The notes beneath the pieces were generated by a model that worked only from the letters and a program-made list of their open reading frames with translations, did not search any database and had not been told where the DNA came from. Made by a program: the position numbers and the translations under genes. A stretch of DNA of 64,000 nucleotides from contig JAZDGT010000033.1 in assembly GCA_043806635.1 (NCBI GenBank), positions 24,336 through 88,335 of the forward strand, given 5' to 3'. The DNA comes from Methanobacteriota archaeon. Lineage in GTDB: Archaea; Thermoplasmatota; E2; DHVEG-1. Below, in pieces: positions 1-64,000 of this stretch. Within the stretch, counting starts at the first letter, position 1, and every line of letters starts with the position of its first letter.

Positions 1-97
1 TACATAGGTTCATACCAATCTTCAGATACTCTATTCAGGTAGCATCGTATAATATTCTTTTCTTTATTATACGGAATAAAAAATCGGGTGTGGAGAG

Positions 98-1114
98 ATG
101 GTAACAAAAAGTATCGCATGTCCACGATGTAAGAATAGGACAACAGTTGAGGGGAACACTGGGGAAAAAATCGAGGTTGTGTGTTCGAGTTGTCAGACGA
201 AAGGCTTTTTTATTTTCCCTGGTGTAAAACCAGTATCTACCATAGTGCGTGGTTCGTCTGTTATTGACGTGGAGAATCTCACGTTTACCTATCCGAAGAC
301 TAAGAAGAAAGCCGTGGATAGTGTCACTTTTCAGGTGAAGGAGGGTGAGATTTTTGGTTTTCTTGGCCCGAATGGTGCGGGGAAGAGTACAACGCAGAAG
401 GTCATTATGGGGTTACTGAAAGGGTTTGACGGTTCTGTGAGTATCTTGGGGAAAAACTTGAGGGAATGGCGAACCGATCTGTATGAGCGGATTGGTGTTT
501 GTTTTGAGAGTCCGAATCATTATCAGAAGTTGACTGCGTTGGAGAACTTGGAGTTGTTTTCTTCTTTTTATCGTGGGAAAACCATAGATCCGATGACGTT
601 GTTGAAGATGGTGGATCTTGAGCGGGATGCGGATCAGCGGGTTGGTTCGTTTTCTAAGGGTATGAAGACGAAATTGAATTTTGTGCGTTCGTTGTTGAAT
701 AATCCGCAGGTGTTGTTTCTTGATGAGCCGACGACTGGTCTTGATCCGGTGAGTGCTCGGCAGGTGAAGAATATTATTTTAGAGAAGCGGCGGGAAGGGA
801 AATCTATTTTTCTGACGACGCATAATATGACGGATGCGGATGAGTTATGTGATCGTGTAGGTTTTATCGTGGATGGGAAGGTGAACCTGATTGAGAACCC
901 GAAGGAGTTGAAGATTCGTCATGGGAAGAAACAGGTTCGTGTTGAGTATGTGAACGAGGAAGTGTTGGTGAGTGAAGAGTTTAGTATGGCTGGGTTGGGT
1001 GATAACGCAGCGTTCTTAGATGTGTTACGGGGTGGGCAGGTTCAGACGATTCATACGGAGGAGGCGACGCTTGAGGATGTTTTTATTATTGCGACGGGAC
1101 GGAAGTTGAAATGA
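98..1114 (+). CDS. ABC transporter ATP-binding protein (ABC-2/CcmA-like) with N-terminal C4 zinc-ribbon extension
   Basis: Walker A GPNGAGKST, ABC signature FSKGMKTKL, Walker B LFLDEPTTGLD, H-loop TTHN. N-terminal CPRC...CSSC zinc ribbon. Stop overlaps the start of the next ORF. Confidence 0.85.
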   Translation: MVTKSIACPRCKNRTTVEGNTGEKIEVVCSSCQTKGFFIFPGVKPVSTIVRGSSVIDVENLTFTYPKTKKKAVDSVTFQVKEGEIFGFLGPNGAGKSTTQKVIMGLLKGFDGSVSILGKNLREWRTDLYERIGVCFESPNHYQKLTALENLELFSSFYRGKTIDPMTLLKMVDLERDADQRVGSFSKGMKTKLNFVRSLLNNPQVLFLDEPTTGLDPVSARQVKNIILEKRREGKSIFLTTHNMTDADELCDRVGFIVDGKVNLIENPKELKIRHGKKQVRVEYVNEEVLVSEEFSMAGLGDNAAFLDVLRGGQVQTIHTEEATLEDVFIIATGRKLK

Positions 1115-1812
1115 GTCAGTTACTAAGCATGGTGAAATGGGAGTTCATCCTTGAGTCTCGGTATAAGATCATTCATCTGTCTTTGCTGAGTATTATTCTT
1201 TATTATCTTTCTCTTCTTGCGATGCCAGCGATGAATACGGATTATTTTCTGACGGTGTTCTTGTTTTTTGATCCGGTGTTGATTGGTATTATGTTTCTTG
1301 GGGCGTTGGTGTTGTTTGAAAAAAATGAGAACACGCTGCAGGCGTTGAATGTGACTCCTATGGAGACGCGGAATTATTTTCTTTCTAAGATTATCGCATT
1401 AACAACGTTGTCTATTGTGAGTGCGTTACTGTTTTTGTTTCTTGTGTATGGTTTTGATTTTCATTATGGGTATTTGCTGAGTGGTATTATTCTGACGTCG
1501 GTGTTTCTTATCCTCTTAGGGTTTCTGTTGGTTTCCCGGTGTCATAGTATTAATGAGTATTTGTTGATGATGATGTTCTCCTTTGTGATCCTGTTTCTTC
1601 CCCCGATGTTGCATGTCTCCGGGTTGTATAAAAATGATTTGTTTTATTTGTGGCCGTCACAGGCTTCGTTTATTCTTTTTAAAGGCGTGTTTACTCCGGT
1701 TGATGTGAGTGAAGCCGTGTATGCTGTCCTGTATCTTATTCTGTGGATAGTGGTCTGTTACTATCTTTCAAAAAAGGCGTACTATACCCATATTATCATG
1801 GAGGGGGGATAA
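1111..1812 (+). CDS. ABC-2 family permease (polytopic membrane protein)
   Basis: Hydrophobic multi-TM ORF translationally coupled (ATGA overlap) to the ABC ATPase. Confidence 0.6.
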   Translation: MSQLLSMVKWEFILESRYKIIHLSLLSIILYYLSLLAMPAMNTDYFLTVFLFFDPVLIGIMFLGALVLFEKNENTLQALNVTPMETRNYFLSKIIALTTLSIVSALLFLFLVYGFDFHYGYLLSGIILTSVFLILLGFLLVSRCHSINEYLLMMMFSFVILFLPPMLHVSGLYKNDLFYLWPSQASFILFKGVFTPVDVSEAVYAVLYLILWIVVCYYLSKKAYYTHIIMEGG

Positions 1813-1816
1813 ATCG

Positions 1817-2527
1817 ATGGTGTATGCCATAAAGCTTATGGTGAATGACATCCGGAATATTCTCCGTGATCGGTTTCTTCTCTATGCGGCTGTTGCTGCG
1901 CCGATCATGTTTGTTGTTCTGAGTAGGGCAGTCATCCCGTATATCTCTGAGAACTTCTATTATCTTGAGCCGTACTATCCCCTCTTGTTTATGCTTATGG
2001 TGATCATGATGCCTCTGATGTTTGGGTTCATCACTGCGTTTCTTATCATGGATGAGCGTGATGAGCACCTGCTGACGGTGTTGCGTGTGATGCCTATTTC
2101 TCGGAACGGCTACCTCATGTATCGGATGATTCTCATGATTGTGCTCGCATTCGTTTTTATCATCGTGTTTCCCGTACTTACTGGTCTTATCGAGGTTGAT
2201 TTTTGGTTGTATCTGCCTATCGCGGTTCTCTTTGCGTTGTTCACACCGGTGATGGCGTTGATCGTGAACATTCTTGCGAGTAATAAGGTTCAAGCGTTCG
2301 CCGTGTTTAAGACACTCGGCGGTGTTTTTTTCCTTCCTCTGTTTGCGTTCTTTACAACAAACAACATTAGATACGCTTTTGGTGTCATCCCGAATTTTTG
2401 GTCGTTCATGGCACTTGATCAAGTACTGACTGAGGGTACACAGGATTATGTGTCTCTCTTCATAGGGTTCGTCTTCCACTTCGCGTTACTCGCGGTCTTG
2501 TTCCATATCTTCAATAAAAAATTTTAG
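1817..2527 (+). CDS. ABC-2 family permease, second subunit
   Basis: Hydrophobic multi-TM ORF 5 nt downstream of the previous permease, same operon. Confidence 0.6.
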   Translation: MVYAIKLMVNDIRNILRDRFLLYAAVAAPIMFVVLSRAVIPYISENFYYLEPYYPLLFMLMVIMMPLMFGFITAFLIMDERDEHLLTVLRVMPISRNGYLMYRMILMIVLAFVFIIVFPVLTGLIEVDFWLYLPIAVLFALFTPVMALIVNILASNKVQAFAVFKTLGGVFFLPLFAFFTTNNIRYAFGVIPNFWSFMALDQVLTEGTQDYVSLFIGFVFHFALLAVLFHIFNKKF

Positions 2528-2557
2528 TGGAAGATTCGGTGTTTCCCGAACGTTTTC

Positions 2558-2572
2558 CCGGCTTTTATATAC
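2558..2572 (+). promoter_or_regulatory. Putative archaeal TATA box (tttatata) about 35 nt upstream of the vWA gene start
   Basis: AT-rich TATA-like octamer correctly spaced for a short-leader archaeal transcript. Confidence 0.3.
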
Positions 2573-2604
2573 TTTCAAGGAAATAGTATTTTTTGTGATT
2601 ACCT

Positions 2605-3837
2605 ATGAAAAAAAGAATATCACTCATATCTATAGGCATAATACTCCTCATGTGCAGCGTCTCATTTGGAGCAGTAGGTGATGATGACCAAACCATACAA
2701 CCAAAGATAGATCTCGTGTTCGTCATAGACACCACAGGGTCTATGAGTGATGAGATCAGAGAAGTCAAAATGCATATCAAGAATGTGATAGACACGGTTC
2801 TCTCAGGCACCCCAAAACCAGATGTGATGATAGGATTTGTGATCTACCGCGATTATCCTGATGAAGAAAGAGAATACATCTACAAGATCTATTCACTGAC
2901 CAACGATATCGACGCAGTCCTTACCTATCTCGAAGAAATCGAGGCGTCTGGTGGTGGTGACAACGAAGAAACCGTCACCATCGGCTTAGATGTCGCCATA
3001 AACGAGATGAACTGGCGAGTCACCACGGTTAATAATACTGATGGGGAAATCATAGGCTATGATGCAAATCAGAACCCCATCTATGCATCCTCGGGTGCCA
3101 TCTCACGGATGATGTTCTTAATCGGGGATGCTCCACCACGAACCAGAGAATATGTCAGTATTAATCAAAGTAGCCGCCGTCTCCCCTCGTACAAAGAAAA
3201 CATCGAAGATGCTAAAACCAAAGGTATCACGATTTACACGGTGAGCGGCTCAGGTATGGACGATAGCGGTATCGCAATTTGGAAAGAAATCGCTTCCGAG
3301 ACCGGAGGGAAATACGAACTACTCACGTACGAACGACAAAATATACAAACCTATGTCACAGAAGAAAAACTTGATGATCACTGGGTGGAAGACGCGAAAG
3401 GCATGAGCGATTACGATCCCTCTGACGGCTCAATTCTAACCAACTCCTTAGGTGATTTCATGCGGTCCGCAGTAATATCAGAAGCGCAATCACTCGGGGT
3501 TCACTACAGAAATGAGACAACCTCGGAGCAGGCTCTCGTGTATTTCACCGATGTTGGATATCTTCTCGATACTGACAACAACACCCTCTTTGATCTATTT
3601 CATAGCAACGCGACAGGAATAAATACAACAGTAGCCGTTGATACAGACCAGTATTTCATTGACCTTGATAATGACGGATCCTGGGAATATATGTACACTA
3701 CTGCTGAAGGTTTTGTGCACTATCAAGAACCAGCGTCAACGTTTCCGCTCTCAACAGTCGCACTCATCGTAGTCATCGGTGCTATCGTCGCAACCATGGT
3801 TCTGCTCATAAAAATGAGATTCAGCCAGAAAAAATAA
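2605..3837 (+). CDS. Secreted von Willebrand factor A (vWA) domain protein with C-terminal membrane anchor
   Basis: N-terminal signal peptide. MIDAS-like DxTGSM motif (VIDTTGSMSDEI). C-terminal hydrophobic helix followed by a basic tail (KMRFSQKK). Confidence 0.7.
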   Translation: MKKRISLISIGIILLMCSVSFGAVGDDDQTIQPKIDLVFVIDTTGSMSDEIREVKMHIKNVIDTVLSGTPKPDVMIGFVIYRDYPDEEREYIYKIYSLTNDIDAVLTYLEEIEASGGGDNEETVTIGLDVAINEMNWRVTTVNNTDGEIIGYDANQNPIYASSGAISRMMFLIGDAPPRTREYVSINQSSRRLPSYKENIEDAKTKGITIYTVSGSGMDDSGIAIWKEIASETGGKYELLTYERQNIQTYVTEEKLDDHWVEDAKGMSDYDPSDGSILTNSLGDFMRSAVISEAQSLGVHYRNETTSEQALVYFTDVGYLLDTDNNTLFDLFHSNATGINTTVAVDTDQYFIDLDNDGSWEYMYTTAEGFVHYQEPASTFPLSTVALIVVIGAIVATMVLLIKMRFSQKK

Positions 3838-3845
3838 GAACACTC

Positions 3846-3863
3846 TTTTTTTCTTTTTTTTTA
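3846..3863 (+). terminator. T-rich tract (archaeal-type terminator) after the vWA gene
   Basis: ttttttcttttttttt immediately 3' of the stop codon. Confidence 0.3.
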
Positions 3864-3914
3864 GTTTTGAGCGTTTTATCTCAACTATCATCTAGATGTG
3901 TTCAGGTACTACCA

Positions 3915-4163
3915 TTACGTTTTAACCTGGTTTTTTTTACGTTTTTTCCAGAAGGTGAAATAGAGATGAAGCGTCAGAAGAATAATGAGGGGGATGAGAA
4001 GATTTGAATGAATCTGGTATGAGGTGAGTTTTGATAGTCCCCCAAATGAGAGTGCTTCGATGACTTGATAGTTCGTAATACCCAGTCCTGTGATAATAAG
4101 GATGATGATGACGATGGTTAGGAGGAGATGCGTCCCTGTTTTGATAACTTGTAGTAGATTCAT
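3915..4163 (-). CDS. Small integral membrane protein (2-3 TM), downstream partner of the Mo-oxidoreductase-like gene
   Basis: 82-aa hydrophobic ORF 17 nt downstream of the 4180..4833 gene on the same strand. Confidence 0.4.
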   Translation of the reverse strand: MNLLQVIKTGTHLLLTIVIIILIITGLGITNYQVIEALSFGGLSKLTSYQIHSNLLIPLIILLTLHLYFTFWKKRKKNQVKT

Positions 4164-4179
4164 GTTGGTTCCCTTCTTT

Positions 4180-4833
4180 TTAGAAAAAACTTTCGTTGGT
4201 GTTCGCGGTGTTGGAGTATCCTCTGCTCTCCCAGTATCCCTCGTAGTACATGTTATCTGATAGTTCGATTTCGGTCACCCATTTAATCCATTTATATCCC
4301 CATTTGCTCTCGGCAACGAGCTGGAATGGGAATCCTCGTTCTACTGGGAGTGTGACGTTATTCATTTTGTATGCAAGCAGAATGTTGTTTTCTGTGGTAT
4401 AGTTGAGTGGGAACGACGTGGTGTATCCATCGTAGGCTTTGAAGATGATGATGGTTGTAGATGGGTCCGGGTTTGCTGCAGCGATTAGGTCCTCGACAAG
4501 TATTCCTTCCCGGAGGATGGTGACGCTCCATCCTTCGACGCAGTCTAAGGTCACGACTTTTGTGTAATGCTGTTGCTGTGCGAGTATTTCGTCGTAGGTA
4601 TATGTTTTTGGTGTTTCAACAAGTCCTGTGATGTTTAGTCGATATGTTGTTTTGTCGATGTGTTGTGGTCCTTTGATTGAGTTCTCTCGGAAATCATTGA
4701 CTGAGGAGAGTTTTTCTCCTTGGTATTCTCGTATTTCTACGCCATCAAGTTGGATGTTCTGTTGAAGGCAGCCGGTGAGGATGGTGAGGAGGATAAGCTG
4801 TAGGAGTACGAGAATGGGTCCTATTTTTTTCAT
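4180..4833 (-). CDS. Secreted/lipoprotein molybdopterin-binding oxidoreductase domain protein (sulfite-oxidase/YedY-like catalytic domain)
   Basis: Signal peptide with Cys (LTGCLQQ). Conserved LDCVEGWS cysteine motif plus LAYKMNNVTLPVERGFPFQLVAESKWGYKWIKW, typical of the SO-family Mo domain. Confidence 0.55.
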   Translation of the reverse strand: MKKIGPILVLLQLILLTILTGCLQQNIQLDGVEIREYQGEKLSSVNDFRENSIKGPQHIDKTTYRLNITGLVETPKTYTYDEILAQQQHYTKVVTLDCVEGWSVTILREGILVEDLIAAANPDPSTTIIIFKAYDGYTTSFPLNYTTENNILLAYKMNNVTLPVERGFPFQLVAESKWGYKWIKWVTEIELSDNMYYEGYWESRGYSNTANTNESFF

Positions 4834-5226
4834 ATGTTTTTTTCTCCTTATAAAAACATTATTAAGTGCTGTTAATTTAGATTTTTCTTTACGTATCTAT
4901 ATGTTGTACTCCTTATTATACTTTCAGGCTATGAATACTATTTTTTTCCTTTGTTTATTATTAATTTATATCGAGTGAATCTTCTGTTTTATTCCCTGAC
5001 ATCGTTTATTATTAAAGATTTTTTGTTTCTTATTTTTGGTTAGAATCGAAAGTATAATAAACTAGAATTAACAGTATTTAATTGAGGGCGTAAAATAAGA
5101 AAACAGGGCAATATTTTTCCCATCCTTTCCTCCTCTCCTCATTCCATCCAATGGAAACCCGCTTCTTATTTTACGTCACCCGCTTTTCTTCAAAAAAATA
5201 CTCTGTACATAATCAAAGTAGAAGAT

Positions 5227-5236
5227 TTTTTATAAC
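5227..5236 (+). promoter_or_regulatory. Putative TATA box (ttttttataa) about 25 nt upstream of the ltaE start
   Basis: Positioned for a leaderless archaeal mRNA. Confidence 0.3.
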
Positions 5237-5256
5237 ACACACTGCTTGATGAACCC

Positions 5257-6288
5257 ATGATGCAGAACACGCAATTCGGAAGCGATAACCACTCAGGAGT
5301 CCACCCTGATATTTTAAAAGCCATCAATGAGGCAAACACAGGATACACAATAGCATACGGTTTAGATCCGTGGACACAACAAGGTATCCAAAAGTTAAAA
5401 GAATTTTTTGGAAAGGATTGCGACGCGTATTTCCTGTATAATGGGACTGCAGCTAATATCCTCGGGTTAAAGAGTGTCACTGATTCGTTTCACTCCATCT
5501 TCTGCGCAGAAACCGCTCATCTCAACGTCCATGAATGTTGCGGGCCAGAGAATTTTATTGGGTGCAAACTTGTTACTATACCAACTAAGGATGGGAAACT
5601 CACCGTTGATCTACTTCAACCATATGTCGTCGGAGTTGGGGATCCTCATATGGCACAACCAAAAATCGTTTCTATTACGCAGGCGACGGAACGAGGAACT
5701 GTGTATACGCCTCAGGAAATAAAAAAATTGTCTCAGTTTGTACATCAACATCATATGTTGTTACACATGGATGGAGCACGGTTGTGCAACGCAGCAGCGT
5801 CTTTGAAGATCGGATTAAATGATATGTGCGGCAAGTGTGGTGTTGATGTGCTCTCGTTTGGGGGAACAAAAAATGGGATCATGTTTGGTGAAGCTGTTGT
5901 GTTTTTTGATAAAAAGTTATCAAAGAATTTTGAGTTTATCAGGAAACAAGGGATGCAGCTAGCAAGTAAGATGAGGTATATTTCTGCGCAGTATATCGCG
6001 TTCCTCTCGAATGAGTTGTGGTTACGAAACGCGCAACATGCGAACGAGATGGCGCAGTTGCTTGCCAGATCGCTTAAGGATATGCCTGGGGTTAAAATTA
6101 CACAAAAAATACAGGCGAATATGGTATTTGCCATCATTCCGAAGCAGTGTATTCCTCTGTTACAGAAGGATTATTATTTTCATCGATTCAATGAGCATAC
6201 GTCTGAGGTGAGATTGATGTGTTCGTTTACTACTCAGCGGGATGATGTTCTTCGTTTTGTGCAGACGATTCGTACATCTCTCCGTTGA
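5257..6288 (+). CDS. ltaE: Low-specificity L-threonine aldolase (PLP-dependent)
   Basis: PLP-lysine motif LSFGGTKNG and overall threonine-aldolase architecture, 343 aa. Confidence 0.8.
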   Translation: MMQNTQFGSDNHSGVHPDILKAINEANTGYTIAYGLDPWTQQGIQKLKEFFGKDCDAYFLYNGTAANILGLKSVTDSFHSIFCAETAHLNVHECCGPENFIGCKLVTIPTKDGKLTVDLLQPYVVGVGDPHMAQPKIVSITQATERGTVYTPQEIKKLSQFVHQHHMLLHMDGARLCNAAASLKIGLNDMCGKCGVDVLSFGGTKNGIMFGEAVVFFDKKLSKNFEFIRKQGMQLASKMRYISAQYIAFLSNELWLRNAQHANEMAQLLARSLKDMPGVKITQKIQANMVFAIIPKQCIPLLQKDYYFHRFNEHTSEVRLMCSFTTQRDDVLRFVQTIRTSLR

Positions 6289-6481
6289 GGTATATCAGAA
6301 ACACTGACTTTTATTTCTTTGTCTCAGTATTTATTTTATACAAAATATTTAAATAGTATGGCGTCTACTATATTTTATTAGAACACACATATTAATGCGT
6401 GTGTATATCGGGTTGGGAGACTTGATCGCGATACATATAAATCTTCAGGTTTCTTAATCAAGAAAAATACGTGGAGATGAT

Positions 6482-7711
6482 GTGATACCTATGAATAAAA
6501 AACACGGTTTGAGTTTAATGATTATTTCCCTGTTTATGATAGCGACTCTGATACCTCTAGGGTTAAGTCAAGCAGATCCTCATCCTTCTGTGACACAGAT
6601 CGATCGTCTCTCCACTATTTTATGGAGAGATAACGCATCGATAAACAGTATTGCTGTTGGTGATTTCGATAATTCTCATCCTGGTAGTGAACTCGTCTGT
6701 GGCGGTGAATCCGGGCGAGTCACAATGGTGAAAGGCAGAGGGAATAATTGGACCGCGACAACACTCATGGAAACCGCTGGCGTCGTCCAATTTTTAGATG
6801 TCGGAGATATCGACCCAAATCATCCAGGGAATGAAGTTGTTGTTGCGACCCTAGATGATCATTTACCCCTAGCCGGCGATAGCCCGGACCCGCCAGAGTA
6901 CTGGGGCATCCGCATACTTGAAGGTTATGGTAACGAGTGGACTAGCACGCTCGTGTATAAAACAGAGAACCCCTATGGTAAAATCTGGGGGATGCGAGTT
7001 GGTGATTTCAACACATCTAATCCTGGGGAGGAAATCATCGCGTGCTGGGAGTTCTGGATGGATATCGCCAACGTATATGTCTATTCATATAACGGTGATA
7101 CCTGGACTGATACCTTGATCTATAGTGGTAATATGGTGATTATGGACGCTGACGTCGGCAACTGTAACGCATCTCACCCAGGTGACGAGATCATCATGCT
7201 AGATGAAGACGGCGATTATATCCAGCTGATACAGAATGATACCATCTGGGAGCCAACCCTGATTTGGGAGGCACCCGAGGACTATGCTGGACGCGAAGTC
7301 GAGATAGGAGACGTCGATCGATATCACCCCGGAGACGAAGTTGTTATCAGAACACGTTTCGTCCCAGGAATACTCCTCCTCGAAGAACAAAACAGTCTGT
7401 GGACATCACGATGGCTGTTAAACAGCTCAATACTCTTCACTGACATGACCATTAGTGATAGTAACCGATTCCATCCCGGAAAAGAAATCGCAGTGGTCAG
7501 CGATCGAAACGTTACACTAATCTGGGGGGAAGGACCACAATGGTATCATCGTCTACTCTGGAGAGATACATTACCGTTGAACTGCGTTGCCGGCGGCGAT
7601 TTTGATTCCTCCATTACAGGGGAGGAACTCGCAGTCTCTGGAGAATCACGTAATATCAGCAGAATCATTCGCTTGTTTCCCGCGTTTGTTACCGTCATCG
7701 ATACCGTATAA
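6482..7711 (+). CDS. Secreted FG-GAP-like beta-propeller repeat protein
   Basis: Signal peptide. About 7 repeats of GD(F/I/V)Dxx(H/N)PG(D/N/E)E(V/I) spaced about 50 aa apart. Confidence 0.6.
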   Translation: MIPMNKKHGLSLMIISLFMIATLIPLGLSQADPHPSVTQIDRLSTILWRDNASINSIAVGDFDNSHPGSELVCGGESGRVTMVKGRGNNWTATTLMETAGVVQFLDVGDIDPNHPGNEVVVATLDDHLPLAGDSPDPPEYWGIRILEGYGNEWTSTLVYKTENPYGKIWGMRVGDFNTSNPGEEIIACWEFWMDIANVYVYSYNGDTWTDTLIYSGNMVIMDADVGNCNASHPGDEIIMLDEDGDYIQLIQNDTIWEPTLIWEAPEDYAGREVEIGDVDRYHPGDEVVIRTRFVPGILLLEEQNSLWTSRWLLNSSILFTDMTISDSNRFHPGKEIAVVSDRNVTLIWGEGPQWYHRLLWRDTLPLNCVAGGDFDSSITGEELAVSGESRNISRIIRLFPAFVTVIDTV

Positions 7712-7753
7712 AAAAATCTTTGACTACTCAATGAGACGATCACGGCACTGCTG

Positions 7754-8248
7754 TTATTCAGTCTCATGTGCTTTCTTTTTTGCTCTCCGCTCCATCTCTG
7801 CGACATCATTCCCAGAAAGTACATCCTTATTCACCAGTTTCATCATCAACAGCTCATTGTGCTCCATAAGAAAAACAATATTTTTCATAAGTTGATCCAT
7901 GGTCGCTAATTGTGTAGTTAATGTCGTCTCTTGTTTCTGAATCATCTGGGCGGTCTCTTGAATCGTATTCGCTTTACTCGAAACAAGATCCTTCAAAGTC
8001 TCTGAGAGTTGTCGAGAAACCTGCTCAATATGCGTCTTTATGATTTTCTCGTTTTCATCCCGGATGCCTTTTATCGTCTGCGTTTTGAAATCTTGGATAT
8101 CCTGAAGTTTTTTGATGACCTCCTTGTACTCGCCGACTTTTTCCTGTAATAACTGTAATTTTGAATCTTCGAACGATAGTCGTTGTTCAATCTGGGTGCA
8201 TTTATCATTTAACTCAGAGATCTTCAGTTGTAGATATCCTTCTTTCAT
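7754..8248 (-). CDS. Coiled-coil protein of unknown function
   Basis: 164 aa, heptad-rich and charged, no recognisable catalytic motif. Confidence 0.45.
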   Translation of the reverse strand: MKEGYLQLKISELNDKCTQIEQRLSFEDSKLQLLQEKVGEYKEVIKKLQDIQDFKTQTIKGIRDENEKIIKTHIEQVSRQLSETLKDLVSSKANTIQETAQMIQKQETTLTTQLATMDQLMKNIVFLMEHNELLMMKLVNKDVLSGNDVAEMERRAKKKAHETE

Positions 8249-8366
8249 AGAGAATCATCTTCCCTTTAATTTCTGAGGGGGATATAACGGTGTAGTATGA
8301 TAAATTTCTTTTTCCCTTCTCAGGTTACATAGGGTTTTTTAGTGTTTCCCTTTTTTTTAAAATAAG

Positions 8367-8437
8367 CAGCCCCGGGCGGATTTGAACCGCCGACGTTGGC
8401 TCCAAAGGCCAAAATGTTGCCACTACACCACGGGGCT
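8367..8437 (-). tRNA. tRNA-Gln (anticodon UUG)
   Basis: Reverse complement folds as a cloverleaf. Acceptor AGCCCCG/CGGGGCT with G73. Anticodon arm TTGGC-cTTTGga-GCCAA. T-loop GTTCAAATC. Confidence 0.8.
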
Positions 8438-8535
8438 ACATGCGCATACCGGGAATCTCTGAATTTATTTAAGAGTATGCTTTTTCTTTTCTCCTTATTC
8501 AGCAGGGTATCATATGAACAAATTTTTTCAGGAAA

Positions 8536-10236
8536 TCATGTACTCTTTTTTTGTTGCTGTTGTTGTATTTTCGCCCAGGTATCCCGCAGTTCAACGGTTC
8601 TGTTCAGAATCATCTTCTTATCGGTGGTGTGTGGGTCGACACAGAAATACCCGAGGCGTTCAAACTGGAATCGATCAAAATGTTTTAGCGTACGAACCAC
8701 CGGTTCTACCTTGCAGGACTGAATGATTGTAAGAGAATGCGGGTTGAGGAACTCTTTAAAATCCTTGTCTTTCTGTCCCGCGGGATCCTGAACCGTAAAG
8801 AGTCTATCGTAGAGGCGCACCTCAGCATACTGTGCATGCGGAGCGGATACCCAATGTATCGTTGATTTCACCTTCCGTCCATCTGGTGCGTATCCGCCTT
8901 TTGTTGCTGGGTCATAGGTGCATCGTAGTTCAACGATCTCCCCGTTTTTCTTGATAACGTCGTTGCATCGGATAAAATAGGCGTACCTGAGCCGGACCTC
9001 ACGACCCGGGGCAAGACGATAAAACTTGTTCGGCGGGTTCTCCATGAAATCATCCTGCTCAATATACAAAATTTTAGAAAACGGGACTTTACGTGATCCC
9101 ATCGTTGGATCCTCAGGGTTATTCACTGCTTCTATCTCCTCTGTTTGGTCTTCTGGGTAGTTCTTTACTACTATCTTTAGTGGATGGAGTACACCCATGT
9201 ACCGTGGGGATGTTTTATTCAGATCCTCTCGTATGCAATATTCAAGGAAATCAAAATCCACTATACTGTTGATTTTTGCGACACCAATACGTTTACAGAA
9301 ACCCCTGATCGCGGATGGTGAATACCCGCGGCGGCGCATCCCACTAATCGTCGGCAGTCGAGGATCATCCCATCCGTTCACATGTTTCCCTTCTACTAGC
9401 TGCAACAGCATCCGTTTACTCATCACTGTAAACGTTAGATTCAGGCGGGCGAACTCGATCTGCTGCGGATGATACACCCCGAGTTCATCAAGGAACCAAT
9501 CATATAACGGTCGATGATTCTCAAACTCAAGCGTGCAAATCGAATGCGTAATCCCCTCAACTGAATCCTCAAGCCCATGCGCCCAGTCATACATAGGGTA
9601 GATGCACCAGGTGTCTCCTGTTCGGTGATGACTGGCGTGGAGACTTCGATACATGACGGGGTCTCGCATGTTCAGATTCGGATGTGCCATGTCGATTTTT
9701 GCTCGGAGTACTTTTTCTCCGTCAGCGTACTCGCCGTTTTTCATCCGCTGAAACAAATCCCGGTTTTCTTCAACGGGTCGATCGCGATAGGGGCTGTTTT
9801 TACCTGGTTTCGTTAACGTCCCTCGATTCGTAGTGATTTCTTCGGCGGTTTGATCATCCACGTAGGCTTTCCCTTTTTTCACGAGGTCAATCGCGTAATC
9901 GTACATTTGTTGGAAATAATCTGATGCGAAAAACAGTCGATCCTCCCAGTCGAACCCGAGCCATTTCACATTCTCGATAATTGATTTGACGTATTCCTGT
10001 TCCTCTTTCGCAGGGTTGGTATCATCGAATCGAAGGTTGCATAATCCCCTGTACTCCTCTGCGATACCGAAATTCAGACAAATCGATTTCGCATGACCAA
10101 TATGGAGATACCCGTTTGGCTCTGGAGGAAATCGCGTGTGAACCTGGCCTTTATATTTCTTTGTTTTCAGGTCTTCATCGATAATCTCTCGAATAAAATC
10201 TTTTGTGACACTCTCAGATGTTTCCATGTTTATCAA
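8536..10236 (-). CDS. glnS: Glutaminyl-tRNA synthetase, class I, bacterial type
   Basis: HIGH motif (YLHIGHAKS), KMSKS variant (VMSKR), full-length colinearity with bacterial GlnRS including the C-terminal anticodon-binding beta-barrels (…[12 protein letters not shown]). 566 aa. Confidence 0.9.
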
Positions 10237-10282
10237 CTCTTCTTCCTCACCTTATTTGATTATTTCTAGGAGGATTTAGAGA

Positions 10283-10354
10283 CAGCCCCGACCAGATTCG
10301 AACTGGTGACTAGAGATCCAGAGTCTCTTATGTTAACCGCTACACTACGGGGCT
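10283..10354 (-). tRNA. tRNA-Gln (anticodon CUG)
   Basis: Reverse complement: AGCCCCG acceptor, D-arm GTGTAGCGGTTAAC, anticodon arm AGAGA-cTCTGga-TCTCT, T-arm ACCAG-TTCGAAT-CTGGT, G73. Confidence 0.8.
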
Positions 10355-10469
10355 ATAATACGGGATGGTTGTTTTGCAAGGCAGAAGATAAATTCGCTAT
10401 ATATAACCTTTAATATCGTATCAAACCGTGGCTCCTATTTTTTTCTCATCAGAGGCATCTATGGTTTTT

Positions 10470-10892
10470 TTAGGATTTTGAATCAATGGTTTGATAGGAT
10501 GTGGATATCGTGACTGATGGTTTCAGCATAGCTGAGACTGGGCAATATTTTTGTTGTGATAATTCGATTGCTCGTTCCAGATGGGTGGTATTGAGTTGAT
10601 GGCCAGCGAAGATGTAGGTGAGATGAATTTTTGTGAATACTTTTGGGTGAGTCTCGGATCGTTCTGCGGTGATCTGAATCTCAAAACCTTGAAGCTGAAC
10701 ACGTTTTTTTGTTTAAATCGAGATGACGTCACTCCCGGTGCAGCTTCCTAACGCTATTAATACGAGTTCCATGGGGTGTGCAGCAGTGTCTGTACCGGAA
10801 ACCTCTTTTGGTCCATCAATTACTACAGTATAGTTGCTTTCTGATGTCCCGATGAACAAGAGTCCTTTGACGTGTTTTACTGTTGCTTTCAT
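10470..10892 (-). pseudogene. OsmC/Ohr-family peroxiredoxin-like gene interrupted by a frameshift in an A7/T7 homopolymer
   Basis: The N-terminal 59 aa (MKATVKHVKG…HPMELVLIALGSCTGSDVISI) stop at 10713-10715. The OsmC C-terminus (KKRVQLQGFEIQITAERSETHPKVFTKIHLTY…LERAIELSQQKYCPVSAMLK) continues in another frame, ending at 10470. The shift lies at the T7 run 10704-10710. The six-frame ORF 10523..10732 is the third, wrong frame. Confidence 0.7.
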
Positions 10893-11034
10893 AGTTCTTT
10901 TTCACCTTTTCAGGTAGTATCATTGATTCAGGGTATAACTTCATTGGTGATATAAATAAAAGAGAGGAGTATGAGAGTAAATAGGTTTGAAAACACTGTG
11001 TATTCGTGTTCGTAAAGGATTTTCGCGTGAAAAA

Positions 11035-11047
11035 CATTTAAAAAAGG
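11035..11047 (+). promoter_or_regulatory. Putative TATA-like element (catttaaaaaagg) about 27 nt upstream of tRNA-Val
   Basis: Spacing appropriate for an archaeal tRNA promoter. Confidence 0.25.
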
Positions 11048-11073
11048 ATACGATGTCCCTTTGTACAACATTT

Positions 11074-11146
11074 GGGCCAGTGGTCTAGTGGTTATGACGT
11101 CGCGCTTACAACGCGGAGATCGCCTGTTCAATTCCGGCCTGGCCCA
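11074..11146 (+). tRNA. tRNA-Val (anticodon UAC)
   Basis: Acceptor GGGCCAG/CTGGCCC with A73. Anticodon arm TCGCG-cTTACaa-CGCGG. T-loop TTCAATT. Confidence 0.85.
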
Positions 11147-11204
11147 CTAAGCTCTCTTGGAGGGTTTTCAGTCGAAACCAAGGTATTTTGGCTGTTTGTT
11201 GGTT

Positions 11205-12506
11205 TTAGCGTGTTTTCCTCTTCGAATTTTTTATTGTATTGGAATTGTTTTTTAAAAGTAACCATTTCCATACTGGTACTACATGAATTATTTTTTTATC
11301 TAAGTTGATTTCTTCTTCCTGATCCTGAGTCAATAATAACCCTTCTTTAAGACGAAACGTTGTTAATGCTTCAAGCAAACCTTTCAGTTCTCGATCTCGA
11401 TTTGTTTCATCGAGTACATAGCAGACTTGTATAGCATAAGTTATTTTTGTTCCATTTTTGATGATAAAATCACACTGCTGGGATCCACTGAAATAATACA
11501 CTTCTTGCTTTCTTCTTCGGAGATCAATGAATACAAGATTTTCTAACAACCTCCCTTTGTTAAGAGAGATATTCATCCCGCAAACCTGATGAAACACAGG
11601 ATCGACTACATAGATCTTTTTCGGTGCATTTAGTTGCTTCCTGAGGGAATAATCAAATTTGTGCACTTCAAAAAAGAGATATGAATTGTGGAGGTATGAG
11701 ATGTACTCTTTGACGGTAATAGCATTTGAAAGTTTTAATGTATTTTTTAAGGAATTATACGTGTACGGAGATGCCATATTGGTTACTAACAGATTGACTA
11801 ACTCTCGTAGCACATGCTGTTGCTTGATTAGATATCGAGCAACGATATCGCGGTAAAGGATATTTTCATAGATGGTCTTCACATATTCGATATCGTTGTT
11901 CTTTAGATACTCAGGGATTCCTCCTTTATTCAGATATTCGTTGAATTGACGAACGAGTAATGCTTTTTTTTCTGTGAGGTAAAACCAATTTTTCTGAGGC
12001 GTTATTTGGTGGAGTTGAAGAAATTCATGGAATGAAAAGGGATATACTTCAAATGATTTGTATCGACCGGTTAGTCGTGTTCCAAATTCGTAGCTAAGCA
12101 GTGAAGCATTTGAACCAGTTATAACAATTTTTTTTCCTTGATCTTGGAGTCGTCTTACAAAAGTCTCGAATTGAGGTATGTTTTGAATTTCGTCAAAGAA
12201 GTATATGGAGGCATTTCTGTATATTTCTAGTAATACTTCGTGCAGGGATTCAAATTCAGAAGCTTGAAAATCAAGAAAACGTTCATCTTCGAAATTTACG
12301 TAACAACTTGGTTTGACCTTTTGCATGAGTTGACGGAGAAGGGTCGACTTTCCACTTCGACGCAAGCCCGTAAGAATAAGAATTCTATTATCTGAGGACC
12401 AAGGAAGTATCTCATGGATAAGTTCTCGAGGTATTGTACGTTCTTCTCTCATGAGGGTTATTTGTTGTTGTATGAGTATTTGACGAAGGATTTCTTTAGA
12501 TATCAT
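11205..12506 (-). CDS. AAA+ ATPase (archaeal ATPase / AAA_14 + DUF4143-like)
   Basis: Walker A GLRRSGKST, Walker B-like IYFFDEIQ, C-terminal DUF4143-like region. 433 aa. Confidence 0.75.
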   Translation of the reverse strand: MISKEILRQILIQQQITLMREERTIPRELIHEILPWSSDNRILILTGLRRSGKSTLLRQLMQKVKPSCYVNFEDERFLDFQASEFESLHEVLLEIYRNASIYFFDEIQNIPQFETFVRRLQDQGKKIVITGSNASLLSYEFGTRLTGRYKSFEVYPFSFHEFLQLHQITPQKNWFYLTEKKALLVRQFNEYLNKGGIPEYLKNNDIEYVKTIYENILYRDIVARYLIKQQHVLRELVNLLVTNMASPYTYNSLKNTLKLSNAITVKEYISYLHNSYLFFEVHKFDYSLRKQLNAPKKIYVVDPVFHQVCGMNISLNKGRLLENLVFIDLRRRKQEVYYFSGSQQCDFIIKNGTKITYAIQVCYVLDETNRDRELKGLLEALTTFRLKEGLLLTQDQEEEINLDKKIIHVVPVWKWLLLKNNSNTIKNSKRKTR

Positions 12507-12629
12507 ACTAAATGGTAATTAGTAAAAATATTTAAATGTTTTCATTACTAATTAGTATAAATTCTAAGATATTCATTTGTAAATATTTGGTTTAACAGAC
12601 CAAATTATAGCATTTTTTTCTGGTTTGCT

Positions 12630-12701
12630 GGGCCAAATGCAAGCGGGAAAAGAAAAATACTTACAACGCGGAGATTGCCTGTTCAATTCCGGCTTGGCCC
12701 A
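12630..12701 (+). repeat. Degenerate tRNA-Val copy: intact 3' half (anticodon loop to 3' end, 2 mismatches) with a 5' acceptor strand carrying a compensatory change
   Basis: cttacaacgcggagattgcctgttcaattccggcttggccca matches tRNA-Val positions 32-73. 5' gggccaa pairs with 3' ttggccc, but no D-arm or 5' anticodon stem. Confidence 0.6.
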
Positions 12702-12790
12702 TTTTCATTTCCTCCTAATGTGAGGTAAACGAATTTTATTAGAAGGATTTATAAGAACTTTATGAATTATTTATTGAGGAGGAGAACCGG

Positions 12791-14173
12791 ATGGAAAACG
12801 AAAAAATTATGATTGGAGGTATTGTTTTTTTACTGATTGTTTCAATGTGCGGATGTCTTTCTTCCAACAATGTGAACGCTGAATACCTTCGAACGAAAAT
12901 TATTGAAAAATTCAATAATGTTCAGAGTTATACATATCGTTCATCCGGTAATATGACGAGGCCGGGGTCAGATTTACCAGGTTATGGGCTATATTCTTTG
13001 AACGGTAACGTTAATGTTCTTCAAAAGCATGTAAAATCCTATATGGACATTGAACTTACAAATGAATTGATTGAATATTATTTGAAGCATAATATCACCA
13101 TTACTAATGAGACGTTCAATTTTTTTCATCAATATTTTTATTATGAAAATGAAACGCTGTATAAATCCTTTGATAATCGTACTTGGGATGGGACCCAACA
13201 CGGGTCGTTAAATTGGTATGCCTTTGCGTTCTTAGATCGACAATTTCGTTTTATTTTAGAAAATGCGACGTTATCAAAGTTAGCCGATGAGGCCATCGAC
13301 GGCTGTACATGTTACACATTACAGGTCACCCCAAAACTAGAAAATCTTACTCTGAAACCTGTATATATGGATTTATTATTCCCGCTCCAAAATGAGAGGA
13401 GGAGTATATACTTTCTCTTTGAACAAAATTATAGCACCGATATAAAATATTGGATTGACAAAGATACTTATCTTATAAAAAAAATGTGTATCAAAGCAAG
13501 TAACAATTTTACATATTCCTACAATTCAAGTAAGAATATAACCCGACATTCATTGTCAAATTATGAGACGGAAATCTTATTTTATAATTACGACCAAGAA
13601 GATTCTGTTGAGTCACCCTGGCAAATATATATACAACAAGCCAGCGAATTACTCAATTATCTAAATTACTCTAATACGAGATTTGGTTTTGGTATGAATC
13701 TACCCTATATTTGGATAGTCGATGAAAATAGTATGTACGGTTCGAGTGTTGGTCTGGTTCCTACGTTTTCGTTACGAGATCAATCAATAACCAATCTCTC
13801 CTTAATAATCGGCCCGCCCTCACGTTCAAGCGGGAATCTGAGCGAAGAAGTTCAGAATAAATTAATGGATATTGGTGAAAAATTAAATGATACTACCCAT
13901 TCACAATATTATATAAATTATACCTTAGATAGAAACGGACCTCTAAATGTTAACGGGATGAATGCATACGAATTTGTTACATCGATGACCACGAACAACA
14001 TCACAATAAAAACAAGGGATCTGTTCATAGAAAAAGATGAGAGATTATTTGATATTCTATTTTATGGTTACGAGGAACTATATAATGAATATCTTCCAGA
14101 AATTAATGATTGCATCAACACCTCATTTACAATAATTGCTCCATACTTTGAAATCTATGAAATAAATCTATGA
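12791..14173 (+). CDS. Secreted or membrane-anchored hypothetical protein, very rich in N-glycosylation sequons
   Basis: N-terminal hydrophobic segment with CGC. More than 20 NxS/T sequons. 460 aa with no catalytic motif. Confidence 0.5.
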   Translation: MENEKIMIGGIVFLLIVSMCGCLSSNNVNAEYLRTKIIEKFNNVQSYTYRSSGNMTRPGSDLPGYGLYSLNGNVNVLQKHVKSYMDIELTNELIEYYLKHNITITNETFNFFHQYFYYENETLYKSFDNRTWDGTQHGSLNWYAFAFLDRQFRFILENATLSKLADEAIDGCTCYTLQVTPKLENLTLKPVYMDLLFPLQNERRSIYFLFEQNYSTDIKYWIDKDTYLIKKMCIKASNNFTYSYNSSKNITRHSLSNYETEILFYNYDQEDSVESPWQIYIQQASELLNYLNYSNTRFGFGMNLPYIWIVDENSMYGSSVGLVPTFSLRDQSITNLSLIIGPPSRSSGNLSEEVQNKLMDIGEKLNDTTHSQYYINYTLDRNGPLNVNGMNAYEFVTSMTTNNITIKTRDLFIEKDERLFDILFYGYEELYNEYLPEINDCINTSFTIIAPYFEIYEINL

Positions 14174-14254
14174 AATATGAGTACTAATACAGACATTATT
14201 TTACTTAAGAAAAAAATTGAATTTCATATTTCCTTATGTCGACCTATGTGTAAA

Positions 14255-14323
14255 AACAAGGTTAGGTTGACGTATCCCCAGATAGGAAGCGGGTAATTCC
14301 GGCCTGGCCCACTAACCTCTCTC
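14255..14323 (+). repeat. Cassette-boundary repeat: 57-nt element ending in a copy of the tRNA-Val 3' end plus 3' flank
   Basis: 14296-14323 (aattccggcctggcccactaacctctct) matches the tRNA-Val 3' end and downstream flank with 1 mismatch. 14255-14316 is about 75% identical to 15975-16032. Confidence 0.55.
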
Positions 14324-14345
14324 GAAAGATTTGATGTTAAATCAT

Positions 14346-14768
14346 CTATCGTTGTCTATATAAAAAATAATTCATCTCCTTTGTGTTGAGAATATGAACT
14401 ATTGATTGTCGTCTAAGTTTTTTATCATCAGACCATAAAAAACTCGTAGGATAAGCTAGAGCGCAAGCAATGAAAAGCACATCGTCAGGATCGATATCTT
14501 TAACGATCTCATATGCTTGTTTTTTATATGGAATAAGCGAACTTGTTGGAACGATTAATACTTTTCGTAAGAGATACGAAAGTAATGAGTTAAATTCCTT
14601 TGAAGTCATCTTTGATTTTTTCAGAAGTTCTCTTTTATGTTTCTCCATTTCTTCAAAGATATACGATGGAAAAAGAAAGGTTCCTTCATAATCTAAAATC
14701 AATCTTCTTGTTAGTGAATCTTTGATGAGTGCGGAAAAAAGAATGTTCGAATCAATAACGATATTCAA
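14346..14768 (-). CDS. vapC: PIN-domain ribonuclease toxin (VapC-like)
   Basis: N-terminal IVIDSN with acidic residues spaced as in PIN domains. 140 aa. 4-nt overlap with the upstream antitoxin ORF. Confidence 0.65.
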   Translation of the reverse strand: MNIVIDSNILFSALIKDSLTRRLILDYEGTFLFPSYIFEEMEKHKRELLKKSKMTSKEFNSLLSYLLRKVLIVPTSSLIPYKKQAYEIVKDIDPDDVLFIACALAYPTSFLWSDDKKLRRQSIVHILNTKEMNYFLYRQR

Positions 14769-14995
14769 CTAAGGAACCTCTTAGATGCTGATGCTTTTAT
14801 TTTTTTATTAAATGTTTTTACATCATCTTCAGTGAGTTTGCTTTTTCGTGCAAGTTTCTCAGCCATTTGAAGAAATTCTAATTTTTCGATAATGGCTTTT
14901 CGTGCGATTTCACTCCATTTCACTTCAGAGAAATGTTTCATTTGTTTATGAATAGTATCTGGTACTGAAAGAGTTATATTTCCCATACATATCAC
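14765..14995 (-). CDS. vapB: Antitoxin (VapB-like, putative ribbon-helix-helix)
   Basis: 76-aa ORF overlapping the PIN gene start. ITLSVPDTIHKQMK strand-helix pattern. Confidence 0.5.
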   Translation of the reverse strand: MICMGNITLSVPDTIHKQMKHFSEVKWSEIARKAIIEKLEFLQMAEKLARKSKLTEDDVKTFNKKIKASASKRFLS

Positions 14996-15353
14996 TACAA
15001 ATAAATATGTGTGTTCACATATTTAAACATTTCTTATTGAAGCTCTTTATCTTACAATTCGTCTATAATAGTTTTATAAGATTGTTGAAAAATCAATAAC
15101 TAACATCGGAAAGATATTTAGATATAAAGAGGGAGCATACCATATCTATGCCGGCAAACAGATCGCAAATGCAGCACATTTTGAAAATATAGAAAAAGTA
15201 AGAGTAGATTATTATCCTATTGATAAAAAGATCGTGATTAGAAAAATAACGGAATTATAAAATTATCATAAAACTTTAAAATTTTTAATTTTTAATAACA
15301 TAAAAAAGTAACATGTTAGAAAAATATAAATTCTAATAACAGATAGTTTTTTA

Positions 15354-15974
15354 TTGAAAGGATGGGAAAATACGAACTGGAAAGAATTCTTTAAACCAAA
15401 TATAAAAAAGATTCTATTTACTGCCGTATTTTTTTTCTTAATTGGAATTTGGTTTGTTTTTCCAATATTGAATATTTTGTTACCCAATAGCGAGGGTTCA
15501 TTTGGGATACGAATTTTAGTTTTAATAATATCATTCATCCCTCCTGTATTTCTTGCATATATATTAGGTAGTTTTTATTTGATATTAGCTGAAATGATTA
15601 CCAAAAAAGTATCATTGTTAAAATTCAATGAAAAAAAAATTGCCTTAGGAATTGGTGTGTTTGTATTTGCTGTTTTTTTCCATGGCATAACGTATAGCTT
15701 GAATTTCCCGATCTTAAGAGTTATTGATTATATCCTTCTTCCATATATGTTGGTTACTGACATCTGGATGCGTTATGTGTCTCACCCGTATCTATATACT
15801 CTTCCTCCGGGAGCAGGTTTTGATATTACTTTTTCAATATCAGACATTATAATTTTAATACTATTTTTTGCCCTTAGTATCATTTATTGGTATGCAATAG
15901 GATGTGTAATTTTTTATTATTTTAAAAAATTCAAAAATAGAACTTTAAATGAAGATATGTCAACCAATAAGTAA
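15354..15974 (+). CDS. Polytopic membrane protein of unknown function
   Basis: 206 aa with about 5 hydrophobic helices. Confidence 0.45.
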   Translation: MKGWENTNWKEFFKPNIKKILFTAVFFFLIGIWFVFPILNILLPNSEGSFGIRILVLIISFIPPVFLAYILGSFYLILAEMITKKVSLLKFNEKKIALGIGVFVFAVFFHGITYSLNFPILRVIDYILLPYMLVTDIWMRYVSHPYLYTLPPGAGFDITFSISDIIILILFFALSIIYWYAIGCVIFYYFKKFKNRTLNEDMSTNK

Positions 15975-16032
15975 AAACAGGGGAAGGTTGACGCACCTCC
16001 AGATAGGAATAGAGCAATATCGGCCTGGCCCA
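15975..16032 (+). repeat. Cassette-boundary repeat (second copy of the 57-nt element, ending tcggcctggccca)
   Basis: Direct repeat of 14255-14316. Its 3' end matches the tRNA-Val acceptor/T-arm. Confidence 0.5.
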
Positions 16033-16109
16033 TTTTTAACAAGTAGAAAAAAAATTATTGAAAAAACATTTTTAAAGAAAGAGAAGATGACAAGGTAAAG
16101 GGTTCTTAA

Positions 16110-16349
16110 ATGAAATTAAATAAACCATTAAAAATTGAAGGTATTTTTTTAGGGATCTGTATTGTTTTAATTATCATTGGTATTGCAATGTATTTTACAA
16201 ATCAATACACTACATCTCATGGAGGACTTAATTTGTGGTTTGTATTCGTTTATGTCACAACTTCTCCTCTGTTTATTATTCTTGTAATTGCCGCTTTAAT
16301 ATATTGGTTCTGGAGAGTAAAAAAATATCAGACTAAAGCATCAGATTAA
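16110..16349 (+). CDS. Small membrane protein (2 TM)
   Basis: 79-aa hydrophobic ORF. Confidence 0.35.
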   Translation: MKLNKPLKIEGIFLGICIVLIIIGIAMYFTNQYTTSHGGLNLWFVFVYVTTSPLFIILVIAALIYWFWRVKKYQTKASD

Positions 16350-16454
16350 CGCATTATTATCTGTTGAAAATGTAATTGCGACCTAGCTTATTTTTTGGTA
16401 TTAGGATAATAAATTAAAAAAAGAGAGTTAAGGATATGGCAAAAGTGTATATCC

Positions 16455-17027
16455 TTAATCATATTGTTTAATTAGAGATGATGATCGTATGTTTTCGAAT
16501 TTGGCTGTATCGTTTAATATCCGCCATTCTTGTTCTGCGCCATGGGCGATTTCATCCCAGGAGTAGATAGGTTGGGCACTGATGGTGATGACTCCTTTGA
16601 TTACGAGTTTTTCGTTTTCAAAGATGAGTATCTCAACTTTGTAGCTATTATTGGATAGAACGAGTGGTATCTCGATTTCTGCTGTTGAATCTGCTGCAAT
16701 GTTTCCTATTGTAACCGTGTTTTTGTATACCGCAAGATTATCACTGGTCTCAATCACATAGGCGGTGGCTTTTATGTTTCCTGATTCTTTTGTCCATATG
16801 TTTGTTAAATACAGTGTACATGTTATATTGACCGTGTCATTGGTTTCATCGGTTTTCAGAAGATAGGTTGCATCAACAAAAAGATGCTCTTCTGGAAAAA
16901 CAGGTTCCGCTCTTATTCTTAAAATCATTGCTGCAAAGATACCGACGACGATGATTATGATCGCCACTATCGTGATGACGAGTACTCCAGCTTTTTTTGT
17001 TTTTGGGTTCATTTCCATAGAAATCAC
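16455..17027 (-). CDS. Membrane-anchored extracellular protein of unknown function
   Basis: Single N-terminal TM helix, then a beta-rich soluble domain. 190 aa. Confidence 0.45.
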   Translation of the reverse strand: MISMEMNPKTKKAGVLVITIVAIIIIVVGIFAAMILRIRAEPVFPEEHLFVDATYLLKTDETNDTVNITCTLYLTNIWTKESGNIKATAYVIETSDNLAVYKNTVTIGNIAADSTAEIEIPLVLSNNSYKVEILIFENEKLVIKGVITISAQPIYSWDEIAHGAEQEWRILNDTAKFENIRSSSLIKQYD

Positions 17028-17134
17028 AATTTTTATTTATACTTAAGAATATATAAAGGGTGGGAAAATGTTCGTAAAAATACGAACAAAAACCAGTAAT
17101 ATTTAAATCATGATAACCTAATTGAGATTGAAGA

Positions 17135-17848
17135 ATGACAAAAATATCACTTGAACTTGAGGATATCAAAGCATTAGCATCTGACTCCAGACTCGAGATT
17201 CTCAAAGCTCTTGATGGAAAAAAACTGAATTTACAAGATGTGACCAGGATTACAAAGCTCAACAAAGCAACACTTCATGTCCATTTATCAAAACTTCTCG
17301 AGGCCGGGTTCATCAAAAAGAAAGAACGAGAAGGACATAAATGGGTCTACTATCAACTCACCTGGAAAGGAGAATGCCTCCTGCATCCAGAAAACACGAG
17401 AATCGTCGTCCTTTTTAGTATCACCTTTATTTCACTATTCGCAGGAATCATCCAATTAATCAACTATGCTAAAGGAGCCATTGTAGGAGTTGCTCAGACG
17501 TTACCGAACGAAGAAACGACACAAATCTTTGCTATCCCCAGAACTGTTAATGCGACCTCAGCGTATCAAAATGTATTTCAAAATATAGCAAATGTTCCTA
17601 CCCACAATCAGACACTCCTACAGTTATCCCAAGCACTCAACAGCAACGCTGATATCAAAGGACTTGTGGGTAACACGTTTTCAGATGAAGCAATCCAATG
17701 GTCTGCCGCTCCAGATAGCACTAATCTTGTAGCCTCAATCCAAGATCCTACCTTACTCTATCTTGGTCTCGTGTGTCTCACGATCTGTGTTATCTTTTTA
17801 AGCATAGGCCTTTGGAGACTATGGAAAAATAGAATACCAGAACTCTAA
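17135..17848 (+). CDS. ArsR-family winged-helix transcription regulator fused to a membrane-spanning/extracellular C-terminal region
   Basis: N-terminal ALASDSRLEILKAL…LNLQDVTRITKLNKATLHVHLSKLLEAGFI HTH. TM helix near residue 100 and a second TM at the C-terminus. Confidence 0.6.
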   Translation: MTKISLELEDIKALASDSRLEILKALDGKKLNLQDVTRITKLNKATLHVHLSKLLEAGFIKKKEREGHKWVYYQLTWKGECLLHPENTRIVVLFSITFISLFAGIIQLINYAKGAIVGVAQTLPNEETTQIFAIPRTVNATSAYQNVFQNIANVPTHNQTLLQLSQALNSNADIKGLVGNTFSDEAIQWSAAPDSTNLVASIQDPTLLYLGLVCLTICVIFLSIGLWRLWKNRIPEL

Positions 17849-18152
17849 AAACATTTATGATAAAACCATTATAACCTACGTAAGGATCGTATAGGAAAAA
17901 AATAATTCTCGGTTTTTAATCTCCGTCATCGGGATCCCAGAAATCAGGGAAATCGGGGTGAGGTCTTGGTCGTTCAGGTTCTGGTGATATAGGCGTCTTC
18001 ATAGGTAATCCCTTCATTCACGGTTTTTTATCTGAGTCTCTACTATTATAAGTGCATTTGTATATTTATTATCTTTTCTATCGAAAAAAACAGGTACCAA
18101 CCCTCAAAAAAAAGAATACGAACTATTCTTCTCCTAGCAACAACCTAATCAA

Positions 18153-18491
18153 TCATTCATCTTTCAATTTAATACTGCATAACGCCATCGCCAGAGACAC
18201 ATCCAACTTACTCGTTAACGGCAGCAACCGTGACACTACCTCTTCCTCGAACACATTCGTAGGTCTCCGGCATAACAATAAATCCCTATCTCGATGAAAC
18301 AAATCAGCAATCTCACAACATTCCTCAGAATCCAACTTCCTTTCTTTCAGAACATCCACTTCTTTCTCCCAATATGAAATAAACTCTTGAAGATCCTGCA
18401 TCCAGGTTTCATCACTACCTGTTATCATAGAAACTCCCTGATAACTCATAGGAGATAGTACTACATAAAATTTTGTATACACACGACCCAC
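18153..18491 (-). CDS. Hypothetical protein
   Basis: ORF only, no motif. Confidence 0.25.
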   Translation of the reverse strand: MGRVYTKFYVVLSPMSYQGVSMITGSDETWMQDLQEFISYWEKEVDVLKERKLDSEECCEIADLFHRDRDLLLCRRPTNVFEEEVVSRLLPLTSKLDVSLAMALCSIKLKDE

Positions 18492-18623
18492 AGAAGGAAA
18501 AAAATAGGCAATACCTCCTATTCATCTCATCATATTCCTTACGTTCCTTACGAACGCAGAAAATTACATAAACGCCTCCAATCTCCATACTCGAAACACA
18601 ATCATAAAAAATACGTACGATAG

Positions 18624-18696
18624 AGCCCCGTGGTGTAGCGGTCAATCATTCGGGATTCTGGATCCCGCGACAGTGGTTCGAATCCACTCGGGGCTA
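18624..18696 (+). tRNA. tRNA-Gln (anticodon CUG), canonical archaeal-type sequence
   Basis: AGCCCCGTGGTGTAGCGG… with anticodon arm CGGGA-tTCTGga-TCCCG, T-arm GGTTCGAATCC, acceptor CGGGGCT, A73. Confidence 0.85.
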
Positions 18697-18731
18697 TCAC
18701 TCCCGACTCCTCTTTTTGATACAAAATGTGG

Positions 18732-19358
18732 TTACTCAAGCATCGTTACGGTCACCGAGTCACCTATCTCAACCAACGCACCCTCTGTCCGCTTCCCGAT
18801 ACTACAATTCACCACCGTTGTACCACCAGTTTTCGTCACACCCGGGTCCTCATGGATATGCCCACACAAGACCAGACGAGGCTGACACGCATCAACCAAA
18901 GCACGCAACGCTTTACTCCCCGCATGATGACCAATAAACACCCGATCCTGCAATTTATATGGGGGAACATGTGTCACCAACACTGACTTGTTATTCAACA
19001 CTTCCTCAATCGGCTTCTGTCCACCATCCACTGTAATAAGGATATCCGCTCCTGGATACAGCGGCGTACCCCCGACACCGATAAACGGAACACCCTTCTT
19101 CACCATCCGCCGTAAATCAATATTACTCGCTGAAATCGCTTCACCAACATCACCCGAATCAATATTACCTGGAACCGCCAATACATCAACCGGGATCTGA
19201 TTCAGAAAACTCTTTGCAACCTCCCCCGGCCCAAACTGAGTAATGTCCCCACAAATCACCAAAAGATCAGGAGTATACTTCTCAATGTTTTTCAAAACAA
19301 TATTCACCCGAAACTGAGCACCATGAAGATCAGCTACCGCAAGAATTTTCAACGACAT
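18732..19358 (-). CDS. Calcineurin-like metallophosphoesterase
   Basis: Motifs DLHG, GDITQFG, GNID, GHIHE. 208 aa. Confidence 0.75.
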   Translation of the reverse strand: MSLKILAVADLHGAQFRVNIVLKNIEKYTPDLLVICGDITQFGPGEVAKSFLNQIPVDVLAVPGNIDSGDVGEAISASNIDLRRMVKKGVPFIGVGGTPLYPGADILITVDGGQKPIEEVLNNKSVLVTHVPPYKLQDRVFIGHHAGSKALRALVDACQPRLVLCGHIHEDPGVTKTGGTTVVNCSIGKRTEGALVEIGDSVTVTMLE

Positions 19359-19785
19359 CTATCTTGGTCTGAATACATAAACACATAAAAAAACTTCCTA
19401 CGATACCCTACCGTAAGAACAAGACAAGACAGAGAAAATGCGACCATCATTCTCTCCTGCCATATAGCATACTGATCAATTCTTTTGTTGCCCTTCTTTA
19501 AAAAAAATCTCGGACAACTTCTCAACGAACTCTGGGCTAAACTCCATCCAACCCCTACGCTCCTTTCTCCAAATCGTATATCCTGAAGAACGTATAAATA
19601 TTTTACTTAAAAACAAGGTTTTTCACCACTCGATTTCCTATTGATGAGGACAACCGAAAAAAAACAGCCTTAATAAAAAAAATTTTTCGGTTCTATGACG
19701 TGATAAAGACAGGAACATTTTAATACCACCTTCCTTGATAAAGGATGAAAACTTACAAAAGAAAGAAAACAGAAGGAGAAACACC

Positions 19786-20205
19786 ATGGCGACTGAAGAA
19801 CAAATCACAAAAAACTTAACACTCATCGAATACTACAAGGAACAACTCTCAAACCTTGATCTTCAATTGCAGTACCTACAAGCCGCAGTTGTAGATTACC
19901 AAAAAGCGAAAGTCAGCATAGAACAATTAGATAACACGGAAGGCAAACCCGAGATTCTGGTACCCGTCGGCTCAGGGATTTTCATTCGTGGAGCAGCCAC
20001 AGATACTGGGAAAGTCCTCATTGATATCGGGGCCAGTATCGTCGCAGAAAAAACCGTAGAAGATGCGATAAAAAAAATTGATGACCGGATTGAGACTCTG
20101 CAAAAAAACCAGGAGAAACTCTACTCGATGGCGCAACAGATGCAACAGGAGGCTACCGAATTATCTAACAAGACACAGGATATGCTTGCAGAGCAGAGAA
20201 AATAA
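19786..20205 (+). CDS. pfdA: Prefoldin alpha subunit
   Basis: Coiled-coil/beta-hairpin/coiled-coil layout (LVPVGSGIFIRGAA…). Start assigned to MATEEQ rather than the upstream in-frame Met. Confidence 0.7.
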   Translation: MATEEQITKNLTLIEYYKEQLSNLDLQLQYLQAAVVDYQKAKVSIEQLDNTEGKPEILVPVGSGIFIRGAATDTGKVLIDIGASIVAEKTVEDAIKKIDDRIETLQKNQEKLYSMAQQMQQEATELSNKTQDMLAEQRK

Positions 20206-20234
20206 AGATTCACTAAATTTGGGGTAATAGAGAG

Positions 20235-21416
20235 ATGTTTAATTTTTTAAAGAAAAAACTGAAGCGATTCGAGGAACGAATAGAGGCAGAGTTAAAAGCT
20301 GAATTAAAAGAAGAAAAAAAACAAGAAACACCTCCAATAAAACCCCCCGTTGTATCTCCAAAGGAAGAACAGAAAACACTAGCGACTCCAGTACGACATC
20401 TGGAAAAAAAAATACGCGAAAAACCAGTACCACCTCCTGTGAGTAAGGGGAGACAGGAGCGCGAGCAGCAACTTGATAAACAGATTGAGGAAAGCATTGA
20501 GACTGAGTTGCAGCGGATTGTTCAGACCCGGAAGAGTATTGAAGAAGCGGTGCAGACTGAGAAAAAAACAGGGTGGGGTATCGATGAGAAAAAACTGGAT
20601 GATTTACTCTGGGATTTGGAGATGGACTTGTTAGAATCCGATGTCGCGTATTCCGTGATTGAATCGATTAAGAAGGATATCAAGGAGGAGTTGAAGCATG
20701 CACAATCTCGTTCTCAGATTAGTGAGTTTGTTGAGGCGGTATTAAAAAAATCTATTGCGAATGTGTTAACTGCGAATAATTTTGATTTTGTTGATTTTAT
20801 TGAGAAGCGGAAGAAACCTGTGGTGATCATGTTTGTTGGGGTGAACGGGACTGGGAAAACCCTTTCGATAGCAAAGATCGCGTATATGCTTAAGAAACAG
20901 GGGAAGACGTGTGTGATGGCTGCGGGTGATACGTTCCGTGCGGGCGCGATTGAGCAGTTGCAGATTCATGCGGATAATCTTGATGTGAAAGTGGTGAAAC
21001 ATGGTTCTGGTGCTGATCCTGCCGCGGTTGCGTTTGATGCGATTGAGCATGCAAAAGCAAAACACAAGGATGTTGTTCTTCTGGATACGGCGGGTCGGAT
21101 GCAGACGAACTCGAATCTGATGGATGAGATGGCAAAGATAAAGCGGGTGGCGAAACCTGATATGATTATTTTTGTTGGTGACGCGCTTTCAGGGAATGAT
21201 GCGGTAGAGCAGGCGAAACGGTTTAACGAGATAGTTGGTATTGATGGAGTGATTCTGACGAAGGTTGATGCGGATGCGAAAGGAGGGAGCTCCTTGTCGA
21301 TTGCGTATACGATAGGGAAACCACTCTTGTTTATTGGTGTTGGCCAAAAATATGAGGATCAGATCCCGTTTAACGCGGAGTGGATGGTGCAGCATATTTT
21401 TGGTAAAAACACGTAA
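20235..21416 (+). CDS. ftsY: Signal recognition particle receptor FtsY
   Basis: Charged N-terminal A-domain, NG domain with GVNGTGKT (G1), DTAGR (G3), TKVD (G4). Confidence 0.9.
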   Translation: MFNFLKKKLKRFEERIEAELKAELKEEKKQETPPIKPPVVSPKEEQKTLATPVRHLEKKIREKPVPPPVSKGRQEREQQLDKQIEESIETELQRIVQTRKSIEEAVQTEKKTGWGIDEKKLDDLLWDLEMDLLESDVAYSVIESIKKDIKEELKHAQSRSQISEFVEAVLKKSIANVLTANNFDFVDFIEKRKKPVVIMFVGVNGTGKTLSIAKIAYMLKKQGKTCVMAAGDTFRAGAIEQLQIHADNLDVKVVKHGSGADPAAVAFDAIEHAKAKHKDVVLLDTAGRMQTNSNLMDEMAKIKRVAKPDMIIFVGDALSGNDAVEQAKRFNEIVGIDGVILTKVDADAKGGSSLSIAYTIGKPLLFIGVGQKYEDQIPFNAEWMVQHIFGKNT

Positions 21417-21433
21417 CTTTTTTTTAGAAAGGG

Positions 21434-22108
21434 TTAGACTTGTATGGTTGTTCCATCAAAGGGTTGACCCGTGATTGCTTTTTCGAGTTGATCAAGGCGT
21501 CTACCGTTTACGATGAGTGTGGTGAGTCCGGCTCTTTTGATGATCTCGAGTGAGGGTGCATCGATTGCGATGTGTTTTCCTGCGGATTTCCATGCGGTTC
21601 CGTATTTCTGTATTAGCTCGTCAATGTGGATTACTTTGAGTTGTCGTGCATCCGGGTATTTGTTCGGGTCTTTATCGTAGATTCCGTCGACGTTGGTCGC
21701 GTTTATGAACCGGGTTGCTTTGGTTTTTTCTGCGAGCTCTGCTGAGACCATGTCGGTGCTGTGACCAGGAGTAGTCCCCCCCATGATGATGAGGTGGTGT
21801 TTGAGGTTTTTTGCTTCGTCGGTTGTCTGAGGAATCTCGGAGTTTGCGTTCTGGAGTAAGTTGGCGAGGAGTTTGGCGTTGACGCGGGTGATGTCTATCC
21901 CAAGTGAGTCCAGTGTGTCTTCCTGTATGCCGAGGGTTCGTCCTAGGTGGATGTAGTCTCGTGCGACTCGTCCGCCACCAACGACGATATAGAGTTTGTA
22001 TTCTGCACTAATTTTTTGGAGGAGGATCGCAAGTTTTTTCAGAAAATCAGGGTCTGCTTCTTTAGAGAGAAGCACGGATCCTCCTATGGAGACGACCACG
22101 GTTTTCAT
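21434..22108 (-). CDS. pyrH: Uridylate kinase (archaeal PyrH, amino-acid kinase fold)
   Basis: SIGGSVL, VVGGGRVAR, MGGTTPGHSTD, VDGIYDKDP. Start moved to the internal MKTVVVSIGG. Confidence 0.7.
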   Translation of the reverse strand: MKTVVVSIGGSVLLSKEADPDFLKKLAILLQKISAEYKLYIVVGGGRVARDYIHLGRTLGIQEDTLDSLGIDITRVNAKLLANLLQNANSEIPQTTDEAKNLKHHLIIMGGTTPGHSTDMVSAELAEKTKATRFINATNVDGIYDKDPNKYPDARQLKVIHIDELIQKYGTAWKSAGKHIAIDAPSLEIIKRAGLTTLIVNGRRLDQLEKAITGQPFDGTTIQV

Positions 22109-22185
22109 AACAACCTGATATAGAGTTTTTGATTTATTATGCTTGTTCACTGCAACGCAATAAAAAAAAGTGATGGTGTGGGGTT

Positions 22186-22626
22186 CTAGGCTACTTCAAC
22201 GCCACCAACTTGGCCTTTTTTCTGATCTGTGCCTAAGTGTACTTGTGGTAATGGTATCGGTGGTGGTAACCCGAGGTCTTTGGCGATGCCTACTGCTTCG
22301 GGGACGCAGGTATGCATCACTGCGGTATGGAGTTGACTCGCGACTTGATCAGGCATTTTATGGGTTTCATTCCATTTCTCAGCAAGGTTTTTCACGTCGT
22401 TATATTCGTACAGCAGGACTCCATCGATTTTGATCATCCCGATAGGGCCATAGCTTGCCGTGTACTGGAACTCAATCGTAGCGACGTCGCCGTTCGTATA
22501 GGAGACATGGGTGATGGTGCTGTTATGGTCGATACGGATCTGTCGCGGTTTCTCATTTAAATCAGTGTATCGTCGTGCTTCAATGGATTTCAGTTGAATA
22601 TTTTTTATTTTCATGGTCTTGATCAT
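22186..22626 (-). CDS. Hypothetical protein
   Basis: ORF with a probable internal start (MIKTMKIK). No motif. Confidence 0.35.
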   Translation of the reverse strand: MIKTMKIKNIQLKSIEARRYTDLNEKPRQIRIDHNSTITHVSYTNGDVATIEFQYTASYGPIGMIKIDGVLLYEYNDVKNLAEKWNETHKMPDQVASQLHTAVMHTCVPEAVGIAKDLGLPPPIPLPQVHLGTDQKKGQVGGVEVA

Positions 22627-22813
22627 AACAGATTTCTTCTTTTTAGTTCTTTCGTTTACACATATTCTCTGATATCTATTCATTCATGGAGTACGTTTTA
22701 CTGGAACGATATCGGATTCCCCTCCTATTAGATATACTACAAAGTAGTATGTCCTCCTTAGGAGACAGAGATAGAAAATTACATAAGTAACAATGAGATA
22801 AGCAAGGAATTAG

Positions 22814-23614
22814 ATGAAGAAACTCTTGATACCCGTCTTCCTTGTTATCCTCTGCTTCGGGGTCCTTGTTCCTACGGGGAACGCTGAGGTCACTATTCTG
22901 ATGGTGAATAGTCATACGATCACGGTCACGACAACCAATACTGGTTTAAACGTTGTCGAAGACTTAACCGTGAAAAATATTTGGACAAAACCTTGTGATA
23001 CGCTCGAGTTCTGGATACAACAAAATGCAGACGAGGTGAGCATCCTTGCAGTGGAAAATAATATCCCGCTCCCGTCGACGATCTCTGGTAATGTGTATTC
23101 CTGCAATCTCACGTTTCTGAATTTATCCCTCGTCAGTGATCAAACCATGACCTTGCGAGTCACCTACACGCTTCCAAAAACCAGTGAGGTCTATCAAAAA
23201 ACTACTTCCTATGATACGACTTCGTTCATCGTCCTCTTCAATAAGAAAGAGCTTTTCCGTAGTGGATCACTCGCAGCCGGTTCCTCACTACAGGTTCTCT
23301 TGTATCAACCTTCTGAGGCACCGGTGAATATGACGTACCTCCTCATCCTTCTTGTTCTGGTTATCCTCCTTATCACGGTCGCTTTACTGTTTCTGGGGAG
23401 ACATCGGAAAAAAACTGTTCGTTCATCAGGAGTGGAATCTGAAGAACTGCTCACTACACAAAAAAACCTTCTTCTTACCGTGTTAAAAGAGGTTGAGAAA
23501 CAACATCGTGCGAAAACCATCTCTGATGAAACCTATACGAAACTAAAAGACGAATATAAACAACAAGCAGTACTTGTGATGAAAAAACTTGATGATCTCG
23601 AGAAAAAACGTTAG
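22814..23614 (+). CDS. Secreted protein with C-terminal TM anchor and cytoplasmic coiled-coil tail
   Basis: Signal peptide, beta-rich ectodomain, TM (LLILLVLVILLITVALLFLG), K/E-rich tail. Confidence 0.5.
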   Translation: MKKLLIPVFLVILCFGVLVPTGNAEVTILMVNSHTITVTTTNTGLNVVEDLTVKNIWTKPCDTLEFWIQQNADEVSILAVENNIPLPSTISGNVYSCNLTFLNLSLVSDQTMTLRVTYTLPKTSEVYQKTTSYDTTSFIVLFNKKELFRSGSLAAGSSLQVLLYQPSEAPVNMTYLLILLVLVILLITVALLFLGRHRKKTVRSSGVESEELLTTQKNLLLTVLKEVEKQHRAKTISDETYTKLKDEYKQQAVLVMKKLDDLEKKR

Positions 23615-25062
23615 AAATCAAAGAGACTCGGTTGCTTCATTTCCGCCTTCTGTTCATGGTTTTCTTCTTTTTTCTCCTGCTCTGATGAACCCACTGTTTC
23701 TAACATGCTCTGAGTCTCATCAACATGTTCACAAAACTCAAGGATTTCTTTCAACTTCGACGCATGCTCAGATCCTAAGAGAAATTTGATTTCGCTCTCA
23801 GTCAGATCAAGTCGTTGTTTCATGATGCAGGCGAAACGGGTATCATGACAGAACACGTTTTTAAACTGAGGAAAAAAGATCTCTTTACTTTTCTTCTTGG
23901 AGTTATGCATATACCGCCCTAGTTTCATCGCAAGAGCATCCCGTACCTCCCGTTGTCCTTTACTTTGTTTCATCTCCTTCATCCATTGAGGGGGAGCATA
24001 TCGGACTGGGCTATACGTGTGGGTTTTCGCTGTAGTGACACCCCCTGTCATTAGATCTGATGCGTACGACCATAACCCATAGTATCGTCGACGGTAGACT
24101 CGACCGAAGAACACATCTGCTTTCGACACCATTTCATACCCGCGCGCCAGGTCAGCAACCATCTGATACTGTCGAGGGAGGTTCTCAGCGATCCAGAGTA
24201 AAAACGTTGTTGGTTCGATGTCTACACCGTCACATACACCCCGGACACTTTTCAGCGTATCACCAGTGAATACATCTCGAACCGCATCAAAAATAAGTTT
24301 ATCCCGATCCCGGTACCCGAGTACCTCCACTGAGCTGATATCTATCTTACCCCGGCCCAGACTCAGAGACTGAAGATCATTGACTGCGGAGCGGACATCA
24401 CCGTGACAACGCTCAGCAATGAGCTGTAACACTCTCGCTTCCACTGTCAGATTCTCCTCCCGACAAATCCGCCTCAACAATTCCACAATCTGACGATCAC
24501 CTACTTGATAAAACGGGATCACCAAACACAGATCCTTAAACCCCTCCCCGCCACCACGAACTAACGCATAATAATCATTCACAATCAAAATAATCGGCTG
24601 ACTCGTCATCCGGATCGTCTCAAGAATCGCTTTCTTCCCACCACGATCACTCAAATCCGTCATCCCGGATGATCTCGCTGATTTCTCAACCCGCTCATAC
24701 AGATTATCAGCCTCATCAAGAATAATCAGCTTCCTACCACCCTGCTGCGAGGAGAGAAACCGCCCCTGCGTATCAAACGTCTCATGGATGGCACCAGATG
24801 TTGCGACTTTCTTAATCATCACCGCATTCCGAGCATCAGAAGCATTCAGTTCAATGGATATCCAACCGAACTCAGAGGCTAACGCAAGCGCACTACTCGT
24901 TTTCCCTGTACCTGGTTTCCCAGAGAGAATCACCGCGCGTTTCTTCGGCACCCCTGAACTCGTCCATCGACGCGCCCACGTTCGCAGGGTAGCAAGCGCC
25001 TGCTCATTCCCTACTACATCGGTAAGCGTTTTTGGTCTGTACTTCTCCGTCCAGTCATCCAT
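23611..25062 (-). CDS. rfcL: Replication factor C large subunit
   Basis: MDDWTEKYRPKTL…VGNE, Walker A GKPGTGKTS, DEAD-like ILDEADN, 483 aa. 4-nt overlap with the upstream convergent ORF. Confidence 0.85.
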   Translation of the reverse strand: MDDWTEKYRPKTLTDVVGNEQALATLRTWARRWTSSGVPKKRAVILSGKPGTGKTSSALALASEFGWISIELNASDARNAVMIKKVATSGAIHETFDTQGRFLSSQQGGRKLIILDEADNLYERVEKSARSSGMTDLSDRGGKKAILETIRMTSQPIILIVNDYYALVRGGGEGFKDLCLVIPFYQVGDRQIVELLRRICREENLTVEARVLQLIAERCHGDVRSAVNDLQSLSLGRGKIDISSVEVLGYRDRDKLIFDAVRDVFTGDTLKSVRGVCDGVDIEPTTFLLWIAENLPRQYQMVADLARGYEMVSKADVFFGRVYRRRYYGLWSYASDLMTGGVTTAKTHTYSPVRYAPPQWMKEMKQSKGQREVRDALAMKLGRYMHNSKKKSKEIFFPQFKNVFCHDTRFACIMKQRLDLTESEIKFLLGSEHASKLKEILEFCEHVDETQSMLETVGSSEQEKKEENHEQKAEMKQPSLFDF

Positions 25063-25172
25063 TACTACTGAGGAAGAAAACTAGGGTATTTTAAGATTTG
25101 TTTTCATAAAACAGACAAAAAAACAAGGGAAAATATATATAGGGATAAACAGCACTATATTATAAGATAATT

Positions 25173-26483
25173 ATGATAAAACGACATCTCCCCAGATATT
25201 TCACAATTCTTGTGTGTACAGTATCCTTTTTTTCAACCATTGGATATGGTGGGCTCTCACAAAATGTAGAGAACGAATTCAATATTCAGGAAGCCATTAA
25301 CAATGCTCATCAAGGTGATATCATCATCGTCCCTAATGGGACGTACCCTGGCGGCATTGATTTTCTCGGAAAAGCAATCACCCTGAAAAGCCAGTATGGT
25401 CCAAAATACTGTATTATTGATGGTAATGAAATCCAATCTGGTGTTCGATTCAACAATAGTGAAGGACCACGATCTGTTCTCCAAGGATTCACCATTACCC
25501 GTTGTCAGGCAGTAAATAGTAAAGAATGTGGTATCTACCTAGGACAATACGCAGCTCCTACCATTCGGAACTGTATTGTCACAGGGAATACCGCTAGAAG
25601 CGACTCACTAGAATTCGAGGCAGCGGGAGCAGGGGTGTTTTGCGATCGTTTCTCCTCACCAACACTTGTTGAATGTACGATTTCTCATAATACACTCATT
25701 AGTGCGTACAATGGATATACAGAGGGTGCTGGTCTCTGCTCATTCTATGCATCACCAACACTTATGCGATGCTGGGTTGTGGATAACACGGTCTACGCTA
25801 TGGGATATGGTGGAGGAATGGGTGGTGGCATTTCAGGTTTTTATGGTGGGCAGATAACACTCCAAAGCTGTATGATAGTAAACAACACCGTCACCGGTGT
25901 GGGGTCTGCATATCATATGGGCGGTGGTCTCTGTGTTCGCTATGGAACACTTGCACTGATACAAGGTTGTACATTTTCAGGAAACCACGTGGTCATTAGT
26001 GGTTGTCCGTACCAATCCTTTGGTGGAGCCCTCTATGTTGGTGAAGGAGGAGACGCATGGATACGAAATACGATTCTCTGGAACAACCTCTGGGGTGATG
26101 AATCGCAGGAGATATTCATAAGCGATCCTTATACAAGCACACATGTGAATATCAACTTCAGCGTCATAGAAGGGGGAGAAGAAGGTATTATCATACTCAA
26201 CGCAACCTATCATGAGGACATTCTGGTTTACGGGACCATGAATCTGGTCAGTGATCCACTGTTCAGAGACCCTGTACGTCATGATTTCCATCTCACCCTG
26301 AATTCACCTTGTGTTGACGCAGGAGAACCGTTCACCTGGCAAGCGGTGAGTCCCACGATTTACAGTGCGGGAAAAGATATCGATGGAAACCCTCGGTTCA
26401 TTGATATTCCCTGGATTCGTTACCCTGGCCGTGGGCCTCTTGATATTGGTGCTGATGAAGTACTCCTATCGAATATGGGCTGA
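25173..26483 (+). CDS. Secreted right-handed parallel beta-helix (pectin-lyase-fold) repeat protein
   Basis: Signal peptide. Repeated NNTV/GGG beta-helix rungs. 436 aa. Confidence 0.55.
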   Translation: MIKRHLPRYFTILVCTVSFFSTIGYGGLSQNVENEFNIQEAINNAHQGDIIIVPNGTYPGGIDFLGKAITLKSQYGPKYCIIDGNEIQSGVRFNNSEGPRSVLQGFTITRCQAVNSKECGIYLGQYAAPTIRNCIVTGNTARSDSLEFEAAGAGVFCDRFSSPTLVECTISHNTLISAYNGYTEGAGLCSFYASPTLMRCWVVDNTVYAMGYGGGMGGGISGFYGGQITLQSCMIVNNTVTGVGSAYHMGGGLCVRYGTLALIQGCTFSGNHVVISGCPYQSFGGALYVGEGGDAWIRNTILWNNLWGDESQEIFISDPYTSTHVNINFSVIEGGEEGIIILNATYHEDILVYGTMNLVSDPLFRDPVRHDFHLTLNSPCVDAGEPFTWQAVSPTIYSAGKDIDGNPRFIDIPWIRYPGRGPLDIGADEVLLSNMG

Positions 26484-26570
26484 TACCTAAACCACAAATA
26501 AAACATTTTCTTGTTTCTTTTTTTTCATCATAATCTTTTTATTAACCTGGTTATTTCCCCTTCCGTATAT

Positions 26571-26654
26571 GCGGGGATGGCCCAGCCCGGCAAGGCGATG
26601 GATTGCTAATCCATTGGTCTCACGACCTCGGGAGTTCAAATCTCCCTCCCCGCG
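26571..26654 (+). tRNA. tRNA-Ser (anticodon GCU) with long variable arm
   Basis: Acceptor GCGGGGA/TCCCCGC with G73. Anticodon arm ATGGA-ttGCTaa-TCCAT. Variable arm GGTCTCACGACC. T-arm GGGAG-TTCAAAT-CTCCC. Confidence 0.85.
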
Positions 26655-26900
26655 CTAATTATTAACACGGTTATTTAACAGGAGAAAAATACAATATTTA
26701 TTGGTTGATTGGTACTTAAATCCCAACGGAAGTATGCTATTTATTAACATACAGATTTATGAAAGAATATACACAACTCTGAGGACTTTTCCCAACTTTC
26801 CTTATCCATCTACAGACCGACAGATACTATTTTATCAGGGAAATTAATACTTTCATTTATCCCCTATAATGATATTTATAGGATAGGAGATACTATCCCA

Positions 26901-27737
26901 ATGATGTTAAACAACAGACAAAAATGTTTGTATTATTTTTTACGAAAATCTGATTGTTGTTCAAAAATGCAACTTGCAAAAATCTTCTTCCTGATTAGTC
27001 ATGAGAGTAATATCAATGAAAGAGGGAAATTTTATAGTTTTATCCCTTATAAGTTTGGACCATACTCTTTCGAGTTATTCCATGACGTAGAATTGATGGA
27101 GCAAGAAAAAATAGTAGAATCTAATGGAAACAACATTACATTCGTAGGGGACAGTAAAATACCTGTTGAGAGTGCCCCAATCATTGATCAATACTTTGAA
27201 AACTATTTTTTCATAAATGAAAGAAAATTGATAAACATCGTGTATGAAAAATATCCTGATTATACGATTTTTAGTAAAATCAAAAAAAAGAAGGAATATA
27301 TCAGGGATTTAACAGGTGTGTACACGATTGGCTATGAGGGACGGTCGGTTGATGAATTTTTACTGAAAATAATTGATGAAAAAATCCAAATCCTTACTGA
27401 TATTCGGAATAATCCCTGGAGCATGAAATATGGTTATTCAAAACAAAATCTCGAAGTATTTTGTGATAAACTAGGAATCAATTACATGAGTATGCCATCT
27501 CTTGGAATTCCAAGTGCACTGCGGAAAAATTTGAATGAGAAAGAAGCGTACAAAAAACTGTTCACTATGTATCGTACATATCTTGGAAAGAAAGCAATAG
27601 AGATTCAAGATTTAAAACGACTGTCAGAAAAACATAGAATTGCCCTAATGTGTTTTGAGAGGAATCCAGATTATTGTCATCGCGGAGTTCTAGGAAAAGA
27701 ATTAGAAAAATTAGGTGCAGAGGTCGTATTCAATTGA
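26901..27737 (+). CDS. Two-domain protein: unknown N-terminal domain fused to a C-terminal DUF488 domain
   Basis: C-terminal half carries the DUF488 hallmarks YTIGYEGRSVDEF and ALMCFERNPDYCHR. 278 aa. Confidence 0.6.
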   Translation: MMLNNRQKCLYYFLRKSDCCSKMQLAKIFFLISHESNINERGKFYSFIPYKFGPYSFELFHDVELMEQEKIVESNGNNITFVGDSKIPVESAPIIDQYFENYFFINERKLINIVYEKYPDYTIFSKIKKKKEYIRDLTGVYTIGYEGRSVDEFLLKIIDEKIQILTDIRNNPWSMKYGYSKQNLEVFCDKLGINYMSMPSLGIPSALRKNLNEKEAYKKLFTMYRTYLGKKAIEIQDLKRLSEKHRIALMCFERNPDYCHRGVLGKELEKLGAEVVFN

Positions 27738-27757
27738 CATGGCAGAAAAAGAAAGTG

Positions 27758-28507
27758 ACAGTAGTAACAAAAGCATATCCTGAACATAGTAAAAGACATG
27801 GCACAGTAGCATGTACGGCAGGGATAACTGAAGATGGAGAATGGATCCGTCTGTATCCAATTGATATGAGACATTTTATCGGCTTTGATAAGATTTCAAA
27901 ATTTGATATTATCGAAGTGGAATGTTCACCTGATCTGGATAAGCTTAGTAGAAAAGAAAGTCATAAAGTAAGACCTGAATCCATCAAGATAGTCGATGAA
28001 AGTTTGACACGACCGAAAGCTGATTGGAAAAAACGAAATCAAATCGTTTTACCTATGCTTTCGAAATCCATTGAGCAATTACAAGAATCATATGAAAAAA
28101 ACAAAACATCCCTCGGATTGATCAAACCTCGTGAATTGTTCGATTTCGTAAAGACTGAAGACTTACTAATCTACGAAAAAGATAGCTGGTCTTTTACCGT
28201 AAATCTGGATGGTGTACGAATACCGAATGTTTCGAAAATACCGCACATCTTCCAATACCGTTTCAAATGTTCGGGATGCACTGATAGCGAACATGTAATG
28301 CAATGTGAGGATTGGGAGCTCTTTGAATCATATCGTAAGTGGGGAGAACAATATGGTAATACCGACCTTCTTTGGGCAAAACTAAAAGAACGATATTTCG
28401 CATGGATGATAGAGAAAAGAGATCTCTATTTTATTATGGGTACCCATTCTCAATATCCAACATGGTTTATCATTGGAATATATTACCCGCCAAAAAATAG
28501 CAAATAA
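27758..28507 (+). CDS. Hypothetical protein with C-terminal Cys/His cluster, partner of the DUF488 gene
   Basis: The ORF frame is open from 27674 and overlaps the upstream stop. The likeliest start is GTG 27758 or TTG 27734. CSGCTDSEHVMQCEDWE metal-binding-like cluster. Confidence 0.45.
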   Translation, partial: TVVTKAYPEHSKRHGTVACTAGITEDGEWIRLYPIDMRHFIGFDKISKFDIIEVECSPDLDKLSRKESHKVRPESIKIVDESLTRPKADWKKRNQIVLPMLSKSIEQLQESYEKNKTSLGLIKPRELFDFVKTEDLLIYEKDSWSFTVNLDGVRIPNVSKIPHIFQYRFKCSGCTDSEHVMQCEDWELFESYRKWGEQYGNTDLLWAKLKERYFAWMIEKRDLYFIMGTHSQYPTWFIIGIYYPPKNSK

Positions 28508-28514
28508 AAAACCG

Positions 28515-28580
28515 CTCAACAGATATAAAATCAACAAATATGTTAACAAATACGAGTCCGAATCTCCCTTCCCCGCGTAA
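28515..28580 (+). repeat. Cassette-boundary repeat, copy a (65 nt, tRNA-Ser 3' end-like core)
   Basis: ctcaacagatataaaatcaacaaatatgttaacaaatacgagtccgaatctcccttccccgcg. The 3' 27 nt resemble the tRNA-Ser T-arm and acceptor. Confidence 0.6.
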
Positions 28581-28840
28581 TATTCATCAATACGTTAATG
28601 CGCATGAAAAAGATTATATAACACAATAACAGAATTTTCGCTGTTTTGTCCTACAGGCTTTTAACATATATTCCGTAATCCCTCCAGCGGCTTTACTAGG
28701 TCTTTTTTCAGAATAACGCTCTATATATTTTAGGTCAATGATACTTGTTAAAACCTTTTGATTTAATCCTTACCGAGTTGCTTGGTTCTTTCAGACGGAC
28801 AACAAAATGGTTATCCATCGGCTCGCTGTTTAAAGGATTT

Positions 28841-30004
28841 CTATTTCAACGATTTGGTTATCCTTTTTATAGCTTCGTCAATGTTTTCTAAGGATGTTGC
28901 ATACGAAAATCTGAGGTATCCTTCGCCGTATGGGCCAAAGGCAGTTCCAGGGAGCGCTGCGACTCCTGCTTTATAAAGGAGATGATTAGCGCATTCTTGG
29001 GAGTTCATACCTGTTTCTTTGATGTTGGGACAGGTGTAAAAGGCGCCTTTTGGTGAAAGGCAGTGAAAACCGGGGATGGAGTTTAATCCGTTGACGATTG
29101 CATTTCTTTTTTTAGTAAATCGGGTCATCATCTCGGTGATGAATCGTTGATCTCCGGTTAATGCTTCGATGCCTGCCCATTGTGTAAAGGCGGCTGTGCA
29201 GGAGAAAGCGCTTACGAGGAAATCTTGAAGTCGTTCTGCCATTTCGGGTGGGGCTATTATGTAGCCGAGTCGCCAGCCTGTCATCGCGTAGTATTTTGAA
29301 AATCCGTCTAATAAAATGGTTCTTTCTTTTGCTTCATCGCGGGCAGTGGGGGTATAGTGTTTGGTGTCGTCGTATGTCATTTTTGAGTATATTTCATCTG
29401 AGACAATGAAGATATCGTGTTCTTCTGCAAGTTCAGCAATTTCGTCTAGTTCGTTTTTTGTCATGACGGATCCGGTAGGGTTTTGGGGGGAGTTGATGAT
29501 AATGAGTTTTGTTTTTTCTGTTATCCTTTTTTTGATATCATCAGGGTTCATTCGGAACTCGTTTTCTTCTAAAAGCGGTATGGGTATTTGTGTTGCTCCG
29601 AGATATGACGTTACTGATCCGTATGTGGGATAGCCGGGGTCTTGATAGATGACCTCGTCGCTAGGGTTTACGGTGGCGAGCATGGAAAAAAAGATCCCTG
29701 GTTTTAGACCGGGGGTAATCACTACTTGCTCAAGATCGGGTCTGTATCCTCTGGTTTTTTCAATTTCGTCTTGGATCGCTGTTCGTAATTCCAATAACCC
29801 TGCAGGTGGAAGGTAATGTGTTTTTTTCTTTTGAATAGCTTTGATTCCGGCGTCAGCGATGTTTTTTGGGGTTTCTATGTCTGGTTCTCCGATTTCAAAA
29901 TGAAGGATGTTTTTCCCTTGTCGTTCTAGTTCTTGAGCTTTTGCGAGCACTTCAAAGGCTGCTTCTCCGTAGATCCTGTTTGCTCCTTTACTGAGTTGTG
30001 CCAT
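28841..30004 (-). CDS. Class I/II PLP-dependent aminotransferase (AspC family)
   Basis: PLP lysine context DGFSKYYAMTGWRLGY, 387 aa. Confidence 0.85.
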   Translation of the reverse strand: MAQLSKGANRIYGEAAFEVLAKAQELERQGKNILHFEIGEPDIETPKNIADAGIKAIQKKKTHYLPPAGLLELRTAIQDEIEKTRGYRPDLEQVVITPGLKPGIFFSMLATVNPSDEVIYQDPGYPTYGSVTSYLGATQIPIPLLEENEFRMNPDDIKKRITEKTKLIIINSPQNPTGSVMTKNELDEIAELAEEHDIFIVSDEIYSKMTYDDTKHYTPTARDEAKERTILLDGFSKYYAMTGWRLGYIIAPPEMAERLQDFLVSAFSCTAAFTQWAGIEALTGDQRFITEMMTRFTKKRNAIVNGLNSIPGFHCLSPKGAFYTCPNIKETGMNSQECANHLLYKAGVAALPGTAFGPYGEGYLRFSYATSLENIDEAIKRITKSLK

Positions 30005-30018
30005 AGTATCTCCTTTAG

Positions 30019-31842
30019 CTATTTGGTATATTTTTCAAGTCCGAGTTCTTTGATTTTTTCAGGGGTAGGTATGCCGTTGTTATCCCACCCGCGAAGTGTA
30101 TAGTACTCCTGCATACTGTGCTGAAACTCGCCCTCAGGTATAACAATGTTTTTTGCGGGTCCTTTGGTAAAATTATCGTTGAAGAACCGAGGCGGTAAGG
30201 TGTCGGTAGTTGAATCAAGTCCTTCTCTGAGGTTGAATAATCTGACGAGATTCCAGATTCGCTCCCCAGCTTTTAAATAACTTTGAACGGTATGGTCAAA
30301 TCCTGTTGCCAGGTTCCAGAGGGCTACACAGTCCTGTTCGGAAATAGGGGCGAAGTCACAGAGAACCAACGAAAAGAATGCTGCACGTTCGTCTTGTATC
30401 TTTTTTACTAACGCTGCTTTCTTGGTGAAGGAGAACCGTTGGTAATCCGGGTTGTTGAGTTCTGTAGTAACAGTCCATGCTCGTTGATGGCATCCTCCTC
30501 GATCAGATGTTGCATAGGCTAGGCCCATACCGAAGCTTCCGCGTGGATCGTACCCAGGGATTTCTAGTCCTTTCACATGCACGGCTAATTGTTCAGCTTG
30601 TTTACCGAGTTTCTGTGCCGCTGTCCGGACGCCTTCCGCAAGACTTGTGCAGACCCTTGTTTTTTTATAGGCAATATCTTCCATAAGTGTTGCTAACTCT
30701 TTGGTTTTACCCCAACCGATAGAAGTGCCTCCAAGATCTTCACGGGTGATGATGCCTTTTGTATATGCTTCAATAGTAAATCCGAGTACGCCACCAAGGG
30801 AGATGGAATCAAAACCAAGTTCATTACATCGTTTGTTGAGATAGGCGACTTCTTCGATGGTACGAATCCCAAGGTTCGAACCCATGAGCGCAATGGTCTC
30901 GTATTCTGGTCCTACAAGAGTTACTCCTTTGTAGGGCCCAGATTTTATAGAAGATTTATTCCAACACGCGATAATACAGTTAAAACAGGCGCCTCCCTTG
31001 TCAACAATACGGTTCTGCATCGACTCAGCGTTGATGGCTTCACCATGCTCGAAGGTTCCTTCTTGGTAGTTTCTTGTAGGGATAAATCCCCAGTCGTTGA
31101 CCGGTTTCACCAAGTAAGGAGTTCCAAATTTTCTTCGTATGGGAACAAAACCGTTATTCCGGATTTTTTGAAGGACTTCTTGTGCTTTCTCTTGGAATCC
31201 TTCTGCATCATGTACGGGGATTTTGTTGTTTCCGCGGAGCGCTATGGCTTTGAGGTTCTTGGATCCCATGACTGCTCCGGCTCCACCCCTTCCAGCGTGG
31301 CGATGTCCGTCTACGGTGATAGCTGAGAATTTAACAAGGTTTTCTCCTGCGGGCCCGATGAGCGCTGTTTTTACGTTTCCTTCTTGTCTTTGAAGCCATT
31401 CGTGGGTGTCCAAACATTCTTTTCCCCAGATGTCTTTGGCGTCTTTGAACTCGACGGCATCATTGTTGATTGTTATATATAGGGGTTTATCAGCTCGTCC
31501 GGTGAGGCTGATGATATCCCATCCTGCTTTTTTTTGTTCGACGGCAAAGCTTCCGCCGAAATGAGAATCTAGGAATAAACCGGTTTGTGGGGATTTGGTT
31601 ACTATAGTTCCCCGGCCAGAGGTTTGTGCTTTGGTTCCAGTGAGTGGTCCGGTGGTAAGCAGGAGTATGTTTTTTGGTGATAACGGCTCTGTTTTTCTTG
31701 GAAGGTTATCAAAGAGAAGTTTGGCTCCTAGTCCTTTTGCTCCTATGAATTGTTTAGCATCATGGAGATCGGTTTTTTGGGTTGCTATGGTACGGTTCGT
31801 AAGATGTATCGTGAGTATGTTGCCTGTGTATCCCCCAGTCAT
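30019..31842 (-). CDS. aor: Aldehyde:ferredoxin oxidoreductase (tungsten-containing AOR family)
   Basis: N-terminal MTGGYTGNILTIHLT… AOR_N domain, 607 aa, typical AOR length and motifs. Confidence 0.85.
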   Translation of the reverse strand: MTGGYTGNILTIHLTNRTIATQKTDLHDAKQFIGAKGLGAKLLFDNLPRKTEPLSPKNILLLTTGPLTGTKAQTSGRGTIVTKSPQTGLFLDSHFGGSFAVEQKKAGWDIISLTGRADKPLYITINNDAVEFKDAKDIWGKECLDTHEWLQRQEGNVKTALIGPAGENLVKFSAITVDGHRHAGRGGAGAVMGSKNLKAIALRGNNKIPVHDAEGFQEKAQEVLQKIRNNGFVPIRRKFGTPYLVKPVNDWGFIPTRNYQEGTFEHGEAINAESMQNRIVDKGGACFNCIIACWNKSSIKSGPYKGVTLVGPEYETIALMGSNLGIRTIEEVAYLNKRCNELGFDSISLGGVLGFTIEAYTKGIITREDLGGTSIGWGKTKELATLMEDIAYKKTRVCTSLAEGVRTAAQKLGKQAEQLAVHVKGLEIPGYDPRGSFGMGLAYATSDRGGCHQRAWTVTTELNNPDYQRFSFTKKAALVKKIQDERAAFFSLVLCDFAPISEQDCVALWNLATGFDHTVQSYLKAGERIWNLVRLFNLREGLDSTTDTLPPRFFNDNFTKGPAKNIVIPEGEFQHSMQEYYTLRGWDNNGIPTPEKIKELGLEKYTK

Positions 31843-31846
31843 ACGT

Positions 31847-32926
31847 TCACACTTCTTTCATCTCAACACTATTCTTTTTATTCGGTTGTTTCTTTTGTGA
31901 GATGCGATTAATCGTGAGAAGATCTATAAGAAGGGCAAATCCTGTTTGGCGGCGACCTGCACCGGGTCCGACGATAGTAACTGGTCCTAGTTCATCGGTT
32001 AGGTAGGTTAACGCGTTTGTGGCATCGTTTATTCCTGTAAGTGGGTCGCTGAGTGGTAGTTTTTCTGGCCATACTTTGGCTTTCACAGAACCATCGCGTT
32101 GTATCTCAGCGTTGCCGATGAGTTTCCATCGTTTTCCTTCTGTTTTTGCTGCGGCGATATCTTTTGTGGTGATTTCGGCGATGCCTTTTCTTTGGACGTC
32201 GTCCCAGCTGATTTTTTTTCCTAATACGACCGTGGTTAAAATAACTACTTTTCCTAGCGTGTCCCATCCTTCGACGTCTCCGGTGGGGTCTGCTTCTGCG
32301 TATCCTAATTGTTGGGCTTTTTGTAACGCGTCCTCATAGGACATTCCTTCTTCCATGCGAGTGAGAATATAGTTGGTGGTTCCGTTGAGGATGCCTTTGA
32401 ATCCGGTGATGATATTCCCTGCGAGAGTGTAGTGGGCAAGGTTTAAGGCGGGGGTGCCTGCTAGGACAACGCCTTCGAATCCGTAGTGGACATGGTTTGC
32501 CTCAGCTATCTTAAGTAATTCTTTTGCTTGTTTAATGACGGGTCCTTTGTTTGATGATACGACGTGTTTGCCGTGTTGGAGGGCGGTTTTTACGTGTGTT
32601 ATTGCTGGTTCTCCTGTTTTGACGTCGGTGAAGGTAACCTCAATGATGGTATCTGCGTTGGTTTCGGTAATCGTCTTTAGACTATTCATTCCTTTTATTC
32701 CGGTAGGGTATTCATCCAGTTTTTTGTTGTTCTTCACAAGGTTCAGTATTTTGTGTAAGTCAAGGCCGTGTTCGTCATAGACTGATCCTTTTTGGATATC
32801 AGAAATGGCAACGACGGTGTAGTGGAAATCATAGGTTTTCGCCAGCATGTCTTTTTTTTCAAGTAATATTTCGGTGAGTCCTTGTGCAACCGTCCCGTAT
32901 CCGATAAAGGCGATGTGGAATTGCAT
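31847..32926 (-). CDS. hom: Homoserine dehydrogenase
   Basis: N-terminal GYGTVAQG NAD-binding motif. Catalytic-domain motifs GILNGTTNYIL and LGYAEADPTGDVEGWD. Confidence 0.8.
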   Translation of the reverse strand: MQFHIAFIGYGTVAQGLTEILLEKKDMLAKTYDFHYTVVAISDIQKGSVYDEHGLDLHKILNLVKNNKKLDEYPTGIKGMNSLKTITETNADTIIEVTFTDVKTGEPAITHVKTALQHGKHVVSSNKGPVIKQAKELLKIAEANHVHYGFEGVVLAGTPALNLAHYTLAGNIITGFKGILNGTTNYILTRMEEGMSYEDALQKAQQLGYAEADPTGDVEGWDTLGKVVILTTVVLGKKISWDDVQRKGIAEITTKDIAAAKTEGKRWKLIGNAEIQRDGSVKAKVWPEKLPLSDPLTGINDATNALTYLTDELGPVTIVGPGAGRRQTGFALLIDLLTINRISQKKQPNKKNSVEMKEV

Positions 32927-32928
32927 GG

Positions 32929-34248
32929 TTATGTCCTCTGGTGATGAAGATGTGGAGCTGCAACGAACGTTAGTCCTCGCTCTGTAAGTGCGCGAGCGGT
33001 GTTATTGATTGCTTCATGTTTGTCAAGGTAGTTTCTTAGGAGATGAGGCATGAGTTTTTTTTCTTCGATTTCGTTTTTAGGTAGGAAATAGTCGAGGATG
33101 TCGGAGGGGTGTTCTCTTTTGCTGTCTATTTTGATTTCTCCTCCTTCGTGTTTGGCGCTCATATTTTTTACATGTGTTGCGAGTTCGAGGATTTCTTCAC
33201 GTCGGTCATAGGGTTGGACGACGATGCTTTTGTATGTTTCTAAGATATGGTGTTCAAACCGTACGTAGTCTTCTAACCCCAGAGAGTGTCGTATCTCGTT
33301 ACTGAGGTCGATGGTGGTGTTGTTGACTGAGTTTGAGAAGTTAAATCCTACGAGTGATGTAGAGCCGTCTTCTCGTGAGAAGAAGCGGGCGGCCATTAGC
33401 GTCCAGAATATGGCGTAGGGGTTGTCGTTTCCCATGTATACGGAGATTTTGAATTCTATGTTGATTTCGAGTTTGTGGAGGAGGTAGCCTAGGAAGATTG
33501 TTCCTGGGTTGATGTTGAGGACTTGTTTCACTCCGTAGTTGGTGTAGTAGTAGAGGAATTCGTCTACCCATTTGAGGGGGTAGTCATTTGGTTGGCCGAC
33601 TCCTCCGAAGTAGCCGGTTATGGTTTCTGGTCCGCCCAAGTGGACGTTGGAGCCGTCTGTTCCTCTGGTATCGAGGGTTTCACACCAGCTCGCTCCGATG
33701 ATTTGCATGGCTGCGGTCATGGCGAGGAGGTCGTCGTCTTCTTCTTGTTCTTTCATGCAGCGAACGCGGATGAAGCGACCGGGCATGAGTTCTCCGTTTT
33801 TTACTGCTTGTCGGGCTTGGGTCATAAAGAAAGGGAAGTATTGGCAGGCGCTGATTTCTAAGGTAACGGCAAAATCCTCGTTGAATTCCATGTCTTTGAT
33901 TTTATCGCCTAGGATTTTTCTGCGGTAGTCGTTTATGGTGATAAAGGCTTTTTTACCTCGTTGTTCTAGTAGCCATTGGAGATCGTTGTAGTAGGGTGAG
34001 TTTTTTTGTTTTAGTCGTGTCATGAGGTTTTCGATTTTTCCTGCTTCGTTGGCTTTTCGGTTGATTTCTTCAGGGCCGCCGTATTTGTCGATTATTGATA
34101 GGAATTTGTTTATGATTTTGTTGTCTGGGTGTGTTAAAAAAGAGTTTATTTCTTCAAGTCTTTTTTTTTCGATGGCTAGTTTGTTTCGGATATCCGTAGG
34201 CATGTTTTGTTCCTCCCCTTTTTTTATTTGTTTATGTCTGGGAAGCAA
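32929..34248 (-). CDS. Hypothetical conserved protein (439 aa), co-directional and tightly packed with hom, aor and the aminotransferase
   Basis: Stop-to-start spacing of 2 nt to hom. No recognisable motif. Confidence 0.45.
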   Translation of the reverse strand: MLPRHKQIKKGEEQNMPTDIRNKLAIEKKRLEEINSFLTHPDNKIINKFLSIIDKYGGPEEINRKANEAGKIENLMTRLKQKNSPYYNDLQWLLEQRGKKAFITINDYRRKILGDKIKDMEFNEDFAVTLEISACQYFPFFMTQARQAVKNGELMPGRFIRVRCMKEQEEDDDLLAMTAAMQIIGASWCETLDTRGTDGSNVHLGGPETITGYFGGVGQPNDYPLKWVDEFLYYYTNYGVKQVLNINPGTIFLGYLLHKLEINIEFKISVYMGNDNPYAIFWTLMAARFFSREDGSTSLVGFNFSNSVNNTTIDLSNEIRHSLGLEDYVRFEHHILETYKSIVVQPYDRREEILELATHVKNMSAKHEGGEIKIDSKREHPSDILDYFLPKNEIEEKKLMPHLLRNYLDKHEAINNTARALTERGLTFVAAPHLHHQRT

Positions 34249-34600
34249 ATCAGGCAGCGTTATAAATAATGTTTGGTTTTCCTGAAAAGTAGTTTGATTT
34301 TTGTGTCTGCACGTTAGAGTTCTATTTGTTGCTGTTGTTCTATATAAATTGTAAACATATTTTAATTTTTATGGAAATATTTAAATTAAAATGATGGATG
34401 CTTAAAGTAGAATGGGGGAGGAAAAATTTATATTAAAAAAAATGAGTTATTGAGAAAAAGTTTGGTATTAGGAATAGTAACACTGTTTGTTGAAATGAAT
34501 AGTGCATCGACCACAAGCAATGGTACCACTACCTTTGAAGGGTTTGTCAATAAAAATAATTATCTATAAAATTTGAAGTATCAAAAAATGAAAAAACTGC

Positions 34601-34745
34601 TCAACAGGTATAAAAACAAATTTTTTACCAGTAAAACGGAGTCGAAATCCCACTCCCCGCGCTAATTATTAGCACGGTTAGTTAACGGAAGGGAAATACA
34701 ATTTTTTTATAGTAAATTGACGCTCAAATCCCGACGGGATCATCC
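34601..34745 (+). repeat. Cassette-boundary repeat, copy b, fused to a 105-nt direct repeat of the tRNA-Ser 3' end and its downstream flank
   Basis: 34639-34745 is about 75-85% identical to 26631-26735 (ggagt(t)c(g/a)aaatc…ccccgcgctaattatta(g/a)cacggtta(g/t)ttaac…). The left arm 34601-34638 matches copies a, c and d. Confidence 0.6.
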
Positions 34746-35118
34746 GGTCATTTTTTCTCCTGTAGAAAAATTGTAAAAATGTAGTTTTCTTCTATAAAAG
34801 TGATGGAGGGGGCTTTGTCCCCGAAATGTAGCTATTCCCGATGATTTTAGAGGATATACATTTTGATGAGTATTAATTTTTTAGGTAATTTTTTCCAGGA
34901 GAAATCCTCCGAGATTATAACGAATATTTCCCTTTTAATTACCAAAATATGAGTTCAGTGAAAACACATCTGTTGGCCAGGGAAAAAAAGTTTTAAGGAT
35001 AATCCGCATAAGCGAAAGAAATATTATCGATGTTTCCTGCAACAGTTGACGGTTAAGAGGAGATTTGAATCACTGAGGAAATATCTGGAATTGGTTGTGA
35101 TTCTCGCTATGTTTTCAC

Positions 35119-35394
35119 TTAAATGTTTTTTGATCTGAGTTCATCTTGAATATTGCGAGCCCGTATTTTCCATATCACTATTACTATTTTTAAAACAGAT
35201 AAAATAAAAATAACTGTTGCTGCTATCACTATAAAATATTCTCTACGTATAAAGGCTAGGTAGAAAATACAGCTAATAATAACCAAAGTTATGAGAGATA
35301 TTGCTAATGTCGTCTTTTCCCTTATCGTAATCTGAGCTACCTCTTTTGAAGTCGTATCAGGGCTATATTTCAGCATAAAAATATCGAACAACAT
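35119..35394 (-). CDS. Small membrane protein (doubtful)
   Basis: 91-aa hydrophobic ORF, AT-rich region. Confidence 0.25.
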   Translation of the reverse strand: MLFDIFMLKYSPDTTSKEVAQITIREKTTLAISLITLVIISCIFYLAFIRREYFIVIAATVIFILSVLKIVIVIWKIRARNIQDELRSKNI

Positions 35395-35558
35395 CTTTCT
35401 TTGAGGTTATAAAATTTTCTCTTGCCATTCATTGTTCTGTGGTAATTTTTTAGATATTCAAATCAATAGGTTATCAACTTTGTTTGAAAAATCTGAGAAT
35501 AGTAACTTTTATATTACGGGTTAGATTTTCTGTCAAGGGAGCGTTATGAGGAGAAAAA

Positions 35559-36095
35559 ATGAGGCAAGATAAAAAAATACATAAAAGGGATATCGTGGTA
35601 CTTGTTTCAGCTCTCTTCATATTTTGGGTCTTGTTAACATCTGACTTTTCGTATTTTTCATTAATTTTGGGAATATGCGTTTCAATTTCGATTGGTTTGG
35701 TTTCTACGAAGTTTGTAATTACTGATGTAAAAGGTAGACGGAAAACATTCAAGGAATATTTCTTTGCGATTGAACATCTGGTTGGTATAGTTACCACTAC
35801 AATATTCAGGATAATTATTGCGAATGGCCAATTGATATATCAAGCAGTAACGCTGAAGATTTATCCAAAAATTGTAAGGGTTAAGGTTAATTTGAGATCC
35901 GATGTCGAACTGACAATACTCTCTCATTTGATAACACTCACACCCGGAACACTAGTTATCGATATACAAGATGCAGAAGACGGTGGTTCATACTTATATG
36001 TTCATTTTTCGTACTTGAAGGCTAAGCATTTGGGAAAATATATAGAAAATACCATTGGGCAATGGGATAAAATGATAGGAGCGTTATTTAAATGA
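35559..36095 (+). CDS. mrpE: Mrp/Mnh-type cation:proton antiporter subunit E
   Basis: First gene of an overlapping 8-ORF operon. N-terminal 2 TM and size typical of MrpE. Confidence 0.55.
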   Translation: MRQDKKIHKRDIVVLVSALFIFWVLLTSDFSYFSLILGICVSISIGLVSTKFVITDVKGRRKTFKEYFFAIEHLVGIVTTTIFRIIIANGQLIYQAVTLKIYPKIVRVKVNLRSDVELTILSHLITLTPGTLVIDIQDAEDGGSYLYVHFSYLKAKHLGKYIENTIGQWDKMIGALFK

Positions 36096-36343
36096 TGATC
36101 TTCGTGTATGTATTGTTAATCACTGCGATATTATCGTCGTATCGTTTATTTGTTGGACCGACTATACAAGATAGGCTTGTCTCTTTGAGCTGTGTTTCAG
36201 TGATACTTATCATTATTTTAATAATTCTTAGCATTCATTACAATCAAATGTTTTATCTTGATATAGCTATAACATTTCTTTTACTGGATTTTGTCGGCAC
36301 GATAGCATTCACAACGTATCTTGGACGAGAGGAGACAAAATGA
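36092..36343 (+). CDS. mrpF: Mrp antiporter subunit F
   Basis: 83 aa, 3 TM, ATGA overlap with mrpE. Confidence 0.55.
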   Translation: MMIFVYVLLITAILSSYRLFVGPTIQDRLVSLSCVSVILIIILIILSIHYNQMFYLDIAITFLLLDFVGTIAFTTYLGREETK

Positions 36344-36699
36344 ATATTATTTTGGAATTGCTGTCTCTTCTCTTTATATCTATAGGATGCTTTGTGATGT
36401 TATCTGCTGCTCTTGGTTTATATCGCTTTCCCGACATTTACATGCGTTTACACTCAAGTACAAAAGTGAACACTGGCGGTGCAATGACATTACTTTTTGG
36501 ATTAATGCTTAGAACTGGTATAAGCGCTCTGTCAGCAAAGATTTTTATTATAATAGCACTTATATTTATCCTGACTCCTGTTGTTTCTCATGCGATTGCT
36601 CGATCTGCGCATTTACAAAGTAAAACACCGATAATTTCTTTTGAAGCACATCCGAAGAAAAAATATGAGTATCATGATTTCTTTAGGAGAAAACAATGA
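36340..36699 (+). CDS. mrpG: Mrp antiporter subunit G
   Basis: MnhG signature LGLYRFPDIYMRLHSSTKVNTGG. Confidence 0.75.
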   Translation: MNIILELLSLLFISIGCFVMLSAALGLYRFPDIYMRLHSSTKVNTGGAMTLLFGLMLRTGISALSAKIFIIIALIFILTPVVSHAIARSAHLQSKTPIISFEAHPKKKYEYHDFFRRKQ

Positions 36700-36926
36700 T
36701 TGAACAAGTTCTTTTGATTTCCTTGGTAATCTTTTCGATTCTTGTTGTAGTGGAAAAACAATTATTGAGATCAGTAGTATTCCTGGCCTCAAGTACTGTA
36801 CTGCTTGTTGTACTATTGTTTCTTTTACAGGCACCTGATGTTGCGATAACAATGGCTGTGGTTGGTACTGGCGCAACAACCATCCTTTATCTCACAGTGA
36901 TTAAGAAAGTAGGTGGATTAAAATGA
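36696..36926 (+). CDS. Small Mrp membrane subunit (MrpB-N/DUF4040-like)
   Basis: 76 aa, 2-3 TM, overlapping stop/start in the operon. Confidence 0.4.
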   Translation: MIEQVLLISLVIFSILVVVEKQLLRSVVFLASSTVLLVVLLFLLQAPDVAITMAVVGTGATTILYLTVIKKVGGLK

Positions 36927-37192
36927 AAATGGATATAGTGGGGAAGTTTGCGGTGGCTTGCATCCTATCACTTTTTGGAATAATCATTATTTCATCTACG
37001 ATGCTTACATATTCCACCACCTTAACTTCAGAGATATCGGAATATTGTCTAGAAAATTTGTTCCTTACCGGTGCAATAAATGCTGTCTGCGCGATTTTAT
37101 TGGATTTTAGAGCATATGACACTCTAGGGGAGATTTTGATCATATTTGTTACTATTTCTGGGGTTATGCTGCTGGCAGGGAGGCGAAGATGA
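36923..37192 (+). CDS. Small Mrp membrane subunit
   Basis: 89 aa, hydrophobic, in-operon. Confidence 0.4.
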   Translation: MKMDIVGKFAVACILSLFGIIIISSTMLTYSTTLTSEISEYCLENLFLTGAINAVCAILLDFRAYDTLGEILIIFVTISGVMLLAGRRR

Positions 37193-37572
37193 CTTCCAGA
37201 ATCGTTAAAACAGCAGCAAGAGCACTTTTCCCGTTTATATTGCTGTTAGGGATTTATATTATCTTTTATGGCCATTTATCACCCGGTGGAGGCTTTCAGG
37301 GTGGTGTCATTTTAGCAATGGCAGTACTATTAGTTATTATAGTATATGGGGGAAGCAGAGTTCAAAAATTTATTCCATATCTCTCTTTTGTAGAGATTGC
37401 TGGTGTAACTTTATTCATTATTGTTGGAATATCGGGTATTGTCAGTGGAAAACAATTTTTAACAAATCTCGGTACGATCCCTTTACTGAACATTGTAATT
37501 GGTTTAAAGGTATTTGCGGGTTTAGTTTTAATGTATATATTTCTCATTAGATGGGAGTTGAAAAATGATTAA
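37189..37572 (+). CDS. mrpB: Mrp antiporter subunit B-like
   Basis: 127 aa, 4 TM, position preceding the mrpC-like gene. Confidence 0.5.
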   Translation: MTSRIVKTAARALFPFILLLGIYIIFYGHLSPGGGFQGGVILAMAVLLVIIVYGGSRVQKFIPYLSFVEIAGVTLFIIVGISGIVSGKQFLTNLGTIPLLNIVIGLKVFAGLVLMYIFLIRWELKND

Positions 37573-37888
37573 TGGATTTAACATAGGGATCATTCTTTTT
37601 TTGATAGGTTTGTATGGTATTATCACCAATAAAAACGTAATTAAAATAATTATGTCAATGGGCATAATGGGAAATGGTGTTGTGTTATTTTTCATCTCAT
37701 TAGGATATGTTGTTGACAGCGCAGCACCAATCCTGACATCGGGAGTTGAAAACATTGTTGATCCATTACCTCAGGCGCTCATGCTTACTATGATTGTAAT
37801 AAATCTGTGCATGACTGCACTAGCTTTAACTATTGTCGTCTGGCTTTATCATGAATTTGGCACCTTAGATTTGGGAGAGATGAGATGA
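37565..37888 (+). CDS. mrpC: Mrp antiporter subunit C (NuoK-like)
   Basis: 107 aa, 3 TM, NuoK/MnhC-like. Confidence 0.6.
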   Translation: MINGFNIGIILFLIGLYGIITNKNVIKIIMSMGIMGNGVVLFFISLGYVVDSAAPILTSGVENIVDPLPQALMLTMIVINLCMTALALTIVVWLYHEFGTLDLGEMR

Positions 37889-39546
37889 TAGAACATCTTC
37901 CAATATTTTTGTTAATAACCCCGCTACTATCGGCATTATGTGTTGCTTTAATTTCCTTGGTTTCAAAAACAGAATGGATTCAAAAAACCATAGCATTTAT
38001 CGGGTTGTCTCTCCCATTTTTTTATTTGACATTTCTGTTTCAAGAATTATCTAAAGGAGTAATAGAATATGATATGGGGGGATGGGTTAAGCCATATGCC
38101 GTAACATTAGTCGTAGATGAATTGGCATTTACCCTAGCACTCATCACCTCAATTATCACATTCTTGTGTTTTATTTATTCTATAAAATATATGAGAGGAA
38201 CGGATAGCAAATTCTATTTTTTCTTTCTCCTAATGGTCACTGGTTTATATGGCATCTTCCTGACTGGTGATATTTTTAATCTCTATGTTTTTTTTGAGCT
38301 TACCGTCATTTGCAGTTATATCCTTATAACATTTGGTGATAAGAAAACATCGTTAAAAGCTTCTTTCAAATATCTTATACTGGGGAGTATAGCATCCTTC
38401 TTTTTTTTGCTAGGGATAGGATTGCTGTATATTAAAACAGGTTTGCTAAATATTGAATATCTATCAATGCATATTCATAAAATTGACACTCAAACGCAGA
38501 TGGTTATATTTTCATTGTTTTTAGGAGCTATAGGTATTAAAGCTGCAATAATACCGTTTCATACATGGTTGGTAAGTGCACATTCAACGGCGCCCTCGCC
38601 AATTTCCGCTATTTTATCAGGCATTACTGTAAAAACCGGCATTTACATTTTTATAAGAGTTTTTGCTCTCGGTTTTACGTTACAAAACCTGAATGAAATT
38701 ATAATGGTCTTTGGTGCGATAACCGCATTGGGCGGAGTTATAGGTGCTTTGGTTGAGTGGGACATCAAACGGTTATTGGCGTACCATACAATTTCACAGA
38801 TAGGCTTTATCGTCGTAGGCATTGGGACATTTTCAACTATAGGTGTAGCTGGTGGACTATATCATATTGTGAATCATGCTATCTTCAAAGGTTTATTGTT
38901 TTTATGTGCAGGCGCGATAATTTACAGAACTGGTACTAAAGATATTAGAGAACATGGTATAGGAAAAACCATGCCTGTTACTCTGGTAACGTATATAATT
39001 GCAGCATTAGCTATCTCTGGTATTACACCAATTAATGGCGCTGTCAGCAAATCAATGATAGAATCATCTGTATATGATTACCCTATAATATGGCTGATTT
39101 TAGTTTTCGCTACTATAGGGACTATTACCACGTTTTCCAAGATATTATATTATTCCTTCATCAAATCTGCAAAAAAAGATAAAGAGACATCAAAATATCA
39201 TGAGGTTCCATTCTCAATGCAACTATCCATGATTGTTTTAGCGTTCTTATGTATTCTCCTAGGCGTTCTTCCAAATTTATGGTTAAACAATCTAATATTA
39301 CCAGCAACAGCATCTATTGTGGGAGCGTATAACAATATACAAATCAGTTTGTTTGAACCTTTCTCGATTTTTAAAGAATGGCTAATTGTTGCACTAGGCC
39401 TCCTCCTTCTCAAGGTTATTATAGTACGATCAAAAGACATTGATAGACTAAGGAGATTAATCTCAAAATTCAATTTGAATATATGCATATTCTTGATGAT
39501 TATTACATTGATCCTGGTGTTTATTGTTCTCGAGGTGTTCAATTAG
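37885..39546 (+). CDS. mrpD: Mrp antiporter subunit D (NuoL/M/N-type antiporter-like large subunit)
   Basis: 553 aa, about 14 TM. Conserved antiporter-module residues in broken helices (e.g. HTWLVSAHSTAPSP…). Confidence 0.8.
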   Translation: MIEHLPIFLLITPLLSALCVALISLVSKTEWIQKTIAFIGLSLPFFYLTFLFQELSKGVIEYDMGGWVKPYAVTLVVDELAFTLALITSIITFLCFIYSIKYMRGTDSKFYFFFLLMVTGLYGIFLTGDIFNLYVFFELTVICSYILITFGDKKTSLKASFKYLILGSIASFFFLLGIGLLYIKTGLLNIEYLSMHIHKIDTQTQMVIFSLFLGAIGIKAAIIPFHTWLVSAHSTAPSPISAILSGITVKTGIYIFIRVFALGFTLQNLNEIIMVFGAITALGGVIGALVEWDIKRLLAYHTISQIGFIVVGIGTFSTIGVAGGLYHIVNHAIFKGLLFLCAGAIIYRTGTKDIREHGIGKTMPVTLVTYIIAALAISGITPINGAVSKSMIESSVYDYPIIWLILVFATIGTITTFSKILYYSFIKSAKKDKETSKYHEVPFSMQLSMIVLAFLCILLGVLPNLWLNNLILPATASIVGAYNNIQISLFEPFSIFKEWLIVALGLLLLKVIIVRSKDIDRLRRLISKFNLNICIFLMIITLILVFIVLEVFN

Positions 39547-39875
39547 TCATCATATTATGATGAAATTACTAATCAGCGACTGAAAAGTGACACTACCAAA
39601 CCAACCAATCTGATTACCTATCTGATACATATCGATATCGTATTTCTCCATCCCACAGATCCTATCATTTTAAAGGAGTAGAATTAGTTTTGGGGATTTT
39701 ACTCTGGTTCAGTACCCACTCCAGCGGCTTTCGGTAATGGGGGCTTTGAAGATTCGGTAACCAAATCCCATCAGGGAGTACTATCACCAATGGTGAAAAG
39801 CCTTTCACCCATGAACATTTTAGTAGTAGCAGGTATCCTCGATGCAAGCATCTTACATCAATAGATAATATTATT

Positions 39876-39942
39876 GTTCAACAGATATGATACCATCAAA
39901 TGTGTTAACAAATACGAGTCCGAATCTCTCCCCCCGCGCACT
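39876..39942 (+). repeat. Cassette-boundary repeat, copy c
   Basis: ttgttcaacagatatgataccatcaaatgtgttaacaaatacgagtccgaatctctccccccgcgcac. Confidence 0.6.
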
Positions 39943-40221
39943 CTTTTTTTACCAGTAGATACGTAACAAAATCTCATTCTTAACATACGTTTTACCCAAG
40001 AACGCGAAAGAAATGGAGTTTATTAAGGGGTACGCTATGTAGGGAGTACGCTCGCAAGTACAGGATTGAATCATCAGGTGATATAAATGGCTACAAAATT
40101 GAAACGACTGGAAAGGAAGCATAAAAAAAACAAAAGGAAACGCAGAATGGCAAGATGAACGGGGAAAGTCGGAGAGAAAAAGTAGACTGATTCCATTTCT
40201 ACACTATTACTCCCACGTCCC

Positions 40222-41433
40222 TCATAACTTTTCGTGTTTTTTGTTCCACTCGTATATCTTTTCTCTCTCTTTAAGCTGTTTTTTCAATCTCTCAACATCG
40301 ATACCATTGTAAACATCTATTGTTTTTCCTGCAACGTTATCCCAAGTAAAAAGTTCTATTTCCTGTTTTCCGTTTTCCGCTAGTGTTTTTCTTAAAGATT
40401 CATATCGTAGTAATGATACGATCTTGCTTGCTATCTCGTCAGAATCCCAGAAATCAACCTTTATACAGTTTTTGAAAGTCTCGCATACACCAGCGGTTTT
40501 AGAAGCAATCGTTGGCGTACCAGCAGAAATAGCCTCAAGAGCCGTGATACCAAAGGGCTCACTCATACTAGGCATAACGTACACACTAGAAATTCCATAA
40601 ATATGTTTAACTTCCTCTTCAGTTAAACGTCCTGTGAAAATAACTCGGTTTGAAATACCCAGGTCTACGGCCTGATTAATCAAACGTGGTAGCATATCCC
40701 CTGCGCCTGCAACAACAAAACACACATCAGGTTCATAATCCAATACCTTTCTAGCAGCTTTCAAGAAAAACTCGGCTCCTTTTTGGATTGTGAGACGACC
40801 TAAAAACAAAACGATTTCTTGTTTTTTGCCTTCAGGAATAGGGTACACAGCGTTATGTACAACACTGATTATATCGGGATTTATACCATATTTTTCAACG
40901 ATCACACGTTTGGTGAAATGACTCACAGCAATTATTCTATCTGCTTTTTCCATACCTTTTCTTTCTAAATCAATAAACCATTGATTAGGATGAAGCCAGC
41001 CACTTCGGTCATATTCAGTAGAATGAATCGTAAGAACCATGGGAACGCCCATTTCTTCTTTTAAAATCGTAGCTGCTTCCATTGTGAGCCAATCATGAGC
41101 ATGAATAAAATCGAATTTACCTTCAGCTTTTGCAATTGCTTTAACTTTTGCAACAACAAGTTGGTTATATCTATGAACTGCTTCAAAAAAATTACCAGCT
41201 AATGCTTTATCTTCTGGCCGATCATAGGGGAAAATCTCTGTTTCTCCAACTTCTTTTATCAAGAGATTTGGTTGGTTACTATTCGCTGATTGTTTTGTTT
41301 TAGGCATAAAAAAGTATACTTTCACGTTCTTATCAGCTAGACTTCGGGTGAGTCCCTCGCAATGCGTAGCAAGACCGCCCGCTTTGAACGGTGGATATTC
41401 CCAGCCAATCATTGCTATTCTCATATCTATCAT
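40222..41433 (-). CDS. Glycosyltransferase family 4 (GT-B, retaining)
   Basis: EX7E motif region (EPFGITALEAISAGTP). 403 aa. Confidence 0.8.
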   Translation of the reverse strand: MIDMRIAMIGWEYPPFKAGGLATHCEGLTRSLADKNVKVYFFMPKTKQSANSNQPNLLIKEVGETEIFPYDRPEDKALAGNFFEAVHRYNQLVVAKVKAIAKAEGKFDFIHAHDWLTMEAATILKEEMGVPMVLTIHSTEYDRSGWLHPNQWFIDLERKGMEKADRIIAVSHFTKRVIVEKYGINPDIISVVHNAVYPIPEGKKQEIVLFLGRLTIQKGAEFFLKAARKVLDYEPDVCFVVAGAGDMLPRLINQAVDLGISNRVIFTGRLTEEEVKHIYGISSVYVMPSMSEPFGITALEAISAGTPTIASKTAGVCETFKNCIKVDFWDSDEIASKIVSLLRYESLRKTLAENGKQEIELFTWDNVAGKTIDVYNGIDVERLKKQLKEREKIYEWNKKHEKL

Positions 41434-41956
41434 TACTCCGTTGGGGTTCTTTGTTCGAGGGTAGAATTTTAATTCTCATTCAACCTCTCACGACGTTCCC
41501 CCAAATTTCACAATTATTAAAATATAGATCTTTTGATCTCTTATTTTTGATATAAAATTCCATCAATAGGTTGCTTGATAGGTATATATCAATAAATAGC
41601 GTCTTCTGAATCTATTATTTAATATTTTTTCCTCCTAAAAAGGAGATTTGGACGACATAATCGTCCTTGATATTTTTTTATCTCATTTTCTTAGTTTTCA
41701 GCGTTAAATGCGGAATTCATCCATCCGCTCTTGTAAATATTGCTCTTCGGAAGTCATCTGCGTCCAATGATTGAAGTCGTTTTCGATTCCTCCAGTTCAT
41801 GTCTGTTTCAAAGTTTGTAAATTCTCTGTCCATATTCATTGATTTCACCTGTCCTTTCCGAAGTTTGTCGGATGATAGTAGTATGCAGTAGGCAGTATAT
41901 ATCATTGTGTACAAGGACATATAAGTACGTAAAATGATTACATTTTTGTGTAATGT

Positions 41957-42115
41957 ATGGATAAAAGAATTAGAATGAACATATCTGTGACAAAGGAAGA
42001 AAATGCACTCATCAAGAAACTCGCGAAGGAAGAAGAACGACCATATAGCAGACAAATAGTGTACATGATGAATTTCTACATAAAAAACAATAAATTAAGC
42101 AGGAAAATGAGGTGA
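41957..42115 (+). CDS. Small ribbon-helix-helix (CopG/Arc-like) protein, 52 aa, absent from the ORF track because under 60 aa
   Basis: MDKRIRMNISVTKEENALIKKLAKEEERPYSRQIVYMMNFYIKNN. N-terminal beta-strand then two helices. 6 nt upstream of the Zn-ribbon gene. Confidence 0.4.
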   Translation: MDKRIRMNISVTKEENALIKKLAKEEERPYSRQIVYMMNFYIKNNKLSRKMR

Positions 42116-42121
42116 AATAAT

Positions 42122-42397
42122 ATGGTAAAATGTGAAGAATGTGGTAAGAAATTAAGTATTTTACAAGGGTATCGTCACCCCGCATTAGGAACAAGGTTTT
42201 TAGTATGTGGAAAATGTTTCTATAAAATAGACGAAAGTATGAAACGATGGAGCAAGTTTTGTCTATTAGATTCATTCAACTCAGAATCATCCAAGATTGA
42301 CATCCGAGAGGCATGGAATACAAGTATATCAAACGACCTCCAGTTACAAAAATGGTTTAACAATCTTTGGGTTAAAAAAGATCTCAGGTGCTTGTAG
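42122..42397 (+). CDS. Small zinc-ribbon protein
   Basis: CEECGKK…18…CGKC. 91 aa. Confidence 0.4.
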   Translation: MVKCEECGKKLSILQGYRHPALGTRFLVCGKCFYKIDESMKRWSKFCLLDSFNSESSKIDIREAWNTSISNDLQLQKWFNNLWVKKDLRCL

Positions 42398-42502
42398 AAT
42401 AAGATATGAAACCCCTTAGGGTTTTTATCATGATTTCATTTATACATTCCTGAAATTTTGAGATTGACAACATCCACTTTCATATCAAAAAAATAAAAAA
42501 AC

Positions 42503-42570
42503 TCCTCAGCAGATAGACGATCATCAAATGTGTCACCAAATATGAGTCAGAATCTCTCTCCTCCCGCGTA
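42503..42570 (+). repeat. Cassette-boundary repeat, copy d (most diverged, terminal)
   Basis: ctcctcagcagatagacgatcatcaaatgtgtcaccaaatatgagtcagaatctctctcctcccgcgta. Confidence 0.55.
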
Positions 42571-42718
42571 TAAATGATATGATTAAGAAAAGTTCTTGAA
42601 AAAAGAATACTTGTCGATAAAAAAATGAATTTAATACGCTGTGGAAGGTCTATTAATCCTCTGAGAAAATTATTTAAAACAGAATAAACTCTTTTTTCAG
42701 GACTATAGTTAGAATGGA

Positions 42719-43810
42719 GTGAGATACATGTCGCGATTCATTAAAAAGGGCTCTCAGAACATCGGTCTAATACCGGGTGAACTTATCCATATAGGGCAAA
42801 GAAAAACTGAGAAAACGAGAATTACCGTCATTGATTATGATGCGGGGACTTTAAAAGAGAAAGAAATTAAAAAAGTTGAAGAATGCTTTCCATTTAAAGA
42901 GAAACCCACCGTTACTTGGATAAATGTTGATGGTATCCATCAAGTAGATATCATCGAGAAGATCGGCACTCATTTTGGTCTCCACCCGTTGATTTTAGAG
43001 GATATTTTGAATACCGAGCAGCGACCGAAAATGGAGGATTTTGAGAATTACATTTTTGTGGTTCTGAAGATGTTGTATTATAATGAAAAAGACCAGGAGG
43101 TTTGTGCTGAACAAGTGAGTATTATCTTGGGATCAAATTTTGTGCTATCGTTCCAGGAGCAAGAAGGTGATGTTTTTAATCATATTCGTGAGAGAATCCG
43201 GAATAACAAAGGACGAATTCGGAAAATGGCGTCTGACTATCTAGCATACTCGCTTATAGACGCGATTGTTGACAATTATTTTATTATTTTAGAGAAAATT
43301 GGTGAAAAAATAGAAGAAATGGAGGATACGGTCGTGTCCCATCCAACACCTGAGATACTTCAGACTATCCACACGTTAAAAGGTGAGATGATTTTTATAC
43401 GAAAATCTATTTGGCCTCTACGCGAAGTAATCAGTGGGTTACAACGAGCGGAATCTAACCTTATTCACGACACAACAGCGATATATTTACGAGATGTCTA
43501 TGACCATACTATTCAAGTGATAGATACCGTTGAAACATTTCGTGATACAATTGCTGGTTTACTTGATATTTATATCTCAAGTGTGAGTAATAAGATGAAC
43601 GAAGTGATGAAGGTCCTGACAATTTTTGCTGCAATATTTATTCCTCTTACGTTTGTTGCAGGATTGTATGGGATGAATTTCAACCCGGAAAAAAGCCCGG
43701 TGAATATGCCTGAGCTGAACTGGTTTTTTGGGTATCCTTTCGCTTTGAGTATAATGCTCATCATCAGTATTATTATGTTGATATATTTCAGAAGGAAAAA
43801 ATGGCTCTGA
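42719..43810 (+). CDS. corA: Magnesium/cobalt transporter CorA
   Basis: C-terminal two TM with YGMNF (GMN) motif. 363 aa. Confidence 0.85.
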   Translation: MRYMSRFIKKGSQNIGLIPGELIHIGQRKTEKTRITVIDYDAGTLKEKEIKKVEECFPFKEKPTVTWINVDGIHQVDIIEKIGTHFGLHPLILEDILNTEQRPKMEDFENYIFVVLKMLYYNEKDQEVCAEQVSIILGSNFVLSFQEQEGDVFNHIRERIRNNKGRIRKMASDYLAYSLIDAIVDNYFIILEKIGEKIEEMEDTVVSHPTPEILQTIHTLKGEMIFIRKSIWPLREVISGLQRAESNLIHDTTAIYLRDVYDHTIQVIDTVETFRDTIAGLLDIYISSVSNKMNEVMKVLTIFAAIFIPLTFVAGLYGMNFNPEKSPVNMPELNWFFGYPFALSIMLIISIIMLIYFRRKKWL

Positions 43811-44123
43811 TCTTTTATGTATGCCGTAGAAGAAAATAGAACATGGGCGTGAATGCTATCGCGGAGTTCATATTTTTCTCCTCGGACTTTTTCTTGTTAT
43901 TTCGATAAAAAGTAGTACTATTTCTTTTAGATTTTCGTAAATGGTGACCCATTCACAGGCCAGGTATCATTCATCGATGACCGCGTATCATTCCAGGCGT
44001 ACGTCCCATTATTGGGTTGAGTATTTTGTTGTATCTCAGTACGGAATAAAAATCAGATTTACTCAAATAATCACCCTGGTCTTACCATTTCAGCTGCGGC
44101 GTAATGGTATTAACGATTTTTTG

Positions 44124-45995
44124 TTAGGTATGATGTCTGATTTTTACTGCTTCCCCATGGGTTGATGTTTTTATTTCTTGTCCGTTCATCTGAGCAACAC
44201 CAACACCGAGTAGGGTGTGATGCTGGTTGATGACGATGACTTCGTCTCCGATACGAAGCAGGTCATCCGCGTCTTTCACCCCTGGTGCAAGCAGGGATCC
44301 TTTAAGGGTGACATCATCGTAGGCTTCCACCCAAGATATTTTAGAGTCGAGGAGTCGCTCTGCGCCCGCAAGCGTGAGGGAGATCATTCCTCGTTCAGGG
44401 GTGAGCATCCCGATTTGTTTCTTCTCGGAGAAGAGTTTCAGGTATGGGTATTTCCCAGTGATTACACCGTTAGAGAAGAGTTTCTGTGCAGGTTTTCTCC
44501 CAAATTGATATGACGCAAACGTTTCCATGTTTTCAAGTACACGAATCGATGATGACACTTGTTTGTAGGAGAGAGTCGCATCAGTTAAATTTTTGAGCAG
44601 GCTTTGGAGTGACGCATCGGATGTTGGAGTGTCGATACAAGTGATGAGTGGATCTGGGAGGAGATCAAGGATGAACTCTTGAAGACTGGAGGGGAGATGA
44701 ACAAGGATTTTCTCATACTTGTTATATTCTAAATACTGTTGAAGAAGGGTTCGAATCATCTTTTTTTCGTCCTCATCCCAATGGCCAGTCACTGGGATAT
44801 CATAGGAGGAAGCCGGGTACATGAGTTCGAGCTCCCGCGGAACGAGTCCTAGGGGTGAGGTCAGGATTACCTCGTGGACGACAGCAGGGTTTTGTATGGA
44901 GAATAGTTGCTCTCGGAAGCGGGTATGCGTTTTTGAGAATGAGTAGGGTTTTTTTGCGGAGCAAGGGAGAAGGAGTAACACTTTTGTACTCGGTGGTTTT
45001 CGATACCGGTCGAGTACGCGGTCTTGAAACCGGTGTATCTCCGGCCGACACAAAGATTCTTTCGTGGTGGCGATGAGCTGGCTTTTCCGTGTGATTGGTA
45101 TTCGTTCCTCAAGAAAAGGGTAATAATTAAGATCTAGGGTCCTGAGTATCGCGGTGTGTTCAGGGTTTGTCCGTACTCGTGTTTCCACAAGCTCACGTAG
45201 GGAGCCCTGATTGATCGCGTTTCGGACTTTTTTCAGTTCAGTGAACAACGCATAGTAGTTATGCTGTAAGATTTGTGTGAACGTCATCGTTGTTGGGTCG
45301 CCTTTCACATTCTGACATATGGGGCAATGACAGGGGAGCTCCGGTATCTCTGTTGTTTTTTGATGACCGGTGGAAAAAAAAAGTAAGTGGTTTCGAGCAG
45401 CTAGAAATGCGGTGGTTGAATCCAGGAGGTCTACTCCGAGGTAGGTGAGAAGCGCTAGGTTTGTCGGATCACCTATGCTGGGGAGGTACAAGAGTTTTTG
45501 ATATCCGATGCCTGCTCGTACTTGTGTAAGATACTCAGCGAATGCTGAGTGGTGGGAGAGCAGTTGTGCTGCGTTGGCAACAATGAACACCTGCGCGGGG
45601 TTGTCTTGTACTGCCTCGGATATGATGTCGATGTTCCCCGGGATGATACTGATTGATGTTTCTGTTTTTTTATTTTTTTGGATCGCCTGGTGATGAACCT
45701 CTTTGGGTATATCTCGGGGGTAGATGAGGTACTGAGTGAGTGATTCGTCTACTGTTTTCTTTGATGGTTCTGGTGAGAAGATGCTTCCGAGGACGTGTAT
45801 CGCTGGTTTCTCATGTTTTTCGTTATCATTTGTGAGGAGAAGATCAGCGAACTCAGGACTCGGGCATCTAGACGTATGCACAAACGCAATAGATGGTGTT
45901 GTAATCGATGTAGTATTCAGAGTCAGGTTTCCGATTCTCGCAGGTCCATCTCGTTTCAATACACTGTACTGCATAGGCGTTTTCAAGAAAGACAT
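44124..45995 (-). CDS. tgtA: Archaeosine tRNA-guanine transglycosylase family protein with C-terminal PUA domain (TgtA/ArcS-like)
   Basis: N-terminal DGPARIGNL…TPSIAF TGT-like start. Zinc site CHCPICQN. C-terminal PUA domain. Confidence 0.6.
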   Translation of the reverse strand: MSFLKTPMQYSVLKRDGPARIGNLTLNTTSITTPSIAFVHTSRCPSPEFADLLLTNDNEKHEKPAIHVLGSIFSPEPSKKTVDESLTQYLIYPRDIPKEVHHQAIQKNKKTETSISIIPGNIDIISEAVQDNPAQVFIVANAAQLLSHHSAFAEYLTQVRAGIGYQKLLYLPSIGDPTNLALLTYLGVDLLDSTTAFLAARNHLLFFSTGHQKTTEIPELPCHCPICQNVKGDPTTMTFTQILQHNYYALFTELKKVRNAINQGSLRELVETRVRTNPEHTAILRTLDLNYYPFLEERIPITRKSQLIATTKESLCRPEIHRFQDRVLDRYRKPPSTKVLLLLPCSAKKPYSFSKTHTRFREQLFSIQNPAVVHEVILTSPLGLVPRELELMYPASSYDIPVTGHWDEDEKKMIRTLLQQYLEYNKYEKILVHLPSSLQEFILDLLPDPLITCIDTPTSDASLQSLLKNLTDATLSYKQVSSSIRVLENMETFASYQFGRKPAQKLFSNGVITGKYPYLKLFSEKKQIGMLTPERGMISLTLAGAERLLDSKISWVEAYDDVTLKGSLLAPGVKDADDLLRIGDEVIVINQHHTLLGVGVAQMNGQEIKTSTHGEAVKIRHHT

Positions 45996-46028
45996 CCCCC
46001 TATTTAAAACACGATTCCCTGAGACTCG

Positions 46029-47579
46029 TTAATGTCTGAAGTAGCGTTGCCCGGAAAACACCATTATGACTCCGTGTTCATCCGCAGCCTGGATTACTTC
46101 ATCATCGCGGATGCTTCCCCCTGGTTGGATTACGGCTTTTACTCCTGCCTCAGCGGCGACATCCACGGTGTCACGGAATGGGAAGAACGCATCACTCGCC
46201 ATTATTGAGCCCTGGATGTTTTCTTTCCCTTTATGGGTAGCTATCCAGGTGGCGTCGACTCGTGAGGTTTGTCCGCCTCCGATCGCAACCGTCTGTGTTC
46301 CTTTGACAAAGAGTACGGAGTTGGATTTCACGTGTTTCACGCATTTCACGGCGAACAGCATAAAGTCCAGGTCTTCTTTTGATGGTTTCTTTTTCGTAAC
46401 GATCTTCCATGTTTTAGGATTAGTGAACCAGACGTCTCGTTCTTGGCTCAGGAAACCGCCGACGACACTACGGAATTCAACACCGGTTCTTGAAACAGGT
46501 TTGTCTAACCCGGGTAATCTCAGTAAGCGCAGGTTTTTTTTCTCCTTAAAAACAGATAGTGCTTCTTTCGTGTATTTTGGTGCGATAATGACTTCTAAAA
46601 AGTATGGGGCGAGTTCTCGCGCTACTTCTTTGGGTACTTCTCGGTTGAATGCGACGATACCGCCGAATGGAGAATAGATGTCAGTGGCATACGCGTTTTT
46701 CCATGCCTGTAAGAGTGTTGGTACTGAGGCGATACCGCAGGGTGTCGCATGTTTAATGATGACGCAGGTCGGCGTGGTGAATTCTTTGATGCATTCGATG
46801 GCGCAGTCTGAGTCGAGGATGTTGTTGTAGGAGAGTTCTTTCCCATGGAGTTGTTGTGCGGTGGTGATACATGGTTCAGTGGTAGGGGGGAGTGCTTGGT
46901 AGAACGCTGCTTGTTGATGCGGGTTTTCCCCATAGCGAAGATCCTGGTTTTTCCGCATCGTAATCGTGTTGTCCTTGGGGAGCTGTTCATCGGTCCATTG
47001 TCTCCTGAAATAGTGGGTGATGAGGGCATCGTATTGTGCGGTATGGGTGAATGCCTCAAGAGCGAGTTGTTTCCGCTGTGTAAGAGGAATATCTTTTTTT
47101 GATTGAATCACCTTAATGAAACAGGGATACTGCTGCGGATTGGTGAGAACAATCACATCAGGGTAGTTTTTTGCTGCTGCTCGTATCAGGGTCGGCCCGC
47201 CGATATCAATGTTTTCCACTGCATCCTCAAGGGTGACTCGGGGTTGAGCTATAGTGTGTTCAAAAGGGTACAGGTTACAGACGACGATATCAATCAGTTG
47301 AATCTCATGTTTTTTCAACGTGGTCATATGGGTTTTTTTCTTTCGTTGAGCGAGGATTCCTGCGTGAACCTTCGGGTGAAGGGTTTTCACGCGACCATCA
47401 AGCATCTCAGGGAACCCAGTCAGCGTGGATATTTCGATAAAAGAGATTTTTGCTTTGCGTAATACGCTTGCGGTGCCTCCAGTGGAGATGATCTCAATAC
47501 CCTGTTTGGATAACGTCCGTGCTACGTCAACAACACCGGTTTTATCAGAGACACTAATCAACGCTCGCTTCAGTTTCAT
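46029..47579 (-). CDS. purH: Bifunctional AICAR transformylase / IMP cyclohydrolase
   Basis: N-terminal MGS-like ALISVSDKTG. Full-length PurH layout, 516 aa. Confidence 0.9.
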   Translation of the reverse strand: MKLKRALISVSDKTGVVDVARTLSKQGIEIISTGGTASVLRKAKISFIEISTLTGFPEMLDGRVKTLHPKVHAGILAQRKKKTHMTTLKKHEIQLIDIVVCNLYPFEHTIAQPRVTLEDAVENIDIGGPTLIRAAAKNYPDVIVLTNPQQYPCFIKVIQSKKDIPLTQRKQLALEAFTHTAQYDALITHYFRRQWTDEQLPKDNTITMRKNQDLRYGENPHQQAAFYQALPPTTEPCITTAQQLHGKELSYNNILDSDCAIECIKEFTTPTCVIIKHATPCGIASVPTLLQAWKNAYATDIYSPFGGIVAFNREVPKEVARELAPYFLEVIIAPKYTKEALSVFKEKKNLRLLRLPGLDKPVSRTGVEFRSVVGGFLSQERDVWFTNPKTWKIVTKKKPSKEDLDFMLFAVKCVKHVKSNSVLFVKGTQTVAIGGGQTSRVDATWIATHKGKENIQGSIMASDAFFPFRDTVDVAAEAGVKAVIQPGGSIRDDEVIQAADEHGVIMVFSGQRYFRH

Positions 47580-47610
47580 TACTCTTACCCAGTACGCATA
47601 TATGCCGGAC

Positions 47611-48396
47611 TCATAAACGTTTGGGTTTTTTACTGGTTTTTTCTTGTTCTACCGCTTCTTTGAGGCTGATGTTCCCGTGGAGGACTTTGAGTGCGGTTTT
47701 TTCAGAGATAGAGTATTGTCCCTCAGTGAGTTGTCTGCTGTGTTTCTGGATGTTCCTGATGGCTCCTTTTGTGGGGTGGAGAGGAAGCTTTTTTTGTACC
47801 TTCCCACCGGATATGAGAGCGATGGCTGCGGCGGCTTCCTTATCTTTTTCCATCCGTCGAGTTTGATGCGAGGGCGTTGTCTTGGTTTCGTCAACAATCT
47901 GGATGGGTATCGCGAGGGGGATGAGTGAGTTTATGATCCAGTTGCGTATCAGTTGCGATCCATGGCCGATGCGGATTATGGTTTCGAGTGAGGGGTATTC
48001 TCTCAGGAATCGTTTTATGAGTGGTGTTACTTGTTCTGGTGCATCAACCTGGGTTTTTTGTAGGAGTATATCATCGCCGATGATGGCGATACCGGGTCGT
48101 TCTCCTGGGTCGATTCCGATGAACACTTTAGTGTATAAGTCTTTTCCAATAAGCATCTGTAAGGCAAGATCAACCGCATGATCTAAGGAGTCGTATACGT
48201 CTGCCGCAATCGCTTTCTGCGTTTTTTTGATATCATGTAGTTCTTGATGCGAGGTGATGATGACGCCGACACCACTGGGGATATGTTGTAGAGACGATAA
48301 TGATACGTAGGCGATCCCTCGTCGTCTCAGCACCTTTAACAGGTCATGGTAGAGAGAGAAATCCTGGGTGTACACCCCCATGGTTTTCATCATCAA
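47611..48396 (-). CDS. Hypothetical protein with RNase H-fold (YqgF/RuvC-like) nuclease signature
   Basis: VFIGIDPGERPGIAIIGDD resembles the catalytic N-terminus of the RuvC/YqgF/DUF460 family. Confidence 0.35.
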   Translation of the reverse strand: MMMKTMGVYTQDFSLYHDLLKVLRRRGIAYVSLSSLQHIPSGVGVIITSHQELHDIKKTQKAIAADVYDSLDHAVDLALQMLIGKDLYTKVFIGIDPGERPGIAIIGDDILLQKTQVDAPEQVTPLIKRFLREYPSLETIIRIGHGSQLIRNWIINSLIPLAIPIQIVDETKTTPSHQTRRMEKDKEAAAAIALISGGKVQKKLPLHPTKGAIRNIQKHSRQLTEGQYSISEKTALKVLHGNISLKEAVEQEKTSKKPKRL

Positions 48397-48454
48397 GGGT
48401 ATTCATCGTTTATGAAGATTATAATTGTTTTGTACTCGGGTCTAGGTCATGGTT

Positions 48455-49177
48455 TTAGTGGAGTAAGAAATAGGGGAGTCGTTGGAGTATTGCGACGGTG
48501 AGTATGAGCGCGAGGATGAATAAGACCGCCCAGATGATCCCGTTCCACTGGATCACTTTTTTCCCGTCAAGGGAACCTAGGGGGAGGAGGTTGAATGTTG
48601 CGAGTAGCGCGTTCACGAGGCAGACAAAACCCACCATTCTCCCAAGGAACCCTGATTCGAAAAACACGATCGTGTAGAGGGGGTAGGCGATGAGAGCGAT
48701 AATGATGTTTGCTGATGATCCGGCGGCAGCGATCTTCCCCATCTCGAAAGGCCGTGTTTCCCCTCGGAACATGACTGCTCCCGGAGCAGCGAACACGACA
48801 CCGGTGACCACCGCTAGGATGATGGAGAGAAGGAGTCCTGCGGGGAACATGCGGAATTCGGACCATAACCCGTATTTCTGCGCCATGAATTTATGAGAAA
48901 GCTCATGAATGAGAAACGCAGTTAATAACGCGAGAAACGAGATTGGTAATGAATAGAGCCATGCTTGCGGGTTGAACTGGCCGAAAAGCAGCCGACTCTG
49001 CGACAAGGGAAAGGAGAACGCAAGGGTGAGCACACCCATTGCTACCGTAATATGAATGATTTCTGTTTTACTGAACTCCCCCGGCTTCCCCATCTCAAGT
49101 GTTGCTTTTGGGAAGTACATGTACTCCCGAGGCGGGATATCCTGCAGGGAAGGGTATGTTTTTCGTTGTTCCTCCAC
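48455..49177 (-). CDS. Site-2-protease-type (M50) membrane zinc metalloprotease
   Basis: HELSH (HExxH) inside a TM helix, polytopic. 240 aa. Confidence 0.6.
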   Translation of the reverse strand: MEEQRKTYPSLQDIPPREYMYFPKATLEMGKPGEFSKTEIIHITVAMGVLTLAFSFPLSQSRLLFGQFNPQAWLYSLPISFLALLTAFLIHELSHKFMAQKYGLWSEFRMFPAGLLLSIILAVVTGVVFAAPGAVMFRGETRPFEMGKIAAAGSSANIIIALIAYPLYTIVFFESGFLGRMVGFVCLVNALLATFNLLPLGSLDGKKVIQWNGIIWAVLFILALILTVAILQRLPYFLLH

Positions 49178-49242
49178 GAAACCTCCTTATCCCTTTTTCG
49201 CTTATGAACATTTTGCGTCTACAAAAAAATAGTTGCTTTTTT

Positions 49243-50415
49243 TTAGCCACCCGCAGCAAGACTGAGAATCCAGGGTAACGCAATAACTGTACCGATGATA
49301 CTCCCCAGATTTGCTAAGGCGACCACCATTAACAACCGGATCACCCGATTCCTAAAAAAATCCCGCATCGTCTCAATTTTACTCAGCTCCTGGAAATCCT
49401 TCACCACCGGCATCCTGAATTTTGCTTCTACTAGACCTGCGAACCACCCCGGTGCAAAAAACGGCTCCAACGACGTAAACGGTGCCGCAACAAATGCGGT
49501 CAAACATGACAATGGATGACCCCGCGCGATTGCTGCACCCGCAGCAGATAATAACCCATGGACGAGGAACCAGATGAGAAAAATATCTCCGATTCGCGAC
49601 CAGGCGTTTACTCCACGACTATAAAACAACCAAAAAATGACACCAGCAAAAATAACTGGGATCGCCACCGCCACAATCTTCGCGATGCTCACCCGTTTTT
49701 TCGGTACCATCTCAAGCTCTTTCAAATCCACCGTTACACGCTTTTCCTCAAGATGTTTCCGAATCCCCTCAAGATGACCAGCACCAACAACCGCGACCAC
49801 CCGACCTTTCTTACTTTCCTCAAAAATCCTCTGCGAAATATACGCATCACGCTCATGAATAAGCACCGTCGCCACACTGGGGACGATCTTACCCAACTCC
49901 TTCAACATCTCGGAGATGACATCCTGATTCATCAGCTCCTTCAGATCCAGTTCCTCAAGGTCTTCCTCATCATACCCAAACAAGACCTTCATGAACTCCC
50001 AGAACAACCGAAGCTTCTCACGAACCCCCATCTTCCGCCAGGCTCGTTTAAACGTGATCGCGATATCACGATCAACCAAGGCCACCTCAAGATTTCCTTT
50101 CTTCGCAACATCAATCGCCGCGACCATCTCCGACCCGGGCTCAACACCAAATTCTTTCCCCAGACGTCGCTGAATCGATGCTAAAAACGTTTGAGCCAAA
50201 ACAAAATACGCTTGATTTCCCTTCAGCAATGCGGTAACCGGGGTGTTCTCCCATTTCTCCTTCTCCGTCAACGCCTTATACCGCCGCTGATCAAGCTCCA
50301 CAGCGACAACCACCGGTTTATACTGCGCAATCGCCGCGGTCACCTCACGAACACTATCCTCAGAAATATGCGCAGTCCCAACAAGAATAATATCATCAGA
50401 AATTTTTATTTCCAC
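49243..50415 (-). CDS. TraB/PrgY/GumN-family protein with C-terminal membrane domain
   Basis: N-terminal LVGTAHISEDSVREV…VAVELD TraB signature. C-terminal 4 TM. Confidence 0.6.
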   Translation of the reverse strand: MEIKISDDIILVGTAHISEDSVREVTAAIAQYKPVVVAVELDQRRYKALTEKEKWENTPVTALLKGNQAYFVLAQTFLASIQRRLGKEFGVEPGSEMVAAIDVAKKGNLEVALVDRDIAITFKRAWRKMGVREKLRLFWEFMKVLFGYDEEDLEELDLKELMNQDVISEMLKELGKIVPSVATVLIHERDAYISQRIFEESKKGRVVAVVGAGHLEGIRKHLEEKRVTVDLKELEMVPKKRVSIAKIVAVAIPVIFAGVIFWLFYSRGVNAWSRIGDIFLIWFLVHGLLSAAGAAIARGHPLSCLTAFVAAPFTSLEPFFAPGWFAGLVEAKFRMPVVKDFQELSKIETMRDFFRNRVIRLLMVVALANLGSIIGTVIALPWILSLAAGG

Positions 50416-50468
50416 AGTCTCAACCTATCTATCACTGGTATCGATGCCCGTGTATATAAAAAACCTGT

Positions 50469-51098
50469 TTAGATTTCCGCTTCAAAATCTTCAACGGCGA
50501 CCTTAAAATCATCATCCGTCTTGATTTTCTCCTGAGCCTTCAATATCTCTTTCGCGAGTAACCAATAGACGAGCGCAAGAGCACGACGGCCTTTATTATT
50601 CGTCGGGATCACGATATCAACATATTTCGTCTCATTATTCGTATCACACAACGCAACTACAGGAATACCGATATTCTCCGCTTCATGAAGCGCCTGCATA
50701 TCGGCCAAGGGATCTGTTAAAATAATAATCTCCGGCTCCACATAATCTTTTGAATTCGGATTCGTCAACGTCCCTGGACGGAACCGACCATCCATCACTG
50801 TAATCCCGGTATATTCACCCAGTTTCCGAATCGGTTTCTGACCATATTGCCGCACGGAAACGACGAGGATTTTCTCAGGAGTATATTTCGCAAGTAGTTT
50901 CGCCGCGCTTTTAATCTTTTTATCTGTTTGCTTCACATCGATAATATACAAACCATCATTACGAACTTTATAGATGAATTGTTTGATATCCGCGGTTTTC
51001 TGTCGCGTCCCAATATGAACCCCTGATGTCATATACGTCTCTTCAGAAACCATGAGCTCTTTTTCGGTGTTCTCCGGGGTCTCTTTTTTCTCCGCCAT
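50469..51098 (-). CDS. rps2: 30S ribosomal protein S2 (uS2)
   Basis: VHIGTRQKT…DGLYIIDV…, 209 aa. Confidence 0.85.
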   Translation of the reverse strand: MAEKKETPENTEKELMVSEETYMTSGVHIGTRQKTADIKQFIYKVRNDGLYIIDVKQTDKKIKSAAKLLAKYTPEKILVVSVRQYGQKPIRKLGEYTGITVMDGRFRPGTLTNPNSKDYVEPEIIILTDPLADMQALHEAENIGIPVVALCDTNNETKYVDIVIPTNNKGRRALALVYWLLAKEILKAQEKIKTDDDFKVAVEDFEAEI

Positions 51099-51112
51099 AC
51101 CTTCTTCCTCTT

Positions 51113-51301
51113 TTAACTACTCACAATTGTCGTCCTTTTCACAGTGATCGGAATCGCGTCTTCCTTAAACTCCACCATAGCGATATCAATAGGGTCAATT
51201 GCATCTTTTGGTATCTTCGCTAACGTCGACGGCGCTCCCATGGAGAGCTGCAACGCTCGTGCACCAATAATCCTGGCTTTTTCAAATCGAGTATATTCCA
51301 C
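51113..51301 (-). CDS. rpoK: DNA-directed RNA polymerase subunit K (Rpb6 homologue). Probable GTG start at 51301, since the ORF track extends it to ATG 51340.
   Basis: [22 protein letters not shown]…[11 protein letters not shown] matches the RpoK core. The upstream 13 residues ([13 protein letters not shown]) are unlike RpoK. Confidence 0.7.
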
Positions 51302-51457
51302 AGTATACCTCCGGAAACTCCAGATAAGTAGAAGCACCAAATACTAGAAACATTTAAAAAGGTTACCCCTAACGTAAAGGAGGATAAAAACCTCGGTTTT
51401 CATATCATTAACGGAGAGATACCCGGATACGGAACAGGAGGAAATCACCCAGTTTTT

Positions 51458-51703
51458 TTATTTTAACTCATCCTGAGGGTCGAACACGTCCGTTGTTGAT
51501 CGGTTCGAAAACTCTTCTAAAGCAAGCTCCATATCAAACGTGATATCCCGTAATAATTCATAGATTCGCTCGTTTCTAAATTCTTTTACCCCGTCGATGT
51601 CTGAATAAATTTTACCGAGATATTCGCCATCGTTTCTGTGAATTTCTATGTTATATAAAACTTCCTCCATTCTAACTCCCTCTCTTCTATGTGATGCTAA
51701 CAA
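51458..51703 (-). CDS. Hypothetical 81-aa acidic protein between rpl30 and rpoK
   Basis: ORF only. It sits where rpl15/secY would be expected. Confidence 0.3.
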   Translation of the reverse strand: MLASHRREGVRMEEVLYNIEIHRNDGEYLGKIYSDIDGVKEFRNERIYELLRDITFDMELALEEFSNRSTTDVFDPQDELK

Positions 51704-51763
51704 TAAAATACATGGGATATAATAACTTTGTGGAATAATCAGGGTTTTTCAACGACGTTCTGG

Positions 51764-52228
51764 TTAAAGCATCCGTTCAATCAACTTGTTGATGTCTTTC
51801 CCACGGTACCCAAGCGCGCCACCATTTTGATATGACCGTTTAATCCCTTCATATCCTTTCTGTGGCGGGTGTAAACGAAATAAGGGTTTCACCTCAGGGA
51901 TATCCTTATACGTGAATTTGTTTTCTATGATCGCGTGTGTGAGCGTCTCCATCGTCTTAAAAGAAGTCGATGATTTCAGGTATTCCTCAGTGATTGGTTT
52001 ATCACCCTGCAACATTCCTCGGGAGGTGATGAGTTTTGTTAACGTTTCCTTCGAAATCTCCCCCCAGGTCGTGTAATCCTTCACCATCTGCAGCATCCCC
52101 TTGTACACCTTGTTTTCTTCGAGAATCGTACAATGATTCGCCCTGGTTAATCGGAGTAATCGTAACGTTTTTTTGATATCGGGTTTCATATTCAAGGTTC
52201 CTCGAACTCGTACCACAGCAAACACCAT
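51764..52228 (-). CDS. rpl30: 50S ribosomal protein L30 (uL30), archaeal long form
   Basis: MVFAVVRVRGTLNMKPDIKKTLRLLRL…, 154 aa. Confidence 0.8.
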   Translation of the reverse strand: MVFAVVRVRGTLNMKPDIKKTLRLLRLTRANHCTILEENKVYKGMLQMVKDYTTWGEISKETLTKLITSRGMLQGDKPITEEYLKSSTSFKTMETLTHAIIENKFTYKDIPEVKPLFRLHPPQKGYEGIKRSYQNGGALGYRGKDINKLIERML

Positions 52229-52231
52229 AGC

Positions 52232-52984
52232 TTATGCCTCCTTCGCAGCATCTTCAGGTACCGGTGGTTTTACTTCTTCTTTCGGTAACCCGATGCTTCC
52301 TAAAACGATACCGAGGTTCTTTTTCTCTTCCCCGGTGATTCGATGATCCGCGTTTCGTTCTAACGCGTTAAAAACGGCTTTCGCGTTGTTCACCACGGTT
52401 TTCGTTTTCCCACTCGTGAACGACCAACAATCCTGTACCCCTGCTAATCGGAGGATCTTCTTTGCGACATCACCCGTCGCGAGACCAATCCCATGCGGCG
52501 CGGGTTTAAACGTCACCTCAACGGAGCCGCTTTTCCCCGTGATGGCGAACGGGAGTGTATGCGGTTTTTTACAGCCACATTCCCATGATCCACATCCTCG
52601 ACGGATCTCGATGATGTTTAATTTCGCGTTATCAATCGCCTTTTTTATGCTGGAGCCGACCTCTCGACCCTTTGCTTGGCCAAGACCGATAAACCCGTCT
52701 TTATTCCCGACTGCGACGGTGATTAAGAACTTGACTCGTCTTCCTGAGTCCGTCATCCGTTGAACCATGTTCACATCAATGACTTCATCTTCAGCGTCAG
52801 GTAATAACAGGTCGATGATTTGTGGTTCTCTCATTCTCAGGCCAGTCTGTAATGCGTCATTCATGGTTTTGATATCACCGTTCTTCACGAGATGACCAAG
52901 TCTGGTTTTTGGTACCCATTGTTCCAACGATATTCCTTCGTCTAATCTCGTGTTTCGTCTTGGTCGTGGTCTGCGTCCGCTCAT
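52232..52984 (-). CDS. rps5: 30S ribosomal protein S5 (uS5)
   Basis: dsRBD plus S5 C-terminal domain (GDGKGR-like [12 protein letters not shown]…). 250 aa. Confidence 0.85.
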
Positions 52985-53490
52985 TCTTTACCCCCTGTAA
53001 TCTTCTTTTTTGTATCCTGCACTGCAGGCATAAGTTCTTTATTCAGATGTTTTCCAACTATCCGGTCATCACTGGGGAGCATCTTACTATCATGCGGGCA
53101 AGTAATCCCTGCGTCGAGGACTCCTTTTAACACTGCGAACAGTTTTGACCCGGTCGTCGGCATTGAACGACCGATATCAAGTACTCCTTCACTGATTCCT
53201 TTCTCCTGCGCTCGTTTCCCCGCAAGCAACCCCGTGAGATACGCGGCAGGTGTCGTCGCAGTGGAGTATTTCCACTGATACTGCTTCACGAGATCATCCG
53301 AGATAGAAGACGCAAGAACCTTGTCTCCACCAGCGTTGTATTCGATGAATTGAACCCTGATGTTTTTAATGGACTTGCGCACGACGATGCGGATTTTCCG
53401 TGATTTCAAGAGACGAAGTCGTTTTCGATAATCCGTTCGTCCTAGTCTATGTCGACGTGGTTTCACATGATATCGTGGTCCTTGTTTCAT
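52981..53490 (-). CDS. rpl18: 50S ribosomal protein L18 (uL18)
   Basis: [17 protein letters not shown]… 169 aa. Confidence 0.8.
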
Positions 53491-53948
53491 TGTTTTTCCT
53501 CCTTAATAAGTCCATCAGTGATCAGATGAGTTTTCAGATGGTGTTTACTGCGGAACTCACCACCTTTCGCTTTCATGTAATACCTTCGGTATTGATGAGG
53601 CGTAATGATTTTTTCTTCTCGTAATTGACTCAGGTACATGCGAAGGGGGCGAATCGTTCGTATCCATCGTTCCTTCTTCGGGGAACGAGCATATTTTTTT
53701 CCTTTCCGTGACCCTTGTCCACGTTGTCTCCCTTTTGCTTTCTGTTCCTTATTATAATTTTTCCGTGCATGGGAGATACCCTTTTTTTGTTTACTCTGAA
53801 TTGCGCCACCGTCGATGAGAACGCGTATATCTTTTCGAATAACTGCTTTTGCGATCTCCTCCAAACGGTCGGGGTCCATCCAGACTCGGTTTACTCCGCA
53901 TTTCAGGATTGATGCCGCCATACGGCGTTGATTACGTAAATCAGTCAT
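53487..53948 (-). CDS. rpl19e: 50S ribosomal protein L19e (eL19)
   Basis: MTDLRNQRRMAASILKCGVNRVWMDP… 153 aa. Confidence 0.8.
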   Translation of the reverse strand: MTDLRNQRRMAASILKCGVNRVWMDPDRLEEIAKAVIRKDIRVLIDGGAIQSKQKKGISHARKNYNKEQKAKGRQRGQGSRKGKKYARSPKKERWIRTIRPLRMYLSQLREEKIITPHQYRRYYMKAKGGEFRSKHHLKTHLITDGLIKEEKQ

Positions 53949-53952
53949 GGTT

Positions 53953-54672
53953 TTACACCCTCATGTTCAATATTCTGATGTCGAGTTCATCAGCTTTTTT
54001 CGCGATATCTGCACGTTTCTTCGTCCCCACGGTGCTCCGTATCCGAGCAGCCTGCGTTTTCGGGTTCATCTTCGTGAGATCAGTGACGTTTGACACCATG
54101 ACTTCTTCAAAGCCTGATGGGTGTAACCCGCGAACTTCTTTTGGTCCTCGGAATCCGACGCGGACAACATGAGGTCGATACCCTTTGTGTTTCCTCATTT
54201 TCGAGGTGATCCCATCGGGTCTCCGCCAGTTCATCGGGATTCGTTTATACCGGAACCATTCCTCTCGCAAAAACCTGGGGTTTTTTCTTTGTTTCTTTCT
54301 TCGGAGCAGAAGCTGTTGTCGTTGCTCTTTACTCAACTCAGGTTTTTTCTTCGCTGTATACGTGCCTTTGGATGGTTCAACAATTTCGACTTGTTCTTTC
54401 TCCTCAGGTTTTTTCTCTGCTTTGGGTTGTTCTTTTGGTGTATCAGTTTTTGGTGTTTTCTTCGTGGTTTTCACTGGTTTTTTCTTCGCAAGTTGTTTTT
54501 TGATGTCCTGCGCGTTTTTTTCAGTAACTCCTTTGATTTTCGTTAACTCTTCAACCTTCGCATCTCGTAATTTCTCTATCGTAGTGAATCCATTCTCATA
54601 GAGGGACTCTGCTTTTGCTTTACCGACTCCTTTGAGTGCGGTGAATGCTTTAATGCTGTCTTCTTTCGTCAT
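53953..54672 (-). CDS. rpl32e: 50S ribosomal protein L32e (eL32) with N-terminal helix-hairpin-helix and Lys-rich linker extension
   Basis: C-terminal RFLREEWFRYKRIPMNWRRP…GYRPHVVRVGFRGPKEVRGLHPSGF is the L32e core. N-terminal LKGVGKAKAESLYENGF HhH plus about 70 aa K/E/P-rich. Confidence 0.75.
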   Translation of the reverse strand: MTKEDSIKAFTALKGVGKAKAESLYENGFTTIEKLRDAKVEELTKIKGVTEKNAQDIKKQLAKKKPVKTTKKTPKTDTPKEQPKAEKKPEEKEQVEIVEPSKGTYTAKKKPELSKEQRQQLLLRRKKQRKNPRFLREEWFRYKRIPMNWRRPDGITSKMRKHKGYRPHVVRVGFRGPKEVRGLHPSGFEEVMVSNVTDLTKMNPKTQAARIRSTVGTKKRADIAKKADELDIRILNMRV

Positions 54673-55226
54673 GGTTTCCCTCCTTTCCCTGAGATGATAT
54701 ACACACCGTCTTGGAATACTCGGACATCCCGGTTCTTCACTTTTGCCGCTCGTTCTATGTTTGCAGCGGTTTGACCAATCTGTTCAATGTTAATCCCTGA
54801 TAACGTAATCAGGTCACCTTGGATGGCTACTTTCACGCCTTCGAGGATTTTTGCTTTCCGGGGCGAGCGTTCCCCGAGGAAGTTCTGGATGATAAACGTG
54901 TTACCTTCTACTGCTGTTTTAATCGGGAAATGTGAATACACGGTTTTCATTTTGTATTCGTATCCATCGGTGACTCCTTTGATCATGTTGCGGATATGTG
55001 CGGCGTAGGTTCCAAGTAATGCTTTCTCTGCGCGGTGAGGTGACTTGTTACACAAGATAATCACCTTGTCCTTCTGAATCGTGATTTGTATTTTCGGGTT
55101 CCAAAACACCCTAGTGTTTACCCCTTTTGATCCTTTCACCTGTAATGTGTTCTTCTCGAAAGTGAGTTCGACTCCGGTTGGGATTTTGACTTCTTCCTTT
55201 ATTTCAGTTACTGCGGTCATGGTCAT
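54669..55226 (-). CDS. rpl6: 50S ribosomal protein L6 (uL6). Start moved to the internal Met after the S8 stop.
   Basis: Two-domain L6 sequence. The ORF-track start at 55304 would overlap rps8 by 70 nt. Confidence 0.8.
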   Translation of the reverse strand: MTMTAVTEIKEEVKIPTGVELTFEKNTLQVKGSKGVNTRVFWNPKIQITIQKDKVIILCNKSPHRAEKALLGTYAAHIRNMIKGVTDGYEYKMKTVYSHFPIKTAVEGNTFIIQNFLGERSPRKAKILEGVKVAIQGDLITLSGINIEQIGQTAANIERAAKVKNRDVRVFQDGVYIISGKGGKP

Positions 55227-55233
55227 CACATCC

Positions 55234-55623
55234 TTAATAGACATACGCGAGGAGTTTCCCTCCGATACCCATTTGTTTTGCTTCAGCATTTGAGATGACT
55301 CCATTCGTAGTCGTCAGGATGAGTAGCCCGAATTCTCGAGCGGGGAGGTATCGAGACTCCCATTTCTCGAGTTCATCACGTTTAATTGGATAGCGTGGTT
55401 TTATGACGCCGCAGTTGTTGATTTTCCCGAGGAGTTTCACCTCGAATATCCCTGCTTGTCCGTCATCGGCTAACTCGTAGCTTCCGATGTATCTTTTCTC
55501 TTTGAGAAGATTCAGGACTCCACCGATGAGTTTCGAGGAGGGGCGGATAACACAGGCGCCTTTTCCTTTTATTTCAGCGTTTTTGATCAGTGATAATGCA
55601 TCTGCCAATGGATCATTTAACAT
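55234..55623 (-). CDS. rps8: 30S ribosomal protein S8 (uS8)
   Basis: MLNDPLADALSLIKNAE… 129 aa. Confidence 0.85.
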   Translation of the reverse strand: MLNDPLADALSLIKNAEIKGKGACVIRPSSKLIGGVLNLLKEKRYIGSYELADDGQAGIFEVKLLGKINNCGVIKPRYPIKRDELEKWESRYLPAREFGLLILTTTNGVISNAEAKQMGIGGKLLAYVY

Positions 55624-55640
55624 AGATGTAGCAACTCCTT

Positions 55641-55796
55641 TTACCAGTATTTTTTAAATCCTATTTCTTCAGCTTTTTCTCGGAAGCATTGTCTGCAGAG
55701 ATGAAGACCATATTTTCTGATGAGACCGCGTTTTCTCCCGCATTGCTCGCACCCGATTTTTCTGCCGTACATTTTCTTCCGCTCTTTCTCTCTCAT
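55641..55796 (-). CDS. rps14: 30S ribosomal protein S14 (uS14, zinc-binding type Z), 51 aa, missing from the ORF track (under 60 aa)
   Basis: [52 protein letters not shown]4 zinc knuckle. TAATG overlap with the rpl5 stop. Confidence 0.8.
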
Positions 55797-56395
55797 TAGA
55801 CAACCTCCACTTGGTAGGCTTCTTTCAGGAACTCCATGGTTTCTTCGGGGGTGATTTGATGGCGTTGCGGTATTTTCCTCCGGTCGATTCGGCGGTGTTT
55901 AATACGATACCCTGGTTTCTGTATCGTGACGCAGATATCCATACCGAAGATCCCGATGTTCGGGTCATATCTCTGGTCTTTGAAGAGGGTGTGATCAGGT
56001 ACCCCAAATGAGATGTTCCCTTGATTGTCGAAGCTATAATCCGAGACTTGGTTGTTCCGTATTTTCAATGCTTCGACGAGGAATGCTTGCGCTTTTTTTC
56101 CTCGTAATGTCACCTTACAGCCGAGGGGCATTCCATCACGGATCCCCCAGTCTTTATTGGTTGTTCTTGAGAAGGTCTGCACCGGTTTCTGACCGGTGAT
56201 TCCTTTTAAGACGGATTGTGCTTTACTGAGTTTCTCACCGGCTTCACCGACGCCGATGTTAATCGTGATTTTCTCGATCCGTGGCCGCGTCATACTTATT
56301 TTATTCTCAGGTGTTTTCTCCGCAGTCTTCACCTTGACGGGTTTCTTTTTTGATGTTTTTTTCACGGGTTTTTCACTGGTTTTTTTCGCAGGCAT
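55796..56395 (-). CDS. rpl5: 50S ribosomal protein L5 (uL5) with about 30-aa Lys-rich N-terminal extension
   Basis: Core [15 protein letters not shown]… The N-terminal segment [32 protein letters not shown] is low-complexity. Confidence 0.85.
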
Positions 56396-57108
56396 TACAT
56401 AGTCACCTCAGGTAACGCAATGATTGGTTTCGTTAGACCAATGGGGAACACGTACTCTGTGATAGTGGAGAACTCTGTGATGCCTTTCATCTTCGCCAGG
56501 TTCGGTTTCGATGAGGCAACAACTTCTACGTCTTCGATGTTGGCGGTCTGCCCGATATGTCTTCCCCCGACGATCATACAAACCGTTCCTTTCTTGAACG
56601 GAAAAACCTCGACGATTTTTTTTTCTTTAAGATCAATTTTGAGGACATCCCCTGTTGTATACTCGTCTTTTGGTACAATGATATTGGTCCCATCATGGAG
56701 ATTCAACTGGATTTTTTTCCCGCGGAGAACCGTTTTGTTCTCAATACGACAGAGTTTCCAGGTTGCGTTATCTGCAGGGATGGGGACGAGCATTAGTTTA
56801 CCTTTCCGGTCGAACAGAACGCGATAATCTTTTTTCAGCTCAGGGAGCGAGACAACATCCATGAACCCGCAGGGGAACTGATGGTTTTTTCGTTTCACTC
56901 CATCAACGAGTATATTCCCAGTAACAATGATTCGTTTCGCCTCTTTTTGCAGGTCACACAGCTGTAAAAAATCACGGACAACGGAGAGTAAGGAGAGTGA
57001 TTGCTCTATTCTATGGGGTCCGGGTGACGGTTTCGTCATCCAGACATGTTCTTTCCGGTGGATTCGTACTGTTCTAGGTGCTGCAAGTCTTTTTAAATGC
57101 TTACTCAT
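56395..57108 (-). CDS. rps4e: 30S ribosomal protein S4e (eS4)
   Basis: MSKHLKRLAAPRT…, S4/KOW domains, 237 aa. Confidence 0.85.
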   Translation of the reverse strand: MSKHLKRLAAPRTVRIHRKEHVWMTKPSPGPHRIEQSLSLLSVVRDFLQLCDLQKEAKRIIVTGNILVDGVKRKNHQFPCGFMDVVSLPELKKDYRVLFDRKGKLMLVPIPADNATWKLCRIENKTVLRGKKIQLNLHDGTNIIVPKDEYTTGDVLKIDLKEKKIVEVFPFKKGTVCMIVGGRHIGQTANIEDVEVVASSKPNLAKMKGITEFSTITEYVFPIGLTKPIIALPEVTM

Positions 57109-57833
57109 GGTTTAGCCTCTTTTTTGTTTTTCGTGGGTGTTTTTTTCGTAGACGGTTTTTTCACGGGTTCTTTCTCCACGACTTTCCCTTCTTTCACCTC
57201 GGGGGTTTCCGAAGTAACTGGTTGTTCAGGTGCTTCCTCTTCGGTCTTCTCTGGTTTTTTCTCTGTTTTTTCCTCTTTTTTCGGTGCCGGCTCTTTTTTT
57301 TCTACAGGTTTTTTCTCTTCTGGTGGTTTCTCAGCGGTTTTTTCGAGTTCTTTCTTTTGTTGTTCTTCTTTTTTTGTTTCCTCGTCGGCTTTTTTCTTTT
57401 GTGCCTCGATTTCGACGAGTTGCTGCTGTGCTTCTTTCTCGATTTCTTTCCTGGTTTCTTCGGTGAGACCGCTTTCGAGTTTTTTCCGTCTCCATTTATC
57501 CGTAAGATTCAATTTTGTAATCAACAGATTACTAGGATGCATGGGTCTCGCGATTTTTTTTCCATCCGCTTTCACATGGGTGACCCCTTCGATTTCTACG
57601 ATTCGGTCCTTCACATTCACATGGGATATTTTATCTTCATGCCCTTTGAAACTGCCCCTCATCACCTTCACCATGTCTCCTTTAATCACGGGGATACTCC
57701 GCCGATCATATTTTAGCAGGAGTTTTTCCTCGAGGTGAGAAGCAATCCACTTCCTTTTTTTATGCAGAGGAGCATTGAAGAGGTATTTCCGTTGTTTACG
57801 TGCTTTTTTTGATTTCATGTGTAGTATCACCAC
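57105..57833 (-). CDS. rpl24: 50S ribosomal protein L24 (uL24) with about 120-aa Lys/Glu/Pro-rich C-terminal tail
   Basis: KOW core GDMVKVMRGSFKGHEDKISHV. The tail from about residue 120 is KKEEQQKKELEKTAEKPPEEKKPVEKKEPAPKKEEK… to the end. Confidence 0.8.
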   Translation of the reverse strand: MVILHMKSKKARKQRKYLFNAPLHKKRKWIASHLEEKLLLKYDRRSIPVIKGDMVKVMRGSFKGHEDKISHVNVKDRIVEIEGVTHVKADGKKIARPMHPSNLLITKLNLTDKWRRKKLESGLTEETRKEIEKEAQQQLVEIEAQKKKADEETKKEEQQKKELEKTAEKPPEEKKPVEKKEPAPKKEEKTEKKPEKTEEEAPEQPVTSETPEVKEGKVVEKEPVKKPSTKKTPTKNKKEAKP

Positions 57834-57846
57834 TTTCTTATTTTTT

Positions 57847-58245
57847 TTATACGATGGTTGATGCTAAGGATGCGATCTTCGGCCATCGTTCTGCTGCTTC
57901 AAGTGCAACCGGTCCTTTGATCATCGTACCTTTTGTTTCCCCGGTCTCCGTGATGATTACTGCAGCGTTATCCTCAAATTGCACCATTGTTCCATCTGGT
58001 CTCCGGAAGGGTCTTCGTTGTCGGATGATCACCGCTTTCATCATCTGACGTCTCATGTCAGCAGCACCTTTTTTCACACTGATAATGACCAGGTCGCCCA
58101 CCCCGGCTTTCGGGGTTCGTCGATGGACACCTTTATATCTCGGTGTCATAATAATCTGAACAACTTTTGCACCAGTGTTATCAACACAGGTTAACCGTGC
58201 GCCGACGTTTAACCCGCGCATCATTCTCCCAGCTATTCCTTTCAT
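57847..58245 (-). CDS. rpl14: 50S ribosomal protein L14 (uL14)
   Basis: [13 protein letters not shown]… 132 aa. Confidence 0.9.
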
Positions 58246-58267
58246 ATCGTACCAGGTCTCCTTTTTT

Positions 58268-58609
58268 TTATATCTTCTCTATCGTCACAAATGAGATGGT
58301 TTTACTCAACGGTCGGCATTCCGCGATTTTCACTTTATCCCCTGGGTTTACTTTGATGCAGGGGGGGCAATGAGCAGAATACTTTGATGAACGTTTCTCG
58401 TATCTCTCATATTTTGGAACATAATGCATATATTCTTTTTTCACTAACACCGAGTTTTTCATCTTGTTCGAGACAACCGTACCAACGATTACCTGTCCTC
58501 GGACAGATAAAACGCCGTGGAACGGGCAGTTCACATCACTGCAGCTTTCACTCGGTGGGTTTACAGGAACACCTATATTTCGTGGTTCTTTTCTTTGCTT
58601 CACACTCAT
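58268..58609 (-). CDS. rps17: 30S ribosomal protein S17 (uS17)
   Basis: OB-fold S17 with CPFHG zinc-ribbon-like N-terminus typical of archaea. 113 aa. Confidence 0.85.
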
Positions 58610-58873
58610 TCACCTTGATTTTTTTATCCGGTCTTCCGGTCTATGAATCAATCGTATCCCTTGCACGATTACGTGGTGCCCGTTTTCGGTAAATTCAAAG
58701 GATGCCGTGGTTTTTGCAATCCGTCTCTGCGTGTTCCCTCGTTCGATGAGGAACGTGTGTTTCGTCTCATCAAGGATCACCCCGGAGAAACCAACCCCGG
58801 TTGGGTCAGTGCACTCGCGGATGGTAACCGTTCTTCCGATGAACTCGTCTTTCACGAGAGGGTATTCCGACAT
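58610..58873 (-). CDS. rnp1: Ribonuclease P protein component 1 (Rpp29/Pop4)
   Basis: EFIGRTVTIRECTDPTGVGFSGVILDETKHTFLIE. Sm-like Rpp29 core in the canonical position between L29 and S17. Confidence 0.7.
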   Translation of the reverse strand: MSEYPLVKDEFIGRTVTIRECTDPTGVGFSGVILDETKHTFLIERGNTQRRIAKTTASFEFTENGHHVIVQGIRLIHRPEDRIKKSR

Positions 58874-58956
58874 CTTAGTATCTCCTAGGATACGACTGTG
58901 TAACCATTTTTTCTGTTGAATTTCATTCCTTTTTTTTCGTCTAATATTTTTTTTTA

Positions 58957-59256
58957 TTAGTTGACTTCAACGATGAAACCCATCTTTTCTAAGGTTTCTT
59001 TTACTTTTGTCCGGTGGTCACCTTGGAGCTCAATTCTTCCTTCTTTGATCGTGCCGCCGCATGCACAGGTGGATTTCAGACTACTTATCAATGCGTTGAT
59101 GTCTAAATCGTGTGGGTTTATCCCGTTGACGATCGTCATCATTTTTCCATATCGTCGTTTATCAATAGCGATGGTAATCTTCTGTTGTTCTCGTGCGATT
59201 TCTTCACAGACACAGATCTCTTTTGGTAGACCACATTTCGTGCATATCTCACTCAT
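58957..59256 (-). CDS. Translation initiation factor SUI1 (aIF1)
   Basis: QKITIAIDKRRYGKMMTIVNGI… SUI1 fold. 99 aa. Confidence 0.8.
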   Translation of the reverse strand: MSEICTKCGLPKEICVCEEIAREQQKITIAIDKRRYGKMMTIVNGINPHDLDINALISSLKSTCACGGTIKEGRIELQGDHRTKVKETLEKMGFIVEVN

Positions 59257-59456
59257 TGTGTTTCTCCTTTCTCCCGCATGATCGTAAGGATCTTGGCGAT
59301 GGACATCCGTATCTGCCTGATTTTCCCAGGTGATGCCGGTGAACCACCCATTGCTGCGACCCCTCGCTCATGCATCAGTTCTTCTTTCAACTCTTTGAGT
59401 TTTACCTTCCGTTCATCAGGGTTGAACTCCCTGATTTCTTTCGCTTTGAGCACCAT
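59253..59456 (-). CDS. rpl29: 50S ribosomal protein L29 (uL29)
   Basis: MVLKAKEIREFNPDERKVKLKELKEELMHERG, 67 aa. Confidence 0.8.
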   Translation of the reverse strand: MVLKAKEIREFNPDERKVKLKELKEELMHERGVAAMGGSPASPGKIRQIRMSIAKILTIMREKGETQ

Positions 59457-60329
59457 TTATGCATCGCCTTCTTCTAACACTTTTTTCAGTTTTTTAATAA
59501 TCGTCTCAGCAGTTTTCTTCCCGATGCCGTTAATCGACATGAGTTCAATGGTATCCATCTCATAGAGTTCTTCGAGGGATTTGACCCCGGCTTTCTTCAG
59601 TTTTTTTACGACTGACGGTCCGATACCTTGAATATCCGTGATTTTTTGGATATCAGTTACTTTTTCTGCAGACGGTTCAATTACTTTTTTCTCAGGAGGG
59701 ACTTCTTTTTTGGTTTCTTCTTTCTTCGCTTCAGGTATAATCACTTTGAACTCGTCAGGAAGTTTAGCATTGGGTCTCATAATCCGGATTTTTACTCCTA
59801 ACACGCCAGGTTTCAGTTTCGCGGTTGCGTACCCGACATCCATGACTTGTTTTGCGGTTTCACCACAATACTTAATGTGTCCTTCGGTGAATTTCTCTGT
59901 TCGATGACGCTCACCCGTGAGCTTCCCAGCGATAATCACCTGGCATCCTTTCGCTCCCGCGTTCATGATTCGTCTCACCGTGGAATGTCCAGCACGTCGG
60001 AAATGCCATCCTCGTTCCAATGCCTCCGCAAGTTTCTCTGCCATGATCTGTGCGTTCACCGACGCGTTCGAACCAGCCTCCTGGATCTCGATCTGGGGGT
60101 TGTCCACATTATATCTGGTTTTAATCGTCTCGGTTAACTCTTTGATTTTCACTCCGCCTTTCCCGATAACAATACCTGGGCGTTCAACGAGGATATTAAT
60201 CCGTGTCCCAATAGGGGTTCGTTGAATAGTCATTCCACCGAATCCTGCGCCTTCTATCTCCTGAACCAAGAATTTTTTAATTAAAGATCTTTTCGTATTT
60301 TCCTTGATGAATTTCCGCTCATTCGTCAT
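59457..60329 (-). CDS. rps3: 30S ribosomal protein S3 (uS3)
   Basis: KH domain (VIGKGGVKIKEL). C-terminal HhH-like lysine-rich tail. 290 aa. Confidence 0.9.
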   Translation of the reverse strand: MTNERKFIKENTKRSLIKKFLVQEIEGAGFGGMTIQRTPIGTRINILVERPGIVIGKGGVKIKELTETIKTRYNVDNPQIEIQEAGSNASVNAQIMAEKLAEALERGWHFRRAGHSTVRRIMNAGAKGCQVIIAGKLTGERHRTEKFTEGHIKYCGETAKQVMDVGYATAKLKPGVLGVKIRIMRPNAKLPDEFKVIIPEAKKEETKKEVPPEKKVIEPSAEKVTDIQKITDIQGIGPSVVKKLKKAGVKSLEELYEMDTIELMSINGIGKKTAETIIKKLKKVLEEGDA

Positions 60330-60332
60330 ACT

Positions 60333-60779
60333 TTATTCCGCCTCTTCCAGGATAATTTCAATATCGGTCGTGTTCTCATCTTTATCCGTGGCGTTTCCAT
60401 GCGCTCGGGGCATCATCCCATGGAGCGCTCGTCCGCGATACGCAGAAATATGGATGATTTTCATGTTTTCGATATCAAACCCTTTATACTCTGCATTATT
60501 CTCCGCGTTCTCTAGTATCTTCAGCATGTATTGCGCTGCTTTTTTCGGGAAACTCCCTGGACCTATCCCTTTTTGATGATGCACTTTTTGTTTATGATAG
60601 ACTGCAGGAAGCGGACGTTTTAACGCGATGATGTCCTCAAGATATTTTTTCGCTTTTTCTGTCTTCAGCCCTCGTAACGCATACGCAAGATTTACTGAAT
60701 CCTTCGGGGAACAATGGAGTTCGTACCCGTAGGCTTTCGCGGTTTTCTCAGCATCGACCTTTGTTGAATATTTCGCCAT
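60333..60779 (-). CDS. rpl22: 50S ribosomal protein L22 (uL22)
   Basis: 148 aa. L22 beta-hairpin region HISAYRGRALHGMMPRAHG. Confidence 0.85.
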   Translation of the reverse strand: MAKYSTKVDAEKTAKAYGYELHCSPKDSVNLAYALRGLKTEKAKKYLEDIIALKRPLPAVYHKQKVHHQKGIGPGSFPKKAAQYMLKILENAENNAEYKGFDIENMKIIHISAYRGRALHGMMPRAHGNATDKDENTTDIEIILEEAE

Positions 60780-60789
60780 AGTTCTATCC

Positions 60790-61242
60790 TCACTTCAACG
60801 GCATAAATTTGGATCCTCTGGTTGCACCAACACCAGGTCCTGTATGCTTTGGTCTCTTTCTCGTTAACGCAAACTCTCCAAGATAATGACCGACCATCTG
60901 TGGTTGAATATCCACTCGTTGGAACTCTTTCCCGGTATAGATTTCTATACGATGACCGATGAAATCAGGGAGGATAACCATGTCACGACAATGAGTTTTA
61001 ATGATGTCCCCATGTTGCGCTTTCTTTACATCCTCCAAGAGTTTGTTTTGTCTCTTCGTCAACCCTCGTTTTAAGGTTCTGCGGACACGAGACGAGAGCA
61101 ACGGCATCAGCTCATCAAGTGAAAGCCCCTGTAACTGTTCTAAAGAGAGTCCGTGATAATGGAATTCTTTTTTCCGGACCTCGACTCGTCTCCGCTGCTG
61201 TTTTTTTCTGCTTTTCGATGATCCAGGAAATACGTCTGCCAT
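60790..61242 (-). CDS. rps19: 30S ribosomal protein S19 (uS19)
   Basis: IGHRIEIYTGKEFQRVDIQPQMVGHYLGEFALTRK. 150 aa. Confidence 0.85.
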   Translation of the reverse strand: MADVFPGSSKSRKKQQRRRVEVRKKEFHYHGLSLEQLQGLSLDELMPLLSSRVRRTLKRGLTKRQNKLLEDVKKAQHGDIIKTHCRDMVILPDFIGHRIEIYTGKEFQRVDIQPQMVGHYLGEFALTRKRPKHTGPGVGATRGSKFMPLK

Positions 61243-61249
61243 CTACTTC

Positions 61250-61954
61250 TTACCTCCGTCCAGTCCGTTTCGGTGCAATATGCCCGACTTTTCTCCCCGG
61301 TGGCGCACCACGAGAAACACTACTGGGTTTCCCGATATGCTGATGACTCCCTCCACCATGAGGATGATCAACCGGGTTCATCGCAGTCCCACGAACAATC
61401 GGGTACAGTCGTCCTTTTCTCCGTCGAGCCCAGTATTTCTTACCTGCTTTCATAAACGGTTTATCCTTCCGACCGCCACCAGCGGGGATACCAATAGTCG
61501 CTCGACACATGGAATTTAATGTTTTAAACTGACCTGAAGGAAGCCGAATACTCGTCCCCTGTGCGTCATGGGATACAATCGCCGCGTTACTCCCACCCGC
61601 ACGAACAAGCTTCCCCCCATCACCCGGTTTCATCTCTATATTATACACAGGAAACCCTTCAGGAATCTTACCAATCGGTATCACATTGCCGATCTCACAG
61701 TCTTTTTTCTCCGTAAAACGAAGCTCATGACCAACCATGATTCCCTCAGGAGCAATCATCAACGTTTTTGTGTTATTCTCCATTCGAACTCGTACCAAAG
61801 GAGACGACCGACCAGGATCATGAAGCAGTTCTTCAACCGTACCAACCGCCTCTTTATCCCGAATATATTTCACGTCCCCTCGGTTCTTATGAGACGCAAC
61901 ATTAAATCGACCCCGGACACGCCCACGTCTTTGCTGGATAAGATTCTTCCCCAT
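61250..61954 (-). CDS. rpl2: 50S ribosomal protein L2 (uL2)
   Basis: GGGRKDKPF…, MNPVDHPHGGG. 234 aa. Confidence 0.9.
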   Translation of the reverse strand: MGKNLIQQRRGRVRGRFNVASHKNRGDVKYIRDKEAVGTVEELLHDPGRSSPLVRVRMENNTKTLMIAPEGIMVGHELRFTEKKDCEIGNVIPIGKIPEGFPVYNIEMKPGDGGKLVRAGGSNAAIVSHDAQGTSIRLPSGQFKTLNSMCRATIGIPAGGGRKDKPFMKAGKKYWARRRKGRLYPIVRGTAMNPVDHPHGGGSHQHIGKPSSVSRGAPPGRKVGHIAPKRTGRR

Positions 61955-61966
61955 AGTTCACCTTCC

Positions 61967-62224
61967 TTAGAATATACCAATCCTCATGCCAATATCCTCG
62001 GCTTTCACCTCAGGCATGAATATCACTAACGCATGTTTCCCATCTTTCGCAATCTTCGTATTCACTGTTTTCACCTTCACCTCAAACATCCGCTCAATCG
62101 CTTTTTTAATCTGCAGTTTCGTCGCATTCCGTTTCACCACAAACTCTAACGCGTTATTGTTCTCCATCTGATTCATCGTCTTCTCAGTCACATACGGATG
62201 AAAAATAATATCAAAAGGATCCAT
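61967..62224 (-). CDS. rpl23: 50S ribosomal protein L23 (uL23)
   Basis: 85 aa, IIFHPYVTEKTMNQME…. Confidence 0.85.
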   Translation of the reverse strand: MDPFDIIFHPYVTEKTMNQMENNNALEFVVKRNATKLQIKKAIERMFEVKVKTVNTKIAKDGKHALVIFMPEVKAEDIGMRIGIF

Positions 62225-62226
62225 AC

Positions 62227-62988
62227 CTACTTCACACCCCCAATCTGTTTCAACGCAGACGCAGTCAACACCGTTAACCGTCCCGCAATCCCCCCCGGAG
62301 CAAGATACTCAACATTTATCATATTCGGTGAAATAATATCAACACCCATCAGATTCCGAGAGCTTTTCTTAATCTCCGGTTTCGTCGACACAATCAACAC
62401 GGATTTCGGCGTCCGGTATTTTCGTCCTCGTCGTTTCCCTTTCCCTGCACGAATATGCTTCCCATTCACCGAGCGAAGAACATCATCATACACACCAATT
62501 TTCTGCAAAATAGCAACGACATCCTTCGTCTTCTTCACTTTCTCAAACGCATCATCAACAACAATCGGTAACGTAAGTTTCTCATCAAATCGATGACCCC
62601 GCGTAAAAACAAGGGTTTTATCCATGGTGGCTGCTAACGCTGAATTCCGCGCGAACATCCCCTCTTTTTTATTCATTTTCTCCTTCCAATTCCGCTCGAC
62701 CTTCGGAGGATGCGCACGACGACCACCCACCACACAAGGAGCTAACGCCGCAGTACGCCCCTGTGCTAAACGAGGGACACGAGACATACCACGACCTTTC
62801 CCAACCGAGGCAACCGAATGTTTCGCACCTGCGAGAGGATCAGAACCATACGGTTGTCGTTTATTCGAAGACAGAACCCAAAACGATTTTTTAATCAGAT
62901 CTGGACGATATGGTGTCTGAAATACTACGGGTAAATCGATTTTCTCTTTTACAGAACCATCCATACCATACACATTCACCTTTGTCAT
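62227..62988 (-). CDS. rpl4: 50S ribosomal protein L4 (uL4)
   Basis: 253 aa, archaeal L1e/L4 family. Confidence 0.85.
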   Translation of the reverse strand: MTKVNVYGMDGSVKEKIDLPVVFQTPYRPDLIKKSFWVLSSNKRQPYGSDPLAGAKHSVASVGKGRGMSRVPRLAQGRTAALAPCVVGGRRAHPPKVERNWKEKMNKKEGMFARNSALAATMDKTLVFTRGHRFDEKLTLPIVVDDAFEKVKKTKDVVAILQKIGVYDDVLRSVNGKHIRAGKGKRRGRKYRTPKSVLIVSTKPEIKKSSRNLMGVDIISPNMINVEYLAPGGIAGRLTVLTASALKQIGGVK

Positions 62989-62992
62989 CGTC

Positions 62993-63985
62993 TTACACCC
63001 CTTGTTTACTCATGGTAGACACATAGGAAATCTCAGGTTTCTCAACTTTCACACCACGTTTATACCGGATAGCATCACGCATACTCACCATGCGTTTCGT
63101 AGGACCAGGAATAGACCCGTGAAGGAGAACATACGAATTCCGAACCACACCATACTGAGGGAATCCTCCCGCAGGTGTGATCTCCTCTCCTTTCTCACCA
63201 ATTTTCAGGACACGTTTGTTATACTCAGTTCTTTGATGATACCCGGTTTGTCCTGCTTGAGGAACCGTCGCCTGTATCCAGTTCGGATGCCAGGAACCAG
63301 CAGTACCAATCATACGTCGATGTTTCGAGTTTTTATGAAAAAGCAGTTTCACTCCCCACCGTTTCACGACACCTTGGAATCCTTTCCCTTTCGTCACCGC
63401 GATGATATCCAACATGTCTCCTTCTTTCACCGCATCATTAATCGTGATATCTTTCCCGAGGATGTCTTTCGCATAGGCAGCTTGTTGTTCGAAGGTTCCG
63501 CCACTGACCCGTACTTCTCGTATCTCCGGTTTCTTTTTTGGTATACTCGTGACCAGTTTAGGTTGTGTGTACACGAGAACTCGGAGTTCATCGAAGTCTT
63601 TCAGGAGCTCCCAGTTTTTCTTGACATCTTTTTTAGGGAGTGGTAAACGTTTTGATAATTCAGGATCAAGTTTCTCCGCCCAGATTTCACCAGTGGTATG
63701 TAAACCGTGATGAGTTCTTTTATACACGCGAATCGCAGCGATTTTTATCGGCGGAGTCTCCACAACAGACACCGGCATGATGACTTCTCGCCCTGATGTG
63801 GTTGACGTCGGACGATAATCGACAATGAATGCATGGGTCATCCCTGCTTTATAGCCAAGGAATCCTTGGATCTTTGGTTTTTCTCCGCCTTCAGGCCAAC
63901 TCGTGATATGCGGAGTCTCCGCTCGTGCTCGTTTTCGGGGTGAATACCCATGGGATCCTCTTTTTGGATGGTGTATATCCGGCAT
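62993..63985 (-). CDS. rpl3: 50S ribosomal protein L3 (uL3)
   Basis: MPDIHHPKRGSHGYSPRKRA… 330 aa. First gene of the cluster. The start lies 15 nt from the window end. Confidence 0.9.
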   Translation of the reverse strand: MPDIHHPKRGSHGYSPRKRARAETPHITSWPEGGEKPKIQGFLGYKAGMTHAFIVDYRPTSTTSGREVIMPVSVVETPPIKIAAIRVYKRTHHGLHTTGEIWAEKLDPELSKRLPLPKKDVKKNWELLKDFDELRVLVYTQPKLVTSIPKKKPEIREVRVSGGTFEQQAAYAKDILGKDITINDAVKEGDMLDIIAVTKGKGFQGVVKRWGVKLLFHKNSKHRRMIGTAGSWHPNWIQATVPQAGQTGYHQRTEYNKRVLKIGEKGEEITPAGGFPQYGVVRNSYVLLHGSIPGPTKRMVSMRDAIRYKRGVKVEKPEISYVSTMSKQGV

Positions 63986-64000
63986 ATATGATACCCTCTA

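What the first reader, a model, noticed from the sequence alone, without database searches (positions are those of the whole stretch)
26901..28507. First cassette next to tRNA-Ser: a DUF488 fusion protein plus a Cys/His-cluster partner, a candidate two-gene accessory or defence-like system
ORF 26901..27737 joins an unknown N-terminal domain of about 140 aa to a C-terminal DUF488 domain, with hallmarks YTIGYEGRSVDEF…ALMCFERNPDYCHRG. The next ORF is open from 27674 with a likely start at 27734 or 27758. It overlaps the stop of the first ORF, so the two are translationally coupled. It encodes a roughly 250-aa protein with no recognisable catalytic motif other than a C-terminal CSGCTDSEHVMQCEDWE metal-binding-like cluster.

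The pair sits immediately 3' of a tRNA gene and is bounded by att-like repeats (26655 and 28515-28580). That is the classical address of mobile defence or accessory modules. DUF488 has no established function. Its fusion to an extra domain and its coupling to a conserved partner are worth testing as a functional system.
Basis: partly seen in the sequence, partly recalled or inferred. Interest (0 to 1): 0.6.

Follow-up and report, generated by a model that had tools for sequence, protein, structure and literature searches.

The report
Mobile DUF488 plus dual-OB gene pair
This is a real, widely conserved, horizontally moving two-gene module (a DUF488 enzyme carrying an antitoxin-type domain, plus a tandem-OB DNA-binding partner); it is already catalogued as the untested phage-defence candidate PDC-M19, so it is a new member of a known candidate family whose mechanism is still unknown.

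Summary
ORF A (26901-27737) ends in a DUF488 domain (Pfam E=1.8e-25). ORF B starts at TTG 27734, overlapping A's stop (TTGA).

The pair is not new. Both proteins match the PADLOC models PDC-M19A and PDC-M19B over their full length (E=6e-71 and 2e-57). PDC-M19 is an untested multi-gene phage-defence candidate.

Pairing is strongly conserved. In 80 species-level loci found with B, 76 have a DUF488 gene next to it. The pair also occurs on plasmids and in Gordonia prophages, and is almost always lower in GC than its flanks.

- **A's "unknown" N-terminal domain** is a divergent Panacea/DarG-C-like antitoxin-type domain.
- **In relatives**, that domain is replaced by MazE/AbrB, HTH or ParB modules.
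- **B** is a confident tandem-OB protein (HIN/RPA/telomere-end-binder-like) with a CCHC knuckle and an invariant DWE motif.

My best reading is a toxin-antitoxin-like defence or addiction module. B would be the nucleic-acid-binding effector, and A its regulator and enzymatic counterpart. That mechanism is inferred, not shown.

The cassette is the first unit of a tRNA-Ser-anchored array of integrase-less cargo cassettes separated by a conserved repeat of about 110 nt. That array may be more novel than the pair itself.

The parts
26571..26655 (+). tRNA-Ser(GCT), anchor of the cassette array; its 3' end (26632-26655) is the att core
   Evidence: ARAGORN. In related metagenome contigs the same tRNA sits next to the RFC large-subunit gene and is followed by different cassettes.
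26656..26700 (+). Left-end (P'-like) arm of the cassette, TAATTATTAACACGGTTATTTAAC...AAATACAAT
   Evidence: The same sequence recurs right after the att copy at 34662-34705 and after most metagenome copies of the repeat.
26875..26880 (+). TTTATA, an archaeal TATA-box-like element about 23 nt upstream of the ATG; this implies a leaderless transcript (inference)
   Evidence: Read directly from the sequence; not tested.
26901..27737 (+). Gene A, 278 aa: Panacea-like domain + DEK_C-like helices + active-type DUF488 (PDC-M19A)
   Evidence: PADLOC PDC-M19A E=5.8e-71 over aa 4-271. PHROG 14939 E=5.5e-36. Model pLDDT 93. A 100%-identical NCBI protein (P0121) is annotated from M23, but homologues support the longer start.
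26901..27293 (+). N-terminal region of A, aa 1-131: Panacea/SocA/DarG-C-like winged-helix part (about aa 1-85, F-x-P-Y-K-F-G-P-Y-S motif) and DEK_C-like helical part (about aa 86-125)
   Evidence: 11 of 21 family members hit Pfam SocA_Panacea, best E=1.7e-6. The profile hits the DarG DarT-binding domain 7yk3_B at E=0.0034 and DEK_C 1q1v at E=0.009. The profile also finds stand-alone Panacea/YwgA proteins at E about 1e-20.
27348..27698 (+). DUF488 domain of A, aa 150-266; candidate catalytic set is C251, E253, C259-H260-R261, D151, D167, R169; a conserved low-confidence loop N-P-W-S-M-K-Y-G lies at aa 171-178
   Evidence: Pfam. Invariant columns. Strand-Cys-loop-Arg-helix layout in the model. 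Weak Foldseek hits to CbiL-type methylases, SsoPTP, Cdc14 and RapZ.
27734..27737 (+). TTGA: start of B overlapping the stop of A; a GAGGT Shine-Dalgarno-like motif lies 8 nt upstream (27721-27725)
   Evidence: Sequence. The same 4-nt overlap occurs in L001, L002 and L087.
27734..28507 (+). Gene B, 257 aa: tandem-OB (DuOB-like) protein (PDC-M19B)
   Evidence: PADLOC PDC-M19B E=2e-57 over aa 4-256. PHROG 25907 E=1.9e-40. Model pLDDT 90.8. Foldseek hits to HIN-200, RPA70, Teb1, TEBP-alpha and POT1 at probability 0.9-1.0.
28268..28318 (+). CCHC knuckle (C179, C182, H187, C191) plus the E-D-W-E motif in the second OB of B
   Evidence: Alignments. D193, W194 and E195 are invariant in 78/78; C179 in 75/78; H187 in 76/78.
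28498..28584 (+). Right-end repeat of the cassette: conserved arm (28509-28553, CTCAACAGATAT...TGTTAACAAATAC) plus a tRNA-Ser 3'-end-like core (28554-28584)
   Evidence: nhmmer E=3e-20. Alignment with the copies at 34583-34670 and 39858-39945; a fourth copy at 42491-42570 was found by nhmmer. 93 metagenome stretches carry the exact 23-mer.

Best explanation
The pair is a member of the PDC-M19 candidate family: a self-contained, horizontally mobile two-gene module built like a toxin-antitoxin or abortive-infection system.

Gene B encodes a tandem-OB protein with a Zn knuckle. It most likely binds single-stranded DNA or DNA ends and acts as the effector or sensor.

Gene A comes first, overlaps B by TTGA, and combines two things. 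One is an antitoxin-type adaptor, a divergent Panacea/DarG-C-like domain. The other is an active DUF488 enzyme, a Cys-dependent phosphoesterase or phosphotransferase of the PTP/rhodanese-phosphatase type.

Proposed logic, by analogy with DarTG (inferred, not shown):
- A holds B in check, both by direct binding through the Panacea-like domain and by DUF488 chemistry on a nucleic-acid-linked phosphate.
- Infection, or loss of the cassette, upsets the balance.
- B then blocks replication of the invader or of the cell.

In this genome the module is the cargo of the first integrase-less cassette in a tRNA-Ser-anchored array.

My confidence that it belongs to PDC-M19 (DUF488-N3a plus DuOB) is about 0.95. 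That it is mobile cargo, about 0.9. That it follows TA-like, A-restrains-B logic, about 0.4.
For: **Membership.** Both proteins match the PADLOC models over their full length. Pfam DUF488 and DUF488-N3a both score above their cut-offs. Relatives of B hit DuOB.

**Linkage.**
- 76 of 80 species loci have a DUF488 gene beside B; 71 have it upstream on the same strand.
- Pairwise distances of A and B correlate at r=0.83-0.85 over 52 loci.
- One representative (P0487) has DUF488 and DuOB in a single polypeptide.

**TA-like anatomy.**
- Gene order and the 4-nt overlap.
- The N-terminus of the DUF488 partner is swapped between Panacea-like (53 loci), MazE/AbrB (PF04014, down to E=5e-12), HTH_59 and ParB_N+HTH_ParB.
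- The Panacea-like domain is the fastest-evolving part: 40% mean identity, against 52% for DUF488 and 53% for B.
- It keeps the G-P-x motif that Kurata et al. 2022 report as critical for neutralisation.
- It is weakly but specifically similar to the DarT-binding domain of DarG.

**B as a DNA binder.** Tandem OB folds resembling HIN-200, RPA and telomere-end binders.

**Mobility and defence context.**
- The pair has lower GC than its flanks in nearly all loci.
- It occurs on plasmids, and in Gordonia prophages between the immunity repressor and the integrase.
- It sits next to an MmeI-type RM gene in L087 and near an NmeDI-like gene in L002.
- Payne et al. chose the family because it is found embedded in BREX, DISARM or type I RM loci, with 174 RefSeq instances.
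Against: - No experiment exists for this family, and no paper in the searchable library tests DUF488 or PDC-M19.
- The window's own N-domain does not hit Pfam Panacea at E<=1. The link is transitive, through family members and profiles.
- B has no known toxin fold and no proven toxicity.
- The single-polypeptide DUF488-DuOB protein, and the strict conservation of DUF488 catalytic residues, fit a cooperating enzyme complex at least as well as an antagonistic pair.
- About a quarter of the loci lack any Panacea domain.
- This locus has no neighbouring defence genes.
- The fold similarity of DUF488 to PTP/RapZ/CbiL is weak: E between 6e-3 and 0.4.
Confidence: 0.45

Rival explanations
1. A and B form a cooperative nucleic-acid-end processing complex rather than an antagonistic pair. 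B recognises single-stranded DNA or DNA ends, of an invader or of the element itself, and presents them to DUF488. DUF488 then removes, adds or transfers a terminal phosphate-linked group. The Panacea, MazE, HTH or ParB modules only regulate or target the enzyme. As I recall it, this is close to the computational prediction of Burroughs and Aravind 2023 for the RapZ-C/DUF488/DUF4326 clade. That paper is not held in the library; only its title was verified.
For: - DUF488 and DuOB occur fused in one polypeptide, P0487.
- Catalytic residues of DUF488 are invariant.
- B has invariant polar residues that look like a ligand pocket rather than a plain DNA-binding surface: S19, C27, R39, R73, E75, S76, R101, D193, E195.
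- DUF488 occurs with DNA-targeting modules, including ParB-CTPase-HTH fusions shown to bind CTP.
- The related DUF4326 is proposed to process ribose-linked terminal phosphates.
Against: - The N-terminal swaps are specifically among classic antitoxin modules (Panacea, MazE).
- The gene order is antitoxin-like.
- The N-domain evolves faster than its partners.
- No substrate is known.
Confidence: 0.3
2. The pair is a pure addiction or stabilisation module for the cassette (post-segregational killing), with no role against viruses.
For: It sits in integrase-less cassettes and on plasmids next to integrases. Other cassettes of the same array type carry AbiEii-type TA toxins. It has TA-like anatomy.
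Against: - It occupies the lysogeny-expressed slot between repressor and integrase in Gordonia prophages.
- It is found embedded in RM, BREX or DISARM loci.
- From general knowledge, TA modules often do both jobs, so this rival overlaps with the best explanation.
Confidence: 0.15
3. The pair is a housekeeping DNA-repair or replication accessory (an SSB-like protein plus a phosphatase) that merely happens to lie next to a tRNA.
For: B resembles RPA, SSB and RecO-type OB folds.
Against: - Its distribution is patchy and its neighbourhoods vary.
- GC is lower than the flanks in nearly all of 86 loci.
- It is present on plasmids and phages.
- It is absent from the equivalent tRNA-Ser locus of related genomes.
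Confidence: 0.05
4. The pair is a decaying remnant of an integrated element and has no current function.
For: There is no integrase in the cassette, and the att copy is degenerate.
Against: Both ORFs are intact and keep every family-invariant residue. The start-stop overlap and a promoter-like element are preserved.
Confidence: 0.03

Closest known systems
PDC-M19 (PADLOC-DB v2 multi-gene 'phage defence candidate'; Payne et al., bioRxiv 10.1101/2024.01.29.577857)
   Same: Both genes match the two PDC-M19 model sets over their full length, in the same order and on the same strand. The family was defined as cassette CAS_00089, FAM_02799>>FAM_02993, with 174 RefSeq instances.
   Different: PDC-M19 is only a guilt-by-embedding candidate and is untested. 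This copy is archaeal, is not embedded in an RM, BREX or DISARM locus, and lies in a tRNA-linked cassette.
PanA-PanT (Panacea) type II toxin-antitoxin systems (Kurata et al. 2022, PMC8832971)
   Same: The A-type N-domain family hits Pfam SocA_Panacea and keeps the G-P-x signature. It is a two-gene overlapping operon on mobile DNA.
   Different: The Panacea-like domain is N-terminal and fused to an enzyme (DUF488). The window copy itself is below Pfam detection. The partner, a tandem-OB protein, is not a described PanT toxin, and DUF488 is absent from the held supplements of the Panacea and NetFlax papers.
DarTG (DarG = macrodomain eraser + DarT-binding C-terminal domain)
   Same: Architecture logic: an enzymatic 'eraser-type' domain fused to a partner-binding domain. 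A's N-domain profile matches the DarG C-terminal domain 7yk3_B at E=0.0034. DarG's dual type II/IV action is described.
   Different: There is no macrodomain and no DarT ADP-ribosyltransferase. The domain order is reversed and the gene order is reversed. It is not a member.
Rhodanese-phosphatase superfamily, RapZ-C/DUF488/DUF4326 clade (Burroughs and Aravind 2023, NAR Genom Bioinform lqad029; content recalled, paper not held)
   Same: The DUF488 model has a Rossmann-like strand-Cys-loop-Arg-helix layout. Its weak structural neighbours are exactly that superfamily's members: PTPs, Cdc14, RapZ and CbiL/diphthine-synthase-like methylases. Pfam names the subclade 'active DUF488-N3'.
   Different: No substrate or activity has been demonstrated for any DUF488. 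The active-site loop is C-x9-R rather than the C-x5-R of PTPs.
HIN-200, RPA70 and telomere-end-binding tandem-OB proteins; Pfam DuOB (PF22557)
   Same: Two consecutive OB folds. A Zn-binding insertion in the second OB recalls RPA70 DBD-C (from general knowledge). 6 of 40 family members hit DuOB.
   Different: TM-scores are low (0.2-0.4). The window protein itself does not hit DuOB. Invariant C27, R39, R73-x-E75-S76 and D-W-E have no counterpart that I can name.
Tandem tRNA-targeted integrative elements leaving partial tRNAs, e.g. tycheposon arrays of Prochlorococcus (Hackl et al., bioRxiv 10.1101/2020.12.28.424599)
   Same: The cassette is flanked by a tRNA gene and a partial copy of its 3' end. 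Several units follow each other at the same tRNA and carry niche or defence cargo.
   Different: The host is archaeal. Every unit seen lacks an integrase. The units are short (median 2 kb) and separated by a very conserved arm-core-arm repeat of about 110 nt, which makes the array look more integron-like.

Membership tests
PDC-M19 (PADLOC) | Protein matching a PDC-M19A model | tested here: met
   PDLC04505 E=5.8e-71, aa 4-271 against model positions 2-284 of 294.
PDC-M19 (PADLOC) | Adjacent same-strand protein matching a PDC-M19B model | tested here: met
   PDLC04508 E=2e-57, aa 4-256 against model positions 2-264 of 269. The genes overlap by 4 nt.
PDC-M19 (PADLOC) | Anti-phage activity | not testable with these tools
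   The source paper itself lists these candidates as untested. No paper mentions PDC-M19.
Pfam DUF488 (PF04343) / DUF488-N3a (PF22751) | Score above the gathering threshold | tested here: met
   90.3 bits against 22.2; 31.4 bits against 27 (marginal for N3a); the inactive-clade model N3i scores 12.7 against 27.
Pfam DUF488 (PF04343) / DUF488-N3a (PF22751) | Conserved putative catalytic residues retained (C...E, C-H-R, D, D-x-R) | tested here: met
   C251, E253, C259, H260, R261, D151, D167 and R169 are invariant in 46 sequences including the window.
Pfam DuOB (PF22557) | HMM match above the gathering threshold | tested here: inconclusive
   The window protein gives no hit. 6 of 40 close relatives hit at E<=0.01, and only P0007 passes the threshold (29.2 bits against 27).
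Pfam DuOB (PF22557) | Two OB folds in one chain | tested here: met
   Model with pLDDT 90.8. Foldseek hits to tandem-OB proteins (HIN-200, RPA70, Teb1, TEBP-alpha) at probability 0.9-1.0.
Panacea (PanA) antitoxins | SocA_Panacea PF13274 domain with the G-P-x signature | tested here: inconclusive
   The window copy gives no Pfam hit at E<=1. 11 of 21 family members hit, best E=1.7e-6. The family profile finds PF13274-annotated proteins at E about 1e-20. G52-P53 are invariant.
Panacea (PanA) antitoxins | Neutralises a toxic partner by direct binding | not testable with these tools
   No complex prediction or experiment was available.
Type II toxin-antitoxin module (generic) | Two small overlapping genes, the first carrying an antitoxin or DNA-binding module; mobile and patchy distribution | tested here: met
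   TTGA overlap. Panacea, MazE, HTH and ParB swaps. GC deviation from flanks and plasmid or phage copies.
Type II toxin-antitoxin module (generic) | Second protein is toxic; first protein is labile | not testable with these tools
   None.
DarTG | DarT ADP-ribosyltransferase and DarG macrodomain | tested here: not met
   No macro or DarT domain appears in either protein. Only the DarG C-terminal domain is weakly similar: E=0.09 with NCBIfam, E=0.0034 with the profile against 7yk3_B.
PTP / rhodanese-phosphatase superfamily | Rossmann-like fold with Cys at the end of a strand, followed by a phosphate-binding loop and an Arg at a helix N-terminus | tested here: inconclusive
   Strand 246-251 ends in C251, and helix 260-270 starts at H260-R261. 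Foldseek hits to SsoPTP, Cdc14, PTPMT1, RapZ and CbiL are weak (E 6e-3 to 0.4, probability up to 0.99). The loop is 9 residues rather than 5.
tRNA-targeted integrative element | Direct repeat of the tRNA 3' end at the far boundary | tested here: met
   26632-26663 against 28554-28584, 28 of 33 matches.
tRNA-targeted integrative element | Integrase encoded in the element | tested here: not met
   The 1.9-kb cassette holds only A and B. No integrase Pfam hit was found among the larger ORFs between 32.9 and 43.8 kb. A crude tyrosine-recombinase HMM finds none in the window.
Integron gene cassette | attC hairpin sites and an adjacent IntI integrase | not tested
   The repeat contains short palindromes (ATGATATCAT or ATGGTACCAT; TTTGTTAACAAA), but I did no structural or IntI test.

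The most novel reading that the evidence does not exclude
DUF488-DuOB is a new class of enzyme-antitoxin/OB-toxin immune module. A tandem-OB protein would poison replication by clamping ssDNA or DNA ends. A PTP-like DUF488 enzyme, recruited by interchangeable antitoxin adaptors (Panacea, MazE, HTH, ParB), would reverse or prevent this through chemistry on a nucleic-acid-linked phosphate. That would give DUF488 its first function. In this archaeal lineage the module also travels as one cargo of a previously undescribed array of integrase-less gene cassettes anchored at tRNA-Ser and delimited by a repeat of about 110 nt.
Probability: 0.25. Interest if true: 0.75.

Novelty: new member of a known kind. 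Interest (0 to 1): 0.45.

Why it matters
DUF488 is a large, widespread family with no experimentally known activity. Its obligate partnership with a tandem-OB protein gives a tractable handle on that activity. The partner family has at least 2,347 clusters at 50% identity, and 76 of 80 loci are paired.

The analysis here adds a concrete, testable architecture hypothesis: the DUF488 partner carries interchangeable antitoxin modules, which suggests DarTG-like logic. It also identifies easy experimental entry points, namely bacterial plasmid copies and Gordonia prophage gp42/gp43.

Even so, the pair itself is already listed as a candidate, so the discovery value of this one locus is moderate.

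The surrounding cassette array may be the more original lead for archaeal genome plasticity.

Tried and rejected
- **Literature.** Full-text searches for DUF488, PDC-M19 and DuOB found no functional study. The key computational paper, Burroughs and Aravind 2023, is not held, so its content is cited from memory only.
- **Sequence search of the PDB.** It finds no solved DUF488 or DuOB relative.
- **NCBIfam.** It gives nothing useful beyond a weak DarG hit.
- **Gordonia gp44.** I suspected that this 'immunity repressor' was the A homologue. It is not: it is an Xre-type HTH protein. The DUF488 partner there is the convergent gp42, mis-annotated as 'HipA toxin'.
- **tRNA or integrase address.** The idea that this is a family trait was rejected. 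Only 13 of 86 loci have a tRNA within 6 kb, and few have integrase-like ORFs, although the integrase HMM was crude.
- **Bacterial sigma-70 promoter and terminator scan.** It is uninformative for an archaeon.
- **Exact-sequence contig look-ups.** P0121 and P0123 are not on record.
- **Right-end repeat.** It has no exact match in viral contigs.
- **Held supplements.** Those of the Panacea and NetFlax papers contain no DUF488 entry. Two defence-screen papers have no held supplements.
Full report
**1. What is there**

The window is archaeal. It carries an RFC large-subunit gene at 23611-25062 and an aldehyde:ferredoxin oxidoreductase gene at 30019-31842. The identical DUF488 protein in NCBI (P0121) comes from a 'Methanobacteriota archaeon' MAG, and the closest relatives are Thermoplasmata.

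tRNA-Ser(GCT) lies at 26571-26655. Two overlapping genes follow 245 nt downstream.

Gene A (26901-27737, 278 aa) ends in a DUF488 domain. Pfam PF04343 scores E=1.8e-25 over aa 150-266. It also passes the curated 'active DUF488-N3' subclade model (31.4 bits against a cut-off of 27) but not the 'inactive' one.

Gene B starts at TTG 27734, not at 27674 or 27758. All homologues begin M/L-TW(E/Q)KK, and the start overlaps A's TGA as TTGA. The same 4-nt overlap is seen in distant relatives. A GAGGT motif lies 8 nt upstream of the B start, and a TTTATA box lies about 23 nt before A's ATG. Both features are read from the sequence; their function is inferred.

The pair has GC 0.34, against 0.44 in the flanks.

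**2. It is a real and conserved pair, and it is already catalogued**

Both proteins match the PADLOC models PDC-M19A (E=5.8e-71) and PDC-M19B (E=2e-57) end to end. They also match two PHROG families of unknown function.

PDC systems are candidates that Payne et al. derived from genes embedded in BREX, DISARM or type I RM loci, and the authors state they are untested. PDC-M19 is cassette CAS_00089 (FAM_02799>>FAM_02993), with 174 RefSeq instances.

I tested the linkage independently. A profile of B recovered 80 species-representative loci, mostly Thermoplasmata, Methanothrix, Methanomicrobiales, Asgard and DPANN archaea, plus some Chloroflexota, Planctomycetota and Firmicutes. The breakdown is as follows:

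| Arrangement | Loci |
|---|---|
| DUF488 ORF adjacent to B, all arrangements | 76 of 80 |
| Same fused architecture as here, upstream, same strand | 53 |
| DUF488 without that N-domain, upstream | 18 |
| DUF488 downstream | 3 |
| DUF488 on the opposite strand | 2 |
| Exceptions lying at contig ends | 2 of the 4 |

Further evidence for linkage:
- Pairwise distances of A and B correlate at r=0.83-0.85.
- The B family is large: 2,347 clusters at 50% identity with E<=1e-3.
- One representative, P0487, carries DUF488 and B in one polypeptide. This could be a real fusion or a lost stop codon.
- Copies also sit on plasmids: Sulfolobus pSOG2, Burkholderia pYS1, Rhizobium, Streptomyces and cyanobacteria.
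- Seven records of Gordonia phages carry the pair. In Nymphadora, gp43 (B-like) lies between the immunity repressor and the integrase. The convergent gp42, annotated 'HipA toxin', is in fact a DUF488 protein at E=3e-26.

**3. What the parts are**

*B.* The AlphaFold model is confident (pLDDT 90.8) and shows two OB folds joined by helices. The best PDB matches are tandem-OB DNA binders: HIN-200 domains of p204, p205 and IFI16, then RPA70, Teb1, TEBP-alpha and POT1. Probabilities are 0.9-1.0 and TM-scores are low. Some relatives reach Pfam DuOB, the 'dual OB' model.

It is conserved in archaea but lost in some bacteria. The truly invariant residues over 78 diverse homologues are P16, C27, G30, R39, P42, R73, E75, S76, R101, D193, W194, E195 and G236, with S19 in 77 of 78. 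That set looks like a specific pocket. This reading is an inference.

*A, C-terminal part.* The model has pLDDT 93. A strand ends in C251, and a helix starts at C259-H260-R261. A conserved but low-confidence loop, N-P-W-S-M-K-Y-G, lies nearby. Structural neighbours are weak, but they are the members of the rhodanese-phosphatase superfamily: SsoPTP, Cdc14, PTPMT1, RapZ and CbiL-type methylases. This agrees with my recollection of Burroughs and Aravind 2023. Only the title of that paper could be verified.

*A, N-terminal part.*
- 11 of 21 family members hit Pfam SocA_Panacea, best E=1.7e-6.
- The family profile hits the DarT-binding C-terminal domain of DarG (7yk3_B) at E=0.0034.
- For aa 82-123 it hits the DEK C-terminal domain at E=0.009.
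- It retrieves stand-alone Panacea, 'YwgA' and 'phage-associated' proteins at E about 1e-20.
- The invariant G-P-(Y/F) corresponds to the G-P-V signature that Kurata et al. found critical for toxin neutralisation.

*Relatives without this domain.* The DUF488 partner of B instead carries MazE/AbrB (PF04014, down to E=5.4e-12), HTH_59, or ParB_N+HTH_ParB. Archaeal ParB-DUF488-HTH fusions were recently shown to bind CTP.

The Panacea-like domain evolves fastest: 40% mean pairwise identity, against 52% for DUF488 and 53% for B.

**4. How it most likely works**

*Shown:*
- The pair is an obligately linked, co-inherited, horizontally mobile module.
- B is a tandem-OB protein.
- A is an active-type DUF488 with an antitoxin-type adaptor.

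*Inferred:*
- The anatomy is that of a type II/IV toxin-antitoxin or abortive-infection module. The regulator or antidote gene comes first and overlaps the effector gene. Interchangeable Panacea, MazE or HTH heads sit on a constant neutralising body, and the head diverges faster.
- By analogy with DarG (an eraser enzyme plus a toxin-binding domain), A would restrain B by binding it and by DUF488 chemistry on a nucleic-acid-linked phosphate.
- B would act on ssDNA or DNA ends.
- I put about 0.4 on this logic.

*Main rival (about 0.3):* a cooperative end-processing complex in which B targets and DUF488 acts. The single-chain fusion and the strictly conserved catalytic residues favour this.

*Other rivals:* a pure addiction role is a sub-variant of the best explanation. 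Housekeeping or pseudogene readings are unlikely, given the GC deviation in nearly all of 86 loci, the variable neighbourhoods and the intact invariant residues.

**5. Genomic setting**

The stretch 28554-28584 copies the tRNA 3' end at 26632-26663 with 28 of 33 matches.

It is also part of a longer conserved unit:
- an arm, CTCAACAGATAT...TGTTAACAAATAC;
- the tRNA-like core;
- a downstream arm, TAAATATTTAnCACGGTTA...

This unit recurs at 34583-34670, 39858-39945 and 42491-42570.

The segments between the copies carry unrelated cargo:

| Segment | Cargo |
|---|---|
| 26656-28497 | The A-B pair |
| 28585-34582 | Aminotransferase, AOR, homoserine dehydrogenase, a 439-aa protein of unknown function |
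| 34671-39857 | An Mrp/Mnh antiporter operon |
| 39946-42490 | A glycosyltransferase |
| Just beyond the last repeat | CorA |

No integrase was detected in the array.

An exact 23-mer of the repeat occurs in 93 metagenome stretches, mostly lake sediment. Contigs carry up to five co-oriented copies. These delimit 61 cassettes with a median length of about 2 kb and 100 protein clusters among 152 ORFs. Wherever tRNA-Ser(GCT) is present, it sits at the upstream end in the same orientation.

In six of these contigs the tRNA is preceded by a homologue of the window's RFC gene (63-74% nucleotide identity), yet the cassettes that follow differ.

Cargo includes transporters, proteases, flavodoxins and AbiEii toxins.

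So the A-B pair is one cargo of an integrase-less cassette array at a conserved tRNA-Ser hotspot. The closest described parallel I could document is tandem tRNA-targeted integration leaving partial tRNAs, as in tycheposon islands. The short, uniform, integrase-less units look more integron-like.

**6. Verdict**

This is a new archaeal member of the known, untested candidate family PDC-M19.

What this analysis adds:
- the identification of the N-domain;
- the adaptor-swapping pattern and the TA-like, DarTG-like hypothesis that follows from it;
- the invariant residue sets;
- the mis-annotated phage copies;
- the cassette-array context.

Interest is moderate, at 0.45.

Noticed in passing
window 26571-44000 (repeats at 28498-28584, 34583-34670, 39858-39945, 42491-42570); loci L088-L180: tRNA-Ser(GCT) anchors an array of integrase-less gene cassettes separated by a conserved arm/tRNA-3'-core/arm repeat of about 110 nt. 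An exact 23-mer of the repeat occurs in 93 metagenome stretches, with up to 5 co-oriented copies per contig. The copies delimit 61 cassettes (median about 2 kb) with very diverse cargo: Mrp antiporter, transporters, proteases, AbiEii. The chromosomal anchor (RFC-L next to tRNA-Ser) is conserved, but the cassettes differ between genomes. The repeat holds palindromes that stay palindromic through paired changes (ATGATATCAT versus ATGGTACCAT). No recombinase was found.
   Followed up: partly
L004 (Gordonia phage Nymphadora NC_031061) 4980-5834 (+) and 5825-6277 (-): gp43, a 'hypothetical protein', is a DuOB/B homologue (hmmsearch E=2e-41). The convergent gp42, annotated 'HipA toxin', is really a DUF488 protein (E=3e-26). 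Both lie between the immunity repressor gp44 and the integrase gp39, which in actinobacteriophages is typically where prophage-encoded defence genes sit (from general knowledge). The same arrangement is present in all seven matching phage records.
   Followed up: partly
P0487 (409 aa; representative library): This single polypeptide has DUF488 at aa 14-131 and a DuOB/B domain at aa 152-402. It is either a Rosetta-stone fusion or a lost stop codon between overlapping genes.
   Followed up: partly
window 26901-26969: The identical NCBI protein (P0121, 256 aa) is annotated from Met23. Homologue alignments and the conserved M-L-N-x-R-Q-K N-terminus support the 278-aa start at 26901, so the public annotation probably truncates the Panacea-like domain.
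   Followed up: yes
PADLOC model PDLC03184 (Specificity_I), positions 432-550; protein P0277: The Panacea-like N-domain of A matches the C-terminal end of a type I RM specificity-subunit model (E=8e-10). A homologue is annotated as a type I S subunit. This suggests that some HsdS proteins carry this adaptor domain.
   Followed up: no
L077 3439-5066 and 6245-7584: This Methanothrix contig carries two tandem copies of the A-B pair. The B genes appear interrupted or truncated.
   Followed up: no
L061 1506-2585 and L068 6675-7850 (Promethearchaeota): In these Asgard loci the DuOB gene is followed by a ParB_N + HTH_ParB + DUF488 fusion. This is the architecture recently reported to bind CTP, and it links the ParB-CTPase switch to the DUF488-DuOB system.
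   Followed up: partly
window 11000-17000: A second strongly low-GC stretch (0.27-0.37, against about 0.43) begins next to tRNA-Val (11074-11147), with tRNA-Gln genes at 10281-10355 and 18624-18696. It may be another island.
   Followed up: no
window 26539-26556 versus 26659-26676: The sequence just upstream of tRNA-Ser (TTATTAACCTGGTTATTT, probably its promoter region) resembles the left arm found after the tRNA and after each repeat (TTATTAACACGGTTATTT). The arms of the cassette repeat may therefore double as promoter-like elements.
   Followed up: no
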